Source: SAR324 cluster bacterium (GTDB lineage: Bacteria; SAR324; NAC60-12). Taken from it: 64,000 nucleotides of DNA. The notes under the pieces were generated by a model that saw only the letters and a list, made by a program, of their open reading frames with translations, was not told where the DNA came from and did not search any database. The stretch spans positions 3,156 to 67,155 of the forward strand of contig JAKUUI010000003.1 in assembly GCA_022448485.1 (NCBI GenBank), written 5' to 3'. The translations under genes and the position numbers were made by a program. Positions within the stretch are counted from its first letter, which is position 1, and the number at the start of each line of letters is the position of its first letter. Positions 1 to 64,000 of this stretch are shown here, one piece after another.

Positions 1-572
1 TAAACAACTTGTGACTCACGGTTGTAATAATCAAGTATTTTTCTGCGAATGTGGTGACTGTTACAAAGAAAAGTGTCGACTCGTTTCGCCGTATTACGAT
101 CCCAACGCTGCAAATACGGACGCATTAATTCTGCACCAATTCTAACTGGCCATGAAGTTCGTGGCTGCCTAAAATATGTATCAAACTGATCCCACACGTA
201 ACGCATCGGAGCGTGTACGTATGAAATATGAAAGACAGAGTCATCATGTCTCACACCTTTAGCTACACAATGACTAGAACTGACAATTAGATCATAACCA
301 CTGAAATCAAACTGCTCTATGGCAAATGGAAACAGTGGAAGATAATGACGATATTTTTTTAACCCGAAAGGCATGCTCTGGACAAATGATGTCCTGATAG
401 ACATTGACTCAATTTTTGCTGACAGCGAACCTTTCTCATGAATTAAAGTATAAAGATCTGCCTCAGGAAACAACTCACAAAGTACCTCCAAACACTTTTC
501 ACCACCTCGCATTCCATTCAGCCAATCATGAACCAGCGCAACTTTGCGCCCCTCAAGCAATGGTATCTTCAT
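1..572 (-). CDS. Glycosyltransferase (GT4/GT-B-like), N-terminal ~190 codons; the 3' end lies outside the window
   Basis: Not in the ORF track because it is truncated. My translation of the minus strand from ATG 572-570 reads MKIPLLEGRKVALVHDWLNGMRGGEKCLEVLCELFPEADLYTLIHEKGSL...SSSHCVAKGV..., and the frame stays open to nt 1. The VHDWL..GGE N-terminus is typical of GT4 enzymes (from memory). The ATG overlaps the stop of the upstream HAD gene (ATGA). Confidence 0.6.
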   Translation of the reverse strand, partial: MKIPLLEGRKVALVHDWLNGMRGGEKCLEVLCELFPEADLYTLIHEKGSLSAKIESMSIRTSFVQSMPFGLKKYRHYLPLFPFAIEQFDFSGYDLIVSSSHCVAKGVRHDDSVFHISYVHAPMRYVWDQFDTYFRQPRTSWPVRIGAELMRPYLQRWDRNTAKRVDTFLCNSHHIRRKILDYYNRESQVV

Positions 573-1258
573 CCTTTTTCCCTGATCAGTTTCGGCAACA
601 AACCGATGTGATCCAAGTCCGAATAGTGATCTGAATCCACATGCGGGTGATCCTGTTCGTGCTCCCAGGTAGTAGTGTAAGGGATGTGGACCGCGTGCCC
701 GCCAATTTGGACAACAGGTACAATGTCTGAGCGCATTGAATTTCCAATCATCATAAAGCGCAAAGGATCAACTTTGTGTTGAGTTAATATTTTGGCATAT
801 GTCCCAGCAGTTTTATTACTAACAATCTCTACATTTGAAAAATTGTCTGCTAATCCGGAACGAGCAATTTTTGTTTCCTGATCAATCAAATCCCCCTTGG
901 TGATCAACCACAAACTATAACTTTGAGAAAGTTCTTCAACAACTTCGCGGACATGCGGCAACAACTCAATGGGGGCAACTAACATTTCCCGGCCAAAATC
1001 CAGCACCTGCTGAATTTCACTGCCACTTATGTCGCCGTCCGTCAGCTCAATGGAAGTTTCAATCATGGATAGAATGAAGCCTTTGATCCCATAACCAAAA
1101 TGTCGGAGATTTTTTATTTGAGTCGAAGATAAAGTTTGATCAACTACTTCAGGTCCATGGGATGAGAGCATTTCACGAAACTTTACTTGGGTCATAGTGA
1201 AAATAGACTCATTGTGCCAAAGGGTATCATCGGCATCAAAGGCAATTACATCAAACAT
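569..1258 (-). CDS. HAD-superfamily hydrolase/phosphatase
   Basis: Track ORF 569..1324. HAD motif I DxDxT (MFDVIAFDADDTLW) follows the internal ATG at 1258 directly, so I place the start there; the track start at 1324 is a TTG. Later HAD-like motifs are LITKGD and GNSMRSD. Confidence 0.75.
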   Translation of the reverse strand: MFDVIAFDADDTLWHNESIFTMTQVKFREMLSSHGPEVVDQTLSSTQIKNLRHFGYGIKGFILSMIETSIELTDGDISGSEIQQVLDFGREMLVAPIELLPHVREVVEELSQSYSLWLITKGDLIDQETKIARSGLADNFSNVEIVSNKTAGTYAKILTQHKVDPLRFMMIGNSMRSDIVPVVQIGGHAVHIPYTTTWEHEQDHPHVDSDHYSDLDHIGLLPKLIREKG

Positions 1259-1414
1259 GAATTCGTTTGTTGCAATCAGAGGATAGGTAAAATCAGGAGA
1301 GTAAAACAGTTGGCAGGAAGCCAATTCCGAAGCAATCGGAAAATCAGGGAGAAAAAACTTAGCTGTGGTTTTTGAGAAGTCAGCTTAGGGTGAGAAAGAA
1401 TCTCACCCATGGCT

Positions 1415-1603
1415 TTACATAGCTTGGCACTGGCGCTCCTCTATTAGTATTTCGTTTAAGGAATCTCGCATTACGTTGATCATGATCACGTCCTTGCGAG
1501 TCTTTGCCGATGCCTCCAATAGGTCCAGTCCCAGACCAATTGAAACGTCTTGCTGAGTCAAATCTTCCAACTGCAAAACTATATGCTTAAGCGAAGAATT
1601 CAT
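1415..1603 (-). CDS. Small hypothetical protein (62 aa)
   Basis: Track ORF 1415..1654. The internal ATG at 1603 is preceded by a strong SD (AAGGAGGAAG-ATG on the minus strand). The sequence MNSSLKHIVLQLEDLTQQDV... has no family I recognise. It lies downstream of ribH, where nusB often sits, but it is far too short for NusB. Confidence 0.45.
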   Translation of the reverse strand: MNSSLKHIVLQLEDLTQQDVSIGLGLDLLEASAKTRKDVIMINVMRDSLNEILIEERQCQAM

Positions 1604-1707
1604 CTTCCTCCTTGCGGTTCCTATTTTAACCGGAATATTCGACAAGGTTTCCAAAAAACCGTTGCCTGAAAAATATTATTCCAGCATACCGCTCACTGAT
1701 GCAGTTA

Positions 1708-2178
1708 CTATGCCTCCGATATTTGTTTTAATAGACGTGCCATTTCGATTGCGCAATCAGTTGCATCACGACCCTGGTTACCAGCCTTAGAACCAGAACG
1801 CTCAATGGCTTGTTCAATGGTGTCCGTCGTGAGGAGACCAAAACTAACCGGAATACCGGTTTCCAACGAGGCGGAAGCAATTCCACTAGAGGCATTTGCA
1901 CATACATAATCGTAATGCGACGTCTCTCCGCGAATTACAGCGCCCAGACAAACAACAGCATCAAATTTTCCGCTCGCTGCTAATTTTTTTGCTGCTAAAG
2001 GAAGTTCAAATGCTCCTGGCACACGTAATACAGTTGCTTTGTCCTGACTTCCGCCGTGACGCGCAAAAGAATCCAGGGCACCTTCCAGTAAACGTTCACA
2101 GACAAATTCATTAAATCTTGCCACCACGAAGGCTATTTTCAGTTCTGTGGCCAGTAAATCACCCTCAATTTGTATCAT
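1708..2178 (-). CDS. ribH: 6,7-dimethyl-8-ribityllumazine synthase
   Basis: 156 aa. It has the full-length lumazine synthase pattern ([12 protein letters not shown]...VPGAFELP...[19 protein letters not shown]). Confidence 0.92.
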
Positions 2179-2223
2179 GTTTCTCCCGTTATTTTATTTA
2201 GCTCTATCCGTCCTTTGCAAAAG

Positions 2224-2532
2224 CTATTGAGATTTTGCATAATCGTGGAGCATTTTATAATGAAAAATTCCCGTATCATGGTTATCACTCCAGTAAACAC
2301 GAAGAGCATAGTTGCCAACATATTCACTTTTCAGAGGTCGGATATCTTTGGGGATATTTTCAGGATCCAAAGTCTTCTCACCACTGAGTTCATCAACACA
2401 ACTAGCGCATGGACATGCGTTTCGTAGATCAAAAAAACTTATATGACTTTCATGGCCGTCCTGCCAAAGAATATATACTTCTTCTCCTAATAGAATTTTT
2501 TCTGGTTTGGCTTTTTTATTTACTTTGAGCAT
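2224..2532 (-). CDS. DUF971 (gamma-butyrobetaine hydroxylase-like N-terminal) domain protein
   Basis: 102 aa. [27 protein letters not shown]...[18 protein letters not shown] matches the DUF971 pattern as I remember it. Confidence 0.7.
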
Positions 2533-2707
2533 AATAAGTGGGCCATTTCAAACAAGAGTCTCTTTTCAAAAAAACTTATAGTTTCAAAAAATCGAATTGC
2601 CTGTTAATTTACAGTAATTGAAAGAACAACTCAAGCATTCGTTAGCGGAACAATGTTTGCTTTCATGAAGAATAGCGTGATTATTACAATCAAATTTGAG
2701 GGAAGCC

Positions 2708-3115
2708 GTGGCCGAAACAGAAGAAACTGGAGAAAAAGAAGAGGCTGGAAAATTCGGAAAGGCACCAGATGCTTCTCTGGAAAGCATTAAAAAGGCTCCA
2801 GAAGAGACCCAGCAGAAATACCACTCCGTCTCTTCTAAAGGAGATTCACTGAAAATACTGGGAGCAGAAGTCCTCAGCAGCAGCTCCAAAGATGATTTAA
2901 AAACTAAATTACCCAAAGCAATTGTGATAAAGAAAAATCTCAAAAAAGATGTGGAAATACTTTATGCCAGTTTCAAAGAATTTGAGAAAACTCACAGTAG
3001 CCCGGAAGAAGTTAATGAATTCAAGCAAGCATGCAACAATGTGATTCGATCCGCACAAAAATCACATGCTGAAATCAAAGACAAAGTTTATACAATTTAC
3101 GATAAAAAGAAATAA
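2708..3115 (+). CDS. Hypothetical Lys/Glu/Ser-rich protein
   Basis: Track ORF 2696..3115 (TTG). It has no internal Met. GTG at 2708 has an SD-like GAGGGA 4 nt upstream. It is co-directional with tmk and ends 32 nt before it. The overlapping minus-strand ORF 2584..2943 looks like antisense noise. Confidence 0.4.
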   Translation: MAETEETGEKEEAGKFGKAPDASLESIKKAPEETQQKYHSVSSKGDSLKILGAEVLSSSSKDDLKTKLPKAIVIKKNLKKDVEILYASFKEFEKTHSSPEEVNEFKQACNNVIRSAQKSHAEIKDKVYTIYDKKK

Positions 3116-3147
3116 CACCTTCCTCACAATTTTTACGTCCCAATTCC

Positions 3148-3786
3148 ATGCATTCCGGAAGACTTATCACTTTTGAGGGACTTGACGGCTGCGGAAAGAC
3201 TACCCAGTTAGAAAAGGCAAAAGACTGGCTGACCGAGCAAGGTTATGACGTCCTCAAAACACGGCAGCCCGGAGGCACAAAAATTGGCCGGCAAATCCGG
3301 AGTATCCTGCTCGATCCGGAACACGAAGAGCTGCAGCCGGAAAGTGAATTGCTGCTCTATTTGTCAGATAGAATACAGCACATTCAAGAAACAATTATTC
3401 CTGCAAAAGCAACTGGAAAAATTGTTCTATGCGACCGCTTTCATGACTCAACTGTAGCCTACCAGGGCTATGGCAGGGGATTGAATCTAAACAGTATTGA
3501 ATCCGTTGTTGCACACTGCATAAAACCCTATGATCCGGACTTAACTATTCTCCTGAATATTTCTCCGGAAACCGTTCCTCTGCGTCTTGAGCAACGTGAG
3601 GAGTACGCAGAAAAAGATCGTCTGGACTTGGAATCATTAAATTTTTTCAAGAAAACCGCGCAAGGATTTCAGGTTTTGGCCGCAGCTGAAACTGAACGTT
3701 ATGTCTGTCTCAACGGAGAACAGGATATTGAAGTTATTCATCAAGAAATCGTAGCTGTCTTACAGGAACGATTCCAGTTAGGATAA
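3148..3786 (+). CDS. tmk: Thymidylate (dTMP) kinase
   Basis: 212 aa, with P-loop FEGLDGCGKTTQ, DRF..S..AYQG and a typical Tmk length. Confidence 0.92.
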   Translation: MHSGRLITFEGLDGCGKTTQLEKAKDWLTEQGYDVLKTRQPGGTKIGRQIRSILLDPEHEELQPESELLLYLSDRIQHIQETIIPAKATGKIVLCDRFHDSTVAYQGYGRGLNLNSIESVVAHCIKPYDPDLTILLNISPETVPLRLEQREEYAEKDRLDLESLNFFKKTAQGFQVLAAAETERYVCLNGEQDIEVIHQEIVAVLQERFQLG

Positions 3787-3932
3787 AAAAATCGTGAAAC
3801 ACGGCTACTTAGTTCATTTAGAGGCATTAGTGGGAATATTAAATTTGGATAATATCAGCTTAAATAAACCCTGCCTACCCATTAATTTTTTCATAATTTC
3901 CAGGCATTCAAAATGGTAAAAAAAGGCACTGC

Positions 3933-4691
3933 ATGAGAAGCGCATTTTTTCAACAACCTCTGGAGTACCAAATTGAAGTTGAGGGGGAGTCATGGGAACA
4001 GGGCGAAGTGGTAAAAGGTCTACTTCGCGTGAGGAACATGAGCAGTGAAGCTGTCTCTGTAAAAACACCTCAGATAATCCTTGCACACGGTCTGAAGAAA
4101 GAGATCAAAGAAGCTGCAGAAGTCCCATGGGAAGTGGTGGGAAAACAAGTAGCAACTCAAGAAATTAGCTTGCAGGCCGCTGGTGAGCAGACTTTCGAAT
4201 GGAGTTTTATTTTGCCTACAGACTCTCCAATTACAGACAAACAGGGTGGACTGTATTTGCTTTTTGGCGGAGAGGAAGCACTAACTAAAGGTGGACGGCT
4301 TAATTTGCAGATTAACCTGCATCCGATCCTGCAAAATTTTCTGCAAACTTTCACGACTCAATTTCGGTTTCTGGAAAAATATCAAAAACGCAAATCAGAA
4401 TGGACTGAGATCAAGCTTATTCCACCGGAATCACGGGAATTTCCCAACATGGACTATGTGTATTGTTTCCTCCGGATTCGTGACGAGCAGCTCGAGGCAC
4501 ACTATCGTTTCAAAATGAGCGGGCTCGGACGCACAGGTGAAAAAATGACAGTCACAAAAAAGAATCGTGAGCTCGAACAGAGTATCCCTCCGGAAAACTA
4601 CCTGCAGCCGGGAGGTTTCCCAAATCGTGCATGTTTTCGTGAAAATATTGATCAAGCCCTCAATATTGCCAGGCCAGAAGTAATGTTTTGA
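3933..4691 (+). CDS. Hypothetical protein (252 aa)
   Basis: Long ATG-initiated ORF with an AAAGG SD-like element upstream. I recognise no family with confidence. The N-terminal half resembles beta-sandwich arrestin/Spo0M-like proteins, but that is an impression only. Confidence 0.55.
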   Translation: MRSAFFQQPLEYQIEVEGESWEQGEVVKGLLRVRNMSSEAVSVKTPQIILAHGLKKEIKEAAEVPWEVVGKQVATQEISLQAAGEQTFEWSFILPTDSPITDKQGGLYLLFGGEEALTKGGRLNLQINLHPILQNFLQTFTTQFRFLEKYQKRKSEWTEIKLIPPESREFPNMDYVYCFLRIRDEQLEAHYRFKMSGLGRTGEKMTVTKKNRELEQSIPPENYLQPGGFPNRACFRENIDQALNIARPEVMF

Positions 4692-4769
4692 TTTGGACAA
4701 CAAATCCCGGCAAGTCCTGCCGCGCTGTTTGAAACACTGTAGAAACAATCCCACTTTACTGCAGACAGA

Positions 4770-5585
4770 TTAACGCAAATATAGCTGATCCAATACAAAT
4801 TCCAAATTGTTTACTCCCAAAGAAATCAAGTCTTGGGATCTGCCAATTATTTCTCCTGGAACAGACTGAAATGGCTGATTATTTTTATCAGTAAGAATTC
4901 GGAGGGAATATTTTCCACTCAGAGTTTGACCTCCCATCGCGTTTGATTGACCAATGCTGAATTTTTGAGGAAAATTAAATTTTTCCAACATTTTGATGGC
5001 CACAGGGCGTCCCTTTTTAGGATCAAACAGCATGATCACTAGCCGATCTTCTGAGTCCACTTGGTCCAAGAACTTTGGGTGTACGGTGATGATTCCGCGG
5101 ATGCTGGTCTTAGGAGAGTCTGTTGAAAAAGCCAATAGTTCTGCGGGAAGCCTTATAAAAGGACGATCCATATAATACTCAACCCTCTCTGTTCCCAAAG
5201 GAATTGAAGGTGTAAGCTGCCCGATGACTTCTCCAGGTGAAGAACGATTTGGATTCCCGTCTTTGTCTGTGAGTACAAGCAGTCGATAAGCTCCTCTGAG
5301 CGGGCGACTGGTGTCAGCTTGTCCAACACTGAATGTTAATGGAGGTAAAAAAGGGTTGATAATTTGTGAAGCTACCAGTTCAAGCGTTTTCGGATCAAAA
5401 AGCAAAACATGAGCATTGTCTGTTTTTATAATTCCTCCACCAACTCCGTTAGCTGAAAGAATGACTCCGCTGATGCTATACTCTAATTTAGTAGCATTGC
5501 GACTTAATTCGTTCCATAGCGCTGAAACCGTCAAACCAACAAAACCAACGAATGCGGACCAAAAAATGAGTTTATTTTTACTCAC
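4770..5585 (-). CDS. Membrane-anchored hypothetical protein with an internal tandem duplication
   Basis: 271 aa with an N-terminal TM segment (LIFWSAFVGFVGLTVSALW). Two ~105-aa repeats share LFDPK...F(S/T)(I/V)GQ...Y.L..LTDK...P....PGE(I/V)IG...(I/S)(P/S)LG...(V/L)E(Y/F). Confidence 0.6.
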   Translation of the reverse strand: MSKNKLIFWSAFVGFVGLTVSALWNELSRNATKLEYSISGVILSANGVGGGIIKTDNAHVLLFDPKTLELVASQIINPFLPPLTFSVGQADTSRPLRGAYRLLVLTDKDGNPNRSSPGEVIGQLTPSIPLGTERVEYYMDRPFIRLPAELLAFSTDSPKTSIRGIITVHPKFLDQVDSEDRLVIMLFDPKKGRPVAIKMLEKFNFPQKFSIGQSNAMGGQTLSGKYSLRILTDKNNQPFQSVPGEIIGRSQDLISLGVNNLEFVLDQLYLR

Positions 5586-5607
5586 AAAAATTTAGTTTGA
5601 ACAATTG

Positions 5608-7125
5608 TTAAACCAGCTCTTCAGCCTGAGGTGTAGTTGGAAGCTGCGTAGTTCCCATTAAATATCTGTCTATACAGCGCGCAGACTCACGTCCTTCCCA
5701 TATTGCCCAAACTACGATCGAAGCACCACGATTTGCGTCACCCGCTACGAAAACTCCGTCTTCGCTGGTCATAAAGTTTTCATCTGAATAAATGGTGAAC
5801 ATCGGTTGCGCGTTTCTTAGCATTTTTTTCACTTCCTCAGCTGAACGAGACTCATCTCCTCCAAAAACATTCAATCTAACTCCCAGTTCTTCCAGTAATC
5901 CATCCAAGTTTGGCCCTAAAAAACCCATTGCCAGAAACACCAAATCCGTAGACACTGTGAACTCTGAACCTGGAACACGCTGCATCTTCATGCGTCCAGC
6001 TTCCAGTTTCCATTCTACACTTACTGCCTGCAAAGATTTTACTCGTCCCTTACCATTGTCAGTGATGCTTTCAGTCAAAATATTGGCTCTGCAATCAGGA
6101 TCAGCTTCTTCATGCACAGGGGTTGGGCGAGGCTCCATGTCAATCAGCTCAAACTGGTGAATCTCTGGATCCGCTCCTTGCCTATTAAGGTTACCTAAAC
6201 AATCCGCTGCAGTAAATCCGCCTCCGAGAATTACCACTGATTTGCTCTCACATTCAATTTTTTCCTCTTCCGGAATGAAGTCTCCAGCAACATCTCGATT
6301 ACGCTGGGGAAGATAATTCATAGCGTAATGGACACCCTCTAAATCACTTCCTTCAACTAGAAGTTTTCGCGCATGTTGTGCTCCGGTTGCCAACAATATT
6401 GCATCAAAGCCCTTCCGGAGTTCTTTTACTGAGAAATCCACTCCAACATGGACACCCGTCTGGAACTTAACTCCCTCGGCTCTAAGTTGTTCGACGCGCC
6501 GAGAGACGATATTTTTTTCTAGTTTAAAATCTGGAATTCCGTAAACCAGCAATCCACCAATTCTGTCATCCTTTTCAAAAACAGTCACAATATGACCCGC
6601 TCTCCGCAACTGCTGTGCTGCTGCCAGTCCAGCTGGTCCTGAACCAACAACAGCTATAAGCTTGTTTGTACGTTCCTCCGGAGGCTGAGGTTTGATCCAA
6701 CCCTCTGACCAACCTCGTTCAGCGATGTGTTTTTCAATTTCTTCAATTGTCACAGCATTCACTTTCTTTAGTTTTTCATCAGCATCCAGAGTGTAATGTT
6801 CATTCAACACACAGGTGTCCTCACAAGGAGCTGGACAAATACGGCCAGTGAACTCTGGAAAATTGTTGGTGCTGTGCAAAGCGGCAAGCGCCTCTTTCCA
6901 GTGTCCGCGATAGACAAGGTCGTTCCAGTCTGGAATCATGTTGCCCAATGGGCAACCCATGTGGCAAAACGGAACTCCGCAATCCATGCAACGGGAAGCC
7001 TGACGCTGCATTTCTTCTTCAGCAAAAAAAGTATCATATTCCTGAAAATCACGTACCCTTTCCTTCACTGGACGCAGTGGTGGACTCTCTTTTTCAAATT
7101 CTAAAAAACCAGTATTTTTTCCCAT
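5608..7125 (-). CDS. gltD: Glutamate synthase (NADPH) small subunit
   Basis: 505 aa. N-terminal Fe-S cysteines ([15 protein letters not shown]), the dinucleotide fold [12 protein letters not shown], and a position immediately downstream of gltB. Confidence 0.9.
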
Positions 7126-7157
7126 TTGCGTTAAATTTTCAGAGAGTGTAATTTTTC

Positions 7158-10100
7158 TCAGGCCGCTTTGTTCTTCAATGATTCCAATACGGCACGGTAT
7201 TCAATTGGCATCACTTTTACAAACTGCAGCAACACTTCATCCCATTTTCCCAATAATTGTGTAGCCCGCACACTTCCTGTGTATTCCAAATGACGTTCGA
7301 TCCACTTCCGAAGCCATAACTTTTCTTCAGTATCACTAACATTTTCCAGGGTAACCATTTCGGAATTACAATTAGACTCAAACTTCTGATTTTCGTCCAA
7401 AACATAAGAAATTCCCCCGCTCATGCCAGCAGCAAAGTTTTTCCCAGTTTCTCCAAGGACAATTACATTTCCGCCTGTCATATATTCACAACCGTGGTCA
7501 CCAACACCCTCGACCACCGCTGTTGCCCCACTGTTTCGGACAGCAAACCGTTCCCCGGCTATGCCGCAGAAAAACACTTCACCTCCGGTGGCGCCATAAA
7601 GAACAGTATTACCAATCAGAATATTTTCATCAGCATTGAACGTTGATTTTTTGGGAGGATAAATAATCAATCGCCCTCCGCTCAAACCTTTTCCAGTATA
7701 ATCGTTGGCATCCCCCTCGAGCTCGAGAGTAACTCCGTGAGCCAAAAACGCACCGAAACTCTGTCCAGCAGATCCTAGAAACTTGCAATGAATAGTGTTA
7801 TCCTTCAACGCTTTTGCTCCGTATTTCTTGGCAATTTCACTACTTAACATAGTCCCAACCGAACGGTTAACATTGAAGATCGGCAACGAAAAATTAACAG
7901 CCTTTTCGTATTGTAGAGCAATTTTAGATTCCTTAATTATCTTATGATCTAGTTGTTTGTCCAGTCCGTGATCTTGTTTCTGGGTACAAAAACGAGTATC
8001 ACCCTTTCCTAATGGAATCTGATGCAGTATTGTCGATAAATTCACTTTCTCAGCTTTCCAATGTTTTATGTTCGTGCGTTGCTTCAACATGTCGGTACGT
8101 CCAACCATTTCATCGACTCTTCGAAAACCCAGCTCGGCCATCAATTTTCGGAGTTCTTCTGCAACAAAAAAGAAATAGTTGATGACGTGTTCCGGCTGTC
8201 CAGTAAACTTTTTGCGCAATTCCGGATTCTGAGTGGCAATACCAACCGGACAGGTATTGAGGTGACATTTGCGCATCATAATGCAGCCAATTGCAATCAA
8301 TGGAATTGTCGCAAAACCATACTCTTCCGCACCCAACAAAGCAGCAACCGCCACGTCCCGTCCAGTTTTAAGTTGTCCATCAATTTGCAAACGTACCCGT
8401 CCACGCATATGATTCAGCATCAATGTTTGCTGAGCCTCGGAAAGCCCCAGTTCCCACGGAACTCCAGCGTGTTTTATTGAAGTCAGTGGAGATGCACCTG
8501 TTCCACCATCATGTCCAGCGATGGTGATAATGTCAGCGTGAGCTTTTGCGACTCCCGCAGCAATGGTTCCAACTCCTGCTTCTGCAACTAGTTTTACGTT
8601 GACATTAGCTTTTGGATTTGCATTTTTCAGATCAAATATCAGTTGTGCTAAATCTTCAATTGAATAAATATCATGGTGCGGTGGCGGCGAAATCAGCGTC
8701 ACTCCGGGAATAGAATTGCGAACTTTTGCAATTTCTTCACTGACTTTTTCCCCGGGTAATTGTCCTCCTTCTCCTGGCTTTGCGCCCTGTGCAATTTTAA
8801 TTTGGATTTCAGTGCAATTGACCAGATAGTGGATTGTGACGCCAAAACGACCGGAAGCAACTTGCTTAATGTTGCTAATTGGCCAATCACCATTGGCTCG
8901 TTTTTCGAAACGTTCGGAGTCTTCACCACCTTCTCCACTGTTACTTCTCGCACCAATACGATTCATAGCAATCGCAAGAGTTTCATGAGACTCTTTGCTG
9001 ATAGATCCAAATGACATAGCTCCAGTGACAAAACGTTTGACGATATTCTCAGCTGGTTCGACTTCATCAAGCAAAATTGGAGTCCCATCTGCAAACTCAA
9101 TTAAACTCCTTGGTGTTGAAAAACGATGAGCTTGATCGTTGACGAGACGTGAGAATTCATCATATGCGTCCAAGCTATTTTTACGAACAGCTCTCTGCAA
9201 AGTGTTCGTCATCACCGGATTGATTTGGTGAAATTCTCCTCGTCTTCGCCAATTATAAAAACCTCCACCAGAAAGTATTACACTTGTATCCGGAGGTTCC
9301 ACCAAAGCCGATTCATGCCTCAATAAGGTTTCCTGCGCTATTTCCGGTAAACCGATACCGCTTATTCTGGATGGAGTACTTGTAAAATAATTTTGAACCA
9401 GATCTTCATCTAAACCAATTGCTTCAAATATTTGTGCACCGCGGTAGCTTTGAATTGATGAAATACCCATTTTAGAGAACACTTTATACATTCCCTTACG
9501 AATGGCCTTATAATAATTCTTATTAGCCTTTTCCAAGGTCAGTTCTTTCGGTAAGGCTTTTTGTTGAATCATTTGATCAAAAGTTTCAAACGCCAAATAC
9601 GGATTTATAGCCCCTGCCCCGTAGCTCACAAGTAAACAAAAATGTGCAATTTCCCTTGCTTCTCCAGTTTCGACAACTATTCCTGTTTTATAGCGTATTC
9701 GTTTCAGCATCAGGTGATGGTGAACTGCTCCTACTGCCAATAAGGCTGGAATCGGAGCTTGATCCTTCCCAGCACCACGATCACTTAAAACAAGTATAGC
9801 GGAGCCGGATTTCACTGCACTTTCCGCTTCATTACAAAGTTGTTTGAGCGCTTTGGAAAATCCGTCTGTACCTGATTCAGCCTCAAATAGCATTCTTAAA
9901 GTTGTCGATCGGAAATCCTTTTTGTCTAGTTCTTTAATTTGTACAAGTTGTTCGTTACTCAGAATTGGATGGAGGAGTTTAAGCATTCGGGCGTGTTTGG
10001 GACCAGGATTAAGAATATTTTTTTCTGGTCCCAACCGGCTAGTAAGTGACATCACCAATTCCTCTCTGATGGCATCAACTGGAGGATTGCTCACTTGCGC

Positions 10101-11657
10101 AAAAATTTGTTTGAAATAATCGTAAAGCAACCGAGGTCTATCCGACAACACAGCCAGCGGTGTATCGTCACCCATTGAACCGGAAGCTTCTGTACCATTT
10201 GTCACCATTGGTGTCAATAATAGGTTAAGATCTTCAGTTGTGTAACCAAAAATCTTCTGCCGTAACAACAGTGATTCGAAATCAGTATCCGGAATTTTAG
10301 TTGGTTTTGGCAAATCTGACAATTCTATGACATTGTCTCTTATCCATTGTGAATAAGGTTGAGCACTACAAATTTTAGATTTCAGTTCTGCATCATCTAT
10401 TATCCGTCCCTCTTTGGTATCAACTAGAAACATCTTTCCAGGCTGTAAACGGCCTTTGTATTTTATATTTTCCGGAGCAACATCAACTGCCCCTACTTCT
10501 GACCCCATGATAACCAAATCATCTCTTGTTACGACATAACGAGAAGGGCGTAATCCATTGCGATCTAGAGTCGCTCCAATTTGAATTCCGTTTGAAAAAG
10601 TGATAGATGCAGGCCCATCCCATGGCTCCATCAAGTGTTCGTGGAATTCATAAAAAGCTTGTTTTTCTGGAGTCATCTCTGGATTATGCTCCCATGCTTC
10701 TGGAACCATCATCATCATAGCATGAGGAAGAGAATATCCTGATTGAATCAAGAATTCGAAAACATTGTCCATGCAGGCGGAATCGCTGCCTCTTGGTATA
10801 ATAATGGGCTGCAGCTCACTAATATCTTCATATAAAGGAGACTCTAAAGTCGCGCGCCTGCCCCGCATCCAGTTGATATTACCACGCAATGTGTTGATTT
10901 CTCCATTGTGAGCCAAGTTTCGGAAAGGCTGAACCAAATCCCAACGGGGAAAGGTATTAGTTGGGAAACGGGTGTGAATTAAAGCCAGTGCGCTAGTCAA
11001 TCTGGAATCCGACAAATCCGGAAAAAAGTCTCCCATTTGATGTGGAATCAACATACCTTTATACACAATTGTTCGCGAAGACATGCTGGTAATCATGAAA
11101 CCCTCAACATCTTTTAGTGACGAACGAATGGCTTTTCGGGTTACATACAATTTCCTTTCAAATCTATCCTGATTATAATTTTCTAACCTCCGATGCCCCA
11201 TGAATAACTGGCGCATAGTTGGCATCGCAGCAAGAGCCTGTTTACCCACGAATCCAAGATCGATCGGAACATCACGCCACCCCAGCAAATCCATCCCTTT
11301 TTCAACAATATGGCTTTCTATCACCTCCCCGCAATGCCTCCTGGCATAAGGATCCTGCGGAAAAAAAATTGAGGCTATTCCATACTCTCCGGATTCCGGC
11401 AAGTAAAATCCGGAACCTTGACATTCTTCAACAAAAAATTGATGGGGAATTTGAATCATAATTCCGGATCCGTCACCTGTGTCCCGATCTGCGCCAAGTG
11501 CTCCACGGTGATTCAGATTGCAGAGTAAACGCAGTCCTTGCTGCACTATTTGGTGAGATTGAAGGTTTTTAATCTGCACCACAAATCCCACGCCACAGTT
11601 ATCGTGCTCAAATTGGGGATCGTAAAGCCCCTGTTTTTCAGGAAATTGATACTTCAT
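7158..11657 (-). CDS. gltB: Glutamate synthase large subunit
   Basis: 1499 aa. The N-terminal amidotransferase Cys is in HDNCGVGF. The central FMN and Fe-S domains and the C-terminal GXGXG-type domain are all present. Confidence 0.95.
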   Translation of the reverse strand: MKYQFPEKQGLYDPQFEHDNCGVGFVVQIKNLQSHQIVQQGLRLLCNLNHRGALGADRDTGDGSGIMIQIPHQFFVEECQGSGFYLPESGEYGIASIFFPQDPYARRHCGEVIESHIVEKGMDLLGWRDVPIDLGFVGKQALAAMPTMRQLFMGHRRLENYNQDRFERKLYVTRKAIRSSLKDVEGFMITSMSSRTIVYKGMLIPHQMGDFFPDLSDSRLTSALALIHTRFPTNTFPRWDLVQPFRNLAHNGEINTLRGNINWMRGRRATLESPLYEDISELQPIIIPRGSDSACMDNVFEFLIQSGYSLPHAMMMMVPEAWEHNPEMTPEKQAFYEFHEHLMEPWDGPASITFSNGIQIGATLDRNGLRPSRYVVTRDDLVIMGSEVGAVDVAPENIKYKGRLQPGKMFLVDTKEGRIIDDAELKSKICSAQPYSQWIRDNVIELSDLPKPTKIPDTDFESLLLRQKIFGYTTEDLNLLLTPMVTNGTEASGSMGDDTPLAVLSDRPRLLYDYFKQIFAQVSNPPVDAIREELVMSLTSRLGPEKNILNPGPKHARMLKLLHPILSNEQLVQIKELDKKDFRSTTLRMLFEAESGTDGFSKALKQLCNEAESAVKSGSAILVLSDRGAGKDQAPIPALLAVGAVHHHLMLKRIRYKTGIVVETGEAREIAHFCLLVSYGAGAINPYLAFETFDQMIQQKALPKELTLEKANKNYYKAIRKGMYKVFSKMGISSIQSYRGAQIFEAIGLDEDLVQNYFTSTPSRISGIGLPEIAQETLLRHESALVEPPDTSVILSGGGFYNWRRRGEFHQINPVMTNTLQRAVRKNSLDAYDEFSRLVNDQAHRFSTPRSLIEFADGTPILLDEVEPAENIVKRFVTGAMSFGSISKESHETLAIAMNRIGARSNSGEGGEDSERFEKRANGDWPISNIKQVASGRFGVTIHYLVNCTEIQIKIAQGAKPGEGGQLPGEKVSEEIAKVRNSIPGVTLISPPPHHDIYSIEDLAQLIFDLKNANPKANVNVKLVAEAGVGTIAAGVAKAHADIITIAGHDGGTGASPLTSIKHAGVPWELGLSEAQQTLMLNHMRGRVRLQIDGQLKTGRDVAVAALLGAEEYGFATIPLIAIGCIMMRKCHLNTCPVGIATQNPELRKKFTGQPEHVINYFFFVAEELRKLMAELGFRRVDEMVGRTDMLKQRTNIKHWKAEKVNLSTILHQIPLGKGDTRFCTQKQDHGLDKQLDHKIIKESKIALQYEKAVNFSLPIFNVNRSVGTMLSSEIAKKYGAKALKDNTIHCKFLGSAGQSFGAFLAHGVTLELEGDANDYTGKGLSGGRLIIYPPKKSTFNADENILIGNTVLYGATGGEVFFCGIAGERFAVRNSGATAVVEGVGDHGCEYMTGGNVIVLGETGKNFAAGMSGGISYVLDENQKFESNCNSEMVTLENVSDTEEKLWLRKWIERHLEYTGSVRATQLLGKWDEVLLQFVKVMPIEYRAVLESLKNKAA

Positions 11658-12438
11658 AAAAATACGTCTGATTATTGATTCGGTAATGAACCTTTTACTC
11701 GCCCTTCCTACGAAAAATTGTATCCATAGTCCTGAATCGAGAGTGTTTCGTGTGCATGCCTAGGAAGTCCAGTCTTTATTTAGTGTTTTACTACTTTTGT
11801 TGAAACAGCTATTTTTGGATGCTGATAAAAGTATTAACATTGCTCCTAAACTCTTTATTCCCAGTTTTTACTTCCCCATGTAAAGCTCTGACAGCCCCCA
11901 TTTATTTCCTGTCCTCGACAGGCTATATACCTTCCAAAAGCTGTAAGTCTTGGCAGGTGTCTTCCGCAAGAAGCAGATAATTTTTATTTTCTCAACTTCC
12001 TTCAGCTGCTCCCCTTAACCACGAACACCCGCATTGTCAGTCTTTTATGCTAAGTCCACAACTCCTTTGACGAAGGCTTAGAGCTGTCATAACCCATCCC
12101 AAGCCGTATTTGTTAAAATCCAAAAAAGAGGCTGTAAAAAAAGAACCCAACCACTATAAAAACAATGGTCATAACAGTACAACCACCCCATTGTTTTGCG
12201 ACTGAACAGGTTTTATGTTTTCCTAATCTCTTATCAAGAAATTCTCGAAAAAGCTTACACTTCTTTGTAGCACTGATTATTATTTCGCTACAATAGGGGC
12301 CTTGCTATGTATCTTCAATTTCAATTCATTTTTTAATGCATATCCCCGCAGGAATGTAGCATAATAAACGATCCTAATCAAGTTTGTTTGATCCCGAGAC
12401 AACCGGGGACACCTGCAGTCAGTTCGTCAAACAGACCT

Positions 12439-14208
12439 TCAGTGCTCCAGTTCTGGTGTTTTGATACGGTTGATAATTTGCTGTTGGGCAATCGATAGGA
12501 TATTGCTTGTCACCCAATACAATGTCAAACCAGATGGAAAGGTAAAAGTGAAAATTGTAAAAATGAACGGTAGCATTTGCATGATTTTCGCCTGAGTGGA
12601 GTCCATCATCGCCGTTTGAGGTGTCATTTTTTGTTGAATGTACATAGACGCTCCCATCAGCAAAGGTGTGATTCCCAAGCCATCAGGTTGTGACAAGTCA
12701 CCTATCCAAAAGATAAAAGGTGCATGCCGCAATTCCACGGCACTTGAAAGTGAACTATACAGCGCAAAAAACACTGGGATCTGGAGCAGCAACGGCAAGC
12801 AACCACCAAGCGGATTGACCTTGTTTTTTCGGTACAGTTCCATCATTTCTTTGTTCAGCTTTTCTTTGTTGTTCTTGTACTTTTCCTGCAGTTTCTTCAT
12901 TCTTGGAGTCAACTGTTGCATTCGCTTCATGCTTTTCATGCCCTTGAAAGTCAGAGGGAACAAAACTATACGTACTATAATTGTCAAAATGATGATGGCA
13001 ACCCCGTAGTTTCCAACATAACCGAAAATCAGTCGAAGTAAATCCAGCAGTGGTCCAGCCAGTACTTCCAAGGTCATATCATGCGACATTACCAGTTTGT
13101 GCCCAAATTTCATTAACTCTTCATCTTCTTTCGGACCATAAAACATTCTAAAATCTGACTCAACGAGGAGGCTTGGCTGCAAATTCGTCGGTGGTAGAGC
13201 TACACCAAAATACGGAGACAATTTTCTCTCTCCCTGCTGATTTGGCTGGAGTTCAGATAAGTACGCTCCTGCCCGAAAAAAACCATTCCTCACCGGAGTC
13301 ATAGGAACTGCCGCACCAATAAAATATTGATCTTCCACACCTAACCATTTCATCTGAGTTACAGTAAGCTCATTTTCAATGTTCTCAGTACTTTCAGTTT
13401 GAAGACTTTCATCGAAAAAGAATACTGGACCTTCGTGAGAAACTTGTTGCATTCCGCCAGCGCTATCTGCAAGCCGCTGTTCTCCAAAAAAATAGAGTAC
13501 CTCCAAAGGGCGGATTTCATTGGAACGATTGATCAGCTGCACACGATAATTCAGTATATAGTTGTCTGGACTTGCTTCGAAAATCTTGACCAGCTGGAGC
13601 CCGTTTACTATGGGTGAAGTTAGAGTCAGTGTGACATTCCCTTCTCCTTCCTCCTGTACAACATGATCTTCGCTGCTAGCAAATACTGCATTGCGAAACA
13701 TGGCTGTAGTCTTTGTGTCACCTTTAAACTCATGAGCAAAAGCGGGTGCTTCCTCCAAATGATTCCCGAACATCTGTACACGGTTAGATTCTGTGATTTC
13801 GTCGCGAAAATCGGGACCAATAAAACTGGTCAGAAATGGAAACCAGGTACTCAAAGTGAGGCGGGGCTTTGTATGTTTAAAATGCTTTAACTGCAGACTT
13901 TTCCCAATTCCACCTCGAGTGTCTAAAACAAGACGGTAATTGTCTGTTTCAATGATTACTTCCTTGGAAGGCAAACTGCTGTCAACTTCCTTAATTGAAG
14001 ACAAAGGAGTAGCTGATGGAAGAATAGAATCTTCAACTTTTAGTTCATTCGATTCTGGTCTGATAGAATTTTTTGTCCTATCGGTTAGTTCCTGATCTAC
14101 GGTCTTTACTACTTCAGGCGGAAGCGGCTCCGGTGGAGGAAAAAGAGCATACCAGCCAACCATGATGGCACCAGAAAGAACTACTGCCAGTAAAGTGTTT
14201 TTATCCAT
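12439..14208 (-). CDS. yidC: Membrane protein insertase YidC (long form with periplasmic P1 domain)
   Basis: 589 aa. It has an N-terminal TM segment, a large periplasmic region and the C-terminal Oxa1-like core (GNYGVAIIILTIIVR...LPLLLQIPVFFALY). It lies downstream of yidD-rnpA-rpmH. Confidence 0.93.
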   Translation of the reverse strand: MDKNTLLAVVLSGAIMVGWYALFPPPEPLPPEVVKTVDQELTDRTKNSIRPESNELKVEDSILPSATPLSSIKEVDSSLPSKEVIIETDNYRLVLDTRGGIGKSLQLKHFKHTKPRLTLSTWFPFLTSFIGPDFRDEITESNRVQMFGNHLEEAPAFAHEFKGDTKTTAMFRNAVFASSEDHVVQEEGEGNVTLTLTSPIVNGLQLVKIFEASPDNYILNYRVQLINRSNEIRPLEVLYFFGEQRLADSAGGMQQVSHEGPVFFFDESLQTESTENIENELTVTQMKWLGVEDQYFIGAAVPMTPVRNGFFRAGAYLSELQPNQQGERKLSPYFGVALPPTNLQPSLLVESDFRMFYGPKEDEELMKFGHKLVMSHDMTLEVLAGPLLDLLRLIFGYVGNYGVAIIILTIIVRIVLFPLTFKGMKSMKRMQQLTPRMKKLQEKYKNNKEKLNKEMMELYRKNKVNPLGGCLPLLLQIPVFFALYSSLSSAVELRHAPFIFWIGDLSQPDGLGITPLLMGASMYIQQKMTPQTAMMDSTQAKIMQMLPFIFTIFTFTFPSGLTLYWVTSNILSIAQQQIINRIKTPELEH

Positions 14209-14312
14209 AAATTTTAATCTGGTGTTGATGAACTAGTAAAAGGTCAAAAAACCGCACTTATTTGTTGTTCCCGCAAAAGCTGGAATGACAACTTATTACG
14301 AGCTTGTCAGTG

Positions 14313-14666
14313 TTAGTTTCTTTCAGAAAGTTCCGCACAACCCGGAGGTTCAGAGAAAACATTCCCTGGAACCGGATCAACTCCTCCCGGATGCAACGGA
14401 TTGCATTTCAAGATCCGCCACAAGCTCAAATATGTTCCCCTCCATAAACCAAGAGTTTGATAGGATTCCAGAGCATATGCTGAACAGGTGGGGTAAAACC
14501 TGCAGGAAGCAGGTAAAAAAGGCGACACCCAAGATCTATACCACTTAATAAAGCCCACAATGTAACGACGGTAAATATTACTCTTTTCATTATCCAGAGA
14601 GATCTTGCAGGTAGTCCAAATTGTTGATGCTGCCGGAATTTGCATTGTGTCTGCCGGATCATTCAC
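14313..14666 (-). CDS. yidD: Membrane protein insertion efficiency factor YidD
   Basis: The core is YRSWVSPFLPASCRFYPTCSAYALESYQTLGLWRGTYLSLWRILKCNPLHPGG. The N-terminus is longer than usual, so the true start may be the internal ATG at 14645. It overlaps the rnpA stop by 8 nt. Confidence 0.85.
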   Translation of the reverse strand: MNDPADTMQIPAASTIWTTCKISLDNEKSNIYRRYIVGFIKWYRSWVSPFLPASCRFYPTCSAYALESYQTLGLWRGTYLSLWRILKCNPLHPGGVDPVPGNVFSEPPGCAELSERN

Positions 14667-15021
14667 TTGATTCCTTATTTAAGTTATTGAAAAATCGTCT
14701 GACCTGACGCAGGACATAAGATGAGTCCAAAGGGTGCTTTGGAGGGCTGGCTACAAAAAAACAAATGTCATATGCGTAATTCAACAGGGATCGTTCCTGA
14801 CGGATCGCCTCTCTTAACAAACGTTTGATACGATTACGACAAGTAGCACTCCCGGCCTTCTTCTTAACAGAGACTGCAAAACGGCTTGACTCTGCTTCCG
14901 CCATTTTATATTTGACACCAATCGGCCCCAAAGATAGATAAACACCCTTCTCAAACACTTCCCGAATAGTTCGGCTATGATGTAGCCTGACTGCTTTCGG
15001 AAAAGTTCTCCGCATGCTCAT
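14659..15021 (-). CDS. rnpA: Ribonuclease P protein component
   Basis: 120 aa and basic, with [11 protein letters not shown]. The gene sits between rpmH and yidD. Its start ATG overlaps the rpmH stop (ATGA). Confidence 0.88.
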
Positions 15022-15152
15022 GCACTAAGGCGTTTTCTACCTTTAGCTCGTCGACGCTTGATAACTCTGCGGCCTCCAGGTGTCGCCATGCGTGCCCGGA
15101 ATCCGTGTTTCTTTTTGCGGCGCCGATTGTTCGGCTGGAAAGTGCGTTTCAT
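15018..15152 (-). CDS. rpmH: 50S ribosomal protein L34
   Basis: Absent from the ORF track (under 60 aa). My translation of the minus strand from ATG 15152-15150 gives [44 protein letters not shown], with stop TGA at 15020-15018. This is the canonical L34 sequence. Confidence 0.95.
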
Positions 15153-15646
15153 TGTTATCTGTCTTTAAAATAAAAAAAGTATTATTAAAAATGTAATCGT
15201 TAATTCGAACCTATTTTTATCAAGAATACAAGCTTTAATGGTAATTAACTTTCACTTTACAAATAACAATAGTCCCGTCAAGGTTCAGTTTTTACGCTCC
15301 TGCGACAAATTTTTTGAGATAAACTACATCTGCACGTGTGCAAAATTAGCCCTCATGAATCATAACATCTGTCCATAATCAATCCTCCCCAGCGCTCCGT
15401 CACCTGCATTTGGGTTAGAACAGAGGCTACTATAGAAAAGATTGTTCTATCCTGAAACATTTCAGAATGACTCAATTTCTGACAATAAGACAATAGGGCA
15501 GTAAGGCACTGAGGCAAAAGACGCTGAGTATTCCAGGCAGAGATATCTACGTGCTTTGTAGCCTCAGTTCCTTCCCAGGCCGGTATGGTGTCGCATATTG
15601 GGCTGCAATGATCTGCATTTTGCTTTAACTACCTCAAAACAAATGC

Positions 15647-15673
15647 TAAAGAAAATTGCTCAGATTCCGATAT
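15647..15673 (+). promoter_or_regulatory. Second, weaker sigma-28-like promoter upstream of flagellin 1
   Basis: TAAA(15647-15650)-N15-TCCGATAT(15666-15673). The spacing matches the consensus, but the -10 element deviates at two positions. Confidence 0.3.
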
Positions 15674-15730
15674 AGGGAAGGACTGCACAAAATCCAGTTT
15701 ATTTATTGTGGTGCAGAAAAATATATTTGC

Positions 15731-15757
15731 TAAAGAAATATGTCTATCTGCCGATAA
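15731..15757 (+). promoter_or_regulatory. Sigma-28 (FliA) class-3 flagellar promoter of flagellin 1
   Basis: TAAAGAAA-N11-GCCGATAA, that is TAAA(15731-15734)-N15-GCCGATAA(15750-15757). It matches the TAAA-N15-GCCGATAA consensus exactly and lies 45 nt upstream of the ATG at 15802. Confidence 0.8.
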
Positions 15758-15801
15758 GAGGGCAAGAGAACCTTTACTAGGACACTTAAGAGTTAATAAT
15801 C

Positions 15802-17571
15802 ATGGCATTGCGAGTCAACTCAAATATTGCGGCATTGAACGCGCTGAGGCACCTGCAGCAGACAGAGCAGGAATTGGGGAAAAACCTGGAGCGCTTGTCT
15901 TCCGGCCGCAAGATCAATCATGCTGCTGACGGACCAGCATCGCTTGTGATTTCTGAACAGATGAAAACACAGATTTCAGGGCTCGGACAGGCAATTCGCA
16001 ATTCCGAATCATCCATTTCAATGATTCAGACCACAGAAGGTGCATTAAATGAGGTGAGTAACATTTTAATAAATTTACGTCAACTAGCTGTGCATGCTGC
16101 TAATGAGGGTACAAATGACGAAAAAATGCTCCAGGCAGACCAAAATGAGGTTAATAACTTAATCTCTACATTGAGAAATATCGCCAAGAACACTCAGTTT
16201 GGAACAAGAAATTTGCTTGACGGAAGTAATTCAGCTACTGGTGTTGCAATTGGAAACAATCTGGAATTTGTTTTTGCATCTGACGAGGCAAAATCTTCTC
16301 CGTCAAACGGATTTAAAGTTGATATCACACAGGTAGCAACTCGTCCGATGATGATTGCTACACGCCGGTTAAGTCTTGAAGATGTTTCATCATCAGATCC
16401 GAATAATGATTTTTCTTTTGTTATAAATGAAGGGGGTCGCACTGTTTCTGTGGATCTGAAAAACAACAATGATTTACGTGAGACAATCGAAAAATTGGCT
16501 ACCTCTGCAATAAGAAACGGAACTCCGGAAGCAAAGATAAGGACTGAACGTGCCATACAACAGTTGATTGCATTCGAAATGCAGAGACTGGCAGATGAAG
16601 CAAACATGGACCTGGACATTTTTGTTTATCGTCCTGCGGACAATTTGGGACCATTTCTCGAAAACTTCGATACCTTGAATGATACATTGACAGAAATTGC
16701 GAGAACGCTAGGGGCACTAGAAGAGATCAGCGATGTTCTTGGAAGCGCTGACGAGGTGATTGTGATGAGGCACCGTCAATTCGGGAGTGAGCCAAATTTC
16801 ACTGTTTCTTCAACTTTGGAAAACTATTTTGGCGAGAATATACAAGCAAACGAAGCTGTTTTTGCTATTCCGGGACGTGATGTGGAAGGCACAATAGGCG
16901 GATACCCTGAGGTTGACGGAGGAGGTGCAGCCATGGGCAAAGGGCAGTTTCTTACTGGAGCACCCGGCGCAGAAGCAGAGGGAGTCACGGTAAAATACGG
17001 TGAGACAACGGACGATGTAATTTACGAGATTGCTAACCGTTCTGATAATCGGGTATCAGGAACGTTCAAACTGGAGCAGAACAATGATAGCTTAGTTGGT
17101 GAAGATGTGGACGGATTTGTACATGTATCACAAAATTCTCTTGCTTTTCAAATTGGCCCGAATCAAGGACAACTAAGACGAATTTCAGTTGACAGCATGA
17201 GTCCGGAACAGCTCTCAAATGGAGTAGAAAATGACAGCAATTTTCATAGTTTGGCCGAAATTGATGTGCTGGACGCAGATGCAGCTCAAGATGCTTTGCT
17301 GTTGATTGATCAAGCTATTGATGATGTTTCCACTATGCGTGGAAATCTTGGTTCATTCCAGAAAAATGCTTTGGAAGCAAATTTACACGGCTTGCGTGTC
17401 TCAAAGGAAAACTTGACTGCTTCGGAATCTCAGTTAGCAGATACCGACATGGCACAAGAGATGAGTTCATTGGTCAAAAATCAAATATTGCTTGCTTCTG
17501 GAACAGCTATGCTGGCGCAAGCCAATCAGGTCCCGCAGTCCGTTATACAGTTGCTCAATGCAAACGGCTGA
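15802..17571 (+). CDS. fliC: Flagellin (589 aa, large variable central region)
   Basis: Conserved N-terminus (MALRVNSNIAALNALRHLQQTEQELGKNLERLSSGRKINHAADGPA) and C-terminus (DTDMAQEMSSLVKNQILLASGTAMLAQANQVPQSVIQLL), with about 350 aa of non-conserved central sequence. Confidence 0.93.
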   Translation: MALRVNSNIAALNALRHLQQTEQELGKNLERLSSGRKINHAADGPASLVISEQMKTQISGLGQAIRNSESSISMIQTTEGALNEVSNILINLRQLAVHAANEGTNDEKMLQADQNEVNNLISTLRNIAKNTQFGTRNLLDGSNSATGVAIGNNLEFVFASDEAKSSPSNGFKVDITQVATRPMMIATRRLSLEDVSSSDPNNDFSFVINEGGRTVSVDLKNNNDLRETIEKLATSAIRNGTPEAKIRTERAIQQLIAFEMQRLADEANMDLDIFVYRPADNLGPFLENFDTLNDTLTEIARTLGALEEISDVLGSADEVIVMRHRQFGSEPNFTVSSTLENYFGENIQANEAVFAIPGRDVEGTIGGYPEVDGGGAAMGKGQFLTGAPGAEAEGVTVKYGETTDDVIYEIANRSDNRVSGTFKLEQNNDSLVGEDVDGFVHVSQNSLAFQIGPNQGQLRRISVDSMSPEQLSNGVENDSNFHSLAEIDVLDADAAQDALLLIDQAIDDVSTMRGNLGSFQKNALEANLHGLRVSKENLTASESQLADTDMAQEMSSLVKNQILLASGTAMLAQANQVPQSVIQLLNANG

Positions 17572-17710
17572 TTGGAATGTTTTTTGAAATGATTTCTTGT
17601 TGCCTGTTCGCTTTGAACAAGCAAAACAGAAATCTATGGCATATCAGTTAGTTGACTAAAATCAACTAGGCAAATAACTGTCCTTTTTCCCGGAGATTCA
17701 TCCGGAGTCG

Positions 17711-20700
17711 ATGGAACTGTATGCTTCAATAAACGGAACCGCCTTGGCAGAACTGAATCCGAATGCGATCACCGGCTTGGGGTCAAAGCTGAATACAAAG
17801 GAGATCATCGATCGCTTTATGGCTATCGAGCAGCGCCGGATCAAGCCTGTGGAGACTCGTAAAGAACAGAAAGTAAGTGAGCTGGAAGCTTGGGATGCTG
17901 TAAAAATGGAGTTAAAAAAGCTCCAGGGTGTAACCGAAGCACTGAACAAGTATGAAATTTGGGAGGCTCGGAAAGTAGAAACCAGTGATCCGGATGTTGT
18001 GGAACCGCAAGCGCGGAAAGATTCCGTGCCGGGGAGGCATACGATGATAGTGGAATCAGTGGCCTTGTCGCATCAAATAACTTCGCAAGGATTCGAGCGT
18101 GACGACGTCCGGATTGGTACTGGAAAGATCCAGATTCAGGTTGGAGACGATGAAGATGAGACGCCTGTCACAATCAATCTGGCTGAAGGTAAAGATACAC
18201 TAGTTGATTTGAAGCAGGCCATCAACAACTCTGACGCTGGGGTGGAGGCCTATATTGCAAAAACACATGGCGAAAACCCATTTAGGCTGCTTTTAACCAG
18301 CGACACGAAAGGTGAGCAAGGACGAATTAATATAGACGTAAATCTTAAAGGCGGAGAAGTTAGCGGGCCGAGTTATCTAAACACATTTGATAAAACTTCC
18401 ACCTGGAAGGGGCTTCAGGCTAAGGAAGCAAAAAAAGCAGCAGGTGCTGGATTTGGCGGTTCAACAAATATAGTTGAAGTGGGAGGAACGTACTCTGGAG
18501 AAGAAGACAACATCTTTACGTTTACTGTAGAGCGTGCCGGAATGATTCCTTCTGAAGCCGGTGTACTCATTGTCTGGAAGGATATAAACGGCCGAGAGGG
18601 TGAAATAGAGATCAATAAGTTTAATTATGTTCCCGGAAGCCCGCTTGACGTGACGGACGGATTAAAATTGTTGATTAGTGACGGTGAACTTGTAGGTGGT
18701 GACAACTTTACTGTTGATGTTTCTGCAGAAAAATCCGATATGCTGTGGTGGCTGAGCGACGCAGAGCGTGCACCACAAATTTCACAACCATCCGACTGGA
18801 GCAGTAAGGCGTCAGAAGGAGGTGTTCGAGTTACCGGTACATACGATGGATTAGAAGATGATACTATCATTTTTAGGGTGGAGGGCAATGGACAGGTTGG
18901 TGGCCCGAGTCCACTGAAATTGCATTACGAATATTCTGAAACTGGAGAAAAAGGTTCTGTCAATATTGGACACCCTTATCTTGGAGAAGTTGGTAAAGAA
19001 GGACCATTTGATCAGGCTACTGCTTTTGACTCTGAAGATGGTGAAGAACTCTTCGATTTGGAGTTCAGTAAGAAAGGCCGTCGTGACCCAAAGCGTCTGC
19101 CTCTGGGACATGGATTATTTGTAGAAGTGAATCCCAGTGTTTTAAGGGACGGGGATAGTACGGATGTGGATGTAATTGCTCCAACTTCAGAAGATATGTG
19201 GTGGAGCGACGATGAACATCGTGGTGTTTCTAATAAAATTGATGTTCAAGCAAAGTGGATGACCTACGATGAGTATGAAGGAATTGATGAAGACGTAACG
19301 AGAAGTAAACTCGACGTTTCTGCTGGAGTCTGGGGGGCGTCAGGAGGTCTTAGCAATGCTCCCATAGAAATATCCGGTACATTTGAACCGGATATCGCTA
19401 AAACATATACTTTTAGAGTTGAGAAGAGGGGTACTGTCGGTATCACACGTGGCCTACAATTGAGATGGGAAGATACGTTTGGCGGCAACGGTTCTGTAGA
19501 AGTGGGTGAGGGCTATATTCCTGGGACCCCAATATTATTTGATGAGGGATTAAGACTGGCCCTTGGAAAAGGTGGTTTATATCCAGATGATTATTTTACT
19601 ATCTCAACAGAGACTTCAACTGTCAGACTGGCTCAAGATTTAGTCTTACGCCTTGGAGCCACCAGAAGTGGAGAAGGCCTGGAGGTAAGGCGTTCGGAAA
19701 ATGTGGCAAATGATGTGATCCCTGGACTCGATCTGGAGTTTTTTTCGTCCAGTGATGAACCCGTAACTGTATCTGTATTGGGTGACACAGAGGTAGCTAA
19801 AGAGCGCATTCATGATTTTGTAGATGCTTACAATACATTTCAGGCAACTGCAAAAGAAGTGTCAAAGTACGACAAGTCGACAAACACGGCTGCGCCTTTG
19901 TTAAGTGACAGGAATCTGGCTCAGATGGTCAATGAAATTGCGAACACAACAATTGCAACCGTAAGTGGGTTGCCGCAGTCGACTAATATGCTTTTTTCTA
20001 TTGGCCTGAAAATCGATGATAGAGGCCAGATGTCTATTGAAGAGAAAAAATTAAACGAAAAGATAGTTGATGCTTTTTCTGATGTTGCTAATTTATTCCG
20101 GAGTCATGGAAAAACAGATAATCCCGGAGTAAGTTTTCTGGGAATGACTGAAAAAACTAGGGTCAATCCCAGCGGTTACCAAGTGGACGTCTCGAATGCT
20201 GCTGAACGCGGATTCTATTTGGGAACTCCACTCCCCGGAATTATAAGAGTTGATGATACAAACAATGTTTTAATTATTAAAAATAACGGCAGGGTATCTG
20301 ATCCGATTGAATTGCGCAAGGACAACTATACTCTCGGCAGTCTGGCCAAAACCATCCAGAACCGTTTGATGGAAGACAAAGTTTTGGGACGCCGTAGATT
20401 ACAGGTTCGTGAAGAAGAAGGAAGGCTGATGATAATTTCGGGGACTTATGGAAGCAGCAGTACAATTGAGGTGGAGCCCGGCCCAGATAAGGAACTCAGC
20501 GGTTTGGGGCTGACAGATGGTGTCAGCACTCCGGGAGAGGATGTTGCAGGATCAATCGGGAATGTGGAAGCAACAGGCAGAGGACAATTGCTTATGGGAG
20601 CGGAAGATTCCAATGCTGACGGTTTGAGATTGTTCGTGACACTTAGCGAAGACGACCTGGTTAAGGAACAAGAGGCTACTGTGAATATTTCCAAAGGTGT

Positions 20701-20959
20701 AGCTGTTAAATTAGGTCAGAAACTTGATAAATTGAATGATCCTCTGGATGGTAATGTCAAGCGGGCTACAGATGATATAACTGGACAAATGAGTAGTTTT
20801 GAGGAGCAAATAAGCCGCTTAAACGAACGGGCCGATACTAAGCGTTCAAGGTTGCAGAGTAAATTTGCAAAACTGGACAGCACTATGGGAAGATTAAAAT
20901 CCCAACAAAACTATATCAACCAGCAACTCTCCGCAATGAGCGGAGCTAATAAGTCCTAA
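17711..20959 (+). CDS. fliD: Flagellar filament cap protein FliD (HAP2), unusually long (1082 aa)
   Basis: FliD-type N-terminus (ITGLGSKLNTKEIIDRFMAIEQRRIKPVETRKEQKVSELEAW) and C-terminus (RLNERADTKRSRLQSKFAKLDSTMGRLKSQQNYINQQL). Gene order is flagellin-fliD-fliS. The middle of the protein contains three tandem repeats. Confidence 0.88.
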   Translation: MELYASINGTALAELNPNAITGLGSKLNTKEIIDRFMAIEQRRIKPVETRKEQKVSELEAWDAVKMELKKLQGVTEALNKYEIWEARKVETSDPDVVEPQARKDSVPGRHTMIVESVALSHQITSQGFERDDVRIGTGKIQIQVGDDEDETPVTINLAEGKDTLVDLKQAINNSDAGVEAYIAKTHGENPFRLLLTSDTKGEQGRINIDVNLKGGEVSGPSYLNTFDKTSTWKGLQAKEAKKAAGAGFGGSTNIVEVGGTYSGEEDNIFTFTVERAGMIPSEAGVLIVWKDINGREGEIEINKFNYVPGSPLDVTDGLKLLISDGELVGGDNFTVDVSAEKSDMLWWLSDAERAPQISQPSDWSSKASEGGVRVTGTYDGLEDDTIIFRVEGNGQVGGPSPLKLHYEYSETGEKGSVNIGHPYLGEVGKEGPFDQATAFDSEDGEELFDLEFSKKGRRDPKRLPLGHGLFVEVNPSVLRDGDSTDVDVIAPTSEDMWWSDDEHRGVSNKIDVQAKWMTYDEYEGIDEDVTRSKLDVSAGVWGASGGLSNAPIEISGTFEPDIAKTYTFRVEKRGTVGITRGLQLRWEDTFGGNGSVEVGEGYIPGTPILFDEGLRLALGKGGLYPDDYFTISTETSTVRLAQDLVLRLGATRSGEGLEVRRSENVANDVIPGLDLEFFSSSDEPVTVSVLGDTEVAKERIHDFVDAYNTFQATAKEVSKYDKSTNTAAPLLSDRNLAQMVNEIANTTIATVSGLPQSTNMLFSIGLKIDDRGQMSIEEKKLNEKIVDAFSDVANLFRSHGKTDNPGVSFLGMTEKTRVNPSGYQVDVSNAAERGFYLGTPLPGIIRVDDTNNVLIIKNNGRVSDPIELRKDNYTLGSLAKTIQNRLMEDKVLGRRRLQVREEEGRLMIISGTYGSSSTIEVEPGPDKELSGLGLTDGVSTPGEDVAGSIGNVEATGRGQLLMGAEDSNADGLRLFVTLSEDDLVKEQEATVNISKGVAVKLGQKLDKLNDPLDGNVKRATDDITGQMSSFEEQISRLNERADTKRSRLQSKFAKLDSTMGRLKSQQNYINQQLSAMSGANKS

Positions 20960-20981
20960 AACTAATAATAACGGAGATGCG

Positions 20982-21449
20982 ATGAGTACCTATGGTAACT
21001 ACCAGAATGCCTATAAAAAGGCCTCTGTCAACACACTTGATCAAAATAAACTGATCATTATGCTCTATGATGGAGCCATAAAGAATGCCAGTTTTGCTGT
21101 TGAGCACATGAAATCAGAGGAAATAGAGAAGGTCCATGATTGTTTAATAAAAACTAAGAACATTGTGACCGAACTAATGGCAACCCTGAATATGGATCAT
21201 GGAGGTGATATCGCAAAAAATCTTCAGTCACTCTATAGCTACATGTTTAGCCAGCTGATTGAGGCAAACATGGAAAAAAAGCCTGAACCAGTTATTGTCG
21301 TAATAGATTTACTCAAGGAGTTGCGGGCGGCCTGGGTGCAAATTAATTCAAAAAAGAAACCAGGTGCAACAAAACAAAATGCTACTACACAAGGCATGAT
21401 GCAAAATAATCAGGAGAAAGCCGAGAAGCATATTAATGTGACGGGATAA
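20982..21449 (+). CDS. fliS: Flagellar export chaperone FliS
   Basis: 155 aa. YQNAYKKASVNTLDQNKLIIMLYDGAIK...LQSLYSYMFSQLIEAN is the FliS pattern. It lies directly after fliD. Confidence 0.88.
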   Translation: MSTYGNYQNAYKKASVNTLDQNKLIIMLYDGAIKNASFAVEHMKSEEIEKVHDCLIKTKNIVTELMATLNMDHGGDIAKNLQSLYSYMFSQLIEANMEKKPEPVIVVIDLLKELRAAWVQINSKKKPGATKQNATTQGMMQNNQEKAEKHINVTG

Positions 21450-21642
21450 ACTTTGGGAAAATTGACTTGGTTGCCAGATAAAAAGGTATCATTTACACAA
21501 GCTAGGGATGTCAGGAGCTCGCATTACGCATTAAATGAAATATGAGATTTCTGCTCTCTGGTCATTTCGGCGATAAACTTTGCAGGAATGACAACGAAGA
21601 GTAGTGTTAGACTTTTTTCAAGACTCTCAATTAGAGAGGAGA

Positions 21643-21815
21643 AAAATAGAATAAATTCAAGTTAAAGCCAAAGGATAGCAAACTGCTATTTTTTGGCTTT
21701 GTTGTCTAAAGTATTGATTCAGCAGGAATAACCCGGCTGCAAACTGCACATGTGGGCCGCAACTGTTTGAGTTGCAGGTGTTTCTGAGGCATGTACTGTT
21801 TGTCAGCTGGGTTTT
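21643..21815 (+). repeat. Repeat family R1, copy 1 (two-hairpin element)
   Basis: By eye about 80-85% identical to 22951..23120. Hairpin 1 is 21664-21700 (AAAGCCAAAGGATAGCA/TGCTATTTTTTGGCTTT). Hairpin 2 is 21731-21812: outer stem CCCGGCTG/CAGCTGGG, middle stem GCACATG/CATGTAC, inner stem GCAACT/AGTTGC. Confidence 0.85.
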
Positions 21816-21935
21816 ACCTCAGAAGAAAAAACGAACTTTTGGTTTGAGATTGTTCTAACATAGTGTGACTGGAATTAATGTAGCAGCAAATTAGGCCGTG
21901 AAAATACTGCCTTAATTTAAAAAAATTATAAGAGA

Positions 21936-22562
21936 ATGGGTAATTGGCATGAGGCTGAGGTATCTTTGCGCCAGGCGGACTCTATAATTGCCGGAATAAT
22001 TGAACATACCGGGCCTTGTGAATTGATAAAGCATGAAGGAGGATTTGCCGGGTTGGCAAGTTCCATCATTGGACAGCAACTCTCAAATCAAGTTGCAAAA
22101 ATAATCCGGGCAAGGTTCCGGAAGCTCTTTGAAAATGAACTGCCTGATCCCAGGTATTTACTGAAACTAGATGATTCTGTCTTGAGAAAGGCAGGATTGT
22201 CTTTCCAGAAAATCAAATACCTGCGTGGTTTGGCGCAATGGTTGGATAGTGGTGAGCTGGATTTTTCTGCATTGGCAAAGATGGATGACGAAATTGCAAT
22301 TCAGCAACTTGTCCTAGTGAAAGGCATTGGACGCTGGACTGCTGAAATGTATTTAATGTTCAGCTTGAATCGTCCGGATCTGTTGCCTTTGGATGATGCG
22401 GCTCTTGAGGCCGCATTGAAACGGCTCTATGATCTTCCGGAAAAAGGTTGGAAAGAGCTGGCTGTTTCGATTGCAGAAAAATGGAGACCGTGGCGGACTG
22501 TAGCTTGCTGGTATCTCTACCGATATCACAAATTGGTGAAAAACGGAGAGGCTCCGTTCTGA
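21936..22562 (+). CDS. DNA-3-methyladenine glycosylase II-like (HhH-GPD family, AlkA-like)
   Basis: 208 aa. HhH motif LVKGIGRWTAEMYLMF followed by the Asp-containing LLPLDD, and a C-terminal WRPWRTVACWYLY. Confidence 0.78.
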   Translation: MGNWHEAEVSLRQADSIIAGIIEHTGPCELIKHEGGFAGLASSIIGQQLSNQVAKIIRARFRKLFENELPDPRYLLKLDDSVLRKAGLSFQKIKYLRGLAQWLDSGELDFSALAKMDDEIAIQQLVLVKGIGRWTAEMYLMFSLNRPDLLPLDDAALEAALKRLYDLPEKGWKELAVSIAEKWRPWRTVACWYLYRYHKLVKNGEAPF

Positions 22563-22574
22563 AATCTCCATCTT

Positions 22575-22945
22575 GTTGAAATTAGAGGGCTACTTAATTG
22601 GTGGGAACCTCTGTTGATCTTTGAAAATTGAATAATCAACTAATCCTCATGCGGGAATCCCTGTCAAATGGGATAAACGCCAGCTGCTTAGCAAACCAGG
22701 CCGGTGGGCTATATTTTTCTGAATATAACTGTTCGGATCAATGTGTCTTCACTACATCCTGAAAATCTACTGCAGCAGGAGTGTTGTTTTTCATACTGCG
22801 GCCTGTGATTATGCGGTTAGTTGCTACATGACGGAAGTAGAAAACGAACATTTTACTCTGAAGCAAAATGCCAGATGATGGCCCTTTGCTTGGATAGTCA
22901 GGTGAAGAATTGGATCTTGAATAGAAAACCAATCACTGAAAAGAC
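22575..22945 (+). repeat. Repeat family R2, copy A: conserved intergenic module plus a decayed, truncated 5' fragment of a DUF1835 gene
   Basis: Aligns with 24040..24420. Shared blocks are GTTGAAATTAGA, TTAATTG, TCTGTTG.TCTT.GAAAATT, GTCAA, CTATATTTT and TTCGGAT.AATGT. From ATG 22741 the sequence is homologous to the DUF1835 N-terminus (SV...D.A; LHDG), with at least one frameshift. Homology stops where R1 copy 2 begins. Confidence 0.75.
22688..22715 (+). promoter_or_regulatory. Putative sigma-70-type promoter inside R2 copy A
   Basis: TTAGCA-N16-TATATT. The equivalent position in R2 copy B carries TTGAAT-N18-TATATT. Confidence 0.3.
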
Positions 22946-22950
22946 CCTAC

Positions 22951-23120
22951 AAATAGAAACAAAGCTAAAGCCAAAGTATAGCTCACTGCTATACTTTGGC
23001 TTTGTTGTTTAACAAATTGGATCAAGCCAGAATTACCCGGCTGCAAGCCGCACATGTTGGCCGCAACTGTTTTGAGTTGCAGCTTTTTCTGAGGCATGTG
23101 CTGTTTGTCAGCCGGGTATT
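22951..23120 (+). repeat. Repeat family R1, copy 2
   Basis: Hairpin 1 is 22967-23003 (AAAGCCAAAGTATAGC/GCTATACTTTGGCTTT, perfectly paired). Hairpin 2 is 23035-23117 (CCCGGCTG/CAGCCGGG, GCACATG/CATGTGC, GCAACT/AGTTGC). The stems are better paired than in copy 1. Confidence 0.85.
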
Positions 23121-23520
23121 ATCCGGCAGATAAAATTGTCAGGGAGAAATATGTCTGCTCGGCAATGGATTGAAATAGATAGTTATATAGAAAATTGTTG
23201 AGATGCCCTGCAATACTATTTAAAGCTGTTTTTAGGTGTTAACTGCTAAGAACTGAGCCTACCAACAATTGGGAAAGTTAGAAGCATAGAGCCTGGTTGT
23301 CCAAGTGCCTGACTCATGCTGGTATGGTTTTGGGTGCTTGACCTGACCAACTTCATTTTGCTATAAAAGCAAATAGATTTACGGCTTGATGTGAGATTTA
23401 TGGTTTGCACCGTCGATGGAATTAGTACTTTATCTTGGATTGTTGTAAGTATAAAAGTAGGTTGATTTAGGCCTTGTGAACTGAGCCTGTAAAAACCGTA
23501 ATTTAATTGGAGCGTGATTT

Positions 23521-24008
23521 ATGAAAATATACGTAGGAACATTGTCTCCAGATGACGGCCAAGAGTGGAAAAATTTATATCGTGGATATGCCGAGTTTCA
23601 CTATGATCCCATGAATAACGAAATTCTCGACACTGTCTGGAATTAGATTTTTGATGAAGACGAAGCATTCTATGATTTGGTAGCTAATAATGAAGAGAAG
23701 CGTCCTGTCGGTCTCATGCACTTCCGGGAAATGGCCTCACCTTTAAGAGGCAAAAATGTAGGTTTTTTAGATGACCTTTTTGTAGTCCCTCGGAGTCACG
23801 TGGAACAGGAGTAGAAGGCGAAATGTTTCAAAAATTAACTGCGAAATCCACCGACAATGGATGGCCTTTTGTGCGCTAGATAAAGGCGGAAGACAACTAT
23901 CGTGGCCGAGGTGTTTATGATCGAATCGCTGAAAATACAAAATAGGTGACATACCAACATGAATGTTTGATCTCAAAATCTTTGTTGCTGTCACAAAACG
24001 TCCGATGA
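23521..24008 (+). pseudogene. GNAT-family N-acetyltransferase, disrupted by three in-frame TAG codons and one frameshift
   Basis: My translation is MKIYVGTLSPDDGQEWKNLYRGYAEFHYDPMNNEILDTVWN*IFDEDEAFYDLVANNEEKRPVGLMHFREMASPLRGKNVGFLDDLFVVP, then a frame change near 23790, then ESRGTGVEGEMFQKLTAKSTDNGWPFVR*IKAEDNYRGRGVYDRIAENTK*VTYQHE... The TAGs are at 23644, 23877 and 23943. GNAT motif A (RGTGVG-like) is present. Confidence 0.7.
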
Positions 24009-24039
24009 AGACAGAGTGGTGCTGCCTAAATAATATACT

Positions 24040-24420
24040 GTTGAAATTAGAACCTTTTTTAATTGAATGAGGTTCTGTTGCTCTTGGAAAATTTAATCAG
24101 GTACATCTCCGCTCGTGGAGAACTCCGTCAAGAACGGCCTTCACTGAATATTGAATGAACAAAGCGGGTTGGACTATATTTTGTCTATAAGATATTCTTT
24201 CGGATAAATGTTTTTCAACACTGGTGAAATCAGTTTTGAGGAGAGTGTCTTGCTGTATATTGTGAGTGGAGATTGCGCCATCGAAGCATTAAGAGATTCC
24301 GAAATTGAAGGGGATTTTCCTTCCTAGATGGTTGTACTTCATGATGGACCCGTGCCTGAAGGACTGCGTCTTGAGGAACTCTCTAATATTCGAGCTAAGT
24401 TCATTGCAGAATGTGATTGG
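24040..24420 (+). repeat. Repeat family R2, copy B (intergenic module plus the 5' end of the full-length DUF1835 gene)
   Basis: See copy A. Hairpin AGAACCT/AGGTTCT is at 24049-24076 and the palindrome GGAGAACTCC is at 24117-24126. The distance from GTTGAA to the ATG is 168 nt, against 166 nt in copy A. Confidence 0.75.
24151..24180 (+). promoter_or_regulatory. Putative sigma-70-type promoter inside R2 copy B (upstream of the DUF1835 gene)
   Basis: TTGAAT-N18-TATATT, with the -10 element ending 28 nt before ATG 24208. Confidence 0.3.
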
Positions 24421-25242
24421 GATTCTCTTGAAAATGCTAAGGACTCTTTTCGGAAAATGGACCTTGTTTTCCATAATTGTCACAAATACGACGAAGTGGT
24501 ACTTTGGAACAGCTTTGAATTGTTCGATCAGCTTCATCTGCTGCAGTTGTTAGATTGTTTTGCCTACAAGCAGGAAGTCTCTCAGCGCTTGAGTATTATT
24601 TTTATTGATGAGTACCTGTGGCAGGCTACTTCTGAGTCCCAGCTGGAGAGGCTTGGAAAGAGAGAACCAGTTTCTGAAAAACAACTCGTTCTTGGACAAC
24701 TTAGCTGGACTGCTTTTACTGCTCCAACACCTGAATTGATGCTTGAACTGATGCAGGAATGCACCTCGGTTTTACCATTTTTGCAGAACGCACTGTTCCG
24801 CCTTTTTGAGGAATTTCCCGCAGAGTGGAGCGGTCTGCCCCAGACAGAGCATTGCATTTTAGAGCAAGTAAGAGGTGGAATCTCCTAGCTCGTCAGTTTG
24901 TTTTCTGCAGTTCAAGCAGAGGAACCGGCCCGTTTTATGGGGGATTGGTCTTTTTGGAAACGCGTGCGCAGGCTCGTAGAATCTCCTCGGCCATTATTGG
25001 AATTGGAGGGCGATGTCCATTTTTATGAACCTCCAAAGACTCCTTTTCCTGATCCGGTTTTCGGGAAATTTGATGCTCAGGTGACAGGTTTAGGAATTGA
25101 GATCCTGGATAATAATGTGGATTGGCTCAGACAAAATCCACATGATTATTGGATTGGTGGGGTCCATCTTCATCCCGGTAATGATTGGAGATGGAATGCG
25201 GAGCGTATACAATTTTTAATAAAAGAACGGAGTTCTATGTGA
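24208..25242 (+). pseudogene. DUF1835/DUF3658-type protein gene: one reading frame interrupted by two in-frame TAG codons
   Basis: ATG 24208 gives MFFNTGEISFEESVLLYIVSGDCAIEALRDSEIEGDFPS, then TAG (24325-24327). Track ORF 24328..24888 follows, ending in TAG (24886-24888). Track ORF 24898..25242 continues in the same frame. Family hallmarks as I remember them are VVLWNSFELFDQLHLLQLLDCFA, LPFLQNALFRLFEEFP and FMGDWSFW. Confidence 0.65.
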
Positions 25243-25269
25243 AAGGAACTTTTCCGTCTTGGCTCCGGC

Positions 25270-25794
25270 ATGCACATTCAAGTCAGGTATAGAATGAATG
25301 TACGAAATAGTGAACCGGAAACAATTTGGCATCTTGAAATGCTGCATCCGGAGGAATTATGCGCAAGAGTGCTGCCTCCGGAAACTCAATTGGTGAAGCA
25401 AGAAATTCCTTTGCCAGATTTGAACCGCTTTTTTTACCTGGAAGTGGGCAAGTTGTGGCAATGGACGGATCGTCTCTTGTGGACTGAAGAACAGTGGCGG
25501 AACTGGGTAGAGCGTGAAGCTCTTCAGACCTGGATGTTGCTTTTTCATGGCACTCCCGCCGGTTATTTTGAATTGAATTCCCTTGATGGGGCAGTTGAAA
25601 TTGCTTATTTTGGCTTACTGCCATTGTTTATTGGTAAAGGGTTAGGTGGCGGATTGTTGTCCGCAGCCGTTGAGAAAGCATGGGGGATGAACGCAAAGCG
25701 GGTTTGGGTACATACCTGCAGCCTCGATCATCCTTATGCCTTGAAGAATTATCAAGCTCGAGGCTTTCAAATTTATCGTGAAAGCCCTGCTTAA
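25270..25794 (+). CDS. GNAT-family acetyltransferase (intact)
   Basis: 174 aa with motif A region LLPLFIGKGLGGGLLSAAVEKAW. It starts 27 nt after the DUF1835 stop. The start could also be ATG 25294. Confidence 0.75.
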   Translation: MHIQVRYRMNVRNSEPETIWHLEMLHPEELCARVLPPETQLVKQEIPLPDLNRFFYLEVGKLWQWTDRLLWTEEQWRNWVEREALQTWMLLFHGTPAGYFELNSLDGAVEIAYFGLLPLFIGKGLGGGLLSAAVEKAWGMNAKRVWVHTCSLDHPYALKNYQARGFQIYRESPA

Positions 25795-25812
25795 TAATGC
25801 TAAGCCGCCGTT

Positions 25813-26229
25813 TTAAGGCCATCGTGTGGGTGTTTGACCGCACACCGGAATTGAAATGGAATGGAAGCTCTTTGAAAACTTAATCTGGCGAAACCTCCCA
25901 CGGGGGATCTTCCCCTGTTTGCTGAACCATCGGCCATAGTATTTTCCTGTAAAGGAGGATAGGGTGAATACCTTTGTTTCGACTCTATAAACAACGGTGC
26001 AATCCACACTGTGACGATCTCCGCCCGGGAAGTAATCCGTGGCTCTCTGTTTCAGCTGTGGTGTTGGGGATAACTCTGAAAACTTTCCAGTTGACTCTGG
26101 AGTTTTCTCATTAGAGACTCCCTGCGGGTAGTATTCGTGAAATGGTAGTGGATTCCCTGGAGATGTCCCGTGTGAACTGGGATGTTGTATGGTGAGTTGT
26201 TCACTGTGCCGGGAGCCATCCCACCATTG
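25813..26229 (-). pseudogene. Start-less 139-codon open frame, probably an N-terminally truncated gene remnant
   Basis: The minus-strand frame is open from 26229 to the TAA at 25815-25813. It has no ATG, GTG or TTG before the GTG the track uses (25813..26007). The sequence ...PFHEYYPQGVSNEKTPESTGKF...DYFPGGDRHSVDCTVVYRVETKVFTLSSFTGKYYGRWFSKQGKIPRG... matches no family I recognise. Confidence 0.3.
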
Positions 26230-26399
26230 TTATGGCTGAATGTTCCATATTGGGACTTATTGTTTCGAGAAGTGCATTCATTCGTAAAGAAGTCCTGTTT
26301 TCTAACTGCGGGGTGTTGTCTTGGCAGATAGCTATGTTTGGATAATATAATTGTGGTGGGTGTGTTTCCATTTTATAATAAAAATATTATTTTTATGAC

Positions 26400-26565
26400 G
26401 AATTGAATTGACATGAATCCGTAATGTTTGGAGAAATCCGTAGTTTTTTTGTGGCGAATTAGATTGCCAGAAATCCGTAATGTTTGGAGAAGTCCGTAGT
26501 TTTTTTGTGGCGAATTGAATCGGCGGAAATCCGTATTGATAGGGAGAAGTCCGTAGTTTTTGTGT
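26400..26565. repeat. Tandem direct repeat, 3 x ~56 bp, each unit holding two TCCGTA-core sub-repeats
   Basis: Unit 1 is 26400-26455, unit 2 is 26456-26511 and unit 3 runs from 26512 to about 26565. The consensus is GAATTGAAT....(A)AATCCGTAATGTTTGGAGAA(A/G)TCCGTAGTTTTTTTGTGGC. An almost pure A/T tract (about 26370-26399) lies directly upstream. Confidence 0.85.
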
Positions 26566-26640
26566 TAAGGACGAGAGATTGTCATTTTTTCTCTGTGCCT
26601 GAATATTTGAGATACTCTTTTCCAGTTACTGTGAGGAAAT

Positions 26641-27792
26641 ATGTCTCTACATTTTGACATCAAGGAGTTTCGAAACCGACTCAATCGTTTACTGGAGTTG
26701 ATGGCTGAAAATGACTTGGATGGGATGCTTCTGTTTCGGCAGGAAAGCATGTTTTATCTGACGGGTTATGACACATTCGGCTATGTATTTTTTCAGTGTC
26801 TTTACCTGGGTGGAGACGGGAAACTGATTCTGCTGACTCGAGCACCGGATTTACGGCAGGCACGGCATACTTCTATCGTCGAAGATATCCGGATCTGGGT
26901 GGATGGATCGGAAGTAAATCCTGCTTTGCAGCTCAAGAATATTTTGCAGGAATGCGGTTGTGCTGGGAAACGACTTGGAGTGGAATACGACTCTTACGGC
27001 TTGACCGCCAAAAATGGGAAAATGCTGGATTACGCTCTGGATGGTTTTTGCCGGTTGACAGATGCCTCCAATCTGGTGAATCTTCTGCGGGTCGTGAAAA
27101 GTCCGGAAGAATTGGTCTATGTCCAGAAGGCTGCTGAGTTGGCAGATGAAGCTCTGGATGAGGCACATCGCTTAGTGAAGAATGGATGCGATGAGGCCGA
27201 GCTCCTGGCGGCTATGCAAGGTGCAGTATTTCGTGGCGGAGGAGATTACCCGAGTAACGAGTTTATCATCGGATCCGGTGATAATGCTTTGCTTTGCCGC
27301 TATTATTCTGGAAGACGAAAACTGAGTTCCAAAGACCAGATTACTTTGGAGTGGGCTGGAGCTTATCGCCACTACCACGCAGCGATGATGCGCACAATTC
27401 CAGTTGGTCTGGTGACTGAACAGCACCGGAAAATGCACGAGGTTTGTCTTGAGGCAATGGAGGCTTGTGAATTAGCTTTGCGTCCCGGTAAAGCCATCGG
27501 CGAGGTTTTTGATGCTTACGCTCATTCTTGTGATAGTGCTGGAATGCAGAGCCACCGGTTGAATGCAACCGGATACAGTTTGGGGGCAACTTTTTCGCCA
27601 AACTGGATGGACTGGCCTATGTTCTATCACGGCAATCAAGTGATTGTTGAAATAAATATGGTGTTTTTTCTTCACATGATTTTGATGGACAGTGACTCTG
27701 GGAATGCCATGTGTTTTGGACATACCGTCATAGTGACGGATTCTGGATGCAAACGTCTTTCGCGTCACCCACTGGATTTGGTGGTGCGTTAA
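26641..27792 (+). CDS. M24-family metallopeptidase (Xaa-Pro dipeptidase / creatinase-like)
   Basis: 383 aa. Creatinase/prolidase-type N-terminal domain (FRNRLNRLLELMAENDLDGMLLFRQESMFYLTGYDTFGY) followed by a pita-bread C-terminal half. Confidence 0.8.
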   Translation: MSLHFDIKEFRNRLNRLLELMAENDLDGMLLFRQESMFYLTGYDTFGYVFFQCLYLGGDGKLILLTRAPDLRQARHTSIVEDIRIWVDGSEVNPALQLKNILQECGCAGKRLGVEYDSYGLTAKNGKMLDYALDGFCRLTDASNLVNLLRVVKSPEELVYVQKAAELADEALDEAHRLVKNGCDEAELLAAMQGAVFRGGGDYPSNEFIIGSGDNALLCRYYSGRRKLSSKDQITLEWAGAYRHYHAAMMRTIPVGLVTEQHRKMHEVCLEAMEACELALRPGKAIGEVFDAYAHSCDSAGMQSHRLNATGYSLGATFSPNWMDWPMFYHGNQVIVEINMVFFLHMILMDSDSGNAMCFGHTVIVTDSGCKRLSRHPLDLVVR

Positions 27793-27960
27793 CCGATCCT
27801 CCTTGGTCACTTTCTGGTGAGACAGCAAGGACGATAAAACTGTCTTGCCGGGAAGTGCCTTGTTAGGCGGAAAGGTAGGAGAAAAATGGAAATTCGAAAA
27901 AAAGATTTGCGGAACAGTACGCCGTAATATGCTGTTATTTTTACCTCAGTCCAAACCGAA

Positions 27961-28119
27961 ATGAACAAGGATTATGCGGAAATGGCTGACAGGAATTGGA
28001 AGAACCATGAAAAACGTCTGGAAGCACAAAATAAAGGCCGATCAGGCTGGTACAAACATTATCGGGTTCGGACAGCACAATTAGAACGTGAGTATGAATT
28101 TGAAAGAGAGAAGAAATGA
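27961..28119 (+). CDS. Possible small charged protein (52 aa)
   Basis: Not in the track. ATG 27961 gives MNKDYAEMADRNWKNHEKRLEAQNKGRSGWYKHYRVRTAQLEREYEFEREKK, ending in TGA at 28117-28119. There is no clear SD, and the overlapping minus-strand ORF 27941..28150 looks less protein-like. Confidence 0.3.
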   Translation: MNKDYAEMADRNWKNHEKRLEAQNKGRSGWYKHYRVRTAQLEREYEFEREKK

Positions 28120-28239
28120 ATGTGTAAACTGTATTTAACCATAACAACAATCAGATTTTTAAAATATATCGGCACTCGATTTGTAAAATTCAGAGGCAAG
28201 TTTTTTCAATGTTCAATCAACGAAAGGTAAAAATCAAAA

Positions 28240-28605
28240 ATGGTGGATAAATCAACACTCTTGCGCCAGATGCGCAAGCATGCGCATACATTTTCTTCGG
28301 CAGTAGCTCCTCCCATAGTGGTGGATGAGGCCAATCTACACCATGCTTTAGCTATGATTGATGTAGCTGCTAAGGATTCAGGATTGGGGACTTTCCGTAA
28401 AATATCATTTAAAATTCCACCGCTGTTGAAGAGTCTTCGTCTTGAAAATAATTTGGATTATTTAAAAACAGAGATTAAAAAACGGATACCGGGTTCCATA
28501 ACGAGTGGTACTCCTCTTACGGAAGATGAGCAACAGAAAGAGTATGAAAAATTTAAACGTGCCGAACAAAAACTGCGCAAGGTGCTTGATACCAAGAATA
28601 GTTGA
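28240..28605 (+). CDS. Hypothetical protein (121 aa)
   Basis: ATG start with an AAAGG element upstream. No family recognised. It sits just upstream of flagellin 2. Confidence 0.5.
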   Translation: MVDKSTLLRQMRKHAHTFSSAVAPPIVVDEANLHHALAMIDVAAKDSGLGTFRKISFKIPPLLKSLRLENNLDYLKTEIKKRIPGSITSGTPLTEDEQQKEYEKFKRAEQKLRKVLDTKNS

Positions 28606-29061
28606 AATTTTGGAGATTTGAGAATTTTATTAAATTGATGTAATGACATCAAGAGCAGTGTTTAATAAATTTAATAATAAAAATAATATTTTATTGAAAT
28701 AGATTTCCGGAGAATCATAATGATAATCCGGCTACATGAGACCCTCCGTGCGTAACATGGAGAGAACGGCCTGGAGACGGATCATGAGCCTCACAATTTG
28801 AGTCTCATGACCCTGAATTCTGCTGCCGAAATGTCTCGAAACACCAGGGGTATGTAATATCAGGTGGTGTTTCATAAGCCTTCACGTGCCGTGCACGTTG
28901 GAGAGCCAAGGGAAGGGCTTTGCTTTCGCGGTGAGAGCTGTCCTCATGAAATAGGAACGGATTGGATTCGGGCCTGTTTACCTACAGTATTCTATTGGAA
29001 GGGAATACATTTATTCCATGACAGGAGTTAACTTTTTCACTTAAAAGGTTAAGGAGACAAT

Positions 29062-30024
29062 ATGTCATTAAAAATCAATCATAATATTGAGTCCATGGTT
29101 GCACATCGCAACCTGTTAATGAACGACCGTGCGCTTTCAAAGTCACTTGAAAGACTGGCTTCGGGACAGAAAGTCAACCGGGCAGCCGATGATCCGGCAG
29201 CTTTGGTGATTTCTGAACATATGCGTGCCCAGGTTAGCGGGATGCAACAGGCAATCAAGAATAACGAAATTGCCATTTCACTCGTTCAAACTGCTGAAGG
29301 CTCTATGAATGAAATCTCGAATATGCTGGTTGGCCTTCGTCAGCGAGCAATTTCTGCAGCAAACGTTGGTGCTAGTGACCAGTCAATGATTGAAGCCAAT
29401 CAGGCTGAAATTGAAAATGCGCTTGCATCAATTGATCGTCTTGTGACTACTACACAGTTCGGACATTACAAACTTCTGGACGGAACAAATGCTTCGCGAA
29501 CCGAGATCAAATTTAGGACTGATTCGGATGGAGAATTTGTGTTAGACGGCGACGATAACAAGATTATAGAGTCAAAATCAACCGTAGAAGGACTCCGTTT
29601 TCATGTTGGACCTAATGCAGATCACCAGGCTTCAGTTTCTATTCGAAACATGCACACAAATCAGCTTGGTCGGGTTGCAGAGGGTCAAAACAAAAGCAGC
29701 TTTGCATCGCTTGCTGATATTGATGTGCGCAATGAGCAAGGTGCTCAGGATGCACTTGCTATAATTGATCAGGCGCTTACAGAGGTTGCTACAGTTCGCG
29801 GAGAAGTAGGTGCTTTCCAGAGTCAAACACTGGAAACCAATCTCACCAGCTTGCAGATTGCATCAGAAAATATGACTGCTGCTGAATCCACTCTTCGTGA
29901 CACTGATATGGCTCAGGAACTGGCGACATTTACTCGTAACCAGATCATGAGTCAATCAGCAACTGCGCAGTTGGCTCAGGCCAATGCACTGCCGCAAAAC
30001 GTATTGCGGTTATTAAACAGCTAG
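29062..30024 (+). CDS. Flagellin (320 aa, short central region)
   Basis: N-terminus MSLKINHNIESMVAHRNLLMNDRALSKSLERLASGQKVNRAADDPAALVISE and C-terminus DTDMAQELATFTRNQIMSQSATAQLAQANALPQNVLRLLNS. A strong SD (AAGGAG) is 6 nt upstream, and the stop codon is TAG. Confidence 0.93.
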   Translation: MSLKINHNIESMVAHRNLLMNDRALSKSLERLASGQKVNRAADDPAALVISEHMRAQVSGMQQAIKNNEIAISLVQTAEGSMNEISNMLVGLRQRAISAANVGASDQSMIEANQAEIENALASIDRLVTTTQFGHYKLLDGTNASRTEIKFRTDSDGEFVLDGDDNKIIESKSTVEGLRFHVGPNADHQASVSIRNMHTNQLGRVAEGQNKSSFASLADIDVRNEQGAQDALAIIDQALTEVATVRGEVGAFQSQTLETNLTSLQIASENMTAAESTLRDTDMAQELATFTRNQIMSQSATAQLAQANALPQNVLRLLNS

Positions 30025-30060
30025 CAGGATTTTGGGATTAACCCCCCAAACCTTGCACTA

Positions 30061-30100
30061 TTCCGGCTCCATATATTTGGAGTCCGGAATTGCTGTTTTT
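30061..30100 (+). terminator. Rho-independent terminator after flagellin 2
   Basis: TTCCGGCTCCA-TATATT-TGGAGTCCGGAA followed by TTGCTGTTTTT. Confidence 0.7.
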
Positions 30101-30126
30101 ACCAGTTTTCAAAGGCCGGTTATCAT

Positions 30127-30154
30127 TAATCATGAATCACAGATTTGTCGATAA
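30127..30154 (+). promoter_or_regulatory. Sigma-28-like promoter upstream of flagellin 3
   Basis: TAAT-N16-GTCGATAA. The -10 element matches 7 of 8 positions, the -35 is TAAT rather than TAAA, and the spacer is one nt longer than consensus. Confidence 0.4.
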
Positions 30155-30216
30155 CTGGAGTTCAAACACCGGAGAACGGAAACGAAAAACCGGAAACCTT
30201 AATTAAATGAGGAACT

Positions 30217-31683
30217 ATGCCGTTGGGGATGAAACACAACATCGTATCTATCAACGCGTTAAATCACCTGGCAGAAGCACAAAATGAACTGTACGGCTCA
30301 TTGAGACGCTTATCTTCAGGACAAAGGATCAACAGTGGAGCAGATGACCCGGCTGGTCTGGTTATTTCTGAGGGTCTTCGTGCTCAGATTGCCAGTGTAC
30401 AGCAAGCTCTGCAAAATACTGAGTTTTCCCTGTCTCTGGTCCAGACCGCTGAAGGTGCTTTGGCAGAAGTGAACAATTTGCTGATTGAAATGCGTCAATT
30501 AGCGACAACTGCTGCAAATGAGGGTGCAACCGATTATAGTGCAATGTTGGCATTGCAGTTTCAGATTCGCACAGCAATCGATGGAATTGACCGTGTTTCA
30601 CGGTTTACTCGCTTCGGCAATACAAATCTGCTGGACGGTAGTCATGGAACTACAGGAATGGGAGGAAATGAAGAACTTGTTTTTCTTAAAGCATCATCGA
30701 AAACAATCTCATCTCCGCTCAGTGGCTATGAAGTGGATATTACCGAATTGCCTAAGAGGGCAAATCTGACAGAAGACCTTGATGATGATGGTGCATCCGG
30801 ATTACAAATCACATTAGAAGAAGAAGACGGAGCTATAATCAGAGTCAGAAATCCAGAAGTGGGGACAGCAGAGGGTTTTGCAAACCGCCTGCAAGAAGCT
30901 GCTTTTGAAGCAAACATGAACTTGGACATACTCTTTGATGTAGATGAAGAAGAGCTTACAATTGAGCATCGGGAATATGGACTTGCCAAAGGATTCACTG
31001 TCACGGGTAACAAGGATGGAGTAATTGTGGAAGATGCTTTTGAACCCAAATTATTTTTGGGAAGGGATATAGAGGGAACCATAAATGATGAGCCTGCTGA
31101 AGGTGATGGATTGGTCCTTACAGGAGATTTAAATAACGAGAATACAAGTGGTTTGAGTGTAGCTTTTTTAGGCAACGATACCGGTAATGCCGGATCCGTA
31201 ACTGTTGCGCAAAATGCTCTTAAATTTCAAATAGGACCAAGTGCGGATGAAAATATTCTGATCGCACTGAATAGCACTCATTCTACAGTCCTGGGAAGAG
31301 GTGTGGATAATAAGAGTGGTTTCGACAATTTGTCCCAAATCAGGCTCACATCTGCTCAAGAGGCCATCGACGCAATTCGTCTTGTAGATGAGGCTCTTGA
31401 TCAATTATTATCGATGCGTAGCCAACTCGGTTCTGTACAAAAACACACGCTTGAAACAAATATTTCAGTGCTCCAGTCCACTGCAGAAAATTTAACTGCA
31501 GCTGAATCCAGCGTCCGGGACACAGATATGGCAATGGAGATGGTCAATTTTACAAAAAACCAAATCATAACAGAAAGTGCCGCCGCGGCGGTCGCTCAGG
31601 CCAATCAGACGGCTGCTCGTGTTTTGAGGATCTTGTTTAACAATAATGCGAGTTATTACTGGTCATCTTCCACAAACCATTGA
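30217..31683 (+). CDS. Flagellin (488 aa) with an atypical C-terminal extension
   Basis: N-terminus NALNHLAEAQNELYGSLRRLSSGQRINSGADDPAGLVISE and C-terminus DTDMAMEMVNFTKNQIITESAAAAVAQANQTAARVLRIL, followed by 12 extra residues (FNNNASYYWSSSTNH). Confidence 0.9.
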   Translation: MPLGMKHNIVSINALNHLAEAQNELYGSLRRLSSGQRINSGADDPAGLVISEGLRAQIASVQQALQNTEFSLSLVQTAEGALAEVNNLLIEMRQLATTAANEGATDYSAMLALQFQIRTAIDGIDRVSRFTRFGNTNLLDGSHGTTGMGGNEELVFLKASSKTISSPLSGYEVDITELPKRANLTEDLDDDGASGLQITLEEEDGAIIRVRNPEVGTAEGFANRLQEAAFEANMNLDILFDVDEEELTIEHREYGLAKGFTVTGNKDGVIVEDAFEPKLFLGRDIEGTINDEPAEGDGLVLTGDLNNENTSGLSVAFLGNDTGNAGSVTVAQNALKFQIGPSADENILIALNSTHSTVLGRGVDNKSGFDNLSQIRLTSAQEAIDAIRLVDEALDQLLSMRSQLGSVQKHTLETNISVLQSTAENLTAAESSVRDTDMAMEMVNFTKNQIITESAAAAVAQANQTAARVLRILFNNNASYYWSSSTNH

Positions 31684-31697
31684 TCGTTGCTCAAAAA

Positions 31698-33071
31698 ATG
31701 CGCCTTGACGATACAATTGCTGCGATAGCAACTCCCTTGCAGCCATCCGGACTAGGAGTAATCAGAATAAGCGGACCACAGGCAGTTCCAGTGGTGGAAC
31801 CGTTGTTCAAAGGTGGTGGGAAAGAACTGCAAAAGACAGAAACACACAAACTTATTCATGGCTGGATACATGATGACGGGAAACTACTTGACCAAGTTTT
31901 AGTAGTCGTCATGCGTGCTCCGCATTCTTTCACCACAGAGGATGTGGTTGAGATTCAGTGTCACGGCAGTCCATTTATTTTGCGCACAATTCTGACTTTG
32001 GTTTTGCGTCAGGGAGCGCGCTTGGCAAAGGCTGGAGAGTTCACTCAAAGAGCTTTTTTGCATGGACGTTTAGACTTGACACAAGTGGAAGCAGTTTCAG
32101 ATTTGATTCATGCCAGTTCTGAAATTGGGGCTAAACTGGCCGCACAACAACTTTGTGGAAAACTTTTTCACGCCATTAATCAGGTAAAAAAACAAGTGGT
32201 GTCCATAGCTTCACTGGTTGAAGCCAACATAGAGTTTCCCGAAGAAGATACTGAATTTACGCATCGAGATGATTGTCTGCAGCGACTGAATCAGGCCAGT
32301 GCTGATTTGGAAAATTTACTGTCTCATGCAGACCGTGGACGACAGATACGTGATGGTTTTAGTGTAGCACTGATTGGCCGGCCGAATGTCGGCAAATCTT
32401 CACTGCTCAATACCTTGCTCCGTGAACAAAGAGCAATCGTGACCACCATTCCAGGAACAACTCGTGATTCAATTGAGGAATCAGTACAAATTCAGGGATT
32501 GGCTTTTCGATTAACTGACACCGCCGGCATTAGAAAAACAGAAGATCTGATTGAAACAGAAGGTATCCGGCGTACACAAAATGTCCGGGACAATGCCGAC
32601 TTGGTCCTGCTTATTCTGGATGCCAGCGAAAAACTTATGGACGAAGACCTTAGTTTAATCAGTGAAATCGAACAGGAACGAACAATAGTTGTCCTAAATA
32701 AAAAGGATCGAATGACTGGAAAGAGGCCGATTTGGCACAAAGAAATATCCGGAATGGATGCTGTTTTGATTTCAGCAAAAACCGAAGATGGTTGTGATGA
32801 GTTGGAATCACGCTTATTTGCAAAGGCCGCTCTGGGCGGTTTACCGCAGGAAGATCAAACCTGGATCACAAACCGCAGGCAGCAACATGCTGCCAAACAA
32901 GCACTGTCTGCTTTGTTCTCAGCACGGGAAGGTTTGATACAGTCAAATGGGGAAGAGTTTCTTGCAGTAGATTTACGCTCCTGCTTAAACGCTTTGGGTG
33001 AAATTGTCGGCGAAACTACGACTGATGATTTGCTTGGACAGATTTTTTCGGAGTTTTGTATTGGGAAATAA
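31698..33071 (+). CDS. mnmE: tRNA modification GTPase MnmE (TrmE)
   Basis: The track ORF starts at TTG 31680, but ATG 31698 gives MRLDDTIAAIATP, the usual MnmE N-terminus. It has G-domain motifs GRPNVGKSSLLN and DTAGIR and the canonical C-terminal CIGK. Confidence 0.92.
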   Translation: MRLDDTIAAIATPLQPSGLGVIRISGPQAVPVVEPLFKGGGKELQKTETHKLIHGWIHDDGKLLDQVLVVVMRAPHSFTTEDVVEIQCHGSPFILRTILTLVLRQGARLAKAGEFTQRAFLHGRLDLTQVEAVSDLIHASSEIGAKLAAQQLCGKLFHAINQVKKQVVSIASLVEANIEFPEEDTEFTHRDDCLQRLNQASADLENLLSHADRGRQIRDGFSVALIGRPNVGKSSLLNTLLREQRAIVTTIPGTTRDSIEESVQIQGLAFRLTDTAGIRKTEDLIETEGIRRTQNVRDNADLVLLILDASEKLMDEDLSLISEIEQERTIVVLNKKDRMTGKRPIWHKEISGMDAVLISAKTEDGCDELESRLFAKAALGGLPQEDQTWITNRRQQHAAKQALSALFSAREGLIQSNGEEFLAVDLRSCLNALGEIVGETTTDDLLGQIFSEFCIGK

Positions 33072-33477
33072 ACTGATAAAAGACAGTGAATTGAAACTCC
33101 TGCTCGAAAAACAAGAATCACTCTTGAAAGAGCTTTTGGATTTTTCGCAACGTCAATTCGCACAATCAGATGCCGTAGCCCTGGACGGACTATTGTCACA
33201 AAAAGACAAATGCTTTGAAGACCTGCAAAAATTGGATTCTCTGCTCGAAAAATGGCACAAGCAATACGAGCGTCCTTTAGAGGCAGTGGAACAAAAACTA
33301 GACGAAAACATACAGGATTTACTGGAAAGAATACTGCTCTCAGAAAGAGAATTTGAAAAAATTGTTGGCCACGAAAAAAACGCTGTTTCATTACAAATAA
33401 CCCAACTAGGCCGTCAAATGCTGTATCGAAAAGACCCGACTCATCAAAGGCCTAAAATCAAAAATATGACGACTTAA
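33061..33477 (+). CDS. Hypothetical coiled-coil protein, possibly a FlgN-like flagellar chaperone
   Basis: The track ORF 32998..33477 overlaps mnmE. TTG 33061 has a GGAG 7 nt upstream. The Leu/Glu/Gln heptad-like pattern (LLLEKQESLLKELLDFSQRQFAQSDAVALDGLLSQKDKCFEDLQKLD) resembles the FlgN family. This is an impression only. Confidence 0.4.
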   Translation: MGNKLIKDSELKLLLEKQESLLKELLDFSQRQFAQSDAVALDGLLSQKDKCFEDLQKLDSLLEKWHKQYERPLEAVEQKLDENIQDLLERILLSEREFEKIVGHEKNAVSLQITQLGRQMLYRKDPTHQRPKIKNMTT

Positions 33478-33501
33478 ACATAAAATTTCATTAAGTAAAC
33501 C

Positions 33502-34458
33502 ATGCTATTTTCTGCTTACCAAATTGAGTCTTTGTTAGCTGAATTTCAACAGGAATTTTTTCCAGTAGACGAATCCGCCAGCGAAACTCTCAGTCTCTCA
33601 GAAGATGCAATTCAGGACGCACGCCAGTACTTTAGCCCTCCGAAAAATCCCTCTTTAGGCTGGATCTCTCCCAAAGATATTATGGGCTTGGTTGAAGACC
33701 AGACACCTTATGACCCTGTTGTGGATTATGTCCAACAAAGCCGTGCAGGTCGTTTTGTTGTTCCTGCTTATATACCCGAAAATCCTGCACCACCATTTTC
33801 TCTGGTAAGCGACCACACTCAGGTTGACCAGAAAAGTGATGCTGCAGAGCAGGAAACACCAGAAAGTTCCGCACCGGAAGAAGATAGTCTGTTGCACGAA
33901 GTAAGCACTGAAAAAACTGAGGTGGAAGACCAGGTTTCTATTAGTCAGTCTGAAGAAGCGGCTGTTGAAGACACACTGTCTGTAGAACCTGAAGATGATA
34001 GCTTGGAAATGCAAACTGAGCTGGATACGGAAGAGTCCGAAGAGTCTCCAACCGATGAACCAGCAATTTCTATAGCTGCATTATTTGAAGGAATTGATGA
34101 CGAAGGTCTTGATGAGGAAGATGATATTGATGTAGGAGGACTACATGGAGAGATAAATGATGACAATGATGTTGTCTTTGGAGATGGACACATTGATTTA
34201 AAATCCATGAGTATTTTTGTGAGTAAATATCCTGATAGCACCATTAAGTTTTTGTTGCGGAAAAATTTGGACGGTCGATCCTTGCCGGCTGGATACGAAG
34301 AAATTTATACACAATGGGAAAATCGTGGACTGACGCGAGGACGCTTGAAAAAATATTTATTCAAACTAATGGAATGGATAGACTTCCCGGATATCCCCGC
34401 TAATGATGTTGTGACAAAAATCCGCGAGTATCATTTTGAACTGAAGGGAAAATACTGA
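33502..34458 (+). CDS. Hypothetical protein with a highly acidic central region
   Basis: 318 aa. The central ~130 aa are Asp/Glu/Ser-rich (EEDSLLHEVSTEKTEVEDQ...DEEDDIDVGG), and the C-terminal ~90 aa look globular. Confidence 0.55.
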   Translation: MLFSAYQIESLLAEFQQEFFPVDESASETLSLSEDAIQDARQYFSPPKNPSLGWISPKDIMGLVEDQTPYDPVVDYVQQSRAGRFVVPAYIPENPAPPFSLVSDHTQVDQKSDAAEQETPESSAPEEDSLLHEVSTEKTEVEDQVSISQSEEAAVEDTLSVEPEDDSLEMQTELDTEESEESPTDEPAISIAALFEGIDDEGLDEEDDIDVGGLHGEINDDNDVVFGDGHIDLKSMSIFVSKYPDSTIKFLLRKNLDGRSLPAGYEEIYTQWENRGLTRGRLKKYLFKLMEWIDFPDIPANDVVTKIREYHFELKGKY

Positions 34459-34500
34459 TGAAATCAATAAAGTTCAGGCCAATTTCCAAAAAAAGACTGA

Positions 34501-37500
34501 TCAGCGCCCTGTGTTACGAAAGTGATACAGGGTTCCTTCCTCACTCCCGATTATCAGATCCAAGTCCCCATCACTGTCCAAATCAACAAATACCGGATTC
34601 CCACCAACAGGCAATTTTAATTTTTTAAAATATTCTGGAGAAGATTTCCAGGTAAGCAAAGTTGTATTTTCTGGATCAGGCTGAAAACTGAATAATTTCC
34701 CTGAATCAGATCCTACAATCAGGTCTGGCTGATTATTATTATCGAGGTCAGTAATTTTTGGTACAGAACCAAGTCCGACGTCTAAATTTAAATATTTACG
34801 CCTTTCAAGCCGGAAACTAAATCCACTACCGTTTTCTATACTCATAAATTTATGCAATTGACCGATGAAATTTCCTACCAGCAAATCATTACGGCCATCA
34901 CCATTCAGGTCAAGAACAGCTGGAACTGAGTTCCTTCCTCCAGTCACGCCAATAAACGGGGTTGGATTATAGATGAATTCAGCTATTTCAGAACTTCCTT
35001 TATTTTCCCAGTAGTGAATATTTCCATGTTGATTGCCGACCAGCAGATCAAAATCACCATCTCCATCCAAATCAGCAAAAACTGGTGCTGAATTTTTTCC
35101 ACCACGATAATCTAGAAAGTGTTTGCTTTCCAGAATCCATTGTGACTCACTGGAACCTTGTTTTTGCCGGTAATATCTAAGTTCACCAGCATTATTCCCG
35201 ACAATTAAATCAATAATGCTGTCACCGTCTACATCCATAAATGCAGGAAAAGCTCGACGGCCAAGTTCCAAGTTCCCATACCTGTCACTGATAAACTCGA
35301 ATATAGGCTCAATTGGCTCGTCTGCCTCTAGATCTTCTTCAGCAGCAGGTGTTTCAACGGGAATTATAGTGGCATCTGCCTGTACATCTTCATCTTCATC
35401 ATCCTCCAAAGTATTTTCTGTTAGAATAAGAGTACTTTCCTGCTGAGTCTCCACAATTTTTTTTAGACCACCGTTTTTCATGTAGTGCAAATTACCCTGT
35501 TCATCACCCATCAGCAAATCTGTTTTGTTATCTCCGTCAATATCTGCAAAATGCGGTGTGCTGTAGCCGATGGTTTTTATTTTTTGCCACTGAGCAGCCT
35601 CCAGGGTCCATCCACGCAGCACCGGTGACCTTTCTGGGGGCTTATGACTGACCAGACTTAAAAAACCTTCACGGCCGCCAATTACAAGATCTGGATACTC
35701 GTCTTCATTCCATTTCCAAAAAGTTGGTGCAGAGCTGGCTTTCATTTTAATCCCGGAAATACGTGTGTTGCGCAGGACAAAATGCGGTGAGTTTTTGTTT
35801 CCTTGATTCTCATAGTAAATAATCAAACCTTTACTGTTTCCAACAAGCAGATCTAGGTCTTCGTCCCCATCCATATCTTGCAGTAATGGGGTGCTGAAAC
35901 TGCCTACATCAATTTGTGATAAATTCATGTCATGTACAACCCAATCTGGCTCCTTTTCAGTACCGCGGTTGAGTATCCATTCTATTTTTCCGCGCCGATT
36001 TCCGCAGATGATGTCTAAATCTCCATCACCGTCAATATCTGTTAAAACAGGGGAACTGTACTGTCTTCTATCCGTTTCAAGTGCTGGAAATTTTAGCGGA
36101 TACCAGTCTGTCCCTTGATCAGCACGGTTTTCAAAAGCATATATTTCACCAGAGCGGCTGCCGAGAAGAATATCTAGCCGACCATCCTGGTTCCAGTCTC
36201 CGCTCGTCAGGAAGGAGTGGCGGTCATTGCCCACGAGGTTCTCTATCTTGAAAAAGTTTCTGCTGGATAACCAGAGTTGGTTCCGTGTTATAATTCCCAG
36301 AGATTTCAGATTTTCAATTTTTTCATTTTTTTCTGCTGCGTCTGGTTCAATCTCACGCCAAAGATGGAAGAATTCGCCGCCACTGACTGCAGCCTGATTT
36401 GTCAGATCCCCTGTCTTTTCTAGGCCTGCTACATTTCCCTCCTCGGGTTCTTCATCAGTTGCTGTGTTTTCCTGCGTGGAAGTATCTGCCTCATTTGTAT
36501 CATCAGTAACTTCAGCAGAATCAACGATTTCTTCGGAAAAGACATCGATACTTATATCTGGAAGTAAAATATAGGGGTACAACTGCAGCAATTTATTAAT
36601 CTTTGTTCCTTCCGGGACTCCGAATGCAACGCTTAGTGGAATGATACATTCAGGCAACCCCTTTAATTGAAGACATGCTTGTGTGAGGACTTTTTCAAAA
36701 GCAGCTGTTCTGTCAATCTTATGCAACTGAATGGAAGGTATTTTGCGCAGTAGATCAAGAAGAACTTCGTGGTTTTCATAATATATCACTTTTGAAGAAG
36801 AGGTACCCAAAAATAGTTCCGGAAAACTGTCTCGATTCAAATCGTGAAATGTGGGCGCAACGTTGCCTCCGGTGTCAATAAATTGGAAATGTCGGGATTT
36901 TAAGCTCCAGTGCGGTGCAAAGTTGTCTCCGGTATTGAGATAATAATTGATTTTTCCGTTAGATTTTCCAATAACCAGGTCCAGGTCTTTATCTTGATCC
37001 CAATCCACAAATTCAGGAACAGCATCAGCTTGAGGCGAAATGTCAGCAATCACTTCAGGTTGATATTTACAGCGGATATCTGGTGGGTCTGTAACCTCAA
37101 AATGCTGACAAAAAACTGCTTCATCGGTCATTCCGGAATTAAAAAATACGTGAGTTTTTCCGGATCGTGTGCCGACGAATAAATCATATGTGCGGTCACC
37201 GTTTATATCAGCAAAACGTGGAACGCTGTTGCCTCCAAATTTCAATTCCATATAAATTGGAGTTTTACGGAAAAACATGGGGTGAAGCTGGTTACCCCGA
37301 TTTTCGTAGTGAAAAATATGGCCATCCTCAGAGCCAACAAACAAGTCGAAGTCTCCATCAGAGTCGATGTCAACAAACTCTGGAGCAGCATTGTTTCCAA
37401 CATCAAGTACGGTTCGGACGTGTGTGGCATTACTTTGTTCGTCTATGCCTTCATGAATTACCACGAAATTTTCCGTCATCAATTTGAAGAATGGATCTGC

Positions 37501-37797
37501 AATACTGCCTTGATTGAGGAAAAAAGCGATGCGTCCATCTGCCTTGCCCACGTACAGGTCATCGTCACCATCATGATCAATATCAACAAAACGCAGCTGA
37601 CAGCGCGCAAAACTGTTAGTGTAGAGCAGCTTTGTCTCTCCTTTTAGATTTCCGTAAAACTGAGGAATCCATGTGTAAGTTAAAGCAAGCGGATCATCTC
37701 CGGCTACGGCAGTACCGGAAGTTCCCTGACAAAATAACAGTATCAGGTAAAGAATTGAACTGAGCTGGATATTAAATGTATTTGGAGCCTTGAACAT
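34501..37797 (-). CDS. Secreted FG-GAP/VCBS-repeat protein (1098 aa)
   Basis: It has an N-terminal signal-like segment. FG-GAP-type Ca-binding motifs recur many times (DIDHDGDDDLYVG, DIDSDGDFDLFVG, DIDGDGDLDIICG, DLDGDGDFDLLVGN, DLDSDGDLDLIIG). Two acidic linker regions are present. Confidence 0.85.
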   Translation of the reverse strand: MFKAPNTFNIQLSSILYLILLFCQGTSGTAVAGDDPLALTYTWIPQFYGNLKGETKLLYTNSFARCQLRFVDIDHDGDDDLYVGKADGRIAFFLNQGSIADPFFKLMTENFVVIHEGIDEQSNATHVRTVLDVGNNAAPEFVDIDSDGDFDLFVGSEDGHIFHYENRGNQLHPMFFRKTPIYMELKFGGNSVPRFADINGDRTYDLFVGTRSGKTHVFFNSGMTDEAVFCQHFEVTDPPDIRCKYQPEVIADISPQADAVPEFVDWDQDKDLDLVIGKSNGKINYYLNTGDNFAPHWSLKSRHFQFIDTGGNVAPTFHDLNRDSFPELFLGTSSSKVIYYENHEVLLDLLRKIPSIQLHKIDRTAAFEKVLTQACLQLKGLPECIIPLSVAFGVPEGTKINKLLQLYPYILLPDISIDVFSEEIVDSAEVTDDTNEADTSTQENTATDEEPEEGNVAGLEKTGDLTNQAAVSGGEFFHLWREIEPDAAEKNEKIENLKSLGIITRNQLWLSSRNFFKIENLVGNDRHSFLTSGDWNQDGRLDILLGSRSGEIYAFENRADQGTDWYPLKFPALETDRRQYSSPVLTDIDGDGDLDIICGNRRGKIEWILNRGTEKEPDWVVHDMNLSQIDVGSFSTPLLQDMDGDEDLDLLVGNSKGLIIYYENQGNKNSPHFVLRNTRISGIKMKASSAPTFWKWNEDEYPDLVIGGREGFLSLVSHKPPERSPVLRGWTLEAAQWQKIKTIGYSTPHFADIDGDNKTDLLMGDEQGNLHYMKNGGLKKIVETQQESTLILTENTLEDDEDEDVQADATIIPVETPAAEEDLEADEPIEPIFEFISDRYGNLELGRRAFPAFMDVDGDSIIDLIVGNNAGELRYYRQKQGSSESQWILESKHFLDYRGGKNSAPVFADLDGDGDFDLLVGNQHGNIHYWENKGSSEIAEFIYNPTPFIGVTGGRNSVPAVLDLNGDGRNDLLVGNFIGQLHKFMSIENGSGFSFRLERRKYLNLDVGLGSVPKITDLDNNNQPDLIVGSDSGKLFSFQPDPENTTLLTWKSSPEYFKKLKLPVGGNPVFVDLDSDGDLDLIIGSEEGTLYHFRNTGR

Positions 37798-38474
37798 GAA
37801 TCACAAGGATATTCAAAAAAGGATAGGAATAGAGAGAAATTAGAATAATTCGCTAGAGTATTTTGAGTTTTCTAATAATGATTTTTGATGATTTCGTAAA
37901 AGCCATAAACTGCCGTAAATTCGATTTAGCACATGGACAAAGAAACCTGTTAATATATAATGATTGCTAAGTGATCTGTGTGTACATGTGCTGGTTATTT
38001 GTGATCACGGACCTCTTACGACTGCAGTATTAAAGACTGTTTTATTTTCTGCAAAGTTGATTTTGGGAGATGAATCAGGTATAAGTAAAAACGTATATTT
38101 CATAAACGGAATCTATAGTTTCTTGTTCAATATGTCAAATTAAATCTAAGCTGAAGCCTATTGTTGAAAATGGTTTAGCAACCTGTTAATACTTGACTAA
38201 TATGAATCTATTTTTACTAATTGTTTGTTTTGCTGTTGTCATCTGGTCAGCCATTAATCATCTAAAATTCCTCAGTATCAATGTTGAATATTTTCGGGAT
38301 GGTGGGCGTAGATCACTATCTCTTTGGTGGTGACTTAACTCAGTTTACACTAAAGTCTTGTCTGTTTCTCTGCATGGTCGGTAAGGTGATTACTGAAAAA
38401 ATTATATTCTAATCTTAAATACTGTGTCTTTAATTATTGGGTGCGGACTTATCATTATTAATAGGGATTTTATA

Positions 38475-39980
38475 ATGGAACTGAAAATTGTATACAGCAA
38501 TATTCCTCTCACAAACGAAAAACTGGAAGCAGTGGTTGTGTTTGTTACTGAAGACTCGGATCTACTTGGAAGCGGACTAAGAGCTCTTCCGGGTGCTCTA
38601 AAAAAGAATCTGAGTACTTCACTGAAGCTGAGGGTTTTCACAGGCAAAAAGGGTAAAAGCCAGCATTTGTTTTCAGGATATGCAAAAATCCCGCAAATTT
38701 TAGCGGTTGGACTGGGTAAAAAAGATGAACTGGATGCTGAGACACTTAGACGTGCTGCTGGCAAAGCAGGTAAAATGCTGACCGCCCTGAAAGCTAACAC
38801 TGTGGGATTTGTTGTAACTTCACTTCTTCAAGATGCCGTTGAAACAGATGCGGGACTGGTCCTGGCTGAAGGATTAACCTTGGGTGCATATGAGTTCAAT
38901 GCTTATAAAAAAACTGGTGATGAAAAATCTAAATCTAAATCAGTAATAATTCAATGTTGTGACCCAGATAATTTAACTTCATTGAAAGCGTTGAAGGTAG
39001 GAAAAATTCGGGCTGATGGAACAAACCTGGCTCGCAACTTAGGAAACACGCCGGCAAATGATTTGAAACCAAAAGACCTAGCTGCTGAAGCAAAAAAGAT
39101 AGCCAGACAACACAAAATGGAATGCACTGTTTTGGAAGAAAAAGATATGAAAAAGCTCGGCATGGGGATGTTACTTGGTGTGTCTCGCGGTTCAAGAGAA
39201 CCGGCAAAATTGATAATTATGGAGTACAGTCATCAGCAGGCCAAACAAACTATTGCAATAGTTGGAAAAGGCGTAACGTTTGATTCAGGTGGGATTTCAC
39301 TTAAGCCTGGAAAAAATATGGACGAAATGAAGTTTGACATGTGCGGGGCAGCAGCAGTTTTAGGGGCGATGGAGGTCTTTGGACAGGTCAACCCAAAACT
39401 AAACATTATCGCAGTTATACCAACAACAGAAAATCTGCCTGGCGGCGAAGCTCAGCGTCCAGGTGATATAGTTACGGCACATAATGGGAAAAGAGTGGAA
39501 ATCCTCAATACCGACGCAGAAGGCAGACTGATTCTTGGTGACGCACTGAGTTATGTTGTAAAAGAGTTCAAGCCTGATGCAGTTCTAGATCTGGCAACTC
39601 TCACAGGTGCCTGCATAACTGCTTTAGGGCATTTTACAACCGGAGCAATCACTAACAATGATGCCTTAATGGAACAAGTCCGGAATGCAGGGAATATCAG
39701 TGGCGATCTTGTTTGGCAACTGCCGAGCTATCCAGAATACGGTGAATCTATTAAGGGCAAATATGCTGACTTACAAAACATTGGCGGTGGAGATTCCGGA
39801 ACTATTATAGGAGGTCTTTTTTTAGAGCATTTCATTGATAAAACACCTTGGGTCCATCTTGATATTGCAGGAACATCCTGGAACGTAAAACACATTGGTT
39901 ACCAACCAAACAACGGAGCCACAGGTGTTGGCGTGAGACTGCTTGTAGATCTTGTACAAAAATGGAAACCGCTCAGTTAA
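38475..39980 (+). CDS. pepA: Leucyl aminopeptidase (M17)
   Basis: The track start at 38424 is an upstream alternative; ATG 38475 gives MELKIVYSN. M17 signatures VGKGVTFDSGGISLKP and NTDAEGRLILGDAL are present. Confidence 0.92.
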   Translation: MELKIVYSNIPLTNEKLEAVVVFVTEDSDLLGSGLRALPGALKKNLSTSLKLRVFTGKKGKSQHLFSGYAKIPQILAVGLGKKDELDAETLRRAAGKAGKMLTALKANTVGFVVTSLLQDAVETDAGLVLAEGLTLGAYEFNAYKKTGDEKSKSKSVIIQCCDPDNLTSLKALKVGKIRADGTNLARNLGNTPANDLKPKDLAAEAKKIARQHKMECTVLEEKDMKKLGMGMLLGVSRGSREPAKLIIMEYSHQQAKQTIAIVGKGVTFDSGGISLKPGKNMDEMKFDMCGAAAVLGAMEVFGQVNPKLNIIAVIPTTENLPGGEAQRPGDIVTAHNGKRVEILNTDAEGRLILGDALSYVVKEFKPDAVLDLATLTGACITALGHFTTGAITNNDALMEQVRNAGNISGDLVWQLPSYPEYGESIKGKYADLQNIGGGDSGTIIGGLFLEHFIDKTPWVHLDIAGTSWNVKHIGYQPNNGATGVGVRLLVDLVQKWKPLS

Positions 39981-40015
39981 GAACAGAATAAGCACAACTT
40001 GTAGAAAACAGAATC

Positions 40016-41392
40016 ATGACTAATAGTAGAGATACTCAATTTCATAAGCTGGTTAAAAAATTAATCAGCACCGAACGGATTCAGTTGCTGAAAAGCGTGC
40101 TTGAACCGCTTAAACCTATAGAGATTGCCAATATTATACTGCAGTTAAAACTACAGCATCAGTTACTAGTGCTGGAAAATCTGGATAGAGAAACATCTTC
40201 GGAAGTACTTAAAAATTTGCAGGGTTCACCCTCTATTCTTGGTGACATCGTTCAACAAATAAACCCTGACCGTCTGAGTGATGCAATCGAGGACATGCCA
40301 CAAGACGATGCAGCAGACCTTGTCGGTCTTCTGGAGGAAGATAAAGCGGAAGCTTTGCTAGAAAAACTTCCAGAAAAAGATCGTGAAGAACTGACCCAGC
40401 TGCTGCAGTATGATGAAGAAAGTGCCGGTGGATTGATGACGCCCTATGTAGTGGCGATTCGTAAAGACCAAACTGTTGCAGCTGCAGTCAAAGAAATTCA
40501 AAAATTTGTAAAAAAAGAGGGTTTCGAATTATTTTATACTGCCTATGTAGTCGATGAATATGATCACTTGATTGGCACAATAGGTACGACTGAACTGTTA
40601 TTGGCGGAGCGTAACATTTTGATCGAAAATTTGATGAATCCTGAAGTTGTTGCTGTTGACCAAGATTTGGATCAGGAGGAAGTAGCTAGAATTGCGCAGG
40701 AATACGATTTGGTCGTAGTTCCTGTAATAGACAAGCATTTACGATTAATTGGCCGAGTCACATTGGATGATTTGGTGGATGTGATCGTTGATGAATATAA
40801 CGAGGATTTGGGACACATTGCCGGTACAGGTGATGAGGAAGTCAGTGAAAAATCTGTTTTACGTGCATCAGGTGATCGATTGCCATGGCTGCTCGTCGGC
40901 CTGTTCGGAGGATTATTGACTGCGATTGTGATGAGTTATTATGAAAATGCCCTCATTTCGCTTCCGGATGTGATTTATTTCATTCCACTTGTAGCCGCAC
41001 TGGGAGGAAGTATCGGCATCCAGTCATCCTCAATAGTGGTGCGCGGGCTTGCCACTGGTGCAATACAAACCACCGATATTCTAGTTCGTCTCTGGAAAGA
41101 GTTGAGAGTAGGTTTTACGAACGGAATTGTTTGTTCCATCATCCTGGCAGGAATGTCTTGGTACTTGACAAATGATTTGGGGAGAGCCTTTACTTCCGGG
41201 ATATCGCTGCTGGTCGTCGTTTGTTTTGCGGCAATAGTTGGTTCTACAATTCCAATTATACTCAAACGAATGAGTATCGATCCTGCAATAGCAACAGGTC
41301 CGTTTATCACTACAACTAATGATATCGTCGGCATTGCCATTTATCTTGGTCTTGCTTTCAATGTCAGTTTTCCTCCATTTATAAGTTCCTAA
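40016..41392 (+). CDS. mgtE: Magnesium transporter MgtE
   Basis: 458 aa with the N-domain, tandem CBS region and C-terminal five-TM MgtE domain (PLVAALGGSIGIQSSSIVVRGLATG...ATGPFITTTNDIVG). Confidence 0.9.
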   Translation: MTNSRDTQFHKLVKKLISTERIQLLKSVLEPLKPIEIANIILQLKLQHQLLVLENLDRETSSEVLKNLQGSPSILGDIVQQINPDRLSDAIEDMPQDDAADLVGLLEEDKAEALLEKLPEKDREELTQLLQYDEESAGGLMTPYVVAIRKDQTVAAAVKEIQKFVKKEGFELFYTAYVVDEYDHLIGTIGTTELLLAERNILIENLMNPEVVAVDQDLDQEEVARIAQEYDLVVVPVIDKHLRLIGRVTLDDLVDVIVDEYNEDLGHIAGTGDEEVSEKSVLRASGDRLPWLLVGLFGGLLTAIVMSYYENALISLPDVIYFIPLVAALGGSIGIQSSSIVVRGLATGAIQTTDILVRLWKELRVGFTNGIVCSIILAGMSWYLTNDLGRAFTSGISLLVVVCFAAIVGSTIPIILKRMSIDPAIATGPFITTTNDIVGIAIYLGLAFNVSFPPFISS

Positions 41393-41399
41393 TTTCCAG

Positions 41400-42404
41400 A
41401 TGCCTTTTCGCGATATTTACGGACAAGAGCATGCAATAGACCTGCTGAACGAGGCCATTCACAGAGACAGGATGCCGCATGCATGGTTGTTCACTGGGCA
41501 GTCAAATATTGGAAAATTCAAAACAGCAGTTGCAGTTGCGCAAAAGCTTAATTGTAGAAAATCTGGAGAAGATGCTTGCGGAAAGTGTGATTTTTGCCTG
41601 CAAATTGCGGCTCAGAGTTTTCCTGATTACCAGGTGCTGATACCTGACGGCAAGCTTATTAAAATAGATCAAATCCGTAATTCGTTGAATTGGCTCTATC
41701 TCCATCCGGATCAGGCAAAAAAGCGCGTGATGATTCTTGATGGAGCACAGTATTTGGGACGGGAAGCAGCCAATGCTTTTTTGAAAACCTTGGAGGAACC
41801 TGCGCCGCATACTTTGCTTATTTTAATTGCAGAATCAACGCAACAGCTGTTGGAAACGATTGTATCACGTTGTCATCAAATACGCTTTCGACCTTTGTCT
41901 GTGGAAATTTCTGAACGCATTTTGCGTGAGACCACAGATCTGACAGATGATCGGATTCAACTGTTGAGTGCATTCGGCATGGGAAGTGTGAGCGGAAATC
42001 TTGTCGCAAGTTTTGAACTGATGCAAATTGTGCAGAATACGGCTATTCGTTGGCTAACCACTTTTTCTCCGAAAACACTGGAAGAAATGCTCAGAACGTG
42101 CGAAATGTGGGGTAAATCAAAAAACGAAGAATGGCGTTTGCTGCTTGATTTTCTTGAAACTTGGTTTCGTGATTTAACTTGGCTTCTACACGGTCTCCCG
42201 GAAGAAAATTTAATTAACCGGACAGCAAATTCTGAGGAAAGCCGCATTTCGGCATTGAGGAATTGTGGAGAGTATTTTAATCTCCAGCAAATTTACGAGA
42301 TATTCGGTCGAATAACAGAATTACGTAGAGCTATTGATCTAAACGCAAATAAGTCTCTGGCCATAGAATCACTGTGTTTGCACCTGTACCGTACGGCAGC
42401 ATGA
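41400..42404 (+). CDS. holB: DNA polymerase III subunit delta'
   Basis: 334 aa with HAWLFTGQSNIGKF, a zinc-module-like CGKCDFC, and AANAFLKTLEEP...SRC. Confidence 0.85.
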   Translation: MPFRDIYGQEHAIDLLNEAIHRDRMPHAWLFTGQSNIGKFKTAVAVAQKLNCRKSGEDACGKCDFCLQIAAQSFPDYQVLIPDGKLIKIDQIRNSLNWLYLHPDQAKKRVMILDGAQYLGREAANAFLKTLEEPAPHTLLILIAESTQQLLETIVSRCHQIRFRPLSVEISERILRETTDLTDDRIQLLSAFGMGSVSGNLVASFELMQIVQNTAIRWLTTFSPKTLEEMLRTCEMWGKSKNEEWRLLLDFLETWFRDLTWLLHGLPEENLINRTANSEESRISALRNCGEYFNLQQIYEIFGRITELRRAIDLNANKSLAIESLCLHLYRTAA

Positions 42405-42913
42405 ATTTTGAAGTAAGAATTTTGGACCCATTGATGGCTGCAAAGAGGATATTTATAATTCTGGTTATTATGTTTTGTTGGTTGAACTTTTTTTCAGTTC
42501 TTCCTGCAGCAAATACACGTCAGCCAACACCTGCGGAACTGGATGCTATCCGCAAAGAAACCTTGGTTGTCTTTCAGGACTTTCTTCAGTTGTGGCAGGA
42601 AGAACGTTATTTTGAGCTGTATAAATACGGGAAAAAACACTCCAGAGATCAAATTACTATAGAGGAATTTGCGACTCGGATGGTTGAGTTGGACTGGGTC
42701 CCAGTTGGATTACTCTCGGAGAAAAAGCCTGAGATATCATATCATTACCGGACATTAATTTATGTGAATGCTGCCATTGTTTTTCGGCACAAAAGTTTTT
42801 TTGATTTGCAGCTCACCAAGCAGCAATCATTTCTGTTGCTGAAGGAAGCAGGGAAATGGCGTTTTGATTTGCTTCAGATGATTCGGTCTCCTTTCTATTC
42901 GCCGCAAAACTAG
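42401..42913 (+). CDS. Hypothetical membrane-anchored or secreted protein (170 aa)
   Basis: ATG 42401 overlaps the holB stop (ATGA). An N-terminal hydrophobic segment is present (IFIILVIMFCWLNFFSVLPA). The stop codon is TAG. Confidence 0.55.
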   Translation: MNFEVRILDPLMAAKRIFIILVIMFCWLNFFSVLPAANTRQPTPAELDAIRKETLVVFQDFLQLWQEERYFELYKYGKKHSRDQITIEEFATRMVELDWVPVGLLSEKKPEISYHYRTLIYVNAAIVFRHKSFFDLQLTKQQSFLLLKEAGKWRFDLLQMIRSPFYSPQN

Positions 42914-42947
42914 ACAGATTTTAATTCACTAACTGCCTGAAATAGCA

Positions 42948-45155
42948 ATGGCCGAAGACCTAGTTACATTAGTCGGCACTCTGGAAAAAATATTGTATAC
43001 CAATCCGGAAAATGGCTTTTTGATCGCCTCATTCCTAATCGAAAATTCAATACGACCCGTCACTGTTAAAGGCATTGTCTACAACACAATGGAGCATGAA
43101 TCTTTACGTCTAAAAGGATACTGGGAGAATCACAAAATATATGGTCGGCAATTTTCGATTCGTGAATTTATGCCTGTTGAACCAAGCTCTGAAGAAGGAA
43201 TGGTTCGTTATCTTTCTTCTGAGGTATTTAAGGGTATTGGTGAAAAAACTGCGCAGCGTATAGTTAAACAGTTTGGAAAAGATACTTTCAAAATTATAGA
43301 CGGCTCTCCTAAATTATTGTCGAAAATAAAAGGAGTCGGCAAAAAGCAGCAAAAGACTTTGCTGGATACATGGGATGAGCAGAGAGGTCTCAGGGATGTG
43401 ATGACTTTTTTGCGTGGTGTTGGGATATCACACGCCTATGCTCAACGCATTGTTGCTAAACACGGTATGAACAGCATTCCGCTGATAAAAGCTAACCCCT
43501 ATCAGCTGACCGATATTTCAGGGATTGGTTTTCTCACTGCCGATGGCATTGCGCACAATCTGGGCTTCGATAATAACTCGCCGCATCGTGCGACTGCAGG
43601 TTTACTATACATGCTGGAACAACAGGCGCTCAACGGTCATACCTGTTTCCCGCGGCAGGATTTGTTGAAAAAAACTGAGGAAGAGCTTAAGATCGATTCA
43701 GCAATAATGGAATCGTCAATCCAGCAGTTGCTGGAAGATCATTTGTTGAATCGTGAAACAATTGATGATGCTGCTGCTGTTGCGCAAGAATTGATTTTCC
43801 GATCGCGTTTTTACAAGGCAGAACGGCGGGTTGCAGAGAATATTTATCGTATTCTCAACAGCGAAGCATTTACGAAATTTGAGGGTGAAACGTCACTAAT
43901 TGAAGAACAGGAACGAAAAGTTGGACTGGAGTTAGATCCAGCCCAAAGAGAAGCTGTAGAGGCGGCCCTTCAACATAAAGTATTGATCATTACCGGTGGT
44001 CCTGGAACAGGAAAAACAACCATAGTGCGCTTTATGCTTGGTCTGATGCGGCCCCGAATTCCTGCTATCGCCCTAGCAGCACCTACCGGACGTGCAGCCA
44101 AACGCATTACTGAAACTACTGGTGCAGCCGCTTCCACAATTCATCGTCTGCTGGAGGCAAGCAACATGGGTTTTCAGCGTGATCGCGAAAATCCGCTGGA
44201 GCAGGAATTGCTGATCCTTGATGAAACGTCGATGATTGATACACTTCTGATGGACAGCTTACTTGAGGCAGTGCCTTCTGCATCACGCTTGATCCTGGTC
44301 GGAGATGTGGACCAGTTGCCATCGGTTGGCGCAGGGGCCATTTTGCTCGATTTGATTGAGTCCGGATCAATTCCTGTTGTACGCCTGAATCAAATATTTC
44401 GACAGGCAGCCGACAGTTACATCACTGTCAATGCACATAAAGTACGTCGAGGTGAACTGCCGGATTTTGGAAGTTCAAGCCCACAAACTGATGTTGATAA
44501 TCAGCTGCTGGATTTTTATTTTATAAAAGAGTCAGATCCAGAAAAAATTGTTAAAAAAATATTGTTGATGAACTCTGAACGCATTCCACAACGTTTTGAG
44601 CTGGATCCGATGATGGATGTTCAGGTGCTGACACCGATGCACCGCGGAATAACCGGTGCAATACACCTTAACCGGAAACTCCAGGATATGTTGAATCCTG
44701 ATGCTAAAGGGCTGGAACACCGTGAACAGTGGTTACGCATTGGTGACAAGGTTATGCAGCAGCAAAATGACTATGAAAAACAGGTTTTTAACGGTGATCT
44801 TGGAATAATTGTAAATTGTGATCCGAAAACCAAGGAGTTGCACGTTCAATTTGAGCAGGATATTGTCCATTATCAGGCAAATGAGTTAGACCAATTAACT
44901 CTGGCTTACGCGATTACAGTTCACAAATCTCAAGGAAGTGAGTACTCAGCAGTGATTATGCCGATCACTTCTCATCATTATATGATGCTACAACGTAATT
45001 TGCTTTATACGGCAATTACCCGTGGGAAACAGTTGGTTGTTTTGATTGGAACTGAGGCTGCTATTCGGAAGGCAGTTAAAAATGAAGAGACAACGCGGCG
45101 TTTTACCGGCTTGCTGCATCAATTGTCAGAGTTGGGAGTAACTCCATTATTTTGA
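42948..45155 (+). CDS. recD2: RecD2-like SF1B ATP-dependent DNA helicase
   Basis: 735 aa. An N-terminal OB/HhH region is followed by Walker A ITGGPGTGKTT, Walker B LILDETSM, VGDVDQLPSVG and a C-terminal TVHKSQGSE. Confidence 0.88.
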   Translation: MAEDLVTLVGTLEKILYTNPENGFLIASFLIENSIRPVTVKGIVYNTMEHESLRLKGYWENHKIYGRQFSIREFMPVEPSSEEGMVRYLSSEVFKGIGEKTAQRIVKQFGKDTFKIIDGSPKLLSKIKGVGKKQQKTLLDTWDEQRGLRDVMTFLRGVGISHAYAQRIVAKHGMNSIPLIKANPYQLTDISGIGFLTADGIAHNLGFDNNSPHRATAGLLYMLEQQALNGHTCFPRQDLLKKTEEELKIDSAIMESSIQQLLEDHLLNRETIDDAAAVAQELIFRSRFYKAERRVAENIYRILNSEAFTKFEGETSLIEEQERKVGLELDPAQREAVEAALQHKVLIITGGPGTGKTTIVRFMLGLMRPRIPAIALAAPTGRAAKRITETTGAAASTIHRLLEASNMGFQRDRENPLEQELLILDETSMIDTLLMDSLLEAVPSASRLILVGDVDQLPSVGAGAILLDLIESGSIPVVRLNQIFRQAADSYITVNAHKVRRGELPDFGSSSPQTDVDNQLLDFYFIKESDPEKIVKKILLMNSERIPQRFELDPMMDVQVLTPMHRGITGAIHLNRKLQDMLNPDAKGLEHREQWLRIGDKVMQQQNDYEKQVFNGDLGIIVNCDPKTKELHVQFEQDIVHYQANELDQLTLAYAITVHKSQGSEYSAVIMPITSHHYMMLQRNLLYTAITRGKQLVVLIGTEAAIRKAVKNEETTRRFTGLLHQLSELGVTPLF

Positions 45156-45172
45156 GTTCTAATCAAAAATCT

Positions 45173-46339
45173 ATGGAAAATATACATGCGAAAAATATGA
45201 ATCTGTCTCGCCCGGCTGGAATACTTGTCTTGTTGCTTTCAATTACAACTCTCTGTTCCGCAGAAACCGGAATATTTCAAAGAAACATTGTTCTGGCAAC
45301 ACATCAGCCCTTGAGCGGTCCGGCACAGGAATATTCTGAGATTGGGAAAAGTTCACAGGCATATTTTCAATATGTCAATGATCAGGGTGGAGTACACGGC
45401 CGTTCCATTGAGTTGAAAATAATTGATGATCAGTTCAAACCACACAGAGCTAAAAAGGTGTTTACGGAACTAACTGTAAGAAATGATATATTTGCTGTTT
45501 TTAGCGGTATCGGCAGCAAAACCCATCAAGCGGTTTATCCTCTGCTGAAACAGCAAAGAATGTCAAGTTTTTTTGTTGGCTCAGATTTGCCGGAATGGAC
45601 ACAGCCCGTTCGTACAAATGTATTTGGCTTTATGCCTACAGCAGATACTGAGGCACGAGTTTTGGGAAAGTATCTCACTCAAAAACACTCTGGAGAAAAA
45701 TTAATCATTTGGTATGCAGAAAAGCCTGTATATCTTAGGGCTGTGAAATCTTTGACCAGTGAATTGTATGGTGTATCAGCCAAGTTGCTGCCGGGGAAAA
45801 CCGGACGGCTTTCCGCAGAATGGGAACTGATTCGTGAGCGGTATCCGGATTTACTGGTAGCTTTGGGAAGTTTCGGTGATCTGTTGGATTTCTTGAAAGC
45901 CTCTCCTCAGTTAAATATTCCTGTGTATACAGGACACGCACTTGCAGACAGCCGTCTTCCGGAGTGGTTGAACGGAAAAGATTCTGAGCGAGTACGCGTT
46001 TTGACTGCTTATCCATTGATAATAGAAACCGAACATCCTGGCCAAAAATTACATCAGCTTATACTCAATGAATATGCACCGCATCTGGCTCCTAACCGCT
46101 GGACTCTCTATGGCCATGCAGTAGCAGAATTGATGGTTGAAGTGTTAAAACGCTCTGGACGTGCATTGAGTAGGCAAAAAGCGGTTTTGGCAGCCGAAAA
46201 TATAAAACAATGGGAGGGTAAGCTGTTACCACCGGTAAATCTCGGTTCGCGTAATCATCTGGCTCTGACCACTTTTCGTGTTTCACGAATTGCACACGGG
46301 AGGGTCAACCACATGTCAGAATGGATTGACGGCCGATGA
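45173..46339 (+). CDS. ABC transporter periplasmic substrate-binding protein (type-1 PBP, Liv-like)
   Basis: The track start is TTG 45152, inside the recD2 stop region. I prefer ATG 45173, or ATG 45197 (MNLSRPAGILVLLLSITTLCSA, signal-peptide-like). The pattern GGVHGRSIELKIIDDQFKP is typical of the family. Confidence 0.75.
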   Translation: MENIHAKNMNLSRPAGILVLLLSITTLCSAETGIFQRNIVLATHQPLSGPAQEYSEIGKSSQAYFQYVNDQGGVHGRSIELKIIDDQFKPHRAKKVFTELTVRNDIFAVFSGIGSKTHQAVYPLLKQQRMSSFFVGSDLPEWTQPVRTNVFGFMPTADTEARVLGKYLTQKHSGEKLIIWYAEKPVYLRAVKSLTSELYGVSAKLLPGKTGRLSAEWELIRERYPDLLVALGSFGDLLDFLKASPQLNIPVYTGHALADSRLPEWLNGKDSERVRVLTAYPLIIETEHPGQKLHQLILNEYAPHLAPNRWTLYGHAVAELMVEVLKRSGRALSRQKAVLAAENIKQWEGKLLPPVNLGSRNHLALTTFRVSRIAHGRVNHMSEWIDGR

Positions 46340-46424
46340 GACAAGAATCAAGGTTCTCAGACATGACAGGTCTGCATTACATGTCTGTCAAGAGAGGGAT
46401 TACAAGCCGGCTCGAGGGGCAAGG

Positions 46425-47060
46425 ATGGGAAATATAGCTCATTTGATTAATTTTCCATTCTCAAATGTAAATGAATTCTTGGTGAAAACTGCTCTCTCAG
46501 AAAACGGGATTCTGGCTTTTCCAACTGAAACTTTTTATGGTTTGGGTGGAAATGCACTCTCAAAGAAAGTCATAGAACGTGTTTACAATATTAAGGAACG
46601 TCCCCGGAATAAGCCGCTGCTTGTGTTGATATCTCCGGAATGGCTGCCACGTCTTTGCCAGTGGAATAATTCGAGGATTAATGATTTAATGGAAGCCTTT
46701 TGGCCGGGCCCGCTGACGCTGATTTTAGCGGGGAATAAGGAACTTCCGCAACATCTGCAATGCGCAGATGGTACTTTGGCTGTGCGTTACACTAGTTCTC
46801 AGGCCACACAGTGTCTGATTAAACTGGGAAATTGTCCAATAATTGGTACCAGCGCTAACCGGACAGGTATGCCCGCTTGTTCATCTGCTAAAAAAGTTGC
46901 AGATCAACTAAACGATCAGCTTGATCTGGTAATTGATGGAGGTGAAACTATCGGGCTTCAGGCTTCGACTATAGTCAGTTGTCTGTCCGAACCATTTAAA
47001 TTATTGCGCCATGGTGCAATTCCTCTGACAGAACTAAAACAGGTCTGTAAAGTACGGTGA
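46425..47060 (+). CDS. tsaC: L-threonylcarbamoyladenylate synthase (TsaC/YrdC family)
   Basis: The track ORF begins at 46278, overlapping the previous gene. ATG 46425 has GAGGGGCAAGG upstream. Family motifs are FPTETFYGLGGNA, RPRNKPLLVLI, WPGPLTLIL and IIGTSANRTG. Confidence 0.85.
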   Translation: MGNIAHLINFPFSNVNEFLVKTALSENGILAFPTETFYGLGGNALSKKVIERVYNIKERPRNKPLLVLISPEWLPRLCQWNNSRINDLMEAFWPGPLTLILAGNKELPQHLQCADGTLAVRYTSSQATQCLIKLGNCPIIGTSANRTGMPACSSAKKVADQLNDQLDLVIDGGETIGLQASTIVSCLSEPFKLLRHGAIPLTELKQVCKVR

Positions 47061-47430
47061 TGCTCCTTCCCTCTTTTTTCTATGTCCAAAGATTTAACAA
47101 ATCCTGTATCTTTTTGATCGGGCATCTGAATCCCTGATCAAGTCTGGGATGAAAAAAGAAATATTTTTCAGTAAGCACTGAATAGTGGTTATAAATTAAT
47201 GTAATCTGGTGGGGGATAAATTTTCTGTTTTACCAACTGATACGAGCGTTTGACTTTTACAGTCCTGAGAGCTTGAATAGATTTTGTTGGCCACGGGGTT
47301 TTACATCTTGAAAATTGATTTATTTCTCTACTTCAGCAAACATATTTTAGCGAAAATTGATGCTGGCAAATTTGACTCATAATACTAAGATAAGATGTGA
47401 TCTTTATACTTTAATTAGCAGACACAGCGT

Positions 47431-50400
47431 TCACATATTTCGACGATACTTCCCGCCCAGCCGATAAAGTTTTTGAGTTATTTGACCCAACGAGCAAACT
47501 TGTACTGCTTCCATCAGAACCTCAAAAAGATTGCCGTTTTTTAAAGCTGTCTCGCTGAGGCGTTCCATAATGCTGTCCTGCTCAGATGCGTTGAATTGGT
47601 GAAATTGCTCTAGATCACGAATTTGCATAGATTTTTCTTCATTGGTGGAACGTGCTAATTCGATTTCAGCACCTGCATCAGGTGGATTGGGGTTGAGAAA
47701 AGTATTTACACCCATGATCGGCAATTCTCCGGAATGTTTAAGTCTTTCGTAATAAAGCGACTCCTCCTGGATTTTGTTGCGCTGGTACATGGTTTCCATG
47801 GCCCCCAAAACTCCGCCACGGTCAGAAATTCGTACAAATTCAGACAAAATCGCTTCCTCTACCAAATCAGTTAATTCCTCAATCAGAAAACTGCCCTGCA
47901 GCGGGTTATGGTTGTAGGCTTGTCCTAACTCGTGATTGATAATCAGTTGAATTGCCAAAGCGCGGCGTACTGATTCACCCGTAGGTGTAGTTATAGCTTC
48001 GTCGTAAGCGTTGGTGTGGAGAGAATTGCAATTGTCGTAAATGGCATACAATGCTTGCAATGTCGTCCGGATGTCGTTGAAATCCATCTCCATGGCGTGC
48101 AGGGAACGCCCGGAAGTCTGGATGTGATATTTTAGTTTTTGTGAACGTTCATTGGCTCCATATAGATCACGAAGGGTCACCGCGAAAATACGTCGTGCTA
48201 CCCGTCCAATCACCGCATATTCCGGATCCATTCCGTTGCTGAAAAAGAAGCTCAGGTTGCGCGCAAAATCATCAATCTGTAAACCCCGGGCTAAGTAATA
48301 TTCAATCAGTGTGAAGCCGTTGGCAAGAGTGAAGGCGACCTGGCTGATTGGATTGGCTCCGGCTTCGGCAATGTGGAATCCGGAAATGCTGACAGAATAA
48401 AAGTTACGAACATCGTTTGCAGTGAAGTATTCCTGCATGTCTCCCATCATCCGCAACGCAAAATTTGTGGTAAAAATACAAGTGTTTTGTGCTTGATCTT
48501 CCTTCAAAATATCTGCTTGCACCGTTCCACGCACGTTTTTCAAAACATCTGCCTTTATTGTGCCGTAAGTTTCCGCATCAACAAAATATTTGCCAGACAT
48601 TCCCAACAATCCCAGGCCCAAACCATCATGATTTTCAGGGAGTTCCATTCGATATTCCGGAGGTGCAAGTCCTTGTTTTTTATAACGTTTATGGAGTGTT
48701 TTTTGTGCGTCCTCAAAATTTCCCTTTTCGTGCAAATATTTTTCAATTTGCTGGTCGATGGCGGCATTCACGAAAAAAGCAAGCACTACCGGTGCAGGAC
48801 CGTTGATTGTCATTGAAACGGAGGTGTTGCTCAAAAGCAGATCAAATCCAGAGTAGAGCCTTTTTGCGTCATCCACAGTGCAGATAGAAACACCGGCATT
48901 ACCGATTTTCCCGTAAATATCCGGACGCGAATGTGGGTTTGAACCGTAGAGCGTCACCGAGTCAAAAGCAGTACTCAGGCGAGTAGCAAGTTGACCTTGG
49001 GCCAGCAAATGAAAACGCCGGTTTGTACGCTCAGCGATTCCTTCACCTGCAAACATGCGGGTCGGATCTTCACCTTCACGTTTAAACGGAAAAACGCCGG
49101 CAGTAAAGGGGAAATTACCTGGAAAATTTTCCAAGCCTAACCAGCGAATTATTTCACCCCAATCTTCAAATTTCGGTGTGGCGATTTTCGGAATTTTGAG
49201 TCCGGAAAGACTGGTTAGATAATTCTCCACATCCAGCGCTATGTCACGTACATGAAAACTGAATTTTTCGTCCAAATAACTTTGCCGCTTTTCCTTGAAT
49301 TCCTCCAATTGTTTAAGTAGCGATTCCGGAAGTGTCGCTAATTTCTCATTGTAAAGTTCTGCCACAGAACGTAAATTCTCTGGAACTTCTGCCAAGTGTA
49401 ACTTGGCAATCTCGGTGGTTATCCCTTCCATTTGTAAAATTGTTCCGTGAAGCTGTCCGCATTCAGAGGCAGTTTTAGTATTTTTAAGAACATTTTTTTT
49501 GTATGTGCGTACATTCGACGCAATTTGCCGCAGATATTCTTTGCGATCAGAAGGAATCAACTCTGTCATTTTGGAAACAGCAAACTCAGCTTTGTGTTTG
49601 CGTTTCCAGTTGAGTGATTTTTTATTGATGAGCATTCCAATTGTTTTGTGATAAAGCCAATTTGTACCGCTATCATTGAAACGGCTGGCTACCACGCCAA
49701 AAACGGGGATGCTTTCTGGTGTTGTTTCAAATTCTAGATGACTGCGCTGGTATTGTTTGCGCACGGCAAGTAAAGCATCTTCGGCTCCGGGTTTGTCGAA
49801 TTTGTTGATCACAATACAATCAGCAAAGTCAATCATATCAATCTTTTCCAACTGCGTTGCCGCCCCGAATTCAGGAGTCATCACATAAACGCTCAAATCA
49901 ACAAAGTCAGAAATTTCCGAATCACTCTGTCCGATGCCTGCAGTTTCCACAAATGTTATATCGTAAGCACAAGCGCGCAGTAAACGCACTGCACTGTCTA
50001 ATGCAGCTGAAGTCGCTAAATGTGAACGGCGCGTGGCCAACGAACGCATAAAAACTCTTGGATCATTGATCGAATTCATACGCATCCGGTCACCGAGCAA
50101 TGCGCCTCCAGTTTTGCGTTTGGATGGATCAACGGACAAAATCGCTACACGCTTTTCCGGAAATTCCGTAAGGAAACTTCGTACGAATTCATCCATCAAA
50201 CAAGACTTCCCCGCGCCGCCTGTTCCGGTGAATCCGATCACCGGAAGTTGCGAATTCTCCGCTGGAACGCCCTGATCGGAAAGTTTTGCCAAAACATTTT
50301 GAACTGCTTCCGGACGTTCCACAGGCAGCGGACCTTCCTTATTTTGCTCAATCCAAGTCAAACTTCGGGCAACATGCTGAACATTTTCCGGGACCAATTT

Positions 50401-50880
50401 GTCCGCTTGCGGTTCAAAATTTTCAGGCAATACTGAAAAATCAGCACGTTCAAGCATATCCGCAATCATGCCCTCCAAACCAAGTTCGCGTCCGTCTTCC
50501 GGAGAGTAGACTCGGTTTACACCGTATTCCATTAATTCCTGCATCTCAGATGGAATAATTACACCGCCTCCGCCAGCAAAGACCTGAATATGTCCGGAAC
50601 CTCTTTCATTTAACAAGTCCATCATGTAGCAGAAAAATTCCATGTGTCCGCCTTGGTAGGAACTGACTGCGATACCCTGTACGTCCTCTTGAATGGCGAT
50701 GTCCACGATTTCCTTCACGCCGCGATCATGACCAAGATGAATAACTTCTGCACCTTGTGCCTGCATGATACGGCGCATGATGTTGATGGCGGCATCATGC
50801 CCGTCAAACAAACTAGTGGCGGTTACGAACCGGACGTGATTCTGGAGAGTGGTGGATTTTTTTGGCTGAGTTGAGTTCAT
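47431..50880 (-). CDS. icmF: Fused isobutyryl-CoA mutase (IcmF: B12-binding domain + MeaB-like GTPase + mutase catalytic domain)
   Basis: 1149 aa. The N-terminal B12 domain carries [12 protein letters not shown] (DxHxxG), the middle has P-loop GTGGAGKS, and the C-terminal ~550 aa form a methylmalonyl-CoA-mutase-like barrel. Confidence 0.85.
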
Positions 50881-50938
50881 GTCAGCTACTTTGTCTATAA
50901 AATTCTTTTAAAATGTTTTGCAGATAGTCGTTCATTAA

Positions 50939-52030
50939 TTAGGTTAAATTTTGTATTTCAGTCTTTGAAAGCCCAAGTACTTCAGCCCCGTCCAAAATCT
51001 GCTTCCACGTGGCATCATCAATCGGAATGCCTTTTGTTTGTCGTGTTTTTATGAATTGACGTTCCGGGTCTCCGGCAACCAGAACAGGTTCTTCCGGATT
51101 GGCGGGAGGAGAGGCTTTGCTGTGTGAGACAATCGCTTCAACTTCGTGCTGCATCCATGGTATATCTACCAATTTCGCAGGATCAATGATCAAAGTGAAC
51201 ATGTTGTTGATGATGCTGTTTTGGCGCGGATGTTCAGGCAGAATTGTTCCGCCTCCGCTGAGCAGACCGCCGAACAATTCACAAAACAAGGCCAGACTGT
51301 AGCCTTTGTAATCTCCGAAAGGAGTCAGTGCACCAAGGGGTGGATTGTCCGAACGATCCGGGAAAAGGTATCCTGCCATCACTCCTGGGTCTGTGCTGGG
51401 TTGTCCTTGATAGTTGATGACCAGACCTTCTTTAAGAGCTTCTCCTTTATTTAGAGCGACCCGAGTTTTTCCAAGTGCGATGCAGCTTGTTGCCATGTCG
51501 AGTAAGACCGGAGGCTGCTTTTGGCTTCCGGGCATGGCGAGGCAAATCGGATTGGTAGAAAAACGTGCATCCGAACCACGAAAAGGTGCTACCAGCGGCG
51601 GATGATCAGTGACATTTACAAAATGCAGCGAGACCATTCCGGCGGCAATACTCTGTTCACCATAAGTGCCGATGCGTCCCAGATGATGTGTATTCCGGAG
51701 CGTCATCAAAACCAATCCGGATTCATGGCATTTTTCAATAGCTTTTTCCATCGCCATTTTACCCACTGCTTGTCCGTAACCGCGCAGGCCGTCAAACATC
51801 AGAATTGAGCCGTCTGCTTTGACCAGTTCTGGTTTTTGGTTGGGATGCAGCAAATCCGCTTGCAGCATTCTCATGTAAAACGGCAGCATGCCCACTCCGT
51901 GGCTGTCGTGTCCTGCCAAGTTGGAGCGTACCAAGTGATCAGCAACAATCTGCGCTTCTTCAGAATCGCTGCCACCTTTTTTGAGGATGGCAGCAACAAA
52001 AATTTTCAGTTTAATTTCCTTGATCAGCAT
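50939..52030 (-). CDS. Ldh_2-family (malate/L-lactate/ureidoglycolate dehydrogenase-type) oxidoreductase
   Basis: 363 aa with AGHDSHGVGMLPFY, NTHHLGRIG and STNPICLAMP, typical of family-2 Ldh/Mdh enzymes. Confidence 0.8.
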   Translation of the reverse strand: MLIKEIKLKIFVAAILKKGGSDSEEAQIVADHLVRSNLAGHDSHGVGMLPFYMRMLQADLLHPNQKPELVKADGSILMFDGLRGYGQAVGKMAMEKAIEKCHESGLVLMTLRNTHHLGRIGTYGEQSIAAGMVSLHFVNVTDHPPLVAPFRGSDARFSTNPICLAMPGSQKQPPVLLDMATSCIALGKTRVALNKGEALKEGLVINYQGQPSTDPGVMAGYLFPDRSDNPPLGALTPFGDYKGYSLALFCELFGGLLSGGGTILPEHPRQNSIINNMFTLIIDPAKLVDIPWMQHEVEAIVSHSKASPPANPEEPVLVAGDPERQFIKTRQTKGIPIDDATWKQILDGAEVLGLSKTEIQNLT

Positions 52031-52230
52031 CTTTCACCCATGATAAATGACGCATTAGTCAAGTTGAACAATCAATTTTGAGAACAGGCCCCAAATTTAT
52101 TTGGTGGATCCGGATTAGCACAGTTCGTAGAAACCGTTTTAAAGGTTTTTTGAAATGCTTGCATATAAAACCTGAAATCGATAAAGTGTTGTGGATTAGT
52201 TGATTTTTTTCATCTACATATTTCATCGAA

Positions 52231-53421
52231 TCAACAAAACGCCTGTATACCTGTCTGCGCACGTCCTAGAATCAACGCATGTACATCGTGGGTACCTTCA
52301 TAAGTATTAACGGTTTCTAGATTCATCATATGACGAATGACGTGGAATTCATCGGAGATACCGTTAGCGCCGTGCATATCACGAGCGAGGCGGGAAATGT
52401 CCAGGGCTTTTCCGCAATTGTTGCGCTTCATCAAAGATATCAGTTCCGGTGCACACTTGCCGTCATCCATCAAACGCCCCATTTGCAAAACTCCCTGCAG
52501 ACCAAGAGTTATTTCAGTTTGCATGTCTGCAAGTTTTTTTTGTATTAACTGATTTGCGGCTAATGGTCGTCCAAACTGGATCCGGTCCAGCGTGTATTGA
52601 CGAGCCTGCATCCAGCAATATTCTGCAGCGCCTAATGTTCCCCAGGCAATCCCGAAACGAGCGCGATTTAGACAGCCGAAAGGTCCCTTCAGTCCGGATA
52701 CGTTGGGCAATTCATTTTCTGCTGGAACAAAGACATTGTCCATTACAATTTCACCGGTAATGGATGTTCTCAGTGATATTTTACCCACAATCTTAGGTGC
52801 ACTAAGCCCTTCCATGCCTTTTTCCAGGATGAAACCACGAATTACACCTTCGTCGTTTTTTGCCCAAACCACGAAGACATCAGCAATCGGTGAGTTTGTG
52901 ATCCACATTTTGTTGCCTGTCAGTCGAAATCCTCCATCTGCTTTTCTTGCGTGTGCCTCCATGCTTCCAGGGTCTGAGCCGTGATTTGGCTCAGTCAATC
53001 CAAAACAACCCACCAACTCAGCACTTGCCAGTTTTGGTAAATATTTTTTGCGTTGTTCCTCGCTGCCGTAGGCATAAATTGGATACATCACCAAACTTGA
53101 CTGTACGCTCATTGCAGAGCGGTATCCGGAATCAACCCTTTCTACTTCACGGGCGATCAAGCCATAAGAAACATAGTTTGCTCCAACTCCGCCGTATTCT
53201 TCAGGAATGGTTGAACCTAAAAATCCGAATTCACCAAATTCATTCATGATTTCACGGTCAAAAACCTCGTTACGGTTGGCGTCCAAAACCCTCGGCATTA
53301 ATTTGTCCTGACTGAAATCACGGGCTGTGTCACGTATCAGGCGTTCCTCTTGAGTAAGTTGGTTATTAAGCAGCATTGGATCAGACCAATCGAAGGCTGC
53401 TCCGTGGTTGGTTTGTTTCAT
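52231..53421 (-). CDS. gcdH: Acyl-CoA dehydrogenase, glutaryl-CoA dehydrogenase-like
   Basis: 396 aa. The N-terminus [27 protein letters not shown] and the overall pattern are typical of Gcd[12 protein letters not shown] and YEGTHDVH are present. Confidence 0.8.
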
Positions 53422-53611
53422 GATAAAACCTTGAAAATAATTAGAATTTAGACCGCTAACTATAGTGTAATATTGGTGTAAGTTGCAATTTCAATCTGAA
53501 TTATTAAGAAAATTGTGCTATCATCTTTGAAAGAATTTTAAGTAAATTTCAGCTTTCTGCTGTAGTAAGTTCACAGTTTAAATAGATTTTATCTGAACTC
53601 AAAAAACATCA

Positions 53612-55477
53612 ATGCAACAACGTAGAAAAAACACTTCTGGTTCTCACGGACCGGCATTGGATTTAGATTTTAAGGAACGCTTGGGTGCGCTCAGGAATCT
53701 TCCTGAATTTTTCAGTCTTATTTGGAGTTGCAATAATTGGCTGGCAGCCTTGAATATTTTGCTACGTGTCATCCGGGCCTCTTTGCCGCTCGCTATGCTT
53801 TATGTTGGCAAACTCATCATCGATGAAATTGTCCGGATTTCAGTAATTGCTAGCGGACCTGCCGTTGAAAATCCGGATATGTCGATTGTAACCATATATG
53901 TTTTGATCGAACTTGGTCTGGCTGTTTTCTCAGATTTGCTGGGACGTGGCATAGCATTGTTGGACAGTTTGCTCGGAGATTTGGTCTCGCATGAAATTTC
54001 TTTGCGTTTGATGCATCAATCGGCACGACTCGATTTGGAATGTTTTGAAGACTCTGATTTTTATGACAAACTTGAACGTGCACGACGTCAAGCATCAAGC
54101 CGGATTTTACTGATGTCTCAGGTTTTGGCACAACTGCAGGACAGTATCACCGTATTTTTTTTGGCAGCAGCATTGATCACATTTAACGCTTGGCTTTTGC
54201 TACTGCTGGCCATAACGCTTATTCCCGCATTTTTGGGTGAAACGCATTTTAACAGTCAAAGCTATTCGTTGATGTACGGCTGGACACAGGAACGCCGGGA
54301 ACTTGATTATTTACGTTTTGCAGGGGCCAGTGACGAAACAGCTAAAGAAGTAAAAATTTTTGGTTTGTCTGATTTCTTTGGCAGTCGCTACAAAAAGTTG
54401 GCAGGAGAATATTACCGTGCTAACAGGGATCTTTCGGCGCGTAGGGCTGCATGGGGCGGATTGCTTTCAATGGTTGGAAGTTTGGGTTATTACACAGCCT
54501 ATGCAGTGATCATTTATAGAACAGTATACGGAGAATTGTCTCTTGGTGATCTGACATTTCTTTCAGGCTCTTTTTTGCGTTTGCGCTCATTGATGGAAGC
54601 CATTCTGATTCGCTTTTCAAGCATTGCCGACAGTGCTCTTTATCTGAGGGACTTGTTTGATTTTCTTGAAATGGAACCACGGATAATCTCAATCGATAAT
54701 TCGTTGCCCTTTCCGGTTACTATTCGTAAAGGATTTACTTTTGAGAATGTGGGTTTCCGTTACCCGCAAATGAAACAGTGGGTTTTGCGGGATGTTTCTT
54801 TCACATTGCATCCCGGAGAAAAACTGGCTCTGGTAGGTGAAAATGGAGCAGGTAAAACCACACTTGTCAAACTGCTGACACGGCTCTACGATCCTGTCGA
54901 GGGGCGTATTATGCTGGATGGACACGATTTACGGAAATATAACCTGGATGGATTACGGGATGCGGTTGGGGTAATATTTCAAGATTATGTTAAGTATCAT
55001 TTAACGGCCACAGAAAACATTGCTGTCGGGCTGATAGATGAAAGAAACAATGAAACTCGTATTAAAGAAGCCGCCCGGCAGAGTTTGGCTGATAAAGTGA
55101 TTGAAAATCTTCCAAACGGATATCAGCAAATGATTGGACGCTGGTTCAAACAAGGTACTAATTTATCGGGAGGAGAATGGCAAAAAATAGCTATTGCTCG
55201 TGCCTACATGCGTGACGCACAACTGCTTATTTTGGATGAGCCTACTGCATCTTTGGACGCAAGGGCTGAAAACGAAGTTTTCCGGCGTTTTGTAGAATTG
55301 ACGTTTGACAAGTGTGCTGTCCTGATTTCTCATCGTTTCTCTACGGTACGCATGGCCGACCGGATTGTTGTTTTGCATGAAGGTAAGTTGTTAGAACATG
55401 GAACGCATGACGAACTATTGGCTGTAGGAGGGCGATACAGCGAATTATTTCAAATGCAGGCCGCTGGATATTGTTGA
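53612..55477 (+). CDS. ABC exporter, fused permease/ATPase (type-1 exporter fold)
   Basis: 621 aa. A six-TM N-terminal half is followed by Walker A GENGAGKTT, the signature LSGGEWQK and Walker B LLILDEPT. Confidence 0.85.
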   Translation: MQQRRKNTSGSHGPALDLDFKERLGALRNLPEFFSLIWSCNNWLAALNILLRVIRASLPLAMLYVGKLIIDEIVRISVIASGPAVENPDMSIVTIYVLIELGLAVFSDLLGRGIALLDSLLGDLVSHEISLRLMHQSARLDLECFEDSDFYDKLERARRQASSRILLMSQVLAQLQDSITVFFLAAALITFNAWLLLLLAITLIPAFLGETHFNSQSYSLMYGWTQERRELDYLRFAGASDETAKEVKIFGLSDFFGSRYKKLAGEYYRANRDLSARRAAWGGLLSMVGSLGYYTAYAVIIYRTVYGELSLGDLTFLSGSFLRLRSLMEAILIRFSSIADSALYLRDLFDFLEMEPRIISIDNSLPFPVTIRKGFTFENVGFRYPQMKQWVLRDVSFTLHPGEKLALVGENGAGKTTLVKLLTRLYDPVEGRIMLDGHDLRKYNLDGLRDAVGVIFQDYVKYHLTATENIAVGLIDERNNETRIKEAARQSLADKVIENLPNGYQQMIGRWFKQGTNLSGGEWQKIAIARAYMRDAQLLILDEPTASLDARAENEVFRRFVELTFDKCAVLISHRFSTVRMADRIVVLHEGKLLEHGTHDELLAVGGRYSELFQMQAAGYC

Positions 55478-55510
55478 CGAATCTATGGTAATTTTCGTCT
55501 ACAAAAACCC

Positions 55511-56929
55511 TCAGGAGAATTTTGGACGTTTTTCTGCACAATCCATAATTTTCCGGACATGTCTTGAAACTTCAAGGATTTTTTGAGAAGGTCCCTGCAG
55601 AGCATTCGAAAGACGGCGGGTAGTGAATAGAATTTTTAATTTTTGAGAAGAAAGTTTTTGAAAGTCCAGCAACGGGAATTCATTTTTGAGATTGATCAAA
55701 AATCGACGCACTCCCGTCTGTCCGTGATTGTATGCTGACGAGGCCAGTATAACTCTTGCTTCCGGAGGTATATCAAAAACCTGTTTGTTATTACGCCATT
55801 GATAGCGGTAATAATGATTGAAGAGTATTGTAGACAAAAGAATATTTGTTTCAATGTTATAGGCACTTGCTTGTGAGCTTGCATATTCTTTTTCAAGCAT
55901 CTGTGAAAAGACTTTGTGCATGTGTGCATGATTGCCGTAGAGAATATGCCCTCGTCTTAGCTTTTTGCTTAATAACCACAGTAAGCTGGTATTTTCTCCA
56001 TATGACTGTCCCTCTTTTACGAGCTCTTTCCCTACTTCCCGCATGAAAGCAGAGGTAATTCGTGTAAATTTAACTTCTTCAGGAATAGGGGAAATTTTAG
56101 CAAAATCTATTTTGAAGCCTAGGTTTGCCAGCCATTTTTGTATTTGAGGGTCAGTATAAACTTGATTTAGATGATTCGCTGTTCTTTGTAATTTCGTCTC
56201 CATTTTTGAAGAATTCCTTAAGCGCCGCACTTCTTCTAACCCTATACTGGTGAGTTGTCCAATGCCTTTTGCACCAGTTGCACTGTTAGCTAGGAAATCA
56301 AATTTTGACTCCTGAAAAAACAAACAGAAAAGTGAAGGGTAGGGTACCTCAAAAGAATTTGCAGCTACCTGAATGGACATTAAAACCCGAAGTAAACGTT
56401 CCTCGGAAAACCCGTAAGCATTATTCGAGGAAAATCGCTTAATTACTTCACGATACCAGCGGCTATCAATGATGTGGTCTGCTAATCCTTCTAAATCTAC
56501 TTGGGTGGGCAAACTTTCTGTGCCTCGATTGAATCTTCTTCTGCTGATCTCCTCGAACTGTATAATCATCATGATTATCCTACGCATACTATCGTTGATG
56601 TGTTTAAACTTTTTCTTATCGAAGTAAGATCTATCCAGATTCCCAGTGAATTGCATTTCTTGGATTTTGCTTAAATCCTGTGAGGATTTCAGTATTTCTA
56701 TAGGTGTCTTTGAATTTGGACGATAATCTTGGTCTCTAGGTTTGACCAACACATATGGTAAATGTTTAGGTTGAGGATTTGGAGGGAGGGAATAATCTGT
56801 GATTTTCTGTAATCTGCTAGTTTCTGGGATGATCAGGGGAAGGAAGAGAAATATCAAAAATGAAAAAGGCAATAATACAGAATGCCTCAATAAAGTCAGA
56901 ATAATAAAAAATTTTCGATTAAACCCCAT
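55511..56929 (-). CDS. Membrane-anchored protein with a lytic transglycosylase (SLT)-like domain
   Basis: 472 aa with an N-terminal TM segment. The central FFQESKFDFLANSATGAKGIGQLT resembles the SLT catalytic E-S...GLMQ motif. Confidence 0.6.
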   Translation of the reverse strand: MGFNRKFFIILTLLRHSVLLPFSFLIFLFLPLIIPETSRLQKITDYSLPPNPQPKHLPYVLVKPRDQDYRPNSKTPIEILKSSQDLSKIQEMQFTGNLDRSYFDKKKFKHINDSMRRIIMMIIQFEEISRRRFNRGTESLPTQVDLEGLADHIIDSRWYREVIKRFSSNNAYGFSEERLLRVLMSIQVAANSFEVPYPSLFCLFFQESKFDFLANSATGAKGIGQLTSIGLEEVRRLRNSSKMETKLQRTANHLNQVYTDPQIQKWLANLGFKIDFAKISPIPEEVKFTRITSAFMREVGKELVKEGQSYGENTSLLWLLSKKLRRGHILYGNHAHMHKVFSQMLEKEYASSQASAYNIETNILLSTILFNHYYRYQWRNNKQVFDIPPEARVILASSAYNHGQTGVRRFLINLKNEFPLLDFQKLSSQKLKILFTTRRLSNALQGPSQKILEVSRHVRKIMDCAEKRPKFS

Positions 56930-58153
56930 CTTTTATATGTCGCAAATCCATTTGCTGTTTTTCTTACGCACAAATTCTCTTAATTTATTGGTTGAGATTC
57001 GCGAAGAATTTTTCCTGTCCATGGAAAGGCTTCAGTAGCAGACTCACTCATACATTGTAATGTAATTCGAAGTGTAAAATCAACAAAAAAGAACACCAAT
57101 AATATGTATAAGTTCATAAATATATGATAATAAATATAAATAATTATAATAAATAAAAGTTTTATTGTATTTATGCAAAATTAATTAACAACAAAGTTGT
57201 TTAACATTAAGCAACTAAGGGATACAAAAAAATGATATTAATTTTTTATTTTAGATATCGGAAAAAATTTTTGTAGAAAGCAAAATATGAAAAAGTCTTT
57301 AAATCAACTTGCTTACACAAAAGAAGAAAGTCTGAGATATTTGACATAATTCTGAATACTGTGTTTTTCAACAATAGATGAGGGTAGATGGTCTTTAAGT
57401 TGTGACGATCTTTTTGTGCTCTATGAAAGCAGTCATATTTATATCAGCGCATTAGTTGTTCAAAATAGTAACCTTATCAATGGTAAATGGGCTTTAATCA
57501 CGTACATTGAACTTGAAGAGCGGTCTAATGCCAAATTAAGGATATTTCATCAAAAGTATTAGAAAAATTTATCAAATTTCTGGTGTACGGGCATATGAGT
57601 TGTCGAATATGTCTGCGTAATTTTCAATGTTAAATTTTCAAAAAACAACTACAGGTAGAACCTGATGAATGCATTGATTATGGAGTATTTTCGGGATTTT
57701 TTTGACAGATATGATTCCTAAATAATTCTTTTTTTCAAGACGATGGCGTCGTGAAAATAGCCTCAATTATTTCTATTTTGTGGCTAATAAAATGGAGAGA
57801 AAAATTATTAAAAAAATAAGCAAAAACATAGAATGACTCAATGAAGTCGGAATCATCAGAAATTAAATGGGGGTTTTGCCTTTTTCGAACTCTCAAGCTT
57901 ATTAATTTACCTCTCACCAGTTTGTAAAATTATAAAGTAAAAGTTTGAAAAACAAGGATTCACCTTGTAACAGTAGCAATGATCAGGTTAAATCGTAATA
58001 GTATATTTGGCTTAAAAAACCATTTTTCTTGATCCAACAAAACAATGGTCACTTCAAAGTCACGACCGTTTCAGCTTTTTTCGTATTTAAGGGATAAAAT
58101 TCGATGGAATCAAGTAGTTCTCAAAATCAAAACTTCAATCTGCAAAGGCTTTA

Positions 58154-59560
58154 TTGAATAATACACAAAAATCCTCTCGTCAGGTAGATGTGGCCGTTAT
58201 TGGTGCCGGTTCTGCTGGACTACCAGCTTTTCGTGCAGCAAGAAAATATACTGAGAATATTGTACTCATCGAAGGAGGAACTTACGGGACTACCTGTGCC
58301 CGTGTAGGTTGTATGCCAAGCAAACTTTTAATTGCGGCTGCAGAAGCAGCACATTCTGTTGAAGCTGCTTCTGGATTCGGAGTTCATGCTTCAAAACCAA
58401 CAATTAATGGGGAAGAAGTCATGGGACGTGTTCGCAGAGAACGTGATCGCTTTGTAAGTTTTGTCCTCAAAGATGTAGAAAATATAGATGAAAAACACCT
58501 TATCCGCAAACACGCGACGTTTCTAGACGACCGCACTCTTCAAGTAGGCGACTCTACAATTGATGCAAAAACAATTGTGATTGCAACTGGTTCTTCACCT
58601 ATAGTCTTGCCTATGTTTGATGAAATAGGAGACCGTCTGATTGTCAACGATGATATATTCGAGTGGGAAACTCTTCCGGAATCAGTTGCTGTTTTTGGGT
58701 CAGGTGTTATTGGACTAGAACTCGGGCAAGCAATGCATCGACTCGGAGTTCGTATAAGGTTGTTTGGACGTTCTGGATCAATTAAACCTCTGAGCGATAT
58801 GGCTATCAGGGATTATGCTGAAAAGGTGTTTAAATCTGAATTTTTCCTGGATACGAAAGCCAACTTGCTCGGATTGGAGCGTGTAGTAAATAAAGTCAAG
58901 ATTCGTTTTGTAGATCATGAAGATGGAATTGAAAAGGCTGAAAAATTTGATTACGTATTAGTGGCAACTGGGCGTTCTCCCAACGTCAAAGGTTTAGGGT
59001 TGGAAAATACGAGCCTTAAGTTGGATTCAAGAGGAGTTCCAATCTTTGACCCTGCTACAATGCAATGTGGTAACTCATCGGTATTTATTGCCGGAGATGC
59101 AAATAACATATTGCCATTACAGCATGAGGCAGCTGATGAGGGATACATTGCAGGTGACAATGCCGGACGCTTTCCGGAGATTAAACCAGGGCTACGCCGG
59201 TCTCCATTGGCGATTGTTTTTTGTGATCCACAAATTGCCATGGTTGGCCAATCATGGAAGGAAATTGAAGGGCAGAAAGACGTGGTAGTAGGAAAAATAT
59301 TTTTTGAAGGTCAGGGCCGAAGCAGGGTAATTCTCAAAAACAAGGGGTTGATGCATATCTATGCAGACCGAAACTCTGGACTATTTCTCGGTAGCGAGTT
59401 CATTGGCCCGCAGGCGGAACATCTGGCACACCTGCTGTCATGGGCGCACCAACAAAAAATGACAATTCCACAAATGCTGCAAATGCCATTCTATCATCCG
59501 GTAATTGAAGAAGGTCTTCGCACTGCACTTCGGGATGTCAGTGCGCAGTTGAGTCTGTGA
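58154..59560 (+). CDS. Class-I pyridine nucleotide-disulfide oxidoreductase (dihydrolipoyl dehydrogenase family)
   Basis: 468 aa with a TTG start and AAAGG upstream. FAD fold VAVIGAGSAGL, redox-active pair GTTCARVGCMPSK, and a C-terminal dimerisation domain with HPVIEE. Confidence 0.8.
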   Translation: MNNTQKSSRQVDVAVIGAGSAGLPAFRAARKYTENIVLIEGGTYGTTCARVGCMPSKLLIAAAEAAHSVEAASGFGVHASKPTINGEEVMGRVRRERDRFVSFVLKDVENIDEKHLIRKHATFLDDRTLQVGDSTIDAKTIVIATGSSPIVLPMFDEIGDRLIVNDDIFEWETLPESVAVFGSGVIGLELGQAMHRLGVRIRLFGRSGSIKPLSDMAIRDYAEKVFKSEFFLDTKANLLGLERVVNKVKIRFVDHEDGIEKAEKFDYVLVATGRSPNVKGLGLENTSLKLDSRGVPIFDPATMQCGNSSVFIAGDANNILPLQHEAADEGYIAGDNAGRFPEIKPGLRRSPLAIVFCDPQIAMVGQSWKEIEGQKDVVVGKIFFEGQGRSRVILKNKGLMHIYADRNSGLFLGSEFIGPQAEHLAHLLSWAHQQKMTIPQMLQMPFYHPVIEEGLRTALRDVSAQLSL

Positions 59561-59620
59561 TTATCTGAGCCACAGCAAGGTGTACGTTAAACTGTTTGAA
59601 ATTTCAGCTGTATGACATAA

Positions 59621-60739
59621 ATGCACGAAAAATACTATGACGTAATCATTATCGGAGGTGGACCTGCTGGATTGTTTGCTGGTATCGTTTGTGCCAGAAA
59701 TAATCTAAAGACATTGATCTTGGAAAAGCAGGCATATCCCATTGACAAAGCTTGTGGAGAAGGAATTATGCCTACCGGAGTTGAGCATCTCCGGGAGTTG
59801 GGAATTGCTCCTTTTGTCGAAAAATATCCGTACCATTATTTCAAGGGAATCCGTTATATTTCCGGAAAAGGTAGAACGGCAGAAGCTAATTTTGCAGAAG
59901 GTTCAGGATGGGGAATCCAGCGTGTTGTATTTTCTTCAGCATTGCTTGAATGTGCCGCTACTTTGTCGAACCTGGAAATTCGAGCAGGAGCATCTGCTGT
60001 TTATACTTTGGGGGAAAATCCGAAAGTTAACTTAAATAATACAGTTTTGTGTCCAAAGCTCTTGATTGGCGCAGATGGTTTGCACTCGCAGGTTCGAAAA
60101 CTGGCAAATCTGGAAGCATTGTTTCCCAAACTTAAACGCTGGGGGGTACGGCAGCATTTCAATGTTGAGCCCTGGAGCGTGTTTGTTGAAATTTACTGGG
60201 GTCCCGGACTTGAAGCCTATGTGACGCCGGTTTCTGTTTCCAGTGTGAATGTGAGTTTATTGTGGGACGCAAAGCGCTACAAACCAGAGCATGGAGGCAA
60301 AAAACTGTTTGCCTCACTGCTTAAGGAATTTCCGGAATTGCAGGAACGCATAAATAAAGAGGATGTTATGGACGAGTCGATGGCAGCAGGTCCGCTGTAT
60401 CAGAAAACATGGAGTGTCGCGAATGGAAAAATTTTGTTGATTGGCGATGCTGCCGGCTTTTTTGACCCTATTACTGGAGAGGGTATCAGTCTTGCGGCAA
60501 AGCAGGCTCTTTTGTTGGAAAAAATTGTAATACCCATTTTGCAGAAAAAAAATGAAAATCTTGAAAAGAGACTTGCCGAATACTCGCGGGAATTCACACA
60601 AATATACCGTCCGTATCATGCCATGACCAGACTGGTGCTTTTATTTCGATTGTGGCCGAAGTTGACAGATCGTGTGATTCAGGTTTTGCACTCTTTTCCT
60701 GCATTATTTCAAAAACTGCTGTCTGTCAACATGCGCTAA
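59621..60739 (+). CDS. FAD-dependent oxidoreductase (geranylgeranyl-reductase / flavin monooxygenase-like)
   Basis: 372 aa with YDVIIIGGGPAGLFAG, DKACGEGIMP and LIGDAAGFFDPITGEGIS. Confidence 0.8.
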   Translation: MHEKYYDVIIIGGGPAGLFAGIVCARNNLKTLILEKQAYPIDKACGEGIMPTGVEHLRELGIAPFVEKYPYHYFKGIRYISGKGRTAEANFAEGSGWGIQRVVFSSALLECAATLSNLEIRAGASAVYTLGENPKVNLNNTVLCPKLLIGADGLHSQVRKLANLEALFPKLKRWGVRQHFNVEPWSVFVEIYWGPGLEAYVTPVSVSSVNVSLLWDAKRYKPEHGGKKLFASLLKEFPELQERINKEDVMDESMAAGPLYQKTWSVANGKILLIGDAAGFFDPITGEGISLAAKQALLLEKIVIPILQKKNENLEKRLAEYSREFTQIYRPYHAMTRLVLLFRLWPKLTDRVIQVLHSFPALFQKLLSVNMR

Positions 60740-60830
60740 ATTAGAAGAGCTGGTTTGCGAAGCGTAACACGGCATCTGCGTATGATTTTAAACTATTGTA
60801 GGTCTTTAAGCTGGAATTCGAACTGTTAAT

Positions 60831-62078
60831 TTGGAAACAAAACAACGAGTAGTAGTAACTGGGCGAGGAGTGATTTCACCAATCGGCAGTTCGATATCTG
60901 ATTATTGGGAAAGCCTCCGCATGGGGGTATCTGGTGTACGTAAAATTATAGAATTTGACCCGACCGGATCTGCCTGCCAAATTGCAGGAATTGTTACAGA
61001 TTTTGATTCTGACGCTCATTTTAATCTTCGAGAAAAAAAAAGCTATGAGCGTTTCACTCAGTTTGGTCTGGCTGCGGCATTTCAAGCTGCTGAAGAAGCA
61101 GAGCTTCAGGAGTTGGAAGATGATTCCGGAGAAATTGGCGTTATAATGGGAACGGGAGTGGGTGGAATAACCTCTTATGCAAAAGCGTACGATGCACTTT
61201 TTGCTGGACCGGAAGAACGGCCAATTGACGCTTATACCATTCCTCGCATAATGAACAGTGCGGTTTCTTCTGCCATTGCAATAAGTTTGGGATTGCGAGG
61301 ACCGAATTTTACACTGAATACAGCTTGTTCTTCCGGTGGCAATGCAGTCGGTCAGGCAATGCAGTGGATTCGAGAAGGGCGAACACGTGCTGTTATCTGC
61401 GGTGGTACAGAGGCTCCCGTCACTTACGGGCTTCTTCGCGCTTGGGATGCATTAGGTGTACTCTCACGCAAACATAACGGAACTCCAGAAACTGCCTGTA
61501 GACCTTTTGATAAAAATCGTAGCGGCTTTGTACTGGCAGAAGGAGCGGCAGTATTAGTGCTTGAATCATTGGAATCTGCCCAAAAACGGAATGTTCCGGT
61601 ACTAGGTGAAATCGCAGGCTTTGGTTCGAACTGTGATGCCACCAGTTTGACAAATCCGGACGAAAATGGGGTGGCAGACGCAATTAGGTTAGCTCTGGAT
61701 GATGCTGAACTAAATCCCGAAGACATTGGATACATCAATGCTCACGGAACAGGAACCCGTCTTAATGATCCGCTTGAATGTAGGGCTATACACCAAATAT
61801 TTGGTGGTAGAGCAGCAACGTTGCCAGTCAGTTCTAACAAATCCGTTTTTGGTCATTCGATGGGTGCATCTTCCGCGCTGGAGGCTCTCGCTACCCTGCT
61901 GGCAGTACAGAATGATTGTGCTCCGCCAACTCTCAATTGCGACTACCAGGATCCTGAGTGTGCTATTGATACTGTATCCCACAATTCGAGGAAAGTAACC
62001 ATAGATGCTGCACTTTCCAATTCCTTCGCCTTTGGGGGAAGTAATGCTGTCCTTGCTTTTAGAAAATGGAAACCATAA
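60831..62078 (+). CDS. Beta-ketoacyl-ACP synthase (KAS I/II type)
   Basis: 415 aa with a TTG start. The Cys-His-His triad contexts are NTACSSGG, INAHGTGT and FGHSMGAS. Confidence 0.88.
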   Translation: METKQRVVVTGRGVISPIGSSISDYWESLRMGVSGVRKIIEFDPTGSACQIAGIVTDFDSDAHFNLREKKSYERFTQFGLAAAFQAAEEAELQELEDDSGEIGVIMGTGVGGITSYAKAYDALFAGPEERPIDAYTIPRIMNSAVSSAIAISLGLRGPNFTLNTACSSGGNAVGQAMQWIREGRTRAVICGGTEAPVTYGLLRAWDALGVLSRKHNGTPETACRPFDKNRSGFVLAEGAAVLVLESLESAQKRNVPVLGEIAGFGSNCDATSLTNPDENGVADAIRLALDDAELNPEDIGYINAHGTGTRLNDPLECRAIHQIFGGRAATLPVSSNKSVFGHSMGASSALEALATLLAVQNDCAPPTLNCDYQDPECAIDTVSHNSRKVTIDAALSNSFAFGGSNAVLAFRKWKP

Positions 62079-62320
62079 CACGCAATACAATTGAACAAAC
62101 TTGTCTTGAAGCCATTGCAAAGGAAATGGGCTTGAAATCAAGTGATCTCAATGCAGAAATGAATTTGCGCGATGATTTGGATATAGTCTCACTTGATGCC
62201 ATGAACATCATCATGGCACTAGAAGATGAATTCAAAATTGAGGCTGATATAGAAACAATCTTAGAAATGCAGAAAGTGTCTGATATTGTAGATCATTTGT
62301 CTGAACGCATTAATGTTTGA
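62066..62320 (+). CDS. Acyl carrier protein
   Basis: 84 aa. LRDDLDIVSLDAMNIIMALEDEF is an ACP-like helix II with the phosphopantetheinyl Ser in (D/V)SLD. It overlaps the ketosynthase gene by 13 nt. Confidence 0.75.
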   Translation: METITRNTIEQTCLEAIAKEMGLKSSDLNAEMNLRDDLDIVSLDAMNIIMALEDEFKIEADIETILEMQKVSDIVDHLSERINV

Positions 62321-62395
62321 AAAAGACTTTCTTCTGCTGAAAAAATCCTGATATTTCATTTTTATCAATATCCATGATATAGACCATTCCAGCCG

Positions 62396-63553
62396 ATGCC
62401 CCAAATAATCAGTACTGCCACAGCTTTCCCGGTGCACTATCACTCACAGGATGAAATGAGTTCTGCGTTAAGGGCGGCATGGATCAAAAAAGGTTTAGAT
62501 GTTGCGGTCTTTGACCGTCTGCAAAAAGCAGTAACAGTTGAAGGCAGATATCTGGCTTTGCCCATGTCTGAATATTACAAGCTGGACGGTTTTACTGACT
62601 GTAACCGTGCATGGCTGAAAGTGGCTTTAGAACTAGGCGAGAGCGTTATTTCGGATTTACTGGAAAAAACGAGATTGCCTGCGGAAGAAATTAAGCTACT
62701 GATGAGCACAACAGTCACTGGAGTGGCAGTGCCTTCTTTGGAAGCGCGATTGATGAACCGGATAGATTTTGCATCGGATTTAAAGAGGATTCCTTTGTTT
62801 GGTTTGGGGTGTCTCGCTGGAACTGCAGGTATCGCCCGTGTTGCTGATTATTTGAAAGGTTATCCTGATGAAGCAGCCATTTTGCTTTCTGTAGAGCTTT
62901 GTTCATTAACTCTGCAGGCGGAAGACCTTTCGGTTGCAAACATCATTTCCAGTGGGCTCTTCGGTGATGGTGCAGCAGCTGTTTTACTGGTTGGTGATAA
63001 ACATGCGCTAGCAAATGAAGTTGAGGTACAAAGAGTAAAAAACACTGAGTTTCAACATTTCAATGGTTCAAGTGAGAAAAGCCAAAAGCAGGCTGAACTT
63101 TCTCATCCACAGGTTTTAAGCAGTCGCTCCATTTTCTTTCCTGATTCAGAAGAAGTCATGGGATGGGATGTCACAGACCGTGGATTGAAAATTGTCTTGG
63201 GGCAGGGTGTTCCCGGTTATGCATCACAGTTGCGTCCGCATGTGGAAAGTTTCCTCTCAGAGTTTGGACTTGCCTTGACTGATGTAGCTGTTTGGCTGAC
63301 ACATCCTGGAGGACCGAAAGTGATTGATGCGATTGAGTCCGGCTTGGACTTGCCTACAAAAACACTGGATAGAACACGTAAACATCTTCGTGAAATAGGT
63401 AATCTTTCTTCAACTTCAGTCTTAGTTCTACTTGACGAATGTTTGAATGGTCCATTACCGGAAATAGCAGGAAAGTCTTGTGTGTGCAGATATGGAATGA
63501 TGCTGTCAATGGGTCCGGCATTTTCCGCTGAATTAGTATTGCTGAAATGGTGA
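62396..63553 (+). CDS. Type III polyketide synthase (chalcone/stilbene synthase superfamily; BpsA/SrsA-like)
   Basis: 385 aa. PSLEARLMN, active-site Cys in RIPLFGLGCLAGTAG, LCSLTLQ, FGDGAAAVLL, His in WLTHPGGPKVID, and Asn in REIGNLSSTSVL. Confidence 0.88.
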   Translation: MPQIISTATAFPVHYHSQDEMSSALRAAWIKKGLDVAVFDRLQKAVTVEGRYLALPMSEYYKLDGFTDCNRAWLKVALELGESVISDLLEKTRLPAEEIKLLMSTTVTGVAVPSLEARLMNRIDFASDLKRIPLFGLGCLAGTAGIARVADYLKGYPDEAAILLSVELCSLTLQAEDLSVANIISSGLFGDGAAAVLLVGDKHALANEVEVQRVKNTEFQHFNGSSEKSQKQAELSHPQVLSSRSIFFPDSEEVMGWDVTDRGLKIVLGQGVPGYASQLRPHVESFLSEFGLALTDVAVWLTHPGGPKVIDAIESGLDLPTKTLDRTRKHLREIGNLSSTSVLVLLDECLNGPLPEIAGKSCVCRYGMMLSMGPAFSAELVLLKW

Positions 63554-64000
63554 GCCTTTGGGGATTTTCGGTATTGGTAGGTTTGCTTGCCGTACAGCGA
63601 TTGTGGGAATTGAACCTGAGCCAACGTAACGAAATCCTGATGCGAAAACAAGGCGGATTTGAGTGCTTCCCTGATCATTATCGTGTAATGGTGGTGCTAC
63701 ACATTTCCTGGTTTGCGGCAATGCTGGCCGAAGCCTGGTACTTTAAAACATCACCGACTCTGTGGTTAGTGATAGTTGGTATTTCAGGGTTAGTATTCGG
63801 ACAAGCCTTACGCTATTTAGCTATCAGAACACTTGCTGGGCGTTGGTCAACTCGAATATACGTTGTTGCGGATGTGCCGTTGATTAAACACGGTATTTAC
63901 CGTTTCATGCGCCATCCGAATTATTGGGGTGTGATTTTAGAAATAGCTTGTGTGCCCTTAATTCACGCAGCCTATGGTACAGCTCTAGTTTGGTCACTGG
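63547..64000 (+). CDS. ICMT-family (isoprenylcysteine carboxyl methyltransferase-like) membrane methyltransferase, partial at the window end
   Basis: My translation from ATG 63547 reads MVSLWGFSVLVGLLAVQRLWELNLSQRNE...IKHGIYRFMRHPNYWGVILEIACVPL. The RHPNY motif is typical of ICMT/PEMT-like enzymes. It overlaps the PKS stop by 7 nt and is open to nt 64000. Confidence 0.75.
   Translation, partial: MVSLWGFSVLVGLLAVQRLWELNLSQRNEILMRKQGGFECFPDHYRVMVVLHISWFAAMLAEAWYFKTSPTLWLVIVGISGLVFGQALRYLAIRTLAGRWSTRIYVVADVPLIKHGIYRFMRHPNYWGVILEIACVPLIHAAYGTALVWSL

Follow-up and report, generated by a model that had tools for sequence, protein, structure and literature searches.

The fliD gene of a marine SAR324 bacterium encodes a filament cap protein of 1082 aa whose head carries three diverged copies of one ~95-aa domain. 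The identity of the protein and the evolutionary history of the repeats are nearly certain. Whether the three domains serve as a structural crown is an evenly balanced question. The explanation favored here, with moderate confidence for the whole, is a genuine FliD with an old triplication that forms a fixed structural crown on the cap head.

The gene and its neighborhood

SAR324 bacteria are uncultured and rank among the most numerous groups of bacteria in the dark ocean. The source genome assembly is fragmented into 246 contigs. In the window, the whole 64,000-nucleotide stretch that was analyzed, fliD lies between a flagellin gene upstream and fliS downstream.

15802..17571, + strand: flagellin gene (589 aa), directly upstream of fliD; Pfam Flagellin_N 122 bits, Flagellin_C 71.6 bits
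17711..20959, + strand: fliD, filament cap protein (1082 aa); Pfam FliD_N and FliD_C; solved FliD chains match aa 21-241, 655-797 and 1013-1077
20982..21449, + strand: fliS, flagellin export chaperone (155 aa); Pfam FliS 129.6 bits

The window encodes two large flagellins, of 589 and 488 aa.

The gene product is a genuine FliD filament cap protein, with a predicted role in capping and polymerization. The Pfam model FliD_N (PF02465) scores 51.3 bits against a gathering cut-off of 24.8 over aa 25-121. FliD_C (PF07195), with a cut-off of 25.4, reaches 121.9 bits; it matches two stretches, of which aa 656-801 scores highest. In a PDB sequence search, the solved FliD heads 5h5v, 5h5w, 5xlj, 6kty, and 5fhy match aa 57-241 and 655-797 with E values of 1e-14 to 6e-7. 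The initial annotation had called the gene fliD, and the Pfam scores, the neighboring genes, and the matches to solved FliD chains agree with that call. No NCBIfam FliD equivalog model scores above its curated cut-off; the best is NF005955, at 161.7 bits versus 387. The shortfall arises because these models are built on short FliDs, and it reflects divergence and inserts rather than a different family. The parts of the protein that correspond to the FliD core are as follows.

17711..18415, + strand: FliD N-terminal part (aa 1-235), comprising the D0/D1 helices, the first part of D2, and D3; FliD_N matches aa 25-121, and 5h5w, 5xlj, 6kty, and 5h5t match aa 88-241
19631..20110, + strand: second part of D2 and C-terminal part of D1 (aa 641-800); FliD_C matches aa 656-801 and 5fhy matches aa 655-797
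20711..20959, + strand: C-terminal D0 helix (aa 1001-1082) and stop codon; 5gna_B, a FliD C-terminal peptide, matches aa 1013-1077

Three repeats, their linkers, and a second insert

The repeats, here R1, R2, and R3, interrupt the head at one point. Matches to PDB head fragments stop near aa 241, and 5fhy picks up the alignment again at aa 655, which places the insertion between D3 and the D2 return. The copies were compared with one another by BLASTP and with an independent HMM made from 191 domain copies, taken only from proteins that are not closely related to the SAR324 FliD.

18458..18745, + strand: R1 (aa 250-345), an all-beta domain; BLASTP against R3 E = 4e-15, with 33% identity across 88 aa; independent HMM E = 2.5e-24 over aa 250-342; AlphaFold2 (AF2) core pLDDT ~85-92
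18746..18808, + strand: linker 1 (aa 346-366), with the motif WW..(A/E)R and, after it, a conserved W at aa 363; 92% identity within the genus; short helices in AF2, pLDDT ~84-87
18809..19195, + strand: R2 (aa 367-495), the same domain as R1 and R3 with an internal insertion; BLASTP E = 1e-6 against R1 and 3e-6 against R3; HMM match in two pieces, aa 367-423 (E = 4e-11) and aa 442-493 (E = 6e-4)
18980..19084, + strand: 35-aa insertion within R2 (aa 424-458), which splits the HMM match; present only in SAR324 family f1 and a gap in 11 of 11 non-f1 sequences of the alignment
19196..19348, + strand: linker 2 (aa 496-546), a second WW..R motif with invariant WW, a conserved W, and then a variable acidic stretch
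19349..19630, + strand: R3 (aa 547-640), continuing straight into the D2 return strand; BLASTP against R1 as above; independent HMM E = 4e-24 over aa 547-637
20111..20710, + strand: second insert (aa 801-1000), within FliD_C; contains a Flagellin_IN-like block and is not one of R1-R3

The WW and later W residues of the linkers are invariant across 30 SAR324 FliDs. Linker 2 is otherwise the least conserved segment, with 70% identity within the genus and 18% versus other families. The 35-aa insertion in R2 is modeled by AF2 as a hairpin between loops of low pLDDT.

Three repeats had already been described by the initial annotation at 18473-19630 (aa 255-640), and both BLASTP and the independent HMM recover them, with boundaries that differ by only a few residues. 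Aligning the three copies shows every motif it listed: GT[YF]xG..D..F.V, PG[ST]P, GL.L, D.FT, and the WW tail that follows R1 and R2. Its account of the protein's length is only partly correct. The three copies and their linkers do add ~400 aa, but the second insert of ~200 aa had been overlooked.

The second insert lies between the first FliD_C stretch (aa 656-801) and the C-terminal helix (aa 1013-1077). PF07196 is a precomputed match for two near relatives, and the insert matches 480-540-aa ORFs of other SAR324 genomes (E = 1e-8 to 1e-13). A fourth, cryptic repeat in this region was considered and rejected; the repeat HMM gives one marginal match there (E = 0.01, in a sister genome), and hhalign lends it no support.

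Predicted fold and searches for a known family

AF2 was run on R1 alone, where one of five models was confident, and with a 30-orthologue alignment, which gave five concordant models (pLDDT 73-77, domain cores ~85-92). The models consist of three all-beta domains of ~7-9 strands each. The pTM for the relative arrangement of the three domains is 0.57.

The initial annotation had called the domain uncharacterized, and the database searches concur. Pfam, queried with FliD itself and 53 diverse copies, has no usable match for the repeat; neither has NCBIfam, nor the PDB when searched by single protein and by profile. Among Big/Ig-like, FlgD_ig, PKD, and PPC/collagen-binding families, the repeat matches no Pfam model or solved member. 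Weak traces of FlgD_ig and of a collagenase/PPC-like strand-pair motif were seen and are taken as chance or a generic beta-sandwich signal. The R1-R3 architecture was not found in the literature on long or repeat-bearing FliDs and on SAR324 flagella.

The repeats could instead be far-diverged duplicates of FliD's own D2 and D3 and no separate family. The extra head domains of Helicobacter pylori FliD, named D4 and D5, are described as similar in fold to D2/D3 (PMC8306008), and the repeat HMM has a weak partial match (E = 0.01) near the Flagellin_IN-like block of a sister FliD. Against this, hhalign of an 82-copy repeat profile gives a probability of only 3.0% (E = 0.015) with the FliD N part (D1-D3) and of 0.3% with the C part. 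Foldseek returns no FliD chain for either model, though its library holds many FliD head structures. Known head folds, which had been proposed as a possible refutation of a new domain, are thus not matched (hhalign at most 3%, no FliD chains in Foldseek), and an origin from D2/D3 is improbable.

The invariant residues in the SAR324 FliD alignment comprise G, Y, W, D, F, S, and L. They include no His, Cys, or acidic group of the kind that might point to catalysis, and Cys is absent from the whole protein.

Conservation and age within SAR324

The long FliD is a property of the phylum. A match is present in 77 of 88 SAR324-phylum genomes, and complete fliD frames of 1016-1116 aa occur in every SAR324 family that has a match. 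All 29 FliDs sampled from seven SAR324 families have exactly three domain matches, and one FliD cluster at 99% identity has 243 member sequences. The unusual length and the 246 contigs of the assembly might suggest a chimera or fusion from mis-assembly or sequencing error. The initial annotation had named such a fusion as a possible refutation. The comparative data refute it, since dozens of independent SAR324 genomes and metagenome contigs share this uninterrupted frame, among them 29 of 29 sampled genomes across the phylum, all with three copies. The 243-member cluster is further evidence against it. The probability of an artefact is negligible.

A tree of domain copies resolves R1, R2, and R3 as separate clades (support 99, 94, and 84, respectively). 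The triplication therefore predates the sampled SAR324 radiation. No DNA-level repeat is visible in the R1-R3 region, and hence the duplication is old. A recent expansion or a strain-variable repeat number, the latter put forward for checking in the initial annotation, is ruled out by this lack of a DNA repeat, by the orthologous clades, and by a copy number that is always three within the sampled SAR324 FliDs. On sequence evidence, this is a single triplication that took place before the sampled SAR324 families diverged, with each copy then held in its own position.

Identity to orthologues for R1, R2, and R3 is 81, 89, and 83% within the genus and 36, 23, and 41% versus other families. The corresponding values for the FliD core are 85-90% and 34-41%. 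By this comparison, the repeats are conserved roughly as strongly as the core. The outer domains of flagellar proteins are often hypervariable, and the insert could be a fast-evolving decoy or antigenic-variation layer, protecting the cap against phages, grazers, or antibodies. Linker 2 is variable, in line with such a layer, but R1-R3 are conserved like the core, there are always three of them, and each has its own orthologues throughout the phylum. A decoy layer is highly improbable.

The wider domain family

The repeat family comprises 808 clusters at 50% identity (E <= 1e-3). Its carriers are mainly the outer regions of flagellar axial proteins (FliD, FlgK, and flagellins) and occasionally giant surface proteins. 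FliD carriers hold one to five copies. Among 63 carriers not flagged as FliD by BLASTP, 21 have a Flagellin_IN motif, 15 are FlgK, and 4-5 are flagellins. In non-flagellar surface carriers, the domain sits beside CARDB/PKD, CBM96, and LamG domains.

Within the source SAR324 genome, a search for the domain found only the three FliD copies. The domain is confined to FliD there, and FlgK and flagellin have therefore not been enlarged along with it by this domain. FliDs of 773-777 aa that carry a single copy at the same site look like the ancestral form, judging by their architecture.

Proposed role of the three domains

FliD caps are pentameric in solved filament-bound structures. A pentamer of this FliD would carry 15 extra domains on the distal face of the cap plate, which points outward, and they would add ~225 kDa. 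The three domains of each subunit would form a fixed crown, a structural extension of the cap head, and this crown may enlarge and stiffen the lid above a filament of large flagellins (589 and 488 aa). The repeats had been proposed as a candidate surface module, which fits their insertion between D3 and the D2 return; they are not hypervariable. From the alignments, we think that the crown is probably neither catalytic nor a hypervariable module. A comparison of cap size and flagellin size extends to two cases only: a 589-aa flagellin with three copies here and 482-aa flagellins with one copy at locus L008.

The main rival is a tip adhesin, in which the repeats are a conserved module that binds glycans, polymers, or particles and lets SAR324 attach to marine particles or other surfaces. 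The outward-facing place in the head favors this role, as does the occurrence of the domain in the non-flagellar surface proteins described above. There are also precedents. For Campylobacter jejuni FliD, heparin binding has been tentatively attributed to the extra D4 domain (PMC7316729), and D4 and D5 of H. pylori FliD are linked to host interaction (PMC8306008). Strong purifying selection suits a conserved ligand. However, no lectin or CBM family in Pfam matches the repeat, and the nature of the invariant residues (Gly, buried aromatics, and turn Asp) suggests structural roles for them. Moreover, most carriers are axial flagellar proteins. These include FlgK, which is located at the hook-filament junction, where a tip-adhesin role would make no sense. 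An adhesin is credible but unlikely. For the favored structural crown, the strong conservation is a point against as well, as it suits the binding of a conserved ligand equally well.

A bolder proposal can be made. The repeat may be an undescribed fold that has become a specialized add-on for proteins which pass unfolded through the flagellar type III channel (FliD, FlgK, and flagellin), and the conserved 15-domain crown, with its position-specific copies and rigid WW linkers, may be a dedicated attachment or sensing organ at the flagellar tip. This is doubtful; if true, the flagellum would gain a second function in addition to swimming.

The common picture of FliD is a compact and uniform assembly chaperone. 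The cap kept by this abundant ocean phylum exceeds the usual size more than twofold, and its three extra domains have stayed in fixed positions since before the families split. This phylum-wide retention argues that the additions do something. The repeat family is large, recurs in the cap, FlgK, and flagellins, and has no database model or structure. Because of this recurrence, one repeat structure would annotate many flagellar proteins at once, and it could show what suits the domain for export via the narrow flagellar channel. In practice, the gain is modest: better annotation of long FliD and FlgK proteins and a defined structural target.

Comparison with known FliD proteins

Canonical FliD/HAP2 caps (E. 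coli 5H5V, Pseudomonas 5FHY, and Salmonella 9GNZ) align with the SAR324 protein over the N- and C-terminal helices, D1, and D2-D3, and the gene order flagellin-fliD-fliS is common to both. The canonical chains are 380-470 aa and lack both SAR324 inserts, the one between D3 and D2 and the one in the C-terminal region.

The closest architectures are single-copy long FliDs of 773-777 aa from two MAGs (loci L007 and L008) and the ~770-785-aa clusters P0170, P0175, and P0181. These share the subfamily architecture, including the second insert, and carry the same domain at the same D3-D2 site. They differ in having one copy instead of three and in lacking the WW linkers. Two Planctomycetota hypothetical proteins, P0129 and P0140, which have weak FliD-like/FlgL-like matches, contain four to five tandem copies of the same domain family. 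Their copies group within their own protein in the tree, so these lineages amplified the domain independently and more recently.

Helicobacter pylori FliD (685 aa) resembles SAR324 FliD in a head that is lengthened by extra surface-exposed domains beyond D2/D3. Its two extra domains are reported to be D2/D3-like in fold, while SAR324 has one all-beta domain in three copies, for which no likeness to D2/D3 was detected. SAR324 FliD also differs in its conserved WW linkers, the extra ~200-aa insert in the C-terminal region, and its total of 1082 aa. It thus shares with the H. pylori type the presence of extra head domains and not, within the accuracy that predicted models allow, a D2/D3 fold or ancestry for them. 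Campylobacter jejuni FliD, known from a cryo-EM cap structure (PMC7316729), likewise has an extra domain on the cap head, and its D4 is outward-facing and flexible. It is a single domain in a host-associated pathogen, and searches by sequence and by fold did not link it to the SAR324 repeat. FliDs with additional head domains have been described before, and the SAR324 cap is a variant of this known theme rather than a new kind of system.

The fliD Gene and Its Product

The filament operon segment of the window is composed of the following genes:

15802-17571, + strand, flagellin of 589 aa, before fliD
17711-20959, + strand, fliD, ORF of 1082 aa with Pfam FliD_N and FliD_C
20982-21449, + strand, FliS, after fliD

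Judged by its sequence, the product of the 1082-aa ORF is a genuine FliD. Pfam FliD_N matches aa 25-121 (51.3 bits), and FliD_C scores 121.9 bits in total over two stretches, of which aa 656-801 is the better match. At a threshold of E <= 0.1, aa 240-650 have no Pfam match. Solved FliD chains align to aa 21-241 (D0/D1, the first part of D2, and D3), aa 655-797 (the return to D2 and D1), and aa 1013-1077 (the C-terminal helix), and the alignments are limited to these three parts. The gap that they leave places 18473-19630 (aa 255-640) between D3 and the D2 return strand. The protein contains no cysteine.

The window encodes three flagellin paralogues of widely unequal length, at 15802-17571 (589 aa), 29062-30024 (320 aa), and 30217-31683 (488 aa). 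The latter two are separated from fliD/fliS by ~7.6 kb of non-flagellar genes (M24 peptidase, GNAT acetyltransferase, and others). In a sister genome of the same genus, one contig carries two fliD copies ~2 kb apart (G027:C43:79913-83158 and 85268-88375). Their open frames are 1102 and 1043 aa, and each is 84% identical to the window FliD.

The Three Repeats

The initial annotation claimed three repeats within FliD, and pairwise BLASTP, a three-way alignment, and an independent HMM agree that they are real. The copies, of ~95 aa, are R1 (aa 250-345), R2 (aa 367-495), and R3 (aa 547-640), joined by linker 1 (aa 346-366) and linker 2 (aa 496-546). By BLASTP, R1 matches R3 at E = 4e-15 (33% identity) and R2 at E = 1e-6, and R2 matches R3 at E = 3e-6. 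All of the repeat motifs originally described are seen in the alignment, the WW..R tail that follows both R1 and R2 among them. The HMM was built from 191 domain copies, all from proteins not closely related to the window FliD, and is thus a non-circular test. It recovers R1 with E = 2.5e-24 over aa 250-342 and R3 with E = 4e-24 over aa 547-637, and splits R2 into aa 367-423 and aa 442-493, with an insertion between. No repeat was found at the DNA level within the fliD gene.

No Pfam or NCBIfam model covers the repeats. When 53 diverse copies were scanned singly against Pfam, no consistent family emerged; FlgD_ig matched 5/53, with a best E of 0.0025. A profile of these copies found nothing significant among all PDB sequences; the best match, a collagenase (E = 0.004), was confined to two short, weak stretches close to the profile start. 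A known FliD head fold had been named as an alternative. Profile-profile alignment of the repeat to the N-terminal (D1-D3) and C-terminal parts of the FliDs that carry it gave probabilities <= 3%, and a D2/D3 copy was rejected for want of recognizable likeness. By the methods used, the repeat domain appears to be uncharacterized and no recognizable D2/D3 copy.

AlphaFold2 predicted R1 alone, from a small alignment, as all-beta; one of the five models reached ~88 in core pLDDT. For aa 236-650, the five models built from an alignment of 30 orthologues agree with one another (mean pLDDT 73-77; ~85-92 in the domain cores). These contain three all-beta domains of ~7-9 strands apiece, and the WW linkers form short helices.

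Conservation and Age Across SAR324

The closest proteins are FliD annotations from 'SAR324 cluster bacterium' MAGs. The closest complete FliDs are 1038-1093 aa, with repeat regions 82-99% identical to that of the window, and one FliD cluster at 99% identity comprises 243 sequences. The window FliD is matched in 77 of 88 genomes of the phylum. Complete SAR324 fliD frames are 1016-1116 aa in every family with a match, at identities down to ~31%.

A repeat-profile scan of FliD frames, including 20 further diverse loci, used 29 FliDs from seven SAR324 families. Exactly three copies were present in 29/29, so the number, for which variation between strains had been raised in the initial annotation, is invariant. 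In a phylogeny of the repeat copies, the R1, R2, and R3 sequences each form a clade of their own (support 99, 94, and 84, respectively). The triplication was therefore single and older than the split of the sampled SAR324 lineages, and the repeat number has been constant in them since. The clades and the constant number rule out a recently expanding repeat, and a single old triplication kept across SAR324 rules out an assembly artifact. A fusion caused by sequencing error, the other alternative named at the outset, is ruled out by the uninterrupted frame and the three copies phylum-wide.

R2 carries a 35-aa insertion, an acidic hairpin, at 18980-19084 (aa 424-458). It is found in all genomes of the window's own SAR324 family and in no other sampled family. 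AlphaFold2 predicts two short strands with low-confidence loops on both sides.

Constraint was measured as mean identity to the window FliD, region by region.

Mean identity to the window FliD, within genus and in other families
R1: within genus 81%; other families 36%
R2: within genus 89%; other families 23%
R3: within genus 83%; other families 41%
FliD N-terminal and C-terminal core: within genus 85-90%; other families 34-41%
Linker 1: within genus 92%; other families 39%
Linker 2: within genus 70%; other families 18%

Fast evolution is confined to linker 2, and these identities reject a reading of the repeats as a hypervariable surface. Both WW pairs and the single W after each are invariant in 30/30 aligned sequences. 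No catalytic-looking conservation is seen: the residues that never vary are G, Y, W, D, F, S, and L. Sequence comparison shows three ancient paralogues, each under constraint at its own position.

The Domain Beyond SAR324

Searched against 1.84 billion representative proteins, the repeat profile matched 808 clusters at E <= 1e-3, 193 of them at E <= 1e-10.

Carriers of the repeat domain
FliD: one copy, ~770-785 aa; two, ~830-885 aa; three, ~1020-1085 aa; four, 992 aa
FlgK: ~650 aa, domain at ~aa 410-510
Flagellin-like proteins: few
Non-flagellar surface proteins: a minority, some with CARDB/PKD, CBM96, or LamG domains

Of 63 carriers not flagged as FliD by BLASTP, a Flagellin_IN motif occurs in 21 and LamG in 3; 15 are FlgK and 4-5 flagellins. 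Two MAGs (L007 and L008) encode FliDs of 773-777 aa with one copy, at the same site as in the window FliD. In the window's own genome, no carrier except FliD was found.

Three 'hypothetical' proteins of 877-980 aa, P0129 and P0140 (Planctomycetota) and P0135, carry 4-5 copies; their FliD_C, Flagellin_IN, or FlgL-like matches are weak, and they probably represent axial cap or junction proteins that have diverged greatly. In the tree of the copies, those from the same planctomycete-type protein cluster, which indicates independent amplification in those lineages. P0122, a 2981-aa 'hypothetical' protein of a Candidatus Omnitrophota MAG, counts among the non-flagellar surface proteins and has nine tandem copies at aa 1578-2525 and no Pfam or NCBIfam match over its full length.

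The FliD_C region contains a second insert, of ~200 aa, at 20111-20710 (aa 801-1000), with a Flagellin_IN-like block, GEDVAGSIGNVEATGRGQLL. In many SAR324 genomes, ORFs of 480-540 aa, which are probably flagellins, match this insert with their central part (E = 1e-8 to 1e-13); the match to the 488-aa flagellin of the window's own genome is weak (E = 0.08). The insert is also present in the single-copy 773-aa FliDs and is therefore part of the basic architecture of this FliD subfamily.

Proposed Role and Comparison with Known FliDs

Solved FliD caps sit on the filament as pentamers, with a distal plate built from the D2-D3 head. A pentamer of the window FliD would display 15 repeat domains, ~225 kDa of added mass, on the outer cap face. 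The invariant WW linkers, together with a pTM that is moderate (0.57), point to a defined super-structure and not to beads on a string. The favored role for R1-R3 is a structural crown, where the repeats would enlarge the lid over a filament of large flagellins (589 and 488 aa in the window). The main rival is a conserved binding module at the flagellar tip. It is favored by published suggestions for C. jejuni D4 (heparin binding; PMC7316729) and H. pylori D4/D5 (host interaction; PMC8306008) and by the domain's occasional use in surface proteins. Against it stand the occurrence of the domain in FlgK, which sits at the hook-filament junction, and the lack of a lectin signature.

The SAR324 FliD resembles those of H. 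pylori (D4/D5; PMC8306008) and C. jejuni (D4; PMC7316729) in having a head with added domains, and these known cases make it less surprising. What is new is, first, the nature of the added domain, which belongs to an unannotated family with no solved-fold match. Also new are the three position-specific copies joined by WW linkers, and an architecture fixed across a whole abundant marine phylum.

Follow-up and report, generated by a model that had tools for sequence, protein, structure and literature searches.

Genes and repeats downstream of fliS

SAR324 is an abundant, uncultured deep-ocean group of bacteria. In the SAR324 DNA considered here (the window, i.e., the whole stretch of 64,000 nucleotides that was analyzed), the flagellar gene fliS is followed by a repeat (R1), a gene for an HhH-GPD DNA glycosylase (slot 1), a second repeat (R2), another copy of R1, a spacer with a broken GNAT acetyltransferase gene (slot 2), another copy of R2 that runs into a gene for a 330-aa protein, and a further GNAT gene (Table 1). 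This order, reported in a preliminary description of the same DNA, is correct, and the repeats are real and locus-specific, arranged as two units head to tail. The junction between the first R2 and the second R1 (R2a and R1b) maps by alignment to a point ~20 nt upstream of the hairpin 1 palindrome, which matches its earlier placement (~22945/22951), and the same junction context was aligned in the window and in four other loci (L011, L020, L021, and L023). R2 had also been described as starting 13-32 nt past the stop codon of the preceding gene; a close spacing holds for R2a (~10 nt after the glycosylase stop) but not for R2b, which starts ~65 nt after the ancestral GNAT stop (23968-23970).

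Table 1. Features of the fliS-proximal locus, with positions in the window
Feature	Position	Strand	Description
fliS	20982-21449	+	closes the fliC-fliD-fliS unit; anchors the locus on the left; Pfam FliS, E 8e-38
R1a	21643-21820	+	two hairpins; direct-repeat search and MAFFT alignment; fold z -5.3
R1a hairpin 1	21663-21701	+	AU-rich stem, 17-18 bp
R1a hairpin 2	21731-21811	+	long imperfect stem, GC clamp, then U-tract
Slot 1 HhH-GPD (AlkA-like) DNA glycosylase	21936-22562	+	intact; Pfam HhH-GPD, E 5.5e-12
R2a	22569-22925	+	decayed copy of the 330-aa gene's first ~58 codons and of the region upstream
R2a small hairpin	22584-22612	+	
R2a promoter-like site	22688-22715	+	
Presumed duplication junction	22926-22942	.	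point where the truncated 330-aa gene fragment gives way to R1b
R1b	22943-23125	+	two hairpins; fold z -9.7
R1b hairpin 1	22966-23004	+	
R1b hairpin 2	23035-23117	+	
Spacer from R1b to GNAT	23126-23520	+	~200 nt longer than in sister species; no detectable homology to the compared sequences
Slot 2 148-aa GNAT acetyltransferase	23521-23970	+	pseudogene in the window species; intact in sister species
R2b	24036-24400	+	hairpin, promoter-like site, ribosome-binding site, and 5' end of the 330-aa gene
R2b hairpin	24049-24076	+	
R2b promoter-like site	24151-24180	+	
330-aa gene	24250-25242	+	start TTG at 24250; weakly DUF1835-like; recent pseudogene in the window species
167-aa GNAT gene	25294-25794	+	intact; right anchor; conserved in all lineages

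The slot 1 protein also has a weak NCBIfam match to DNA-3-methyladenine glycosylase 2, and in clades B1 and B2 this slot is likewise filled by its orthologues. As noted earlier, it is unrelated to the product of the 148-aa GNAT gene in slot 2. The latter gene is disrupted by TAG codons at 23644, 23878, and 23944 and by frameshifts, and an intact orthologue is found in L011 (12316-12762). The two GNAT genes of the window were considered as paralogues from a larger duplication unit, which was rejected (BLASTP E 0.43).

The 330-aa gene had been taken for a full DUF1835 gene, but in the window species it is a pseudogene with two in-frame TAG codons, one in place of TGG (24325, polymorphic) and one in place of CAG (24886). 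The family name also stands on a sub-threshold match, found only with an intact orthologue (PF08874, 17.5 bits against a Pfam gathering cut-off of 21.1 bits, E 0.0046, profile positions 1-118 of 122); the window copy gave no DUF1835 match in Pfam. The two window pseudogenes together carry four TGG-to-TAG changes and one CAG-to-TAG change, one of these sites being still polymorphic, and offer a snapshot of continuing gene death via GC-to-AT nonsense mutations in a free-living marine bacterium. As all in-frame stops of the two broken genes are TAG, recoding of this codon was considered and rejected: the stops are TGG-to-TAG and CAG-to-TAG transitions, one of the sites is polymorphic, a more distant strain has indels in the same genes, and a flagellin gene ends on TAG as a normal stop. 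A cluster of DnaA boxes near the GC-skew switch was also sought, and none was found.

Structure and conservation of R1 and R2

Direct repeats at 21659-21816 and 22962-23121 define the core of R1, and MAFFT alignment extended them to the limits given in Table 1. The two copies are ~84% identical (nhmmer E 1e-31). Their similarity is concentrated in hairpin 2, in which R1b is 90% identical to R1a and all compared pairs of paralogues and orthologues are 88-93% identical, far above the 37-45% of the spacer between the hairpins; at fourfold-degenerate sites of fliS, identity is only 50-55% when the window is compared with clade A. R1a stays conserved even where no gene follows for 2.7 kb. Across species, R1a and R1b sort into orthologous a-types and b-types. 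The quartet site patterns are mixed (five for orthology versus two for concerted change), and gene conversion between the copies may contribute in part to their similarity.

The predicted structure of R1 is backed by covariation: 96.4% of cells are paired, eight pairs have changed on both sides, and none of 500 shuffles reached the observed values. Among 56 distinct sequences there were 222 G-U cells versus 4 A-C cells, which indicates that the element acts as a plus-strand RNA. A small open reading frame across hairpin 2 (TRLQAAHVGRNCFELQ...) was examined and rejected, since the copies differ in the apical loop by indels of 1-2 nt, which change the reading frame and argue against coding. Hairpin 2 is closed by a CCCGGCUG/CAGCCGGG clamp, followed in most sequences by UUUU(G/A)UUU, so that R1 combines a predicted stable stem-loop with a U-tract at the 3' end of a gene, as intrinsic terminators do. 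The terminator scan called R1b hairpin 1 terminator-like on both strands; it passed over hairpin 1 of R1a, and in hairpin 2 it flagged the inner stem only, not the full structure. Visual inspection of the sequence between the hairpins and upstream of R1 revealed no conserved promoter of the sigma-70 or sigma-28 type. An Rfam search of the window yielded no family for R1 or R2 at gathering thresholds and only chance-level matches at permissive settings, and a search for base-pairing targets of the hairpin 2 loop among translation-start regions and antisense sequences of the window gave nothing above background.

Judged by these sequence features, R1 appears to be a conserved, structured plus-strand RNA element of two consecutive terminator-like hairpins that is under functional constraint; located where the SAR324 flagellin operon ends, it is a candidate for a new structured RNA motif. 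Most likely it would end and insulate a highly expressed flagellar transcript, and it may give rise to a stable 3'-UTR RNA as well.

R2 has diverged much further. Its two copies (22569-22892 and 24036-24374) are ~60% identical, with nhmmer E values of 1e-10 and 3e-9, and an alignment of nine sequences from different species revealed clear homology up to ~22925 (codon ~58 of the 330-aa gene). The promoter-like sites of R2a and R2b lie at homologous positions, and the scan found such sites nowhere but in R2. By its sequence, R2 comprises a small terminator-like hairpin, a predicted promoter, and the first ~58 codons of the 330-aa gene.

Distribution among SAR324 lineages

A common scaffold including the R2a/R1b junction was found at ~75 loci from at least ten SAR324 lineages, with FliS identities of 76-100%. 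Sister species at ~83% nucleotide identity carry the same scaffold and junction, which were also recovered in eight GTDB species and 45 metagenome stretches. A protein identical to the window FliS was present on contigs in 241 blocks of the collection, and numerous marine metagenomes, a Tara Oceans sample among them, contributed contigs with the locus. The double scaffold occurs in clades A, B1, and B2, down to a FliS identity of 76%; when placed on a FliD/FliS tree, the full layout belongs to clades B1 and B2, and remnants are seen in clade A.

The preliminary description had suggested a variable locus with cassette exchange or continuing stacking, a view that the tabulated slot contents do not bear out, as every lineage recovered has the common scaffold and junction. 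Slot 1 is occupied by the HhH-GPD glycosylase gene or by its decayed remnant, or is empty; in slot 2 the only occupant is the same 148-aa GNAT gene, which can likewise be missing. No alternative gene was observed in either slot, the differences being losses only, and no single-cassette allele was present at the fliS-proximal site among these loci. Such losses take various forms: L021 retains a colinear HhH-GPD remnant (E 5e-10) along with R2a, hairpin 1, and R2b, L046 and L067 have deletions at the locus, L049 has lost R2b and the 330-aa gene, and clade A has 2.2-2.7 kb of ORF-free non-coding DNA with 24-27% GC. Besides its deletions, L067 contains a 28-nt perfect inverted repeat, another palindromic element that has invaded the same region; its array was recovered by a separate repeat search, Tandem Repeats Finder at default settings being silent. 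A literature search on the SAR324 fliS locus found nothing relevant.

R1 is not a generic dispersed repeat. R1 and R2 are confined to the locus, with two copies each in the 64 kb of the window. A scan of 185,579 species genomes for an exact R1 core of 23 bases, which diverged copies can escape, returned only eight stretches with one or two copies each, seven of which were at the SAR324 fliS locus or were fragments consistent with it; the eighth was L026. The same scan of JGI metagenomes gave 45 stretches, and all stretches from GTDB and JGI lay at the fliS locus except those of the L026 type and L031. The L026 type is a 213-nt piece comprising the fliS tail and R1, 98.6% identical, in an unrelated context of ~50% GC; it was found in three independent assemblies (L026, L063, and L069), implying that R1-bearing DNA has moved at least once. 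The ends of this foreign fragment differ from those of R1: on one side it takes in 20 nt of fliS, and on the other it breaks off within hairpin 2.

Origin of the double scaffold

The two repeat pairs are probably the scar of one very old tandem duplication that was followed by lineage-specific gene loss, and do not reflect cassette exchange. The arrangement of R1a and R2a followed by R1b and R2b, in the same order and orientation, is that of a tandem duplication. The duplicated segment, located at the 3' end of the fliC-fliD-fliS unit, would have begun shortly before R1 and reached ~58 codons into the 330-aa gene; because its endpoint falls inside this gene, the left copy is a truncated gene start (R2a) abutting R1b and the right copy is complete. 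Strong purifying selection would hold hairpin 2 nearly invariant, which explains why R1 is still a crisp repeat when R2 has almost faded. Homology does not run throughout both units: the genes inside them, for the HhH-GPD glycosylase and the 148-aa GNAT, are unrelated, so that secondary loss or replacement must be assumed. Most economically, the duplicated unit may have carried the glycosylase followed by the GNAT gene, with one unit later losing its redundant glycosylase gene and the other its redundant GNAT gene; the differing cargo could also stem from a replacement within one copy or from two alleles having been joined. Glycosylase remnants after R1b and GNAT remnants upstream of the glycosylase and R2a were sought and none was detected, so the reciprocal loss would have proceeded without direct trace, and the ~10 nt between the glycosylase stop and R2a look a little too tidy for random deletion. 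Since no genome with a single, pre-duplication unit was found among the loci surveyed, it is from the anatomy of the locus alone that we infer a duplication.

The scaffold would since have been inherited vertically and eroded, lineage by lineage, by ordinary deletion and GC-to-AT decay, with the GNAT and 330-aa genes now dying in the window species. Thus understood, the locus would be a well-documented case from nature in which a short non-coding element persists in both duplicates as the surrounding coding DNA is lost from one lineage after another.

An ancestral polymorphism offers another, rather unlikely origin, namely a one-off stacking in which an R1-glycosylase-R2 allele and an R1-GNAT-R2 allele were joined in tandem by unequal or illegitimate crossover, or by single-crossover integration of a circularized homologous fragment. 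Two unrelated genes between homologous flanks would be explained by this one step, with which the anatomy of the junction is equally compatible, and it agrees with the lack of detected lost-gene remnants in either unit. Yet it requires a prior polymorphism that is itself unexplained, neither kind of single-unit allele appeared among the ~75 loci, and there is no sign of later exchange. The earlier suggestion that two alleles were joined may therefore hold as a one-off ancient event, as such indistinguishable from duplication with reciprocal loss, but not as ongoing exchange.

That R1 represents a small mobile element, palindromic in the manner of MITEs or REPs, which inserted on two independent occasions is improbable; the similarity of R2 would then be a separate matter. 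The palindromic structure of R1, the copy outside the flagellar locus, and the invasion of this region by the inverted repeat of L067 would fit such an element, but R2a abuts R1b exactly as one tandem duplication predicts, R1 is not dispersed, and its copies have a-type and b-type orthologues across species. No terminal inverted repeats or target-site duplications stood out at the R1 ends in the alignments.

Still less credence can be given to an active cassette system, in which R1 and/or R2 would be recombination sites (attC-like or new) and the gene for the recombinase would lie elsewhere; most of this reading can be regarded as refuted. R1 does form long imperfect palindromes between genes that superficially resemble attC sites, and one R1-containing fragment lies in a foreign context. 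On the other hand, the cargo is invariant across all lineages apart from decay or deletion, each genome has two copies at one locus, the ends of the foreign fragment are not R1 ends, and the G-U-rich pairing suits an RNA, not a DNA site. A search for attC cores (RYYYAAC-N40-130-GTTRRRY) on both strands of 21400-25300 found no pair, with R1a having neither motif. In line with the preliminary description, no integrase, recombinase, or transposase domain was found by Pfam among the ~42 long ORFs scanned in the window (a scan that excluded the ORFs at 7158-11657 and 12439-15021), and plasmid and phage similarity searches returned no match. A candidate new mobile cassette system can thus be struck off, the layout being attributable to ordinary processes of old duplication and reductive decay.

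An assembly artefact, in which the assembler would have collapsed or concatenated variants of the locus from two strains, can be dismissed: many contigs of the species do end 2-4 kb downstream of fliS, but the same order recurs in at least 12 independent assemblies of the species (L001-L010, L043, and L072, 97.4-100% identity) and in dozens from sister species, and copies 84% (R1) and ~60% (R2) identical are far too diverged for strain variants.

Under the preferred reading of tandem duplication and loss, the long palindromic hairpins themselves probably favored rearrangements, as several independent break-points are located at hairpin feet. A more far-reaching proposal, which we advance tentatively and regard as somewhat more doubtful than not, is that R1, above all the ~84-nt hairpin 2 with its invariant internal loop (UUUCUGAG), could be a new SAR324-specific functional RNA on the 3' end of the fliC-fliD-fliS transcript, serving as a 3'-UTR riboregulator or protein-binding stabilizer instead of a plain terminator. 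Its two paralogous copies would have been kept through the whole clade radiation, and its palindromes would have repeatedly seeded rearrangements, including the original duplication.

Comparison with known systems

The locus shares several features with tandem segmental duplication and loss as part of general bacterial genome dynamics, including head-to-tail units, a junction gene that is truncated on the left and complete on the right, progressive decay of the non-functional copy (R2a), and lineage-specific losses. Unlike in a typical tandem duplication, the genes in the two SAR324 units are unrelated, neither unit shows a detectable remnant of a lost partner gene, and the short non-coding R1 has survived almost unchanged in the two copies over a very long period.

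With regard to RNA elements, flagellar 3' UTRs are a source of sRNAs in E. coli, those of fliC and flgL giving rise to FliX and FlgO, respectively (Melamed et al. 2023, PMC10578931). Like these sRNAs and intrinsic terminators, R1 is predicted to be structured, is located at the 3' end of a flagellin-operon transcript, and has a GC-clamped hairpin with a U-tract; its sequence is conserved beyond the needs of termination. R1 differs from them in having no sequence or Rfam relationship, no evidence found for Hfq or targets, two paralogous copies, and a restriction to SAR324.

Integron arrays and their attC sites (including CALINs) likewise have imperfect palindromes of 80-160 nt between unrelated small genes of the same orientation, whereas the R1 locus lacks conserved attC cores and intI, contains only two copies, and has cargo that is fixed across species; in addition, R1 occurs upstream as well as downstream of genes and shows RNA-type pairing with many G-U pairs. 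REP, BIME, and MITE sequences are, like R1, intergenic hairpin-forming repeats, but R1 is present as two copies at one locus per genome, each of which has its own orthologues across species.

Organization and genomic setting of the locus

The DNA downstream of fliS has the anatomy of a tandem duplication whose unit starts immediately 5' of R1 and reaches approximately codon 58 in the 330-aa gene, with the truncated gene start in the left copy and the complete gene in the right copy. The order of elements given in the preliminary description was correct, and R1 and R2 were each confirmed by nhmmer as repeats with only two copies in the 64-kb window. The R1 copies (approximately 160-180 nt) form a strong repeat (~84% identity, E 1e-31). 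The match between the R2 copies is weak yet significant (~60% identity, E 1e-10 and 3e-9), and their homology was plain when nine sequences from five lineages were aligned. R2 comprises a small hairpin with compensatory differences between the two copies in its stem (AGAGG/CCUCU vs AGAACCU/AGGUUCU), a promoter-like site at a homologous position in each copy, a ribosome-binding site, and codons 1 to ~58 of the 330-aa gene. Three details needed revision: R2 was said to start 13-32 nt past the cargo stop codon, which does not hold for R2b (~65 nt after the ancestral GNAT stop); the DUF1835 assignment is a sub-threshold match only; and the "full" gene is a pseudogene in the window species.

Features of the fliS-proximal locus (window coordinates)
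Feature	Position	Remark
fliC	15802-17571	
fliD	17711-20959	
fliS	20982-21449	
R1a	21643-21820	
HhH-GPD (AlkA-like) glycosylase gene	21936-22562	intact
R2a	22569-22925	
R2a-R1b junction	within 22926-22942	
R1b	22943-23125	
Spacer, R1b to GNAT148	23126-23520	395 nt
GNAT148 gene	23521-23970	broken
R2b	24036-24400	extends into 330-aa gene
330-aa gene	24250-25242	two in-frame TAG codons
GNAT167 gene	25294-25794	intact
M24 peptidase gene	26641-27792	

The arrangement is no assembly artefact, as 12 independent assemblies of the same species agree (97.4-100% identity). Many window-species assemblies (L001-L010) end 1-3 kb past fliS, within the pseudogene region (window ~22.5-24.5 kb), which fits high micro-diversity there. 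GNAT148 and the 330-aa gene are dying in the window species only, through four TGG-to-TAG changes (23644, 23878, 23944, and 24325) and one CAG-to-TAG change (24886), all five being GC-to-AT transitions; GNAT148 carries frameshifts as well. Position 24325 is still polymorphic (TGG is kept in L003, another window-species assembly), and further indels in the decaying genes were detected in a more distant strain, L024.

The window comes from the chromosome of a marine SAR324-cluster bacterium; near-identical FliS proteins carry the name SAR324 in their sources, and contigs with an identical FliS were present in 241 blocks of the sequence collection, including a Tara Oceans marine metagenome. GC skew switches sign at ~15-16 kb (region 12439-15802), adjoining rnpA-yidD-yidC, and mnmE lies beyond the flagellin genes at 31.7 kb (31680-33071); the whole flagellin cluster thus falls among the genes that are usually found close to the origin. 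A DnaA-box cluster was sought near the skew switch, and none was present. In L015, a sister-species contig, DDE transposase fragments lie upstream of fliC, where rnpA and yidC would be expected.

R1 as a structured RNA

Each copy of R1 folds as two hairpins (z -5.3 and -9.7). In the consensus structure of 14 sequences, 96.4% of cells were paired and 8 pairs had changed on both sides, values attained by none of 500 shuffles, and pairing fell to ~40% in slid-partner versions. G-U cells far exceeded A-C cells (222 vs 4 in 56 distinct sequences; 72 vs 5 in the 14 sequences), indicating that the structure belongs to RNA of the plus strand, on which fliS and the cargo genes are encoded. The AU-rich stem of hairpin 1 (16-18 bp) lies between an A-run and a U-run, and in R1b this hairpin is terminator-like in both directions. 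Hairpin 2 contains a GC clamp (CCCGGCUG/CAGCCGGG), followed in most sequences by UUUU(G/A)UUU; a coding role for it was ruled out by length changes of 1-2 nt in the apical loop. In L005, a window-species assembly, the loop of a perfect 37-nt palindrome in hairpin 1 of R1b (11989-12025) is inverted compared to all other strains (GCTCACTGC to GCAGTGAGC), which looks like a hairpin flip via template switching or arm recombination.

Hairpin 2 showed 88-93% identity in all comparisons, whether of paralogues or of orthologues; when the window was compared with clade A, identity was 37-45% in the inter-hairpin spacer and 50-55% at fourfold-degenerate sites of fliS. Selection acts on both R1 copies and R2a is junk, which explains why R1 remains sharp whereas the equally old R2 has nearly dissolved. 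Gene conversion may have made a small contribution to the similarity of R1a and R1b, the site patterns being mixed. In clade A, R1a is intact despite 2.7 kb downstream without a gene, implying that its function is linked with the flagellar transcript upstream or with R1 itself, not with the cargo. No Rfam family was found for R1, and it is possible, if somewhat doubtful, that the flagellar operon has in R1 a new functional RNA.

Distribution and reduction of the locus in SAR324

A search with an exact-core R1 pattern in one genome per species (185,579 species) yielded eight stretches with 1-2 copies each, seven of which were the SAR324 fliS locus or fragments consistent with it, the eighth being L026; 45 stretches were recovered from JGI metagenomes. 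Stretches were classified by protein and profile searches and placed on the FliD/FliS tree. Sister species (FliS 86-88% identity, ~83% nucleotide identity in genes) have the order fliS, R1a, glycosylase, R2a, R1b, GNAT148, R2b with the 330-aa gene, GNAT167, and M24, with all genes intact. This order was observed in full throughout clade B2 (the window, L011/L042, and L020/L071) and in lineage L035 of clade B1. Also in B1, L023/L048/L049 have lost R2b and the 330-aa gene and kept R2a, and L046 and L067 have lost the glycosylase, GNAT148, and 330-aa genes, so that only fliS, R1a, R2a, R1b, and GNAT167 remain, with extra repeats in L067. Clade A (FliS 76-81%) retains R1a, R2a, hairpin 1 of R1b, and R2b, as well as a colinear glycosylase remnant in L021 (nhmmer E 5e-10); the remainder is 2.2-2.7 kb without ORFs at 24-27% GC, a drift seen in L027. 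No ORF exceeds 74 aa in the DNA after fliS (L027 10469-13219, also L028/L029; L021 3055-5272), so that much dead DNA is present for a marine bacterium. L027-L029 also have a split M24 peptidase gene further downstream.

In the window, R1b and GNAT148 are separated by a spacer ~200 nt longer than those of sister species (187 nt in L011, 90 nt in L035, and 327 nt in L049), and the window spacer had no match among the other sequences compared. In L067 (7084-7682; also L032, L058, and L059), amplification of the R2a tail has produced seven imperfect 58-nt units at 44-/79-nt spacing, and this lineage carries an inserted perfect 28-nt inverted repeat (TTGTCATTCCCGCGAAAGCGGGAATCCA), a degenerate look-alike of which is present in the window upstream of R1a, after fliS (21557-21597; GTCATTTCGGCG...GCAGGAATGACAA).

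Two R1 fragments were found in other settings. Contig L026 (3769-3981; also L063 and L069), binned as Neomarinimicrobiota, holds a 213-nt segment in which the final 20 nt of fliS are copied together with R1; the copy breaks off within the 3' arm of hairpin 2, is 98.6% identical to clade-A SAR324 (L021 and L030), and sits in ~1 kb of low-GC DNA between genes of 50-55% GC (RIC/ScdA-like, HTTM-like, corrinoid protein, and MtaA-like). As three independent assemblies recover it, this fragment is probably real, and either the patch was transferred or it marks a second site. In L031 (reverse complement, first 240 nt), clade-A R1a and ~165 nt downstream are fused with a cytochrome c oxidase operon of ~50% GC; a single contig shows this, and it may be chimeric or come from a strain with a rearrangement.

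Origin of the duplication

The duplication is ancient and vertically inherited, and content has varied via loss. The R2a-R1b junction context is common to every lineage where it was readable, implying that duplication occurred once, before these lineages split, and changes since then are losses throughout. The preliminary description was right about joining in tandem; the cassette exchange it also proposed is unsupported, since the slots between R1 and R2 contained fixed genes or losses only, with neither a different gene nor a single-unit allele in any of ~75 loci.

R1 would act as a double terminator/insulator of the flagellin operon. It may also give a stable 3'-UTR RNA comparable to E. coli FliX and FlgO, products of the fliC and flgL 3' UTRs (PMC10578931). 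The original unit may have carried both genes, each redundant copy being lost from a different unit, and R1b may have been kept as the terminator of the glycosylase gene. No direct trace of the lost partner genes was found at the locus, and the same picture would result from replacement of a gene in one unit or from a single event that joined two divergent alleles.

The R1 hairpins have rearrangement end-points concentrated at their bases: ~20 nt separate the ancient junction from hairpin 1 on its 5' side, the deletion in L046 begins directly past hairpin 2, hairpin 1 is the sole part of R1b kept in clade A, the ectopic L026 fragment stops within hairpin 2, and L005 has an inverted hairpin 1 loop. 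Long palindromes provoke replication stalling and illegitimate joining; thus, the R1 palindromes probably favoured the original duplication.

Comparison with known systems

As previously described, the window appears to lack a recombinase or transposase: no such Pfam domain occurred in the ~42 long ORFs scanned, which lie outside 7158-11657 and 12439-15021; on related contigs, orthologues of the ORFs in these two segments have glutamate synthase, YidC, YidD, and RNase P domains. Plasmid and phage similarity searches revealed no relatives of the locus. Unlike integrons and CALINs, it has no attC cores, no integrase, only two sites, and fixed cargo. R1 also differs from REP/MITE families in not being dispersed, and with two copies in the window and 1-2 per matched stretch it is not the generic repeat that had been considered as an alternative. 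The locus fits ordinary tandem duplication and reductive decay, except for the strongly conserved structured RNA R1. The novelty is modest and consists of the scar of an old duplication and, in SAR324, a candidate new RNA motif.

Follow-up and report, generated by a model that had tools for sequence, protein, structure and literature searches.

A duplicated plus-strand RNA element downstream of fliS in SAR324 bacteria, probably a terminator-associated, 3'-UTR-derived flagellar RNA

Few bacterial lineages of the dark ocean are as abundant as SAR324, which to our knowledge has no cultured representative; our search of the literature found no report of RNA-based regulation in this group. Here, we asked what is encoded by an intergenic element, R1, that occurs twice behind the flagellar genes of a SAR324 bacterium and in which two consecutive hairpins, H1 and H2, can be drawn. 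The element lies in a 64,000-nucleotide stretch of DNA (the window) from a 2.7-Mb MAG that is 87% complete. The original prediction, made from the letters alone, described both copies, read their stems as plus-strand RNA, could name no RNA family, and offered a terminator plus a structured small RNA, a recombination site, or a MITE-like element as candidate roles.

The gene order at this locus is flagellin, fliD, fliS, R1 copy 1, HhH-GPD, R1 copy 2 and a disrupted GNAT gene, followed by a 186-aa ORF, a 114-aa ORF, an intact GNAT gene and an M24 peptidase gene; neither the 186-aa nor the 114-aa ORF has a Pfam match. The features on which the argument draws are the following.

15731-15758: sigma-28 promoter of the flagellin gene, TAAAG-N14-GCCGATAA, textbook form
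15802-17571, + strand: flagellin gene (Pfam Flagellin_N/C), upstream of fliD
17711-20959, + strand: fliD (Pfam FliD_C/FliD_N), upstream of fliS
20982-21449, + strand: fliS, flagellin chaperone (Pfam FliS, 8.4e-38), with R1 copy 1 in its 3' region
21936-22562, + strand: HhH-GPD (AlkA-like) DNA glycosylase gene (Pfam HhH-GPD, 5.5e-12), between R1 copies 1 and 2
23518-23950 (approximate), + strand: disrupted GNAT acetyltransferase gene, stop-to-stop frames, downstream of R1 copy 2
24328-24888: 186-aa ORF, with a second duplicated segment (R2b) upstream

The GNAT fragments match the same region of relatives by tblastn, and the glycosylase gene has decayed in several lineages, where relatives carry remnants or no ORF. 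Each R1 copy is located 105-400 nt upstream of a same-strand gene.

The two R1 copies are direct repeats about 1.3 kb apart (21659-21831 and 22962-23135), with 82.9% identity over 175 nt by blastn (E 1e-45). A repeat search recovered them as three blocks of 81-90% identity (21659-21721/22962-23024, 21716-21768/23020-23072 and 21766-21816/23071-23121), and a 21-nt core pattern of R1 gave 2 matches where 0.00 were expected by chance. Folding of the copies yielded the parts listed below.

21664-21700, + strand: copy 1 H1, 17-bp A/U-rich stem with G-U pairs, 3-nt loop, then GTTGTCT
21701-21730, + strand: copy 1 spacer, weakly conserved (p-distance 0.38), its length varying between lineages
21731-21815, + strand: copy 1 H2, base stem ACCCGGCUG/CAGCUGGGU, middle stem, apical stem GCAACU/AGUUGC, then a UUUU run
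21777-21789, + strand: conserved unpaired segment of copy 1 H2, GGUGUUUCUGAGG, on the 3' side of the large internal loop, invariant columns
22967-23003, + strand: copy 2 H1, perfect 16-bp stem, 5-nt loop, then GTTGTTT
23035-23122, + strand: copy 2 H2, hairpin 23035-23117, tail UAUUAU, covariance-model (CM) score 113.4 bits
23082-23094, + strand: conserved loop of copy 2 H2, GCUUUUUCUGAGG

The predicted pair of copies, each with H1 and a three-stem H2, was thus borne out by the repeat search, blastn and folding. In copy 1, the H1 arms (21664-21680/21684-21700, 17 nt) are 88% complementary as DNA and fully paired when G-U pairs are allowed, and in copy 2 the arms (22967-22982/22988-23003, 16 nt) are 100% complementary. 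The original prediction had pointed to GG facing TT in copy 1 and GT facing AC in copy 2, and the alignment agrees: copy 1 has two G-U pairs where copy 2 has G-C and U-A, one of these pairs (columns 16/35 and 17/34) having changed on one side and the other on both. H2 is a hairpin of ~82 nt (about 82-88 nt) with three helices, two internal loops and a G+C-rich base; in copy 1, the hairpin itself spans 21731-21812 and scores 111.4 bits with the CM. The minimum free energies of the whole elements were -68.1 (copy 1) and -87.0 kcal/mol (copy 2), with z-scores of -5.3 and -9.8, and 0 of 200 shuffles folded as well. No Rfam 15 family matched at its gathering score anywhere in the 64-kb window, and at E <= 10 only chance-level miRNA and snoRNA matches far below threshold appeared, so that the early impression of an element outside the nameable families holds. 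R1 also matched none of the riboswitch families in Rfam. A small ORF inside H2 was considered and rejected: the ATG in GGCATGT of copy 1 opens 18 codons, the G001 copy reaches a stop after 4, and single-base indels are also present inside H2.

A consensus fold was built on 19 copies from 12 genomes and contains 44 pairs, with 95.4% of cells paired. Both sides had changed at 14 pairs, as against 3.5 +/- 1.4 in shuffles (0/500 reached 14), and sliding the 3' partner by 1-3 columns lowered the pairing to 37-45%. Among 59 distinct H2 copies, 93.8% of cells were paired, and where pairs varied, they mostly did so by way of G-U intermediates (one pair reads C-G, U-G or U-A). The pairing is furthermore strand-specific, as the original prediction had argued from a few G-U pairs. 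G-U cells, which pair on the plus strand only, numbered 113, whereas A·C cells, which would pair on the minus strand only, numbered 8, a 14-fold excess, and the share of paired cells fell from 95.4% on the plus strand to 82.9% on the minus strand. Individual folds were at least 1.5 kcal/mol more stable on the plus strand in 35 of 38 cases (17/19 for H1 and 18/19 for H2), and CM scores were 111-113 bits on the plus strand versus 26 on the minus strand. A functional terminator hairpin would show the same G-U bias and covariation, so neither can tell a small RNA from a terminator.

Selection was assessed by p-distance over 45 species pairs, with both copies included and with the H1 loop, the spacer and four-fold degenerate sites as the yardstick. 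The p-distance was 0.51 at the 4-fold sites of the adjacent fliD and fliS, 0.55 in the H1 loop and 0.38-0.41 in the spacer. The stems were far more conserved, at 0.11-0.17 for H1 (0.17 in the copy 1 stem versus 0.55 in its loop) and 0.11-0.18 for H2, and the 33 unpaired positions of H2 were held at 0.17-0.18. R1 is a real plus-strand RNA structure that is maintained by selection, tied to fliS and absent from Rfam.

The tie to fliS emerged from the distribution of the element. In a CM search of 88 genomes of the phylum, R1 was found in 12 of the 18 genomes of the same genus and, with a weaker score, in one genome of another genus (G021). Presence follows fliS within the genus: 12 of the 13 fliS-bearing genomes carry the element, the contig of the thirteenth ends 10 nt after fliS, and the five genomes that do not have fliS do not have the element either. 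Each relative holds one or two R1 copies, always at the same site. A single scan of metagenome contigs added 70 loci, in all of which (70/70), as far as the contig reaches, copy 1 directly follows fliS and copy 2 lies ~1.3 kb further on, in the gene-sense strand. Across the genomes and metagenomic loci, the distance from the fliS stop codon to the start of copy 1 is always 32-215 nt. Both slots hold the same two genes or their remnants throughout the 12 genomes and 70 loci, among which we saw neither cargo turnover between the copies nor any other genomic context, and no integrase or recombinase gene is present in the locus. At full CM sensitivity, no copy was detected downstream of fliS in the nine other fliS-bearing genera; the distribution of the element is narrow and comprises two genera of one family.

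Copies of unequal quality occur within this fixed arrangement. Decay is apparent in copy 2 of G006 and of five near-identical loci, where it scores 67-70 bits, and in the L094 copy 1, at 50 bits. Among two-copy loci, 21 have two strong copies, 4 a weak copy 1 and 8 a weak copy 2, and never are both weak, a count biased by a search pattern that could only return loci with one or more good copies. Both copies are still strong (108-109 bits) in lineages that no longer have an ORF for the intervening glycosylase. One genome (G004) carries a 5.2-kb tandem duplication of the locus, the junction of which is found behind copy 2 and in fliD rather than in R1 itself.

The second genus (g5; G021 and G031) provided a more distant comparison. 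There, H2 follows fliS2 and precedes a different downstream gene; the constant neighbor of the element is accordingly the upstream fliS rather than the gene that comes next. G021 shares with all other genera of the family a tandem pair of fliS genes, and its H2 homolog lies ~250 nt after fliS2 and is followed by a gene for a 239-aa protein. Its 27 modeled pairs comprise 15 that are the same, 7 that are compensated, 2 that are changed on one side and 3 that are broken, and the 11-nt sequence UGUUUCUGAGG in the large internal loop of H2 is identical. No H1 counterpart is evident upstream of the G021 H2, and H1 thus looks specific to the window's genus. G031 has a weaker H2 copy at the same place and, after it, a separate canonical terminator hairpin.

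A possible origin of the duplication is suggested by a second pair of repeats, which accompanies the first.

22574-22744, + strand: R2a, duplicated intergenic segment, 73-76% identity to R2b
24039-24211, + strand: R2b, counterpart of R2a, preceding the 186-aa ORF

The R1 copies belong to a larger two-unit duplication in which the order R1-gene-R2 occurs twice, as verified for the repeats. In a tree, R1 copies that occupy the same position in different species fell together, and the two copies of one genome never did. The duplication is accordingly older than the radiation of the genus, and both copies have since been retained without gene conversion. The glycosylase gene and a GNAT gene are adjacent in G021, whereas the window's genus has the R2+R1 junction between them. 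One possible route is a tandem duplication of an R1-glycosylase-GNAT-R2 unit in which each unit then lost one of its genes; this would produce the order seen today. When remnants that would attest to this route were sought, of the glycosylase gene behind copy 2 and of the 186-aa ORF behind R2a, nothing convincing appeared beyond a 15-nt match (E 0.36) and some weak similarities. Although the window's own 2.7-Mb genome contains no R1 copies beyond the two, by BLAST as well as by the H2 covariance model, one of the outcomes that the original prediction had linked to a merely duplicated intergenic segment, this does not make R1 such a segment, because both copies are conserved between species whose synonymous sites have come close to saturation.

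We then considered what the two hairpins could do. Both are followed by U-runs on the gene-sense strand, after fliS or HhH-GPD, which is the layout of an intrinsic terminator. H1, with its constrained stem, freely drifting loop and U-rich run, is by its sequence features an ordinary intrinsic-terminator-type hairpin; a terminator consensus scan flagged the copy 2 H1 (17 pairs, tail TTGTTT), which it scored as terminator-like on both strands. H2 is a second 3' end of terminator type as judged from its sequence, the GGG (or a variant) of its base leading directly into TT(T/A)T in 25 of 26 distinct tails. An 82-nt three-helix hairpin far exceeds the length needed for intrinsic termination. R1 also has the traits of a 3'-UTR-derived small RNA, namely a sense-strand position past a stop codon, plus-strand pairing and a conserved unpaired segment, and GGUGUUUCUGAGG of copy 1 H2 is a candidate recognition or seed site.

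A promoter for H2 alone was sought in the H1-H2 spacer, the length of which varies by ~10 nt between lineages. The spacer motif GCAGGAAT, which is GCCGGAAT-like, resembles a sigma-28 -10 box, and the nearest TAAA is located 11 nt upstream rather than 15; the TAAA-N15-GCCGATAA arrangement of the genome's own flagellin gene is not found before H2, and the motif itself varies. Sigma-70 sites were not found in the spacer of either copy, and the whole region contains 7, against 7.1 expected from shuffles. A sigma-54-like GG-N9-GC inside H2, read by eye, has the wrong spacing and was set aside. Since no conserved promoter is recognizable between the hairpins, expression of H2 would depend on read-through of the terminator-like H1. 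A search for targets of the conserved loop in 2,314 crude 5' regions gave a best duplex of -21.5 kcal/mol, of which ~2 are expected from the extreme-value tail, and nothing notable in flagellar genes. The genome encodes CsrA, and Hfq and ProQ were not detectable in the 87%-complete MAG. A role as a CsrA sponge was rejected, as the H2 loops have no GGA and the spacer has one in only about half of the copies.

Taken together, R1 is probably a terminator-associated, 3'-UTR-derived flagellar RNA, and we propose, with a probability of roughly 0.45, that it acts as a 3'-end module of the late flagellar operon, in which a terminator (H1) precedes a hairpin (H2) yielding a 3'-UTR-derived small RNA, the module having been duplicated long ago. 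In this scheme, H1 would stop most fliD-fliS transcripts, some would read through, and those would end at H2. The H2-containing 3' fragment might then persist as a discrete small RNA, and its exposed loop may be the site at which an mRNA or a protein is recognized and acted on in trans, tying that target to late flagellar expression. The second R1 copy stems from the old segmental duplication that also copied R2, with both paralogues retained. The first of the originally suggested roles is hence the favored one, on the grounds of plus-strand pairing, covariation above shuffled controls, purifying selection on the stems and on the unpaired bases of H2, and U-runs, with the small-RNA part still putative. 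More specifically, H2 could be the first known member of a hitherto undescribed family of SAR324 flagellar-operon small RNAs, derived from the 3' end of the fliD-fliS transcript and present as two ancient paralogues. Independently of Hfq and ProQ, it might time or limit late flagellar assembly through UGUUUCUGAGG, for example by pairing with a flagellar mRNA or by titration of a regulator, in analogy to Campylobacter FlmE; this extended version is speculative and, in our view, unlikely to hold in full.

The proposal has to be weighed against a serious if somewhat unlikely alternative, according to which R1 consists of tandem intrinsic terminators only, a fail-safe stop that separates the strongly expressed late flagellar operon and, for copy 2, the glycosylase gene from the accessory genes downstream, the shape and loop of H2 serving termination efficiency or 3'-end stability and not a function in trans. 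Both hairpins do carry U-runs on the gene-sense strand just past a stop codon or gene remnant, no promoter for H2 is evident and no target was found, and the G-U bias and covariation fit equally well. What a plain terminator does not need is constraint on unpaired bases. The 33 unpaired positions of H2 (0.17) are three times more conserved than neutral, whereas the H1 loop is neutral (0.55), and 11 of the unpaired positions are identical in another genus. The size of the three-helix hairpin is likewise beyond what termination requires, G031 places a separate canonical terminator after H2, and copy 2 has stayed intact where the gene upstream of it has decayed to nothing. The conserved unpaired bases with the loop shared between genera, the G031 terminator and the strength of the copies despite glycosylase decay all argue that H2 is more than a plain terminator. 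An improbable variant of the terminator idea makes H2 a conditional one, that is, a cis-regulatory leader or attenuator of the downstream HhH-GPD (copy 1) or GNAT (copy 2) gene that is opened by a protein or ligand recognizing the conserved loop. The position of each copy 105-400 nt before a same-strand gene would suit such a leader, and the spacer GCCGG could pair with CCGGC in the 5' base arm of H2 as an alternative hairpin. This alternative pairing is not conserved, however, the spacer reading GCAGG, GCCAG, GTAGG, GCCGA, GCCGT, GCTTG or TAAAG in other copies and being near neutral (0.38-0.41). Moreover, the downstream genes are unrelated (a glycosylase, a GNAT protein and the 239-aa protein of G021) and often decay while the element persists, and there is no match to a riboswitch family.

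The remaining alternatives place the function of R1 in the DNA or deny it one. A DNA-level element, be it a recombination or attC-like cassette boundary or a protein-binding operator, with R1 and R2 bracketing exchangeable cargo, could account for the duplication of both repeats around two non-homologous genes and for the tandem duplication of the locus in G004. We consider it very improbable, given that all 12 genomes and 70 loci hold the same two genes or remnants with no cargo turnover, that the copies are orthologous by position and only two per genome, that the locus has no integrase or recombinase gene, that the G004 junction falls outside R1, and that a 14-fold excess of G-U over A·C is unexpected for a structure formed by two-strand DNA. 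A MITE-like mobile element or a functionless leftover of neutral duplication is hardly credible. Two direct copies ~1.3 kb apart, some of them visibly decaying (50 and 67-70 bits), might look like either one, but no further copies exist in the 2.7-Mb genome even for the covariance model, neither terminal inverted repeats nor target duplications were seen, both copies diverge by 0.11-0.18 versus 0.51 at adjacent synonymous sites, and compensatory changes are present. We thus exclude a MITE, and the fixed context argues strongly against a cassette or recombination site, which disposes of the two other roles named in the original prediction: there are two copies per genome, in fixed synteny, orthologous by position and with no gene turnover between them.

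The proposed 3'-end module has parallels in cultured bacteria. The flagellar small RNAs FliX and FlgO of E. coli are UTR-derived (PMC10578931), FlaX of V. cholerae comes from the flaA 3' UTR (PMC11879080), and CJnc230/FlmE of the Hfq-less C. jejuni is processed from the flgE mRNA by RNase III (PMC11187230). R1 resembles these RNAs in its sense-strand position immediately behind a late or middle flagellar structural or chaperone gene, in its terminator-type hairpin with a U-run at the end, and in a conserved single-stranded stretch that is a putative seed. The likeness to C. jejuni extends to the genome, which has CsrA and no detectable Hfq or ProQ, and possibly to processing, as the long, nearly double-stranded hairpin of R1 would be a plausible RNase III substrate. 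R1 differs from them in that it shares no sequence or Rfam similarity with any of the four, its parent gene is fliS and not a flagellin or hook gene, its candidate seed lies in an internal loop of the terminator hairpin and not 5' of the hairpin, and it is known from comparative sequence, in which it forms a pair of old paralogues and is limited to two genera of an uncultured phylum. Intrinsic and tandem terminators resemble R1 in the U-rich runs after both hairpins just past genes and in the constrained stem and neutral loop of H1, but not in an H2 of ~82 nt with three helices, two internal loops and unpaired bases that are selected across genera. REP/BIME sequences, MITEs such as Correia elements, and attC sites are, like R1, imperfect palindromic intergenic repeats flanking a gene; R1 departs from them by its two copies at fixed orthologous sites, its strand-specific RNA pairing, and the absence of mobility, integrase or cargo turnover. 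R1 is accordingly a well-supported candidate for a motility RNA gene in SAR324, the support being comparative (pairing, strand bias, selection and two genera). If the proposal is true, R1 would be one more independent instance in which the 3' end of a flagellar operon gives rise to a regulatory RNA, in this case in an apparently Hfq/ProQ-less host. Were it only an elaborate terminator, its interest would be modest, and it would still be a clean example of a non-coding duplicate retained over the time in which synonymous sites became saturated.

Elsewhere in the locus, the fliC-fliD intergenic region is also conserved (0.21) and rich in hairpins, so that strong intergenic constraint is not unique to R1; that spacer was dropped as a neutral control. 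Matches to the loop motif in three further genomes were attributed to chance, two of them (G025 and G067) having no flagellar context and no comparable fold and the third (G029) lying inside a coding region. Among contigs labeled as other taxa, those named 'Gammaproteobacteria' (L045), 'Hungatella' (L049) and 'Chitinophagales' (L052) were rejected as they did not match the model, and those named 'Nitrospinaceae' (L047) and 'Neomarinimicrobiota' (L051) matched it. The 'Nitrospinaceae' contig carries the whole SAR324 locus, and its label is probably a binning error.

Each of the two genes preceded by a copy of R1, the two-hairpin RNA element (hairpins H1 and H2), was found to carry on its other side a second duplicated intergenic segment, R2. 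Since R2 follows both R1-preceded genes, the locus is a two-unit duplication of the form R1-gene-R2, the second gene being a disrupted GNAT acetyltransferase:

22574-22744 and 24039-24211, the two R2 copies, 73-76% identical
23518-23950, GNAT acetyltransferase gene fragments downstream of R1 copy 2, interrupted by stops and frameshifts

Of the two duplicated segments, R1 is the better conserved, and some lineages possess only a partial R2 or none. The GNAT region 3' of copy 2 was also found in most relatives. Tandem fliS paralogues (fliS and fliS2) occur in 10 of the 11 fliS-bearing genera of the family; the genus of the window has a single fliS, and R1 occupies the place expected for fliS2.

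In one relative, locus L028 (G004:C43:76500-96000) shows at 3414-13944 a tandem duplication of 5,217 bp that comprises fliD' (from aa 47)-fliS-copy 1-HhH-copy 2, where HhH is the HhH-GPD glycosylase gene. The junction lies after copy 2 and inside fliD; this duplication could be genuine or an assembly artefact. At the start of contig L089 (OFJF01000095.1, 1-193), a partial H2, comprising the 5' half and ending at CTGAGG, is joined to the spacer and a complete H2 and replaces H1; this arrangement is due either to local rearrangement or to chimeric assembly. One sub-lineage (L031 from G010, 4394-4439; L119, L120, and L136) has only an H1-like hairpin, without H2, at the copy-2 site, and its copy 1 H1 has diverged, with CAGT/ACTG replacing TAGC/GCTA while pairing is kept.

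R1 was also present on L047 (CAZOYP010000119.1) and L051 (PBTS01000082.1), binned in 'Nitrospinaceae' and 'Neomarinimicrobiota' MAGs, respectively. L047 additionally bears fliS and HhH-GPD genes that match the window at 94-96% identity. Both contigs are probably misbinned and belong to SAR324.

Neither Hfq nor a ProQ/FinO domain was detected in the whole genome of this bacterium (G000), an absence that is provisional because the MAG is 87% complete. CsrA was identified there, and further features lie in the flagellar region of the window:

contig C124, 21933-22094, CsrA (G000)
15647-15673 and 15731-15758, sigma-28-type promoters, both 5' of the flagellin gene (589 aa)
17572-17710, fliC-fliD intergenic region, conserved genus-wide with several conserved hairpins

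The promoters read TAAA-N15-TCCGATAT and TAAA-N15-GCCGATAA, indicating that the organism uses the classical FliA consensus. Across the genus, the p-distance of the fliC-fliD intergenic region is 0.21, compared with 0.51 at 4-fold sites. Its hairpins include a long GATTTCT...AGAAATC and a terminator-like GGCA...TGCC followed by TTTTT, and it may represent another structured RNA region.

What the first reader, a model, noticed from the sequence alone, without database searches (positions are those of the whole stretch)
23521..25242. Five premature stops in two adjacent genes, and every one is TAG
The GNAT gene has in-frame TAGs at 23644, 23877 and 23943, plus a 2-nt frame change near 23790. The DUF1835 gene has in-frame TAGs at 24325 and 24886 and is otherwise one continuous 345-codon frame. 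Neither gene contains an in-frame TAA or TGA. From my memory of these families, at least FVR*I (usually RW.T in this GNAT group) and S*MVVLHDGPVP (often W..VLH.GPVP) sit where homologues have Trp. That would mean TGG to TAG, a G-to-A change in a GG context, which is the signature left by CC-specific cytosine deaminases. Other explanations are origin from a TAG-recoded mobile element or phage, local suppression, or ordinary decay that gave five ambers by chance. TAG is a genuine stop in conserved neighbours (flagellin 2 at 30022-30024, and 42911-42913), so genome-wide reassignment is unlikely.
Basis: partly seen in the sequence, partly recalled or inferred. Interest (0 to 1): 0.65.

Follow-up and report, generated by a model that had tools for sequence, protein, structure and literature searches.

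The report
Two decaying pseudogenes with amber stops
Two neighbouring accessory genes in a marine SAR324 bacterium are ordinary dead genes, and the fact that all five of their premature stops read TAG in this strain is a coincidence: sister strains carry TAA and TGA stops in the same two genes.

Summary
The GNAT gene (23521-23970) has in-frame TAGs at 23644, 23877 and 23943, a 2-nt insertion at 23791-23792 and a further 1-nt insertion at 23958. The DUF1835-like gene (24250-25242) has TAGs at 24325 and 24886. Alignment to intact syntenic orthologues in other SAR324 genomes gives the ancestral codons as TGG, TGG, TGG, TGG and CAG.

The deaminase and recoding readings fail.
- **Mutation spectrum:** G>A is only 18-19% of lineage-specific changes, all 12 substitution types occur, and GG/CC context is not significantly enriched.
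- **Neutral decay:** polymorphisms fall equally on the three codon positions, and frameshifts differ between strains.
- **Lost TAA:** codon 23602 is TAA in four relatives (the outgroup has CAA) and has secondarily become TAT in the window. The ancestor therefore already carried a TAA.
- **Wider count:** across the clade I count 25 independent nonsense events, TAG 11, TAA 7 and TGA 7. This fits the neutral expectation of 0.39/0.33/0.28.
- **TAG as a stop:** TAG ends 4 of 40 intact ORFs in the window.

Five of five TAG has a neutral probability of about 0.3-1.3%, post hoc. Verdict: ordinary pseudogene decay, of low interest.

The parts
23521..23970 (+). GNAT acetyltransferase pseudogene (psiGNAT1). 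It carries three TGG>TAG stops, two frameshifting insertions and one former TAA codon.
   Evidence: Translation. The repaired translation scores 28.7 bits on PF00583, above the 20.7 cut-off. Intact 148-aa orthologues are P0122/L012 and the L013 gene at 9280-9726.
23602..23604 (+). Codon 28 of psiGNAT1. It is TAT in the window but TAA in L003, L009, L010 and L027, and CAA in the intact outgroups. This is a former ochre stop that has mutated back to a sense codon.
23644..23646 (+). TAG, ancestral TGG (Trp, codon 42). Shared by all close relatives and by L027.
23791..23792 (+). 2-nt insertion that shifts the GNAT reading frame. L027 shares it. L010 has 3 nt at this site.
23877..23879 (+). TAG, ancestral TGG (Trp, codon 119).
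23943..23945 (+). TAG, ancestral TGG (Trp, codon 141).
23958..23958 (+). 1-nt insertion that puts the native TGA stop (23968-23970) out of frame.
24250..25242 (+). DUF1835-like pseudogene (psiDUF1835), 330 codons from a TTG start aligned with the orthologues' GTG start. It has two TAG stops and no frameshift in the window copy.
   Evidence: The intact orthologue P0001 scores 20.3 bits on PF08874 against a 21.1 cut-off. More distant homologues carry PF08874.
24325..24327 (+). TAG, ancestral TGG (Trp, codon 26). This one is young and polymorphic: L009 keeps TGG, L028 has TTG and L027 has a 5-nt deletion here.
24886..24888 (+). TAG, ancestral CAG (Gln, codon 213; CAA in L015). Shared with L027. 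It is probably the original inactivating lesion of this gene.
25270..25794 (+). Intact second GNAT gene immediately downstream. It serves as a contrast: conserved, with no polymorphism in 8 contigs.

Best explanation
These are two ordinary unitary pseudogenes in the chromosome of an uncultured marine SAR324 bacterium. They lie in the flagellar locus, which sits between rnpA-yidD-yidC and mnmE. A dispensable GNAT acetyltransferase gene and, later, its DUF1835-like neighbour were inactivated by point mutations and have since drifted neutrally.

The only transitions that can create a stop codon are GC>AT changes: TGG>TAG or TGA, CAG>TAG, CAA>TAA and CGA>TGA. Both genes are rich in Trp and Gln codons. 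That is why the stops arose at TGG (four times) and CAG (once).

The all-TAG pattern is an accident of this strain. The common ancestor of the pseudogene clade also had a TAA at codon 28 of the GNAT gene, which has since mutated to TAT in the window. Sister strains have acquired TGA and TAA stops in the same genes.

What is shown: the ancestral codons, the shared and private lesions, the neutral substitution pattern and the mix of stop types in relatives. What is inferred: the order of events, and that no special mutational process was involved.
For: 1. **Intact orthologues in synteny.** L013 has HhH-GPD, GNAT (148 aa), a DUF1835-like gene (330 aa) and GNAT (167 aa) in the same order. L018 is the same. 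L015 has an intact DUF1835-like gene but no first GNAT.
2. **Ancestral codons.** They are TGG, TGG, TGG, TGG and CAG.
3. **Other kinds of lesion.** There is a 2-nt and a 1-nt insertion in the GNAT gene. Relatives carry private frameshifts: L001 has deletions at 23752 and 24838, L004 has three insertions and one deletion, and L009 has a 2-nt insertion.
4. **Neutral evolution.**
   - The window lineage of psiDUF1835 has 124 changes against 60 on the intact L013 lineage.
   - SNPs by codon position are 10:9:8 and 7:5:6 within the population, and 38:27:35 against L027.
   - Pseudogene divergence from L027 is 10.2%, against 6-8% at third positions of flanking genes.
5. **Broad mutation spectrum.** All 12 substitution types occur, G>A is 18-19%, and there is no significant GG or CC context preference.
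6. **Mixed stop types in relatives.** Examples are TAA at GNAT codon 28 (L003, L009, L010, L027), TGA at codons 16 and 114, TGA at DUF codon 208 (L002, L009), and TAA/TAG/TGA in the independently decayed L012/L020 copy. In total I count 25 independent events: TAG 11, TAA 7, TGA 7 (tally made by hand). The neutral fractions of about 0.39/0.33/0.28 predict about 9.8, 8.3 and 7.0.
7. **TAG terminates real genes.** It ends 4 of 40 long ORFs in the window.
8. **No machinery for the rival readings in the window.** No tRNA, no Rfam match, and no deaminase or pyl domain in the 44 long ORFs scanned against Pfam.
Against: - Five of five TAG in the window copy has a neutral probability of only 0.003-0.013.
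- Three of the six Trp codons of the GNAT gene became TAG and none became TGA on the stem lineage. My hand calculation gives about 0.03 for three or more of six middle G's changing at the observed G>A rate of 14/109, but about 0.19 if all 12 G's of the Trp codons are considered.
- Recent G>A polymorphisms show a weak excess in GG context: 11 of 27 against 25% background, p=0.075.
- Within-population diversity in the pseudogenes (about 2-2.7%) is several-fold higher than at third codon positions of the flanking genes (0.3-0.5%). I could not explain this.
- Only the 64-kb window and about 30 short loci were examined, not the whole genome.
Confidence: 0.9

Rival explanations
1. A burst of cytosine deamination with CC (GG on the opposite strand) preference hit this locus and converted TGG to TAG. 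The agent would be an APOBEC3G-like or interbacterial deaminase toxin.
For: - Four of five stops are TGG>TAG, that is G>A with a 3' G. The fifth is C>T preceded by C (tccCag>tccTag).
- No Trp codon became TGA in the window copy.
- Recent G>A changes show a weak GG excess, 11/27 against 25% background, p=0.075.
- G>A outnumbers C>T on the + strand in psiDUF1835, 23 against 13.
Against: - G>A is only 23/124 and 14/78 of the changes in the two pseudogenes, and 28/159 of recent polymorphisms. All 12 substitution types are present, for example A>T 16 and T>C 19.
- On the stem lineage GG context is 8/23 against a 28% background, p=0.49.
- C>T preceded by C is 4/13 and 3/16.
- The five TAGs arose at different times. 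The one at 24325 is polymorphic (L009 has TGG), while the others are shared with L027 at 10% neutral divergence.
- Relatives show TGG>TGA three times (GNAT codons 16 and 114, DUF codon 193).
- The G>A versus C>T asymmetry largely reflects the G excess of this strand: 272 G against 173 C in the orthologue.
- No deaminase domain in the window.
- The best-known bacterial toxin of this kind, DddA, targets 5'-TC rather than CC (abstract of PMC10442228, listed).
Confidence: 0.03
2. TAG is read through or recoded in these genes (suppressor tRNA, pyrrolysine, or origin from a TAG-recoded phage or mobile element), so the genes are still functional.
For: - All premature stops in the window copy are TAG.
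- TAG is the rarest terminator in the window, 4 of 40 ORFs.
- An automatic gene caller translated this same pseudogene with TAG=Gln on two short metagenome contigs (P0121 and P0124).
Against: - The GNAT gene also has two frameshifts.
- Relatives carry additional frameshifts and TAA/TGA stops.
- SNPs are spread evenly over codon positions, and the substitution rate is twice that of the intact orthologue.
- The repaired DUF1835 translation no longer matches its Pfam family at all.
- TAG ends conserved genes, including a flagellin.
- The 'Q' residues in P0121 and P0124 are TAG in the DNA, so they are an artefact of the gene caller's choice of code.
- The locus is chromosomal and syntenic across SAR324 MAGs.
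- No tRNA in the window.
Confidence: 0.02
3. The stops are sequencing or assembly errors in one assembly.
For: Metagenome-derived sequence. Some related contigs have low coverage: 4.8x and 8.3x are given in the contig names.
Against: The three GNAT TAGs and the TAG at 24886 are present in every independent assembly from different samples that covers them: six contigs (L001-L003, L009-L011) for 23644 and 23877, five for 24886 (L001-L004, L009), and also the 91%-identical relative L027. The TAG at 24325 is in three further contigs (L001-L003) but not in L009.
Confidence: 0.01

Closest known systems
Ordinary unitary pseudogenes of free-living bacteria, decaying under GC>AT-biased mutation
   Same: - Intact syntenic orthologues in relatives.
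- A mixture of nonsense and frameshift lesions.
- Substitutions spread evenly over codon positions.
- A substitution rate twice that of the intact copy.
- Stops created mainly by GC>AT transitions at TGG, CAG and CAA.
- Independent loss of the same dispensable gene in a second lineage (L012/L020).

   Different: Nothing substantive. The only oddity is that the five stops surviving in this strain are all TAG, with a post-hoc neutral probability of about 1%.
APOBEC3G-type G>A hypermutation (GG>AG, which turns Trp TGG into TAG), as described for HIV-1 (for example PMC7308096, title and abstract listed; otherwise my own knowledge)
   Same: Four Trp codons became amber through G>A at the first G of a GG pair.
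   Different: - In hypermutated sequences G>A dominates the spectrum and is strand-coordinated. Here G>A is 18-19% of changes and context enrichment is not significant.
- The events are spread over time.
- TGG>TGA also occurs in relatives.

Interbacterial DNA deaminase toxin DddA, which mutagenises surviving target cells (PMC7901873; 5'-TC motif per PMC10442228; both from abstracts listed)
   Same: It is a known bacterial source of C>T/G>A mutations, and so a conceivable mechanism.
   Different: - The target context is TC, not CC.
- No C>T/G>A-dominated spectrum is seen here.
- No deaminase gene is present in the window.

TAG-recoded phage genomes (TAG read as Gln) and pyrrolysine-decoding organisms (my own knowledge)
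   Same: In-frame TAG codons. A gene caller did apply a TAG=Gln code to short contigs carrying this pseudogene.
   Different: - TAG terminates conserved genes here.
- The TAG sites are conserved Trp positions, not Gln or Pyl positions.
- Frameshifts and neutral evolution show the genes are dead.
- The context is chromosomal and syntenic.

Membership tests
Ordinary decaying pseudogene | An intact orthologue exists at the same chromosomal position in related genomes. | tested here: met
   L013 and L018 carry intact GNAT (148 aa) and DUF1835-like (330 aa) genes between HhH-GPD and the second GNAT.
Ordinary decaying pseudogene | Several disabling lesions of different kinds (nonsense and frameshift), with private ones differing between strains. 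| tested here: met
   Five TAGs plus a 2-nt and a 1-nt insertion in the window. Relatives carry additional indels and TAA/TGA stops.
Ordinary decaying pseudogene | No coding constraint: substitutions fall equally on codon positions and the rate is higher than in the intact copy. | tested here: met
   Codon-position counts are 10:9:8, 7:5:6 and 38:27:35. There are 124 changes against 60 on the intact lineage.
Ordinary decaying pseudogene | Stop-codon types follow the neutral expectation once all independent events are counted. | tested here: met
   25 events: TAG 11, TAA 7, TGA 7 (hand tally). The expected fractions are about 0.39/0.33/0.28. An earlier subset of 11 events gave chi-square p=0.56.
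CC/GG-context cytosine-deaminase hypermutation footprint | G>A (or C>T) dominates the substitution spectrum. | tested here: not met
   G>A is 23/124, 14/78 and 28/159. All 12 substitution types are present.
CC/GG-context cytosine-deaminase hypermutation footprint | Mutated G is followed by G (mutated C is preceded by C) far more often than the background. | tested here: not met
   8/23 against 28% background, p=0.49. 11/27 against 25% background, p=0.075. C>T after C is 4/13 and 3/16.
CC/GG-context cytosine-deaminase hypermutation footprint | The mutations arose together in one event. | tested here: not met
   The TAG at 24325 is polymorphic within the population (L009 has TGG). The others predate the split from L027.
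TAG recoding or suppression (recoded phage or element, pyrrolysine, suppressor tRNA) | TAG is not used as a terminator in the same genome or element. | tested here: not met
   4 of 40 long ORFs in the window end in TAG.
TAG recoding or suppression (recoded phage or element, pyrrolysine, suppressor tRNA) | The ORFs are otherwise intact and under purifying selection. | tested here: not met
   Frameshifts are present and substitutions are spread evenly over codon positions.
TAG recoding or suppression (recoded phage or element, pyrrolysine, suppressor tRNA) | A tRNA with a CUA anticodon, or pylTSBCD genes, is present. | not testable with these tools
   The window has no tRNA gene and no pyl-like Pfam domain. 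The rest of the genome was not available.
GNAT acetyltransferase (Pfam PF00583) | The profile score is above the curated cut-off. | tested here: met
   The repaired window translation scores 28.7 bits and the orthologue P0122 scores 34.3 bits, against a cut-off of 20.7. The unrepaired translation gave no hit.
DUF1835 (Pfam PF08874) | The profile score is above the curated cut-off. | tested here: inconclusive
   The intact orthologue P0001 scores 20.3 bits against a cut-off of 21.1, and P0003 scores 14.5. The repaired window copy gives no hit. More distant homologues carry a precomputed PF08874 hit or the name 'DUF1835 domain-containing protein'.

The most novel reading that the evidence does not exclude
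SAR324 may have a mild mutational bias or hot-spot process in unconstrained DNA: G>A preferentially at GG or GA, recurrent hits in G runs, and within-population diversity in these pseudogenes several-fold higher than at neighbouring synonymous sites. Such a process would make amber the favoured first stop at Trp codons. The evidence does not exclude this, but it does not require it either.
Probability: 0.05. Interest if true: 0.35.

Novelty: already known. Interest (0 to 1): 0.1.

Why it matters
It matters little for biology. Two dispensable accessory genes next to the flagellar genes of a marine SAR324 lineage are being lost. One of them was lost independently in a second lineage.

There are two practical lessons.
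1. An all-amber pattern in a single sequence can look like recoding or a deaminase footprint. It should be tested against close relatives and against the full substitution spectrum before it is believed.
2. The pattern did fool an automatic gene caller. Public protein catalogues contain translations of this pseudogene with TAG read as Gln (P0121 and P0124).

Tried and rejected
- **Pfam on raw translations.** With X at the stops, neither pseudogene gave a hit.
- **Q residues in P0121 and P0124.** I first read the Q at the TAG positions as evidence for real CAG codons in close relatives. The DNA shows TAG, so these proteins are products of a TAG=Gln translation.
- **Polarising GNAT changes with a third lineage.** The L015 lineage lacks this gene, so only unpolarised counts were possible for the GNAT pseudogene.
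- **More pseudogenes in the flanks.** I looked in the flanking intergenic stretches 22563-23520 and 25795-26640. tblastx against the orthologous loci scores similarly in all frames, so they look non-coding and give no extra stop counts.
- **Literature on SAR324 and stop-codon recoding.** The search found nothing relevant.
- **Rfam and tRNA scans of the window.** Both were empty.
- **Pfam scan of the 44 long ORFs.** It found only housekeeping and metabolic families, with no deaminase or pyl genes.
- **Mobile-element or phage origin.** I rejected it because the gene order is conserved in several SAR324 MAGs.
Full report
**1. What is in the sequence**

- The GNAT reading frame runs in frame 1 to about 23790 and then in frame 3. 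Its TAGs are at 23644, 23877 and 23943.
- The second gene is one continuous frame, with TAGs at 24325 and 24886.
- No TAA or TGA interrupts either frame in the window copy.
- Of 40 long ORFs in the window, 22 end in TGA, 14 in TAA and 4 in TAG. The four include the flagellin at 29062-30024 and the ORF at 42374-42913. TAG is therefore a working terminator here.

**2. Organism and context**

Pfam assignments give this gene order:
- glutamate synthase, then yidC, yidD and rnpA on the minus strand;
- flagellin, fliD, fliS and an HhH-GPD glycosylase;
- the two broken genes;
- an intact GNAT (25270-25794), an M24 peptidase, two more flagellins and mnmE;
- housekeeping genes after that.

Homologues and syntenic contigs identify the organism as an uncultured marine SAR324 bacterium. 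The same gene order occurs in SAR324 MAGs GCA_014382365.1 and GCA_016784405.1, and in SAR324-CTD7B and FRAM18_bin343. The locus is therefore chromosomal, not a mobile element or prophage. The window has no tRNA, no Rfam match, and no deaminase or pyl domain.

**3. Ancestral codons**

Protein searches found intact homologues.
- Intact GNAT orthologues (P0122 at 72% identity, and P0123) have Trp at all three TAG positions: WSWIF, VRWIT and TKWVTY.
- Intact DUF1835-like orthologues (P0001-P0004) have Trp at the first TAG position and Gln or Arg at the second.

Nucleotide alignments with the syntenic intact genes of L013, L012, L018 and L015 give TGG>TAG at 23644, 23877, 23943 and 24325, and CAG>TAG at 24886.

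The same alignments show three more things:
- a 2-nt insertion at 23791-23792;
- a 1-nt insertion at 23958 that displaces the native TGA stop;
- a start codon for the DUF1835-like gene at TTG 24250, where the orthologues have GTG.

The repaired GNAT translation passes the PF00583 threshold. The DUF1835 label is borderline: orthologue P0001 scores 20.3 bits against a cut-off of 21.1, and the repaired window copy gives no hit.

**4. A trap: 'Q' at the TAG sites**

Two database proteins 93% identical to the GNAT pseudogene (P0121 and P0124) show Gln at every TAG position. Their DNA has TAG there, and the look-up reports that the gene does not translate to the query under the standard code. They are the same pseudogene translated by a gene caller that read TAG as Gln on short contigs. 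They are not evidence for CAG codons or for recoding.

**5. Relatives show decay, and show other stop types**

Eleven independent metagenome contigs, 97-99% identical to the window, cover parts of the region.
- Every contig that covers them has the three GNAT TAGs and the TAG at 24886.
- The TAG at 24325 is polymorphic: L009 keeps TGG.
- The contigs differ by private frameshifts: L001 has deletions at 23752 and 24838, L004 has three insertions and one deletion, L005 has a deletion at 25069, and L009 has a 2-nt insertion.
- They also differ by private stops: TGG>TGA at GNAT codon 114 in L009, and AGA>TGA at DUF codon 208 in L002 and L009.

GNAT codon 28 (23602-23604) is the key site. It is TAA in L003, L009 and L010, TAT in the window, and CAA in the outgroups.

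A more distant relative, L027, is 91% identical in nucleotides. It shares with the window:
- the three GNAT TAGs;
- the TAA at codon 28;
- both GNAT insertions;
- the TAG at 24886.

The ancestor of the pseudogene clade therefore carried one TAA and four TAGs. The window lost the TAA by a later A>T change and gained the TAG at 24325 recently. L027 has many further lesions of all kinds.

Independently, the DUF1835-like gene is also dead in the L012/L020 lineage, with CAA>TAA, CAG>TAG, TGC>TGA and TAT>TAA. Counting each independent nonsense event once across the clade gives TAG 11, TAA 7 and TGA 7 (my tally).

**6. How surprising is five of five?**

The expected share of TAG among new stops is 0.32-0.42, so P(five of five) is 0.003-0.013.
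- The clade-wide tally of 11:7:7 matches expected fractions of about 0.39/0.33/0.28. An earlier 11-event subset gave chi-square p=0.56.
- For the ancestral state (four TAG, one TAA), my hand calculation gives P of about 0.08 for four or more of five.

**7. The deaminase test**

I polarised changes with two outgroups, L013 and L015. The window lineage of psiDUF1835 has 124 changes.

| Type | Count | Type | Count |
|---|---|---|---|
| G>A | 23 | T>A | 9 |
| T>C | 19 | A>C | 8 |
| A>T | 16 | C>G | 5 |
| A>G | 14 | G>C | 3 |
| C>T | 13 | C>A | 2 |
| G>T | 10 | T>G | 2 |

- Of the 23 G>A changes, 8 have a 3' G, against a background of 76/272 (p=0.49).
- C>T preceded by C is 4 of 13.
- The GNAT pseudogene differs from its orthologues at 78 sites, of which 14 are G>A. 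Three of those 14 are the TAGs.
- Among 159 derived polymorphisms in the unconstrained region, G>A is 28. Eleven of 27 are in GG context against 25% background (p=0.075), and C>T after C is 3 of 16.

This is a broad, mildly GC>AT-biased spectrum (76 GC>AT against 48 AT>GC), not hypermutation. The TAGs also arose at different times (section 5).

**8. Neutrality**

- The window lineage of psiDUF1835 changed twice as fast as the intact L013 lineage, 124 changes against 60.
- SNPs fall evenly on codon positions.
- Divergence from L027 is 10.2% in both pseudogenes and in the intergenic DNA, against 6-8% at third positions and 2-4% at first and second positions of HhH-GPD and the M24 peptidase.

These genes are not being read through to make functional protein.

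**9. Conclusion**

The inference about ancestral Trp codons is right for four of five stops. The all-amber pattern needs no special mechanism. Transitions can only make stops from TGG, CAG, CAA and CGA, and these genes are rich in Trp (6 and 11-12 codons) and Gln. One former TAA has been erased, and relatives show TAA and TGA.

I put ordinary pseudogene decay at about 0.9 confidence, a context-specific deaminase at about 0.03, read-through or recoding at about 0.02, and sequencing error at about 0.01.

**10. One loose end**

Among the near-identical strains, the pseudogenes differ by 1.8-2.7%. The flanking genes differ by 0.2-0.4%, and by only 0.3-0.5% at third positions. This ratio is much larger than the one seen at the L027 depth. 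L001 has a cluster of 12 private, mostly GC>AT, changes at 24761-24968, and two sites in or near a G run were hit repeatedly. I could not explain this. It is recorded in the notebook and under the items noticed in passing.

Noticed in passing
L010:170-568 and L011:1132-1449 (equivalent to window 23521-23970): Public protein-catalogue entries P0121 and P0124 are translations of this pseudogene with TAG read as Gln. The DNA has TAG, and the look-up flags 'translates_to_query: no'. A gene caller evidently chose a TAG=Gln code for short contigs dominated by the amber-interrupted pseudogene. This is a source of false recoding signals.
   Followed up: yes
window 23521-25242 and 25795-26625, compared with 15802-22562 and 25270-25794: Among 98-99% identical strains, SNP density is 1.8-3.3% in the pseudogenes and the downstream intergenic stretch. 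It is 0.2-0.4% in the flanking genes (third positions 0.3-0.5%) and zero in the intact GNAT across 8 contigs. The last figure is partly ascertainment, because those contigs were fetched by exact GNAT2 protein identity. The ratio is far larger than at the deeper L027 comparison (10.2% against 6-8%). L001 has 12 private, mostly GC>AT, changes in 24761-24968. Positions 24907 and 24940 were hit recurrently, the latter in the G run at 24939-24943.
   Followed up: partly
L027 and L026 (GTDB contigs CAZOYP010000119.1 and CAZOYP010000125.1): These contigs are labelled 'uncultured Nitrospinaceae bacterium' but are 90-91% identical in nucleotides to this SAR324 locus over 3.4-4.1 kb. This is probably mis-binning or a taxonomic mislabel of that MAG.
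   Followed up: no
window 21659-21831 and 22962-23135: A direct repeat of about 175 bp at 83% identity, lying in the intergenic regions upstream of HhH-GPD and upstream of the GNAT pseudogene. It is conserved in L013, L015 and L018-L021. Two related contigs (L014, L016) carry a tandem duplication of fliD-fliS-HhH-GPD, which may be related or may be an assembly artefact.
   Followed up: no
window 26390-26565: A tandem repeat with a 56-nt unit, 3.1 copies, 85% matches, upstream of the M24 peptidase gene. In L017 the corresponding array appears longer, matching at several places spaced about 57 nt apart. No Rfam match.
   Followed up: no
L012:791-1291 and L020 at about 2970-3990 (orthologous to window 24250-25242); L015:9344-10001: The DUF1835-like gene is independently pseudogenised in a second SAR324 lineage (L012, and L020 = FRAM18_bin343), with TAA, TAG and TGA stops, while that lineage's first GNAT is intact. 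In the L015 lineage the first GNAT is absent and the DUF1835-like gene is intact. The two genes are therefore lost independently of each other.
   Followed up: partly
window at about 14000-16000: Cumulative GC skew reaches its minimum here, between the rnpA-yidD-yidC genes on the minus strand and the flagellin cluster on the plus strand, with mnmE at 31680-33071. The gene content and the skew switch suggest the chromosomal replication origin region, with a flagellar gene block sitting between yidC and mnmE.
   Followed up: no
window at about 56000-58150: A low-GC stretch (0.33-0.35 against about 0.43 elsewhere). No ORF of 100 aa or more lies between 56929 and 58154.
   Followed up: no
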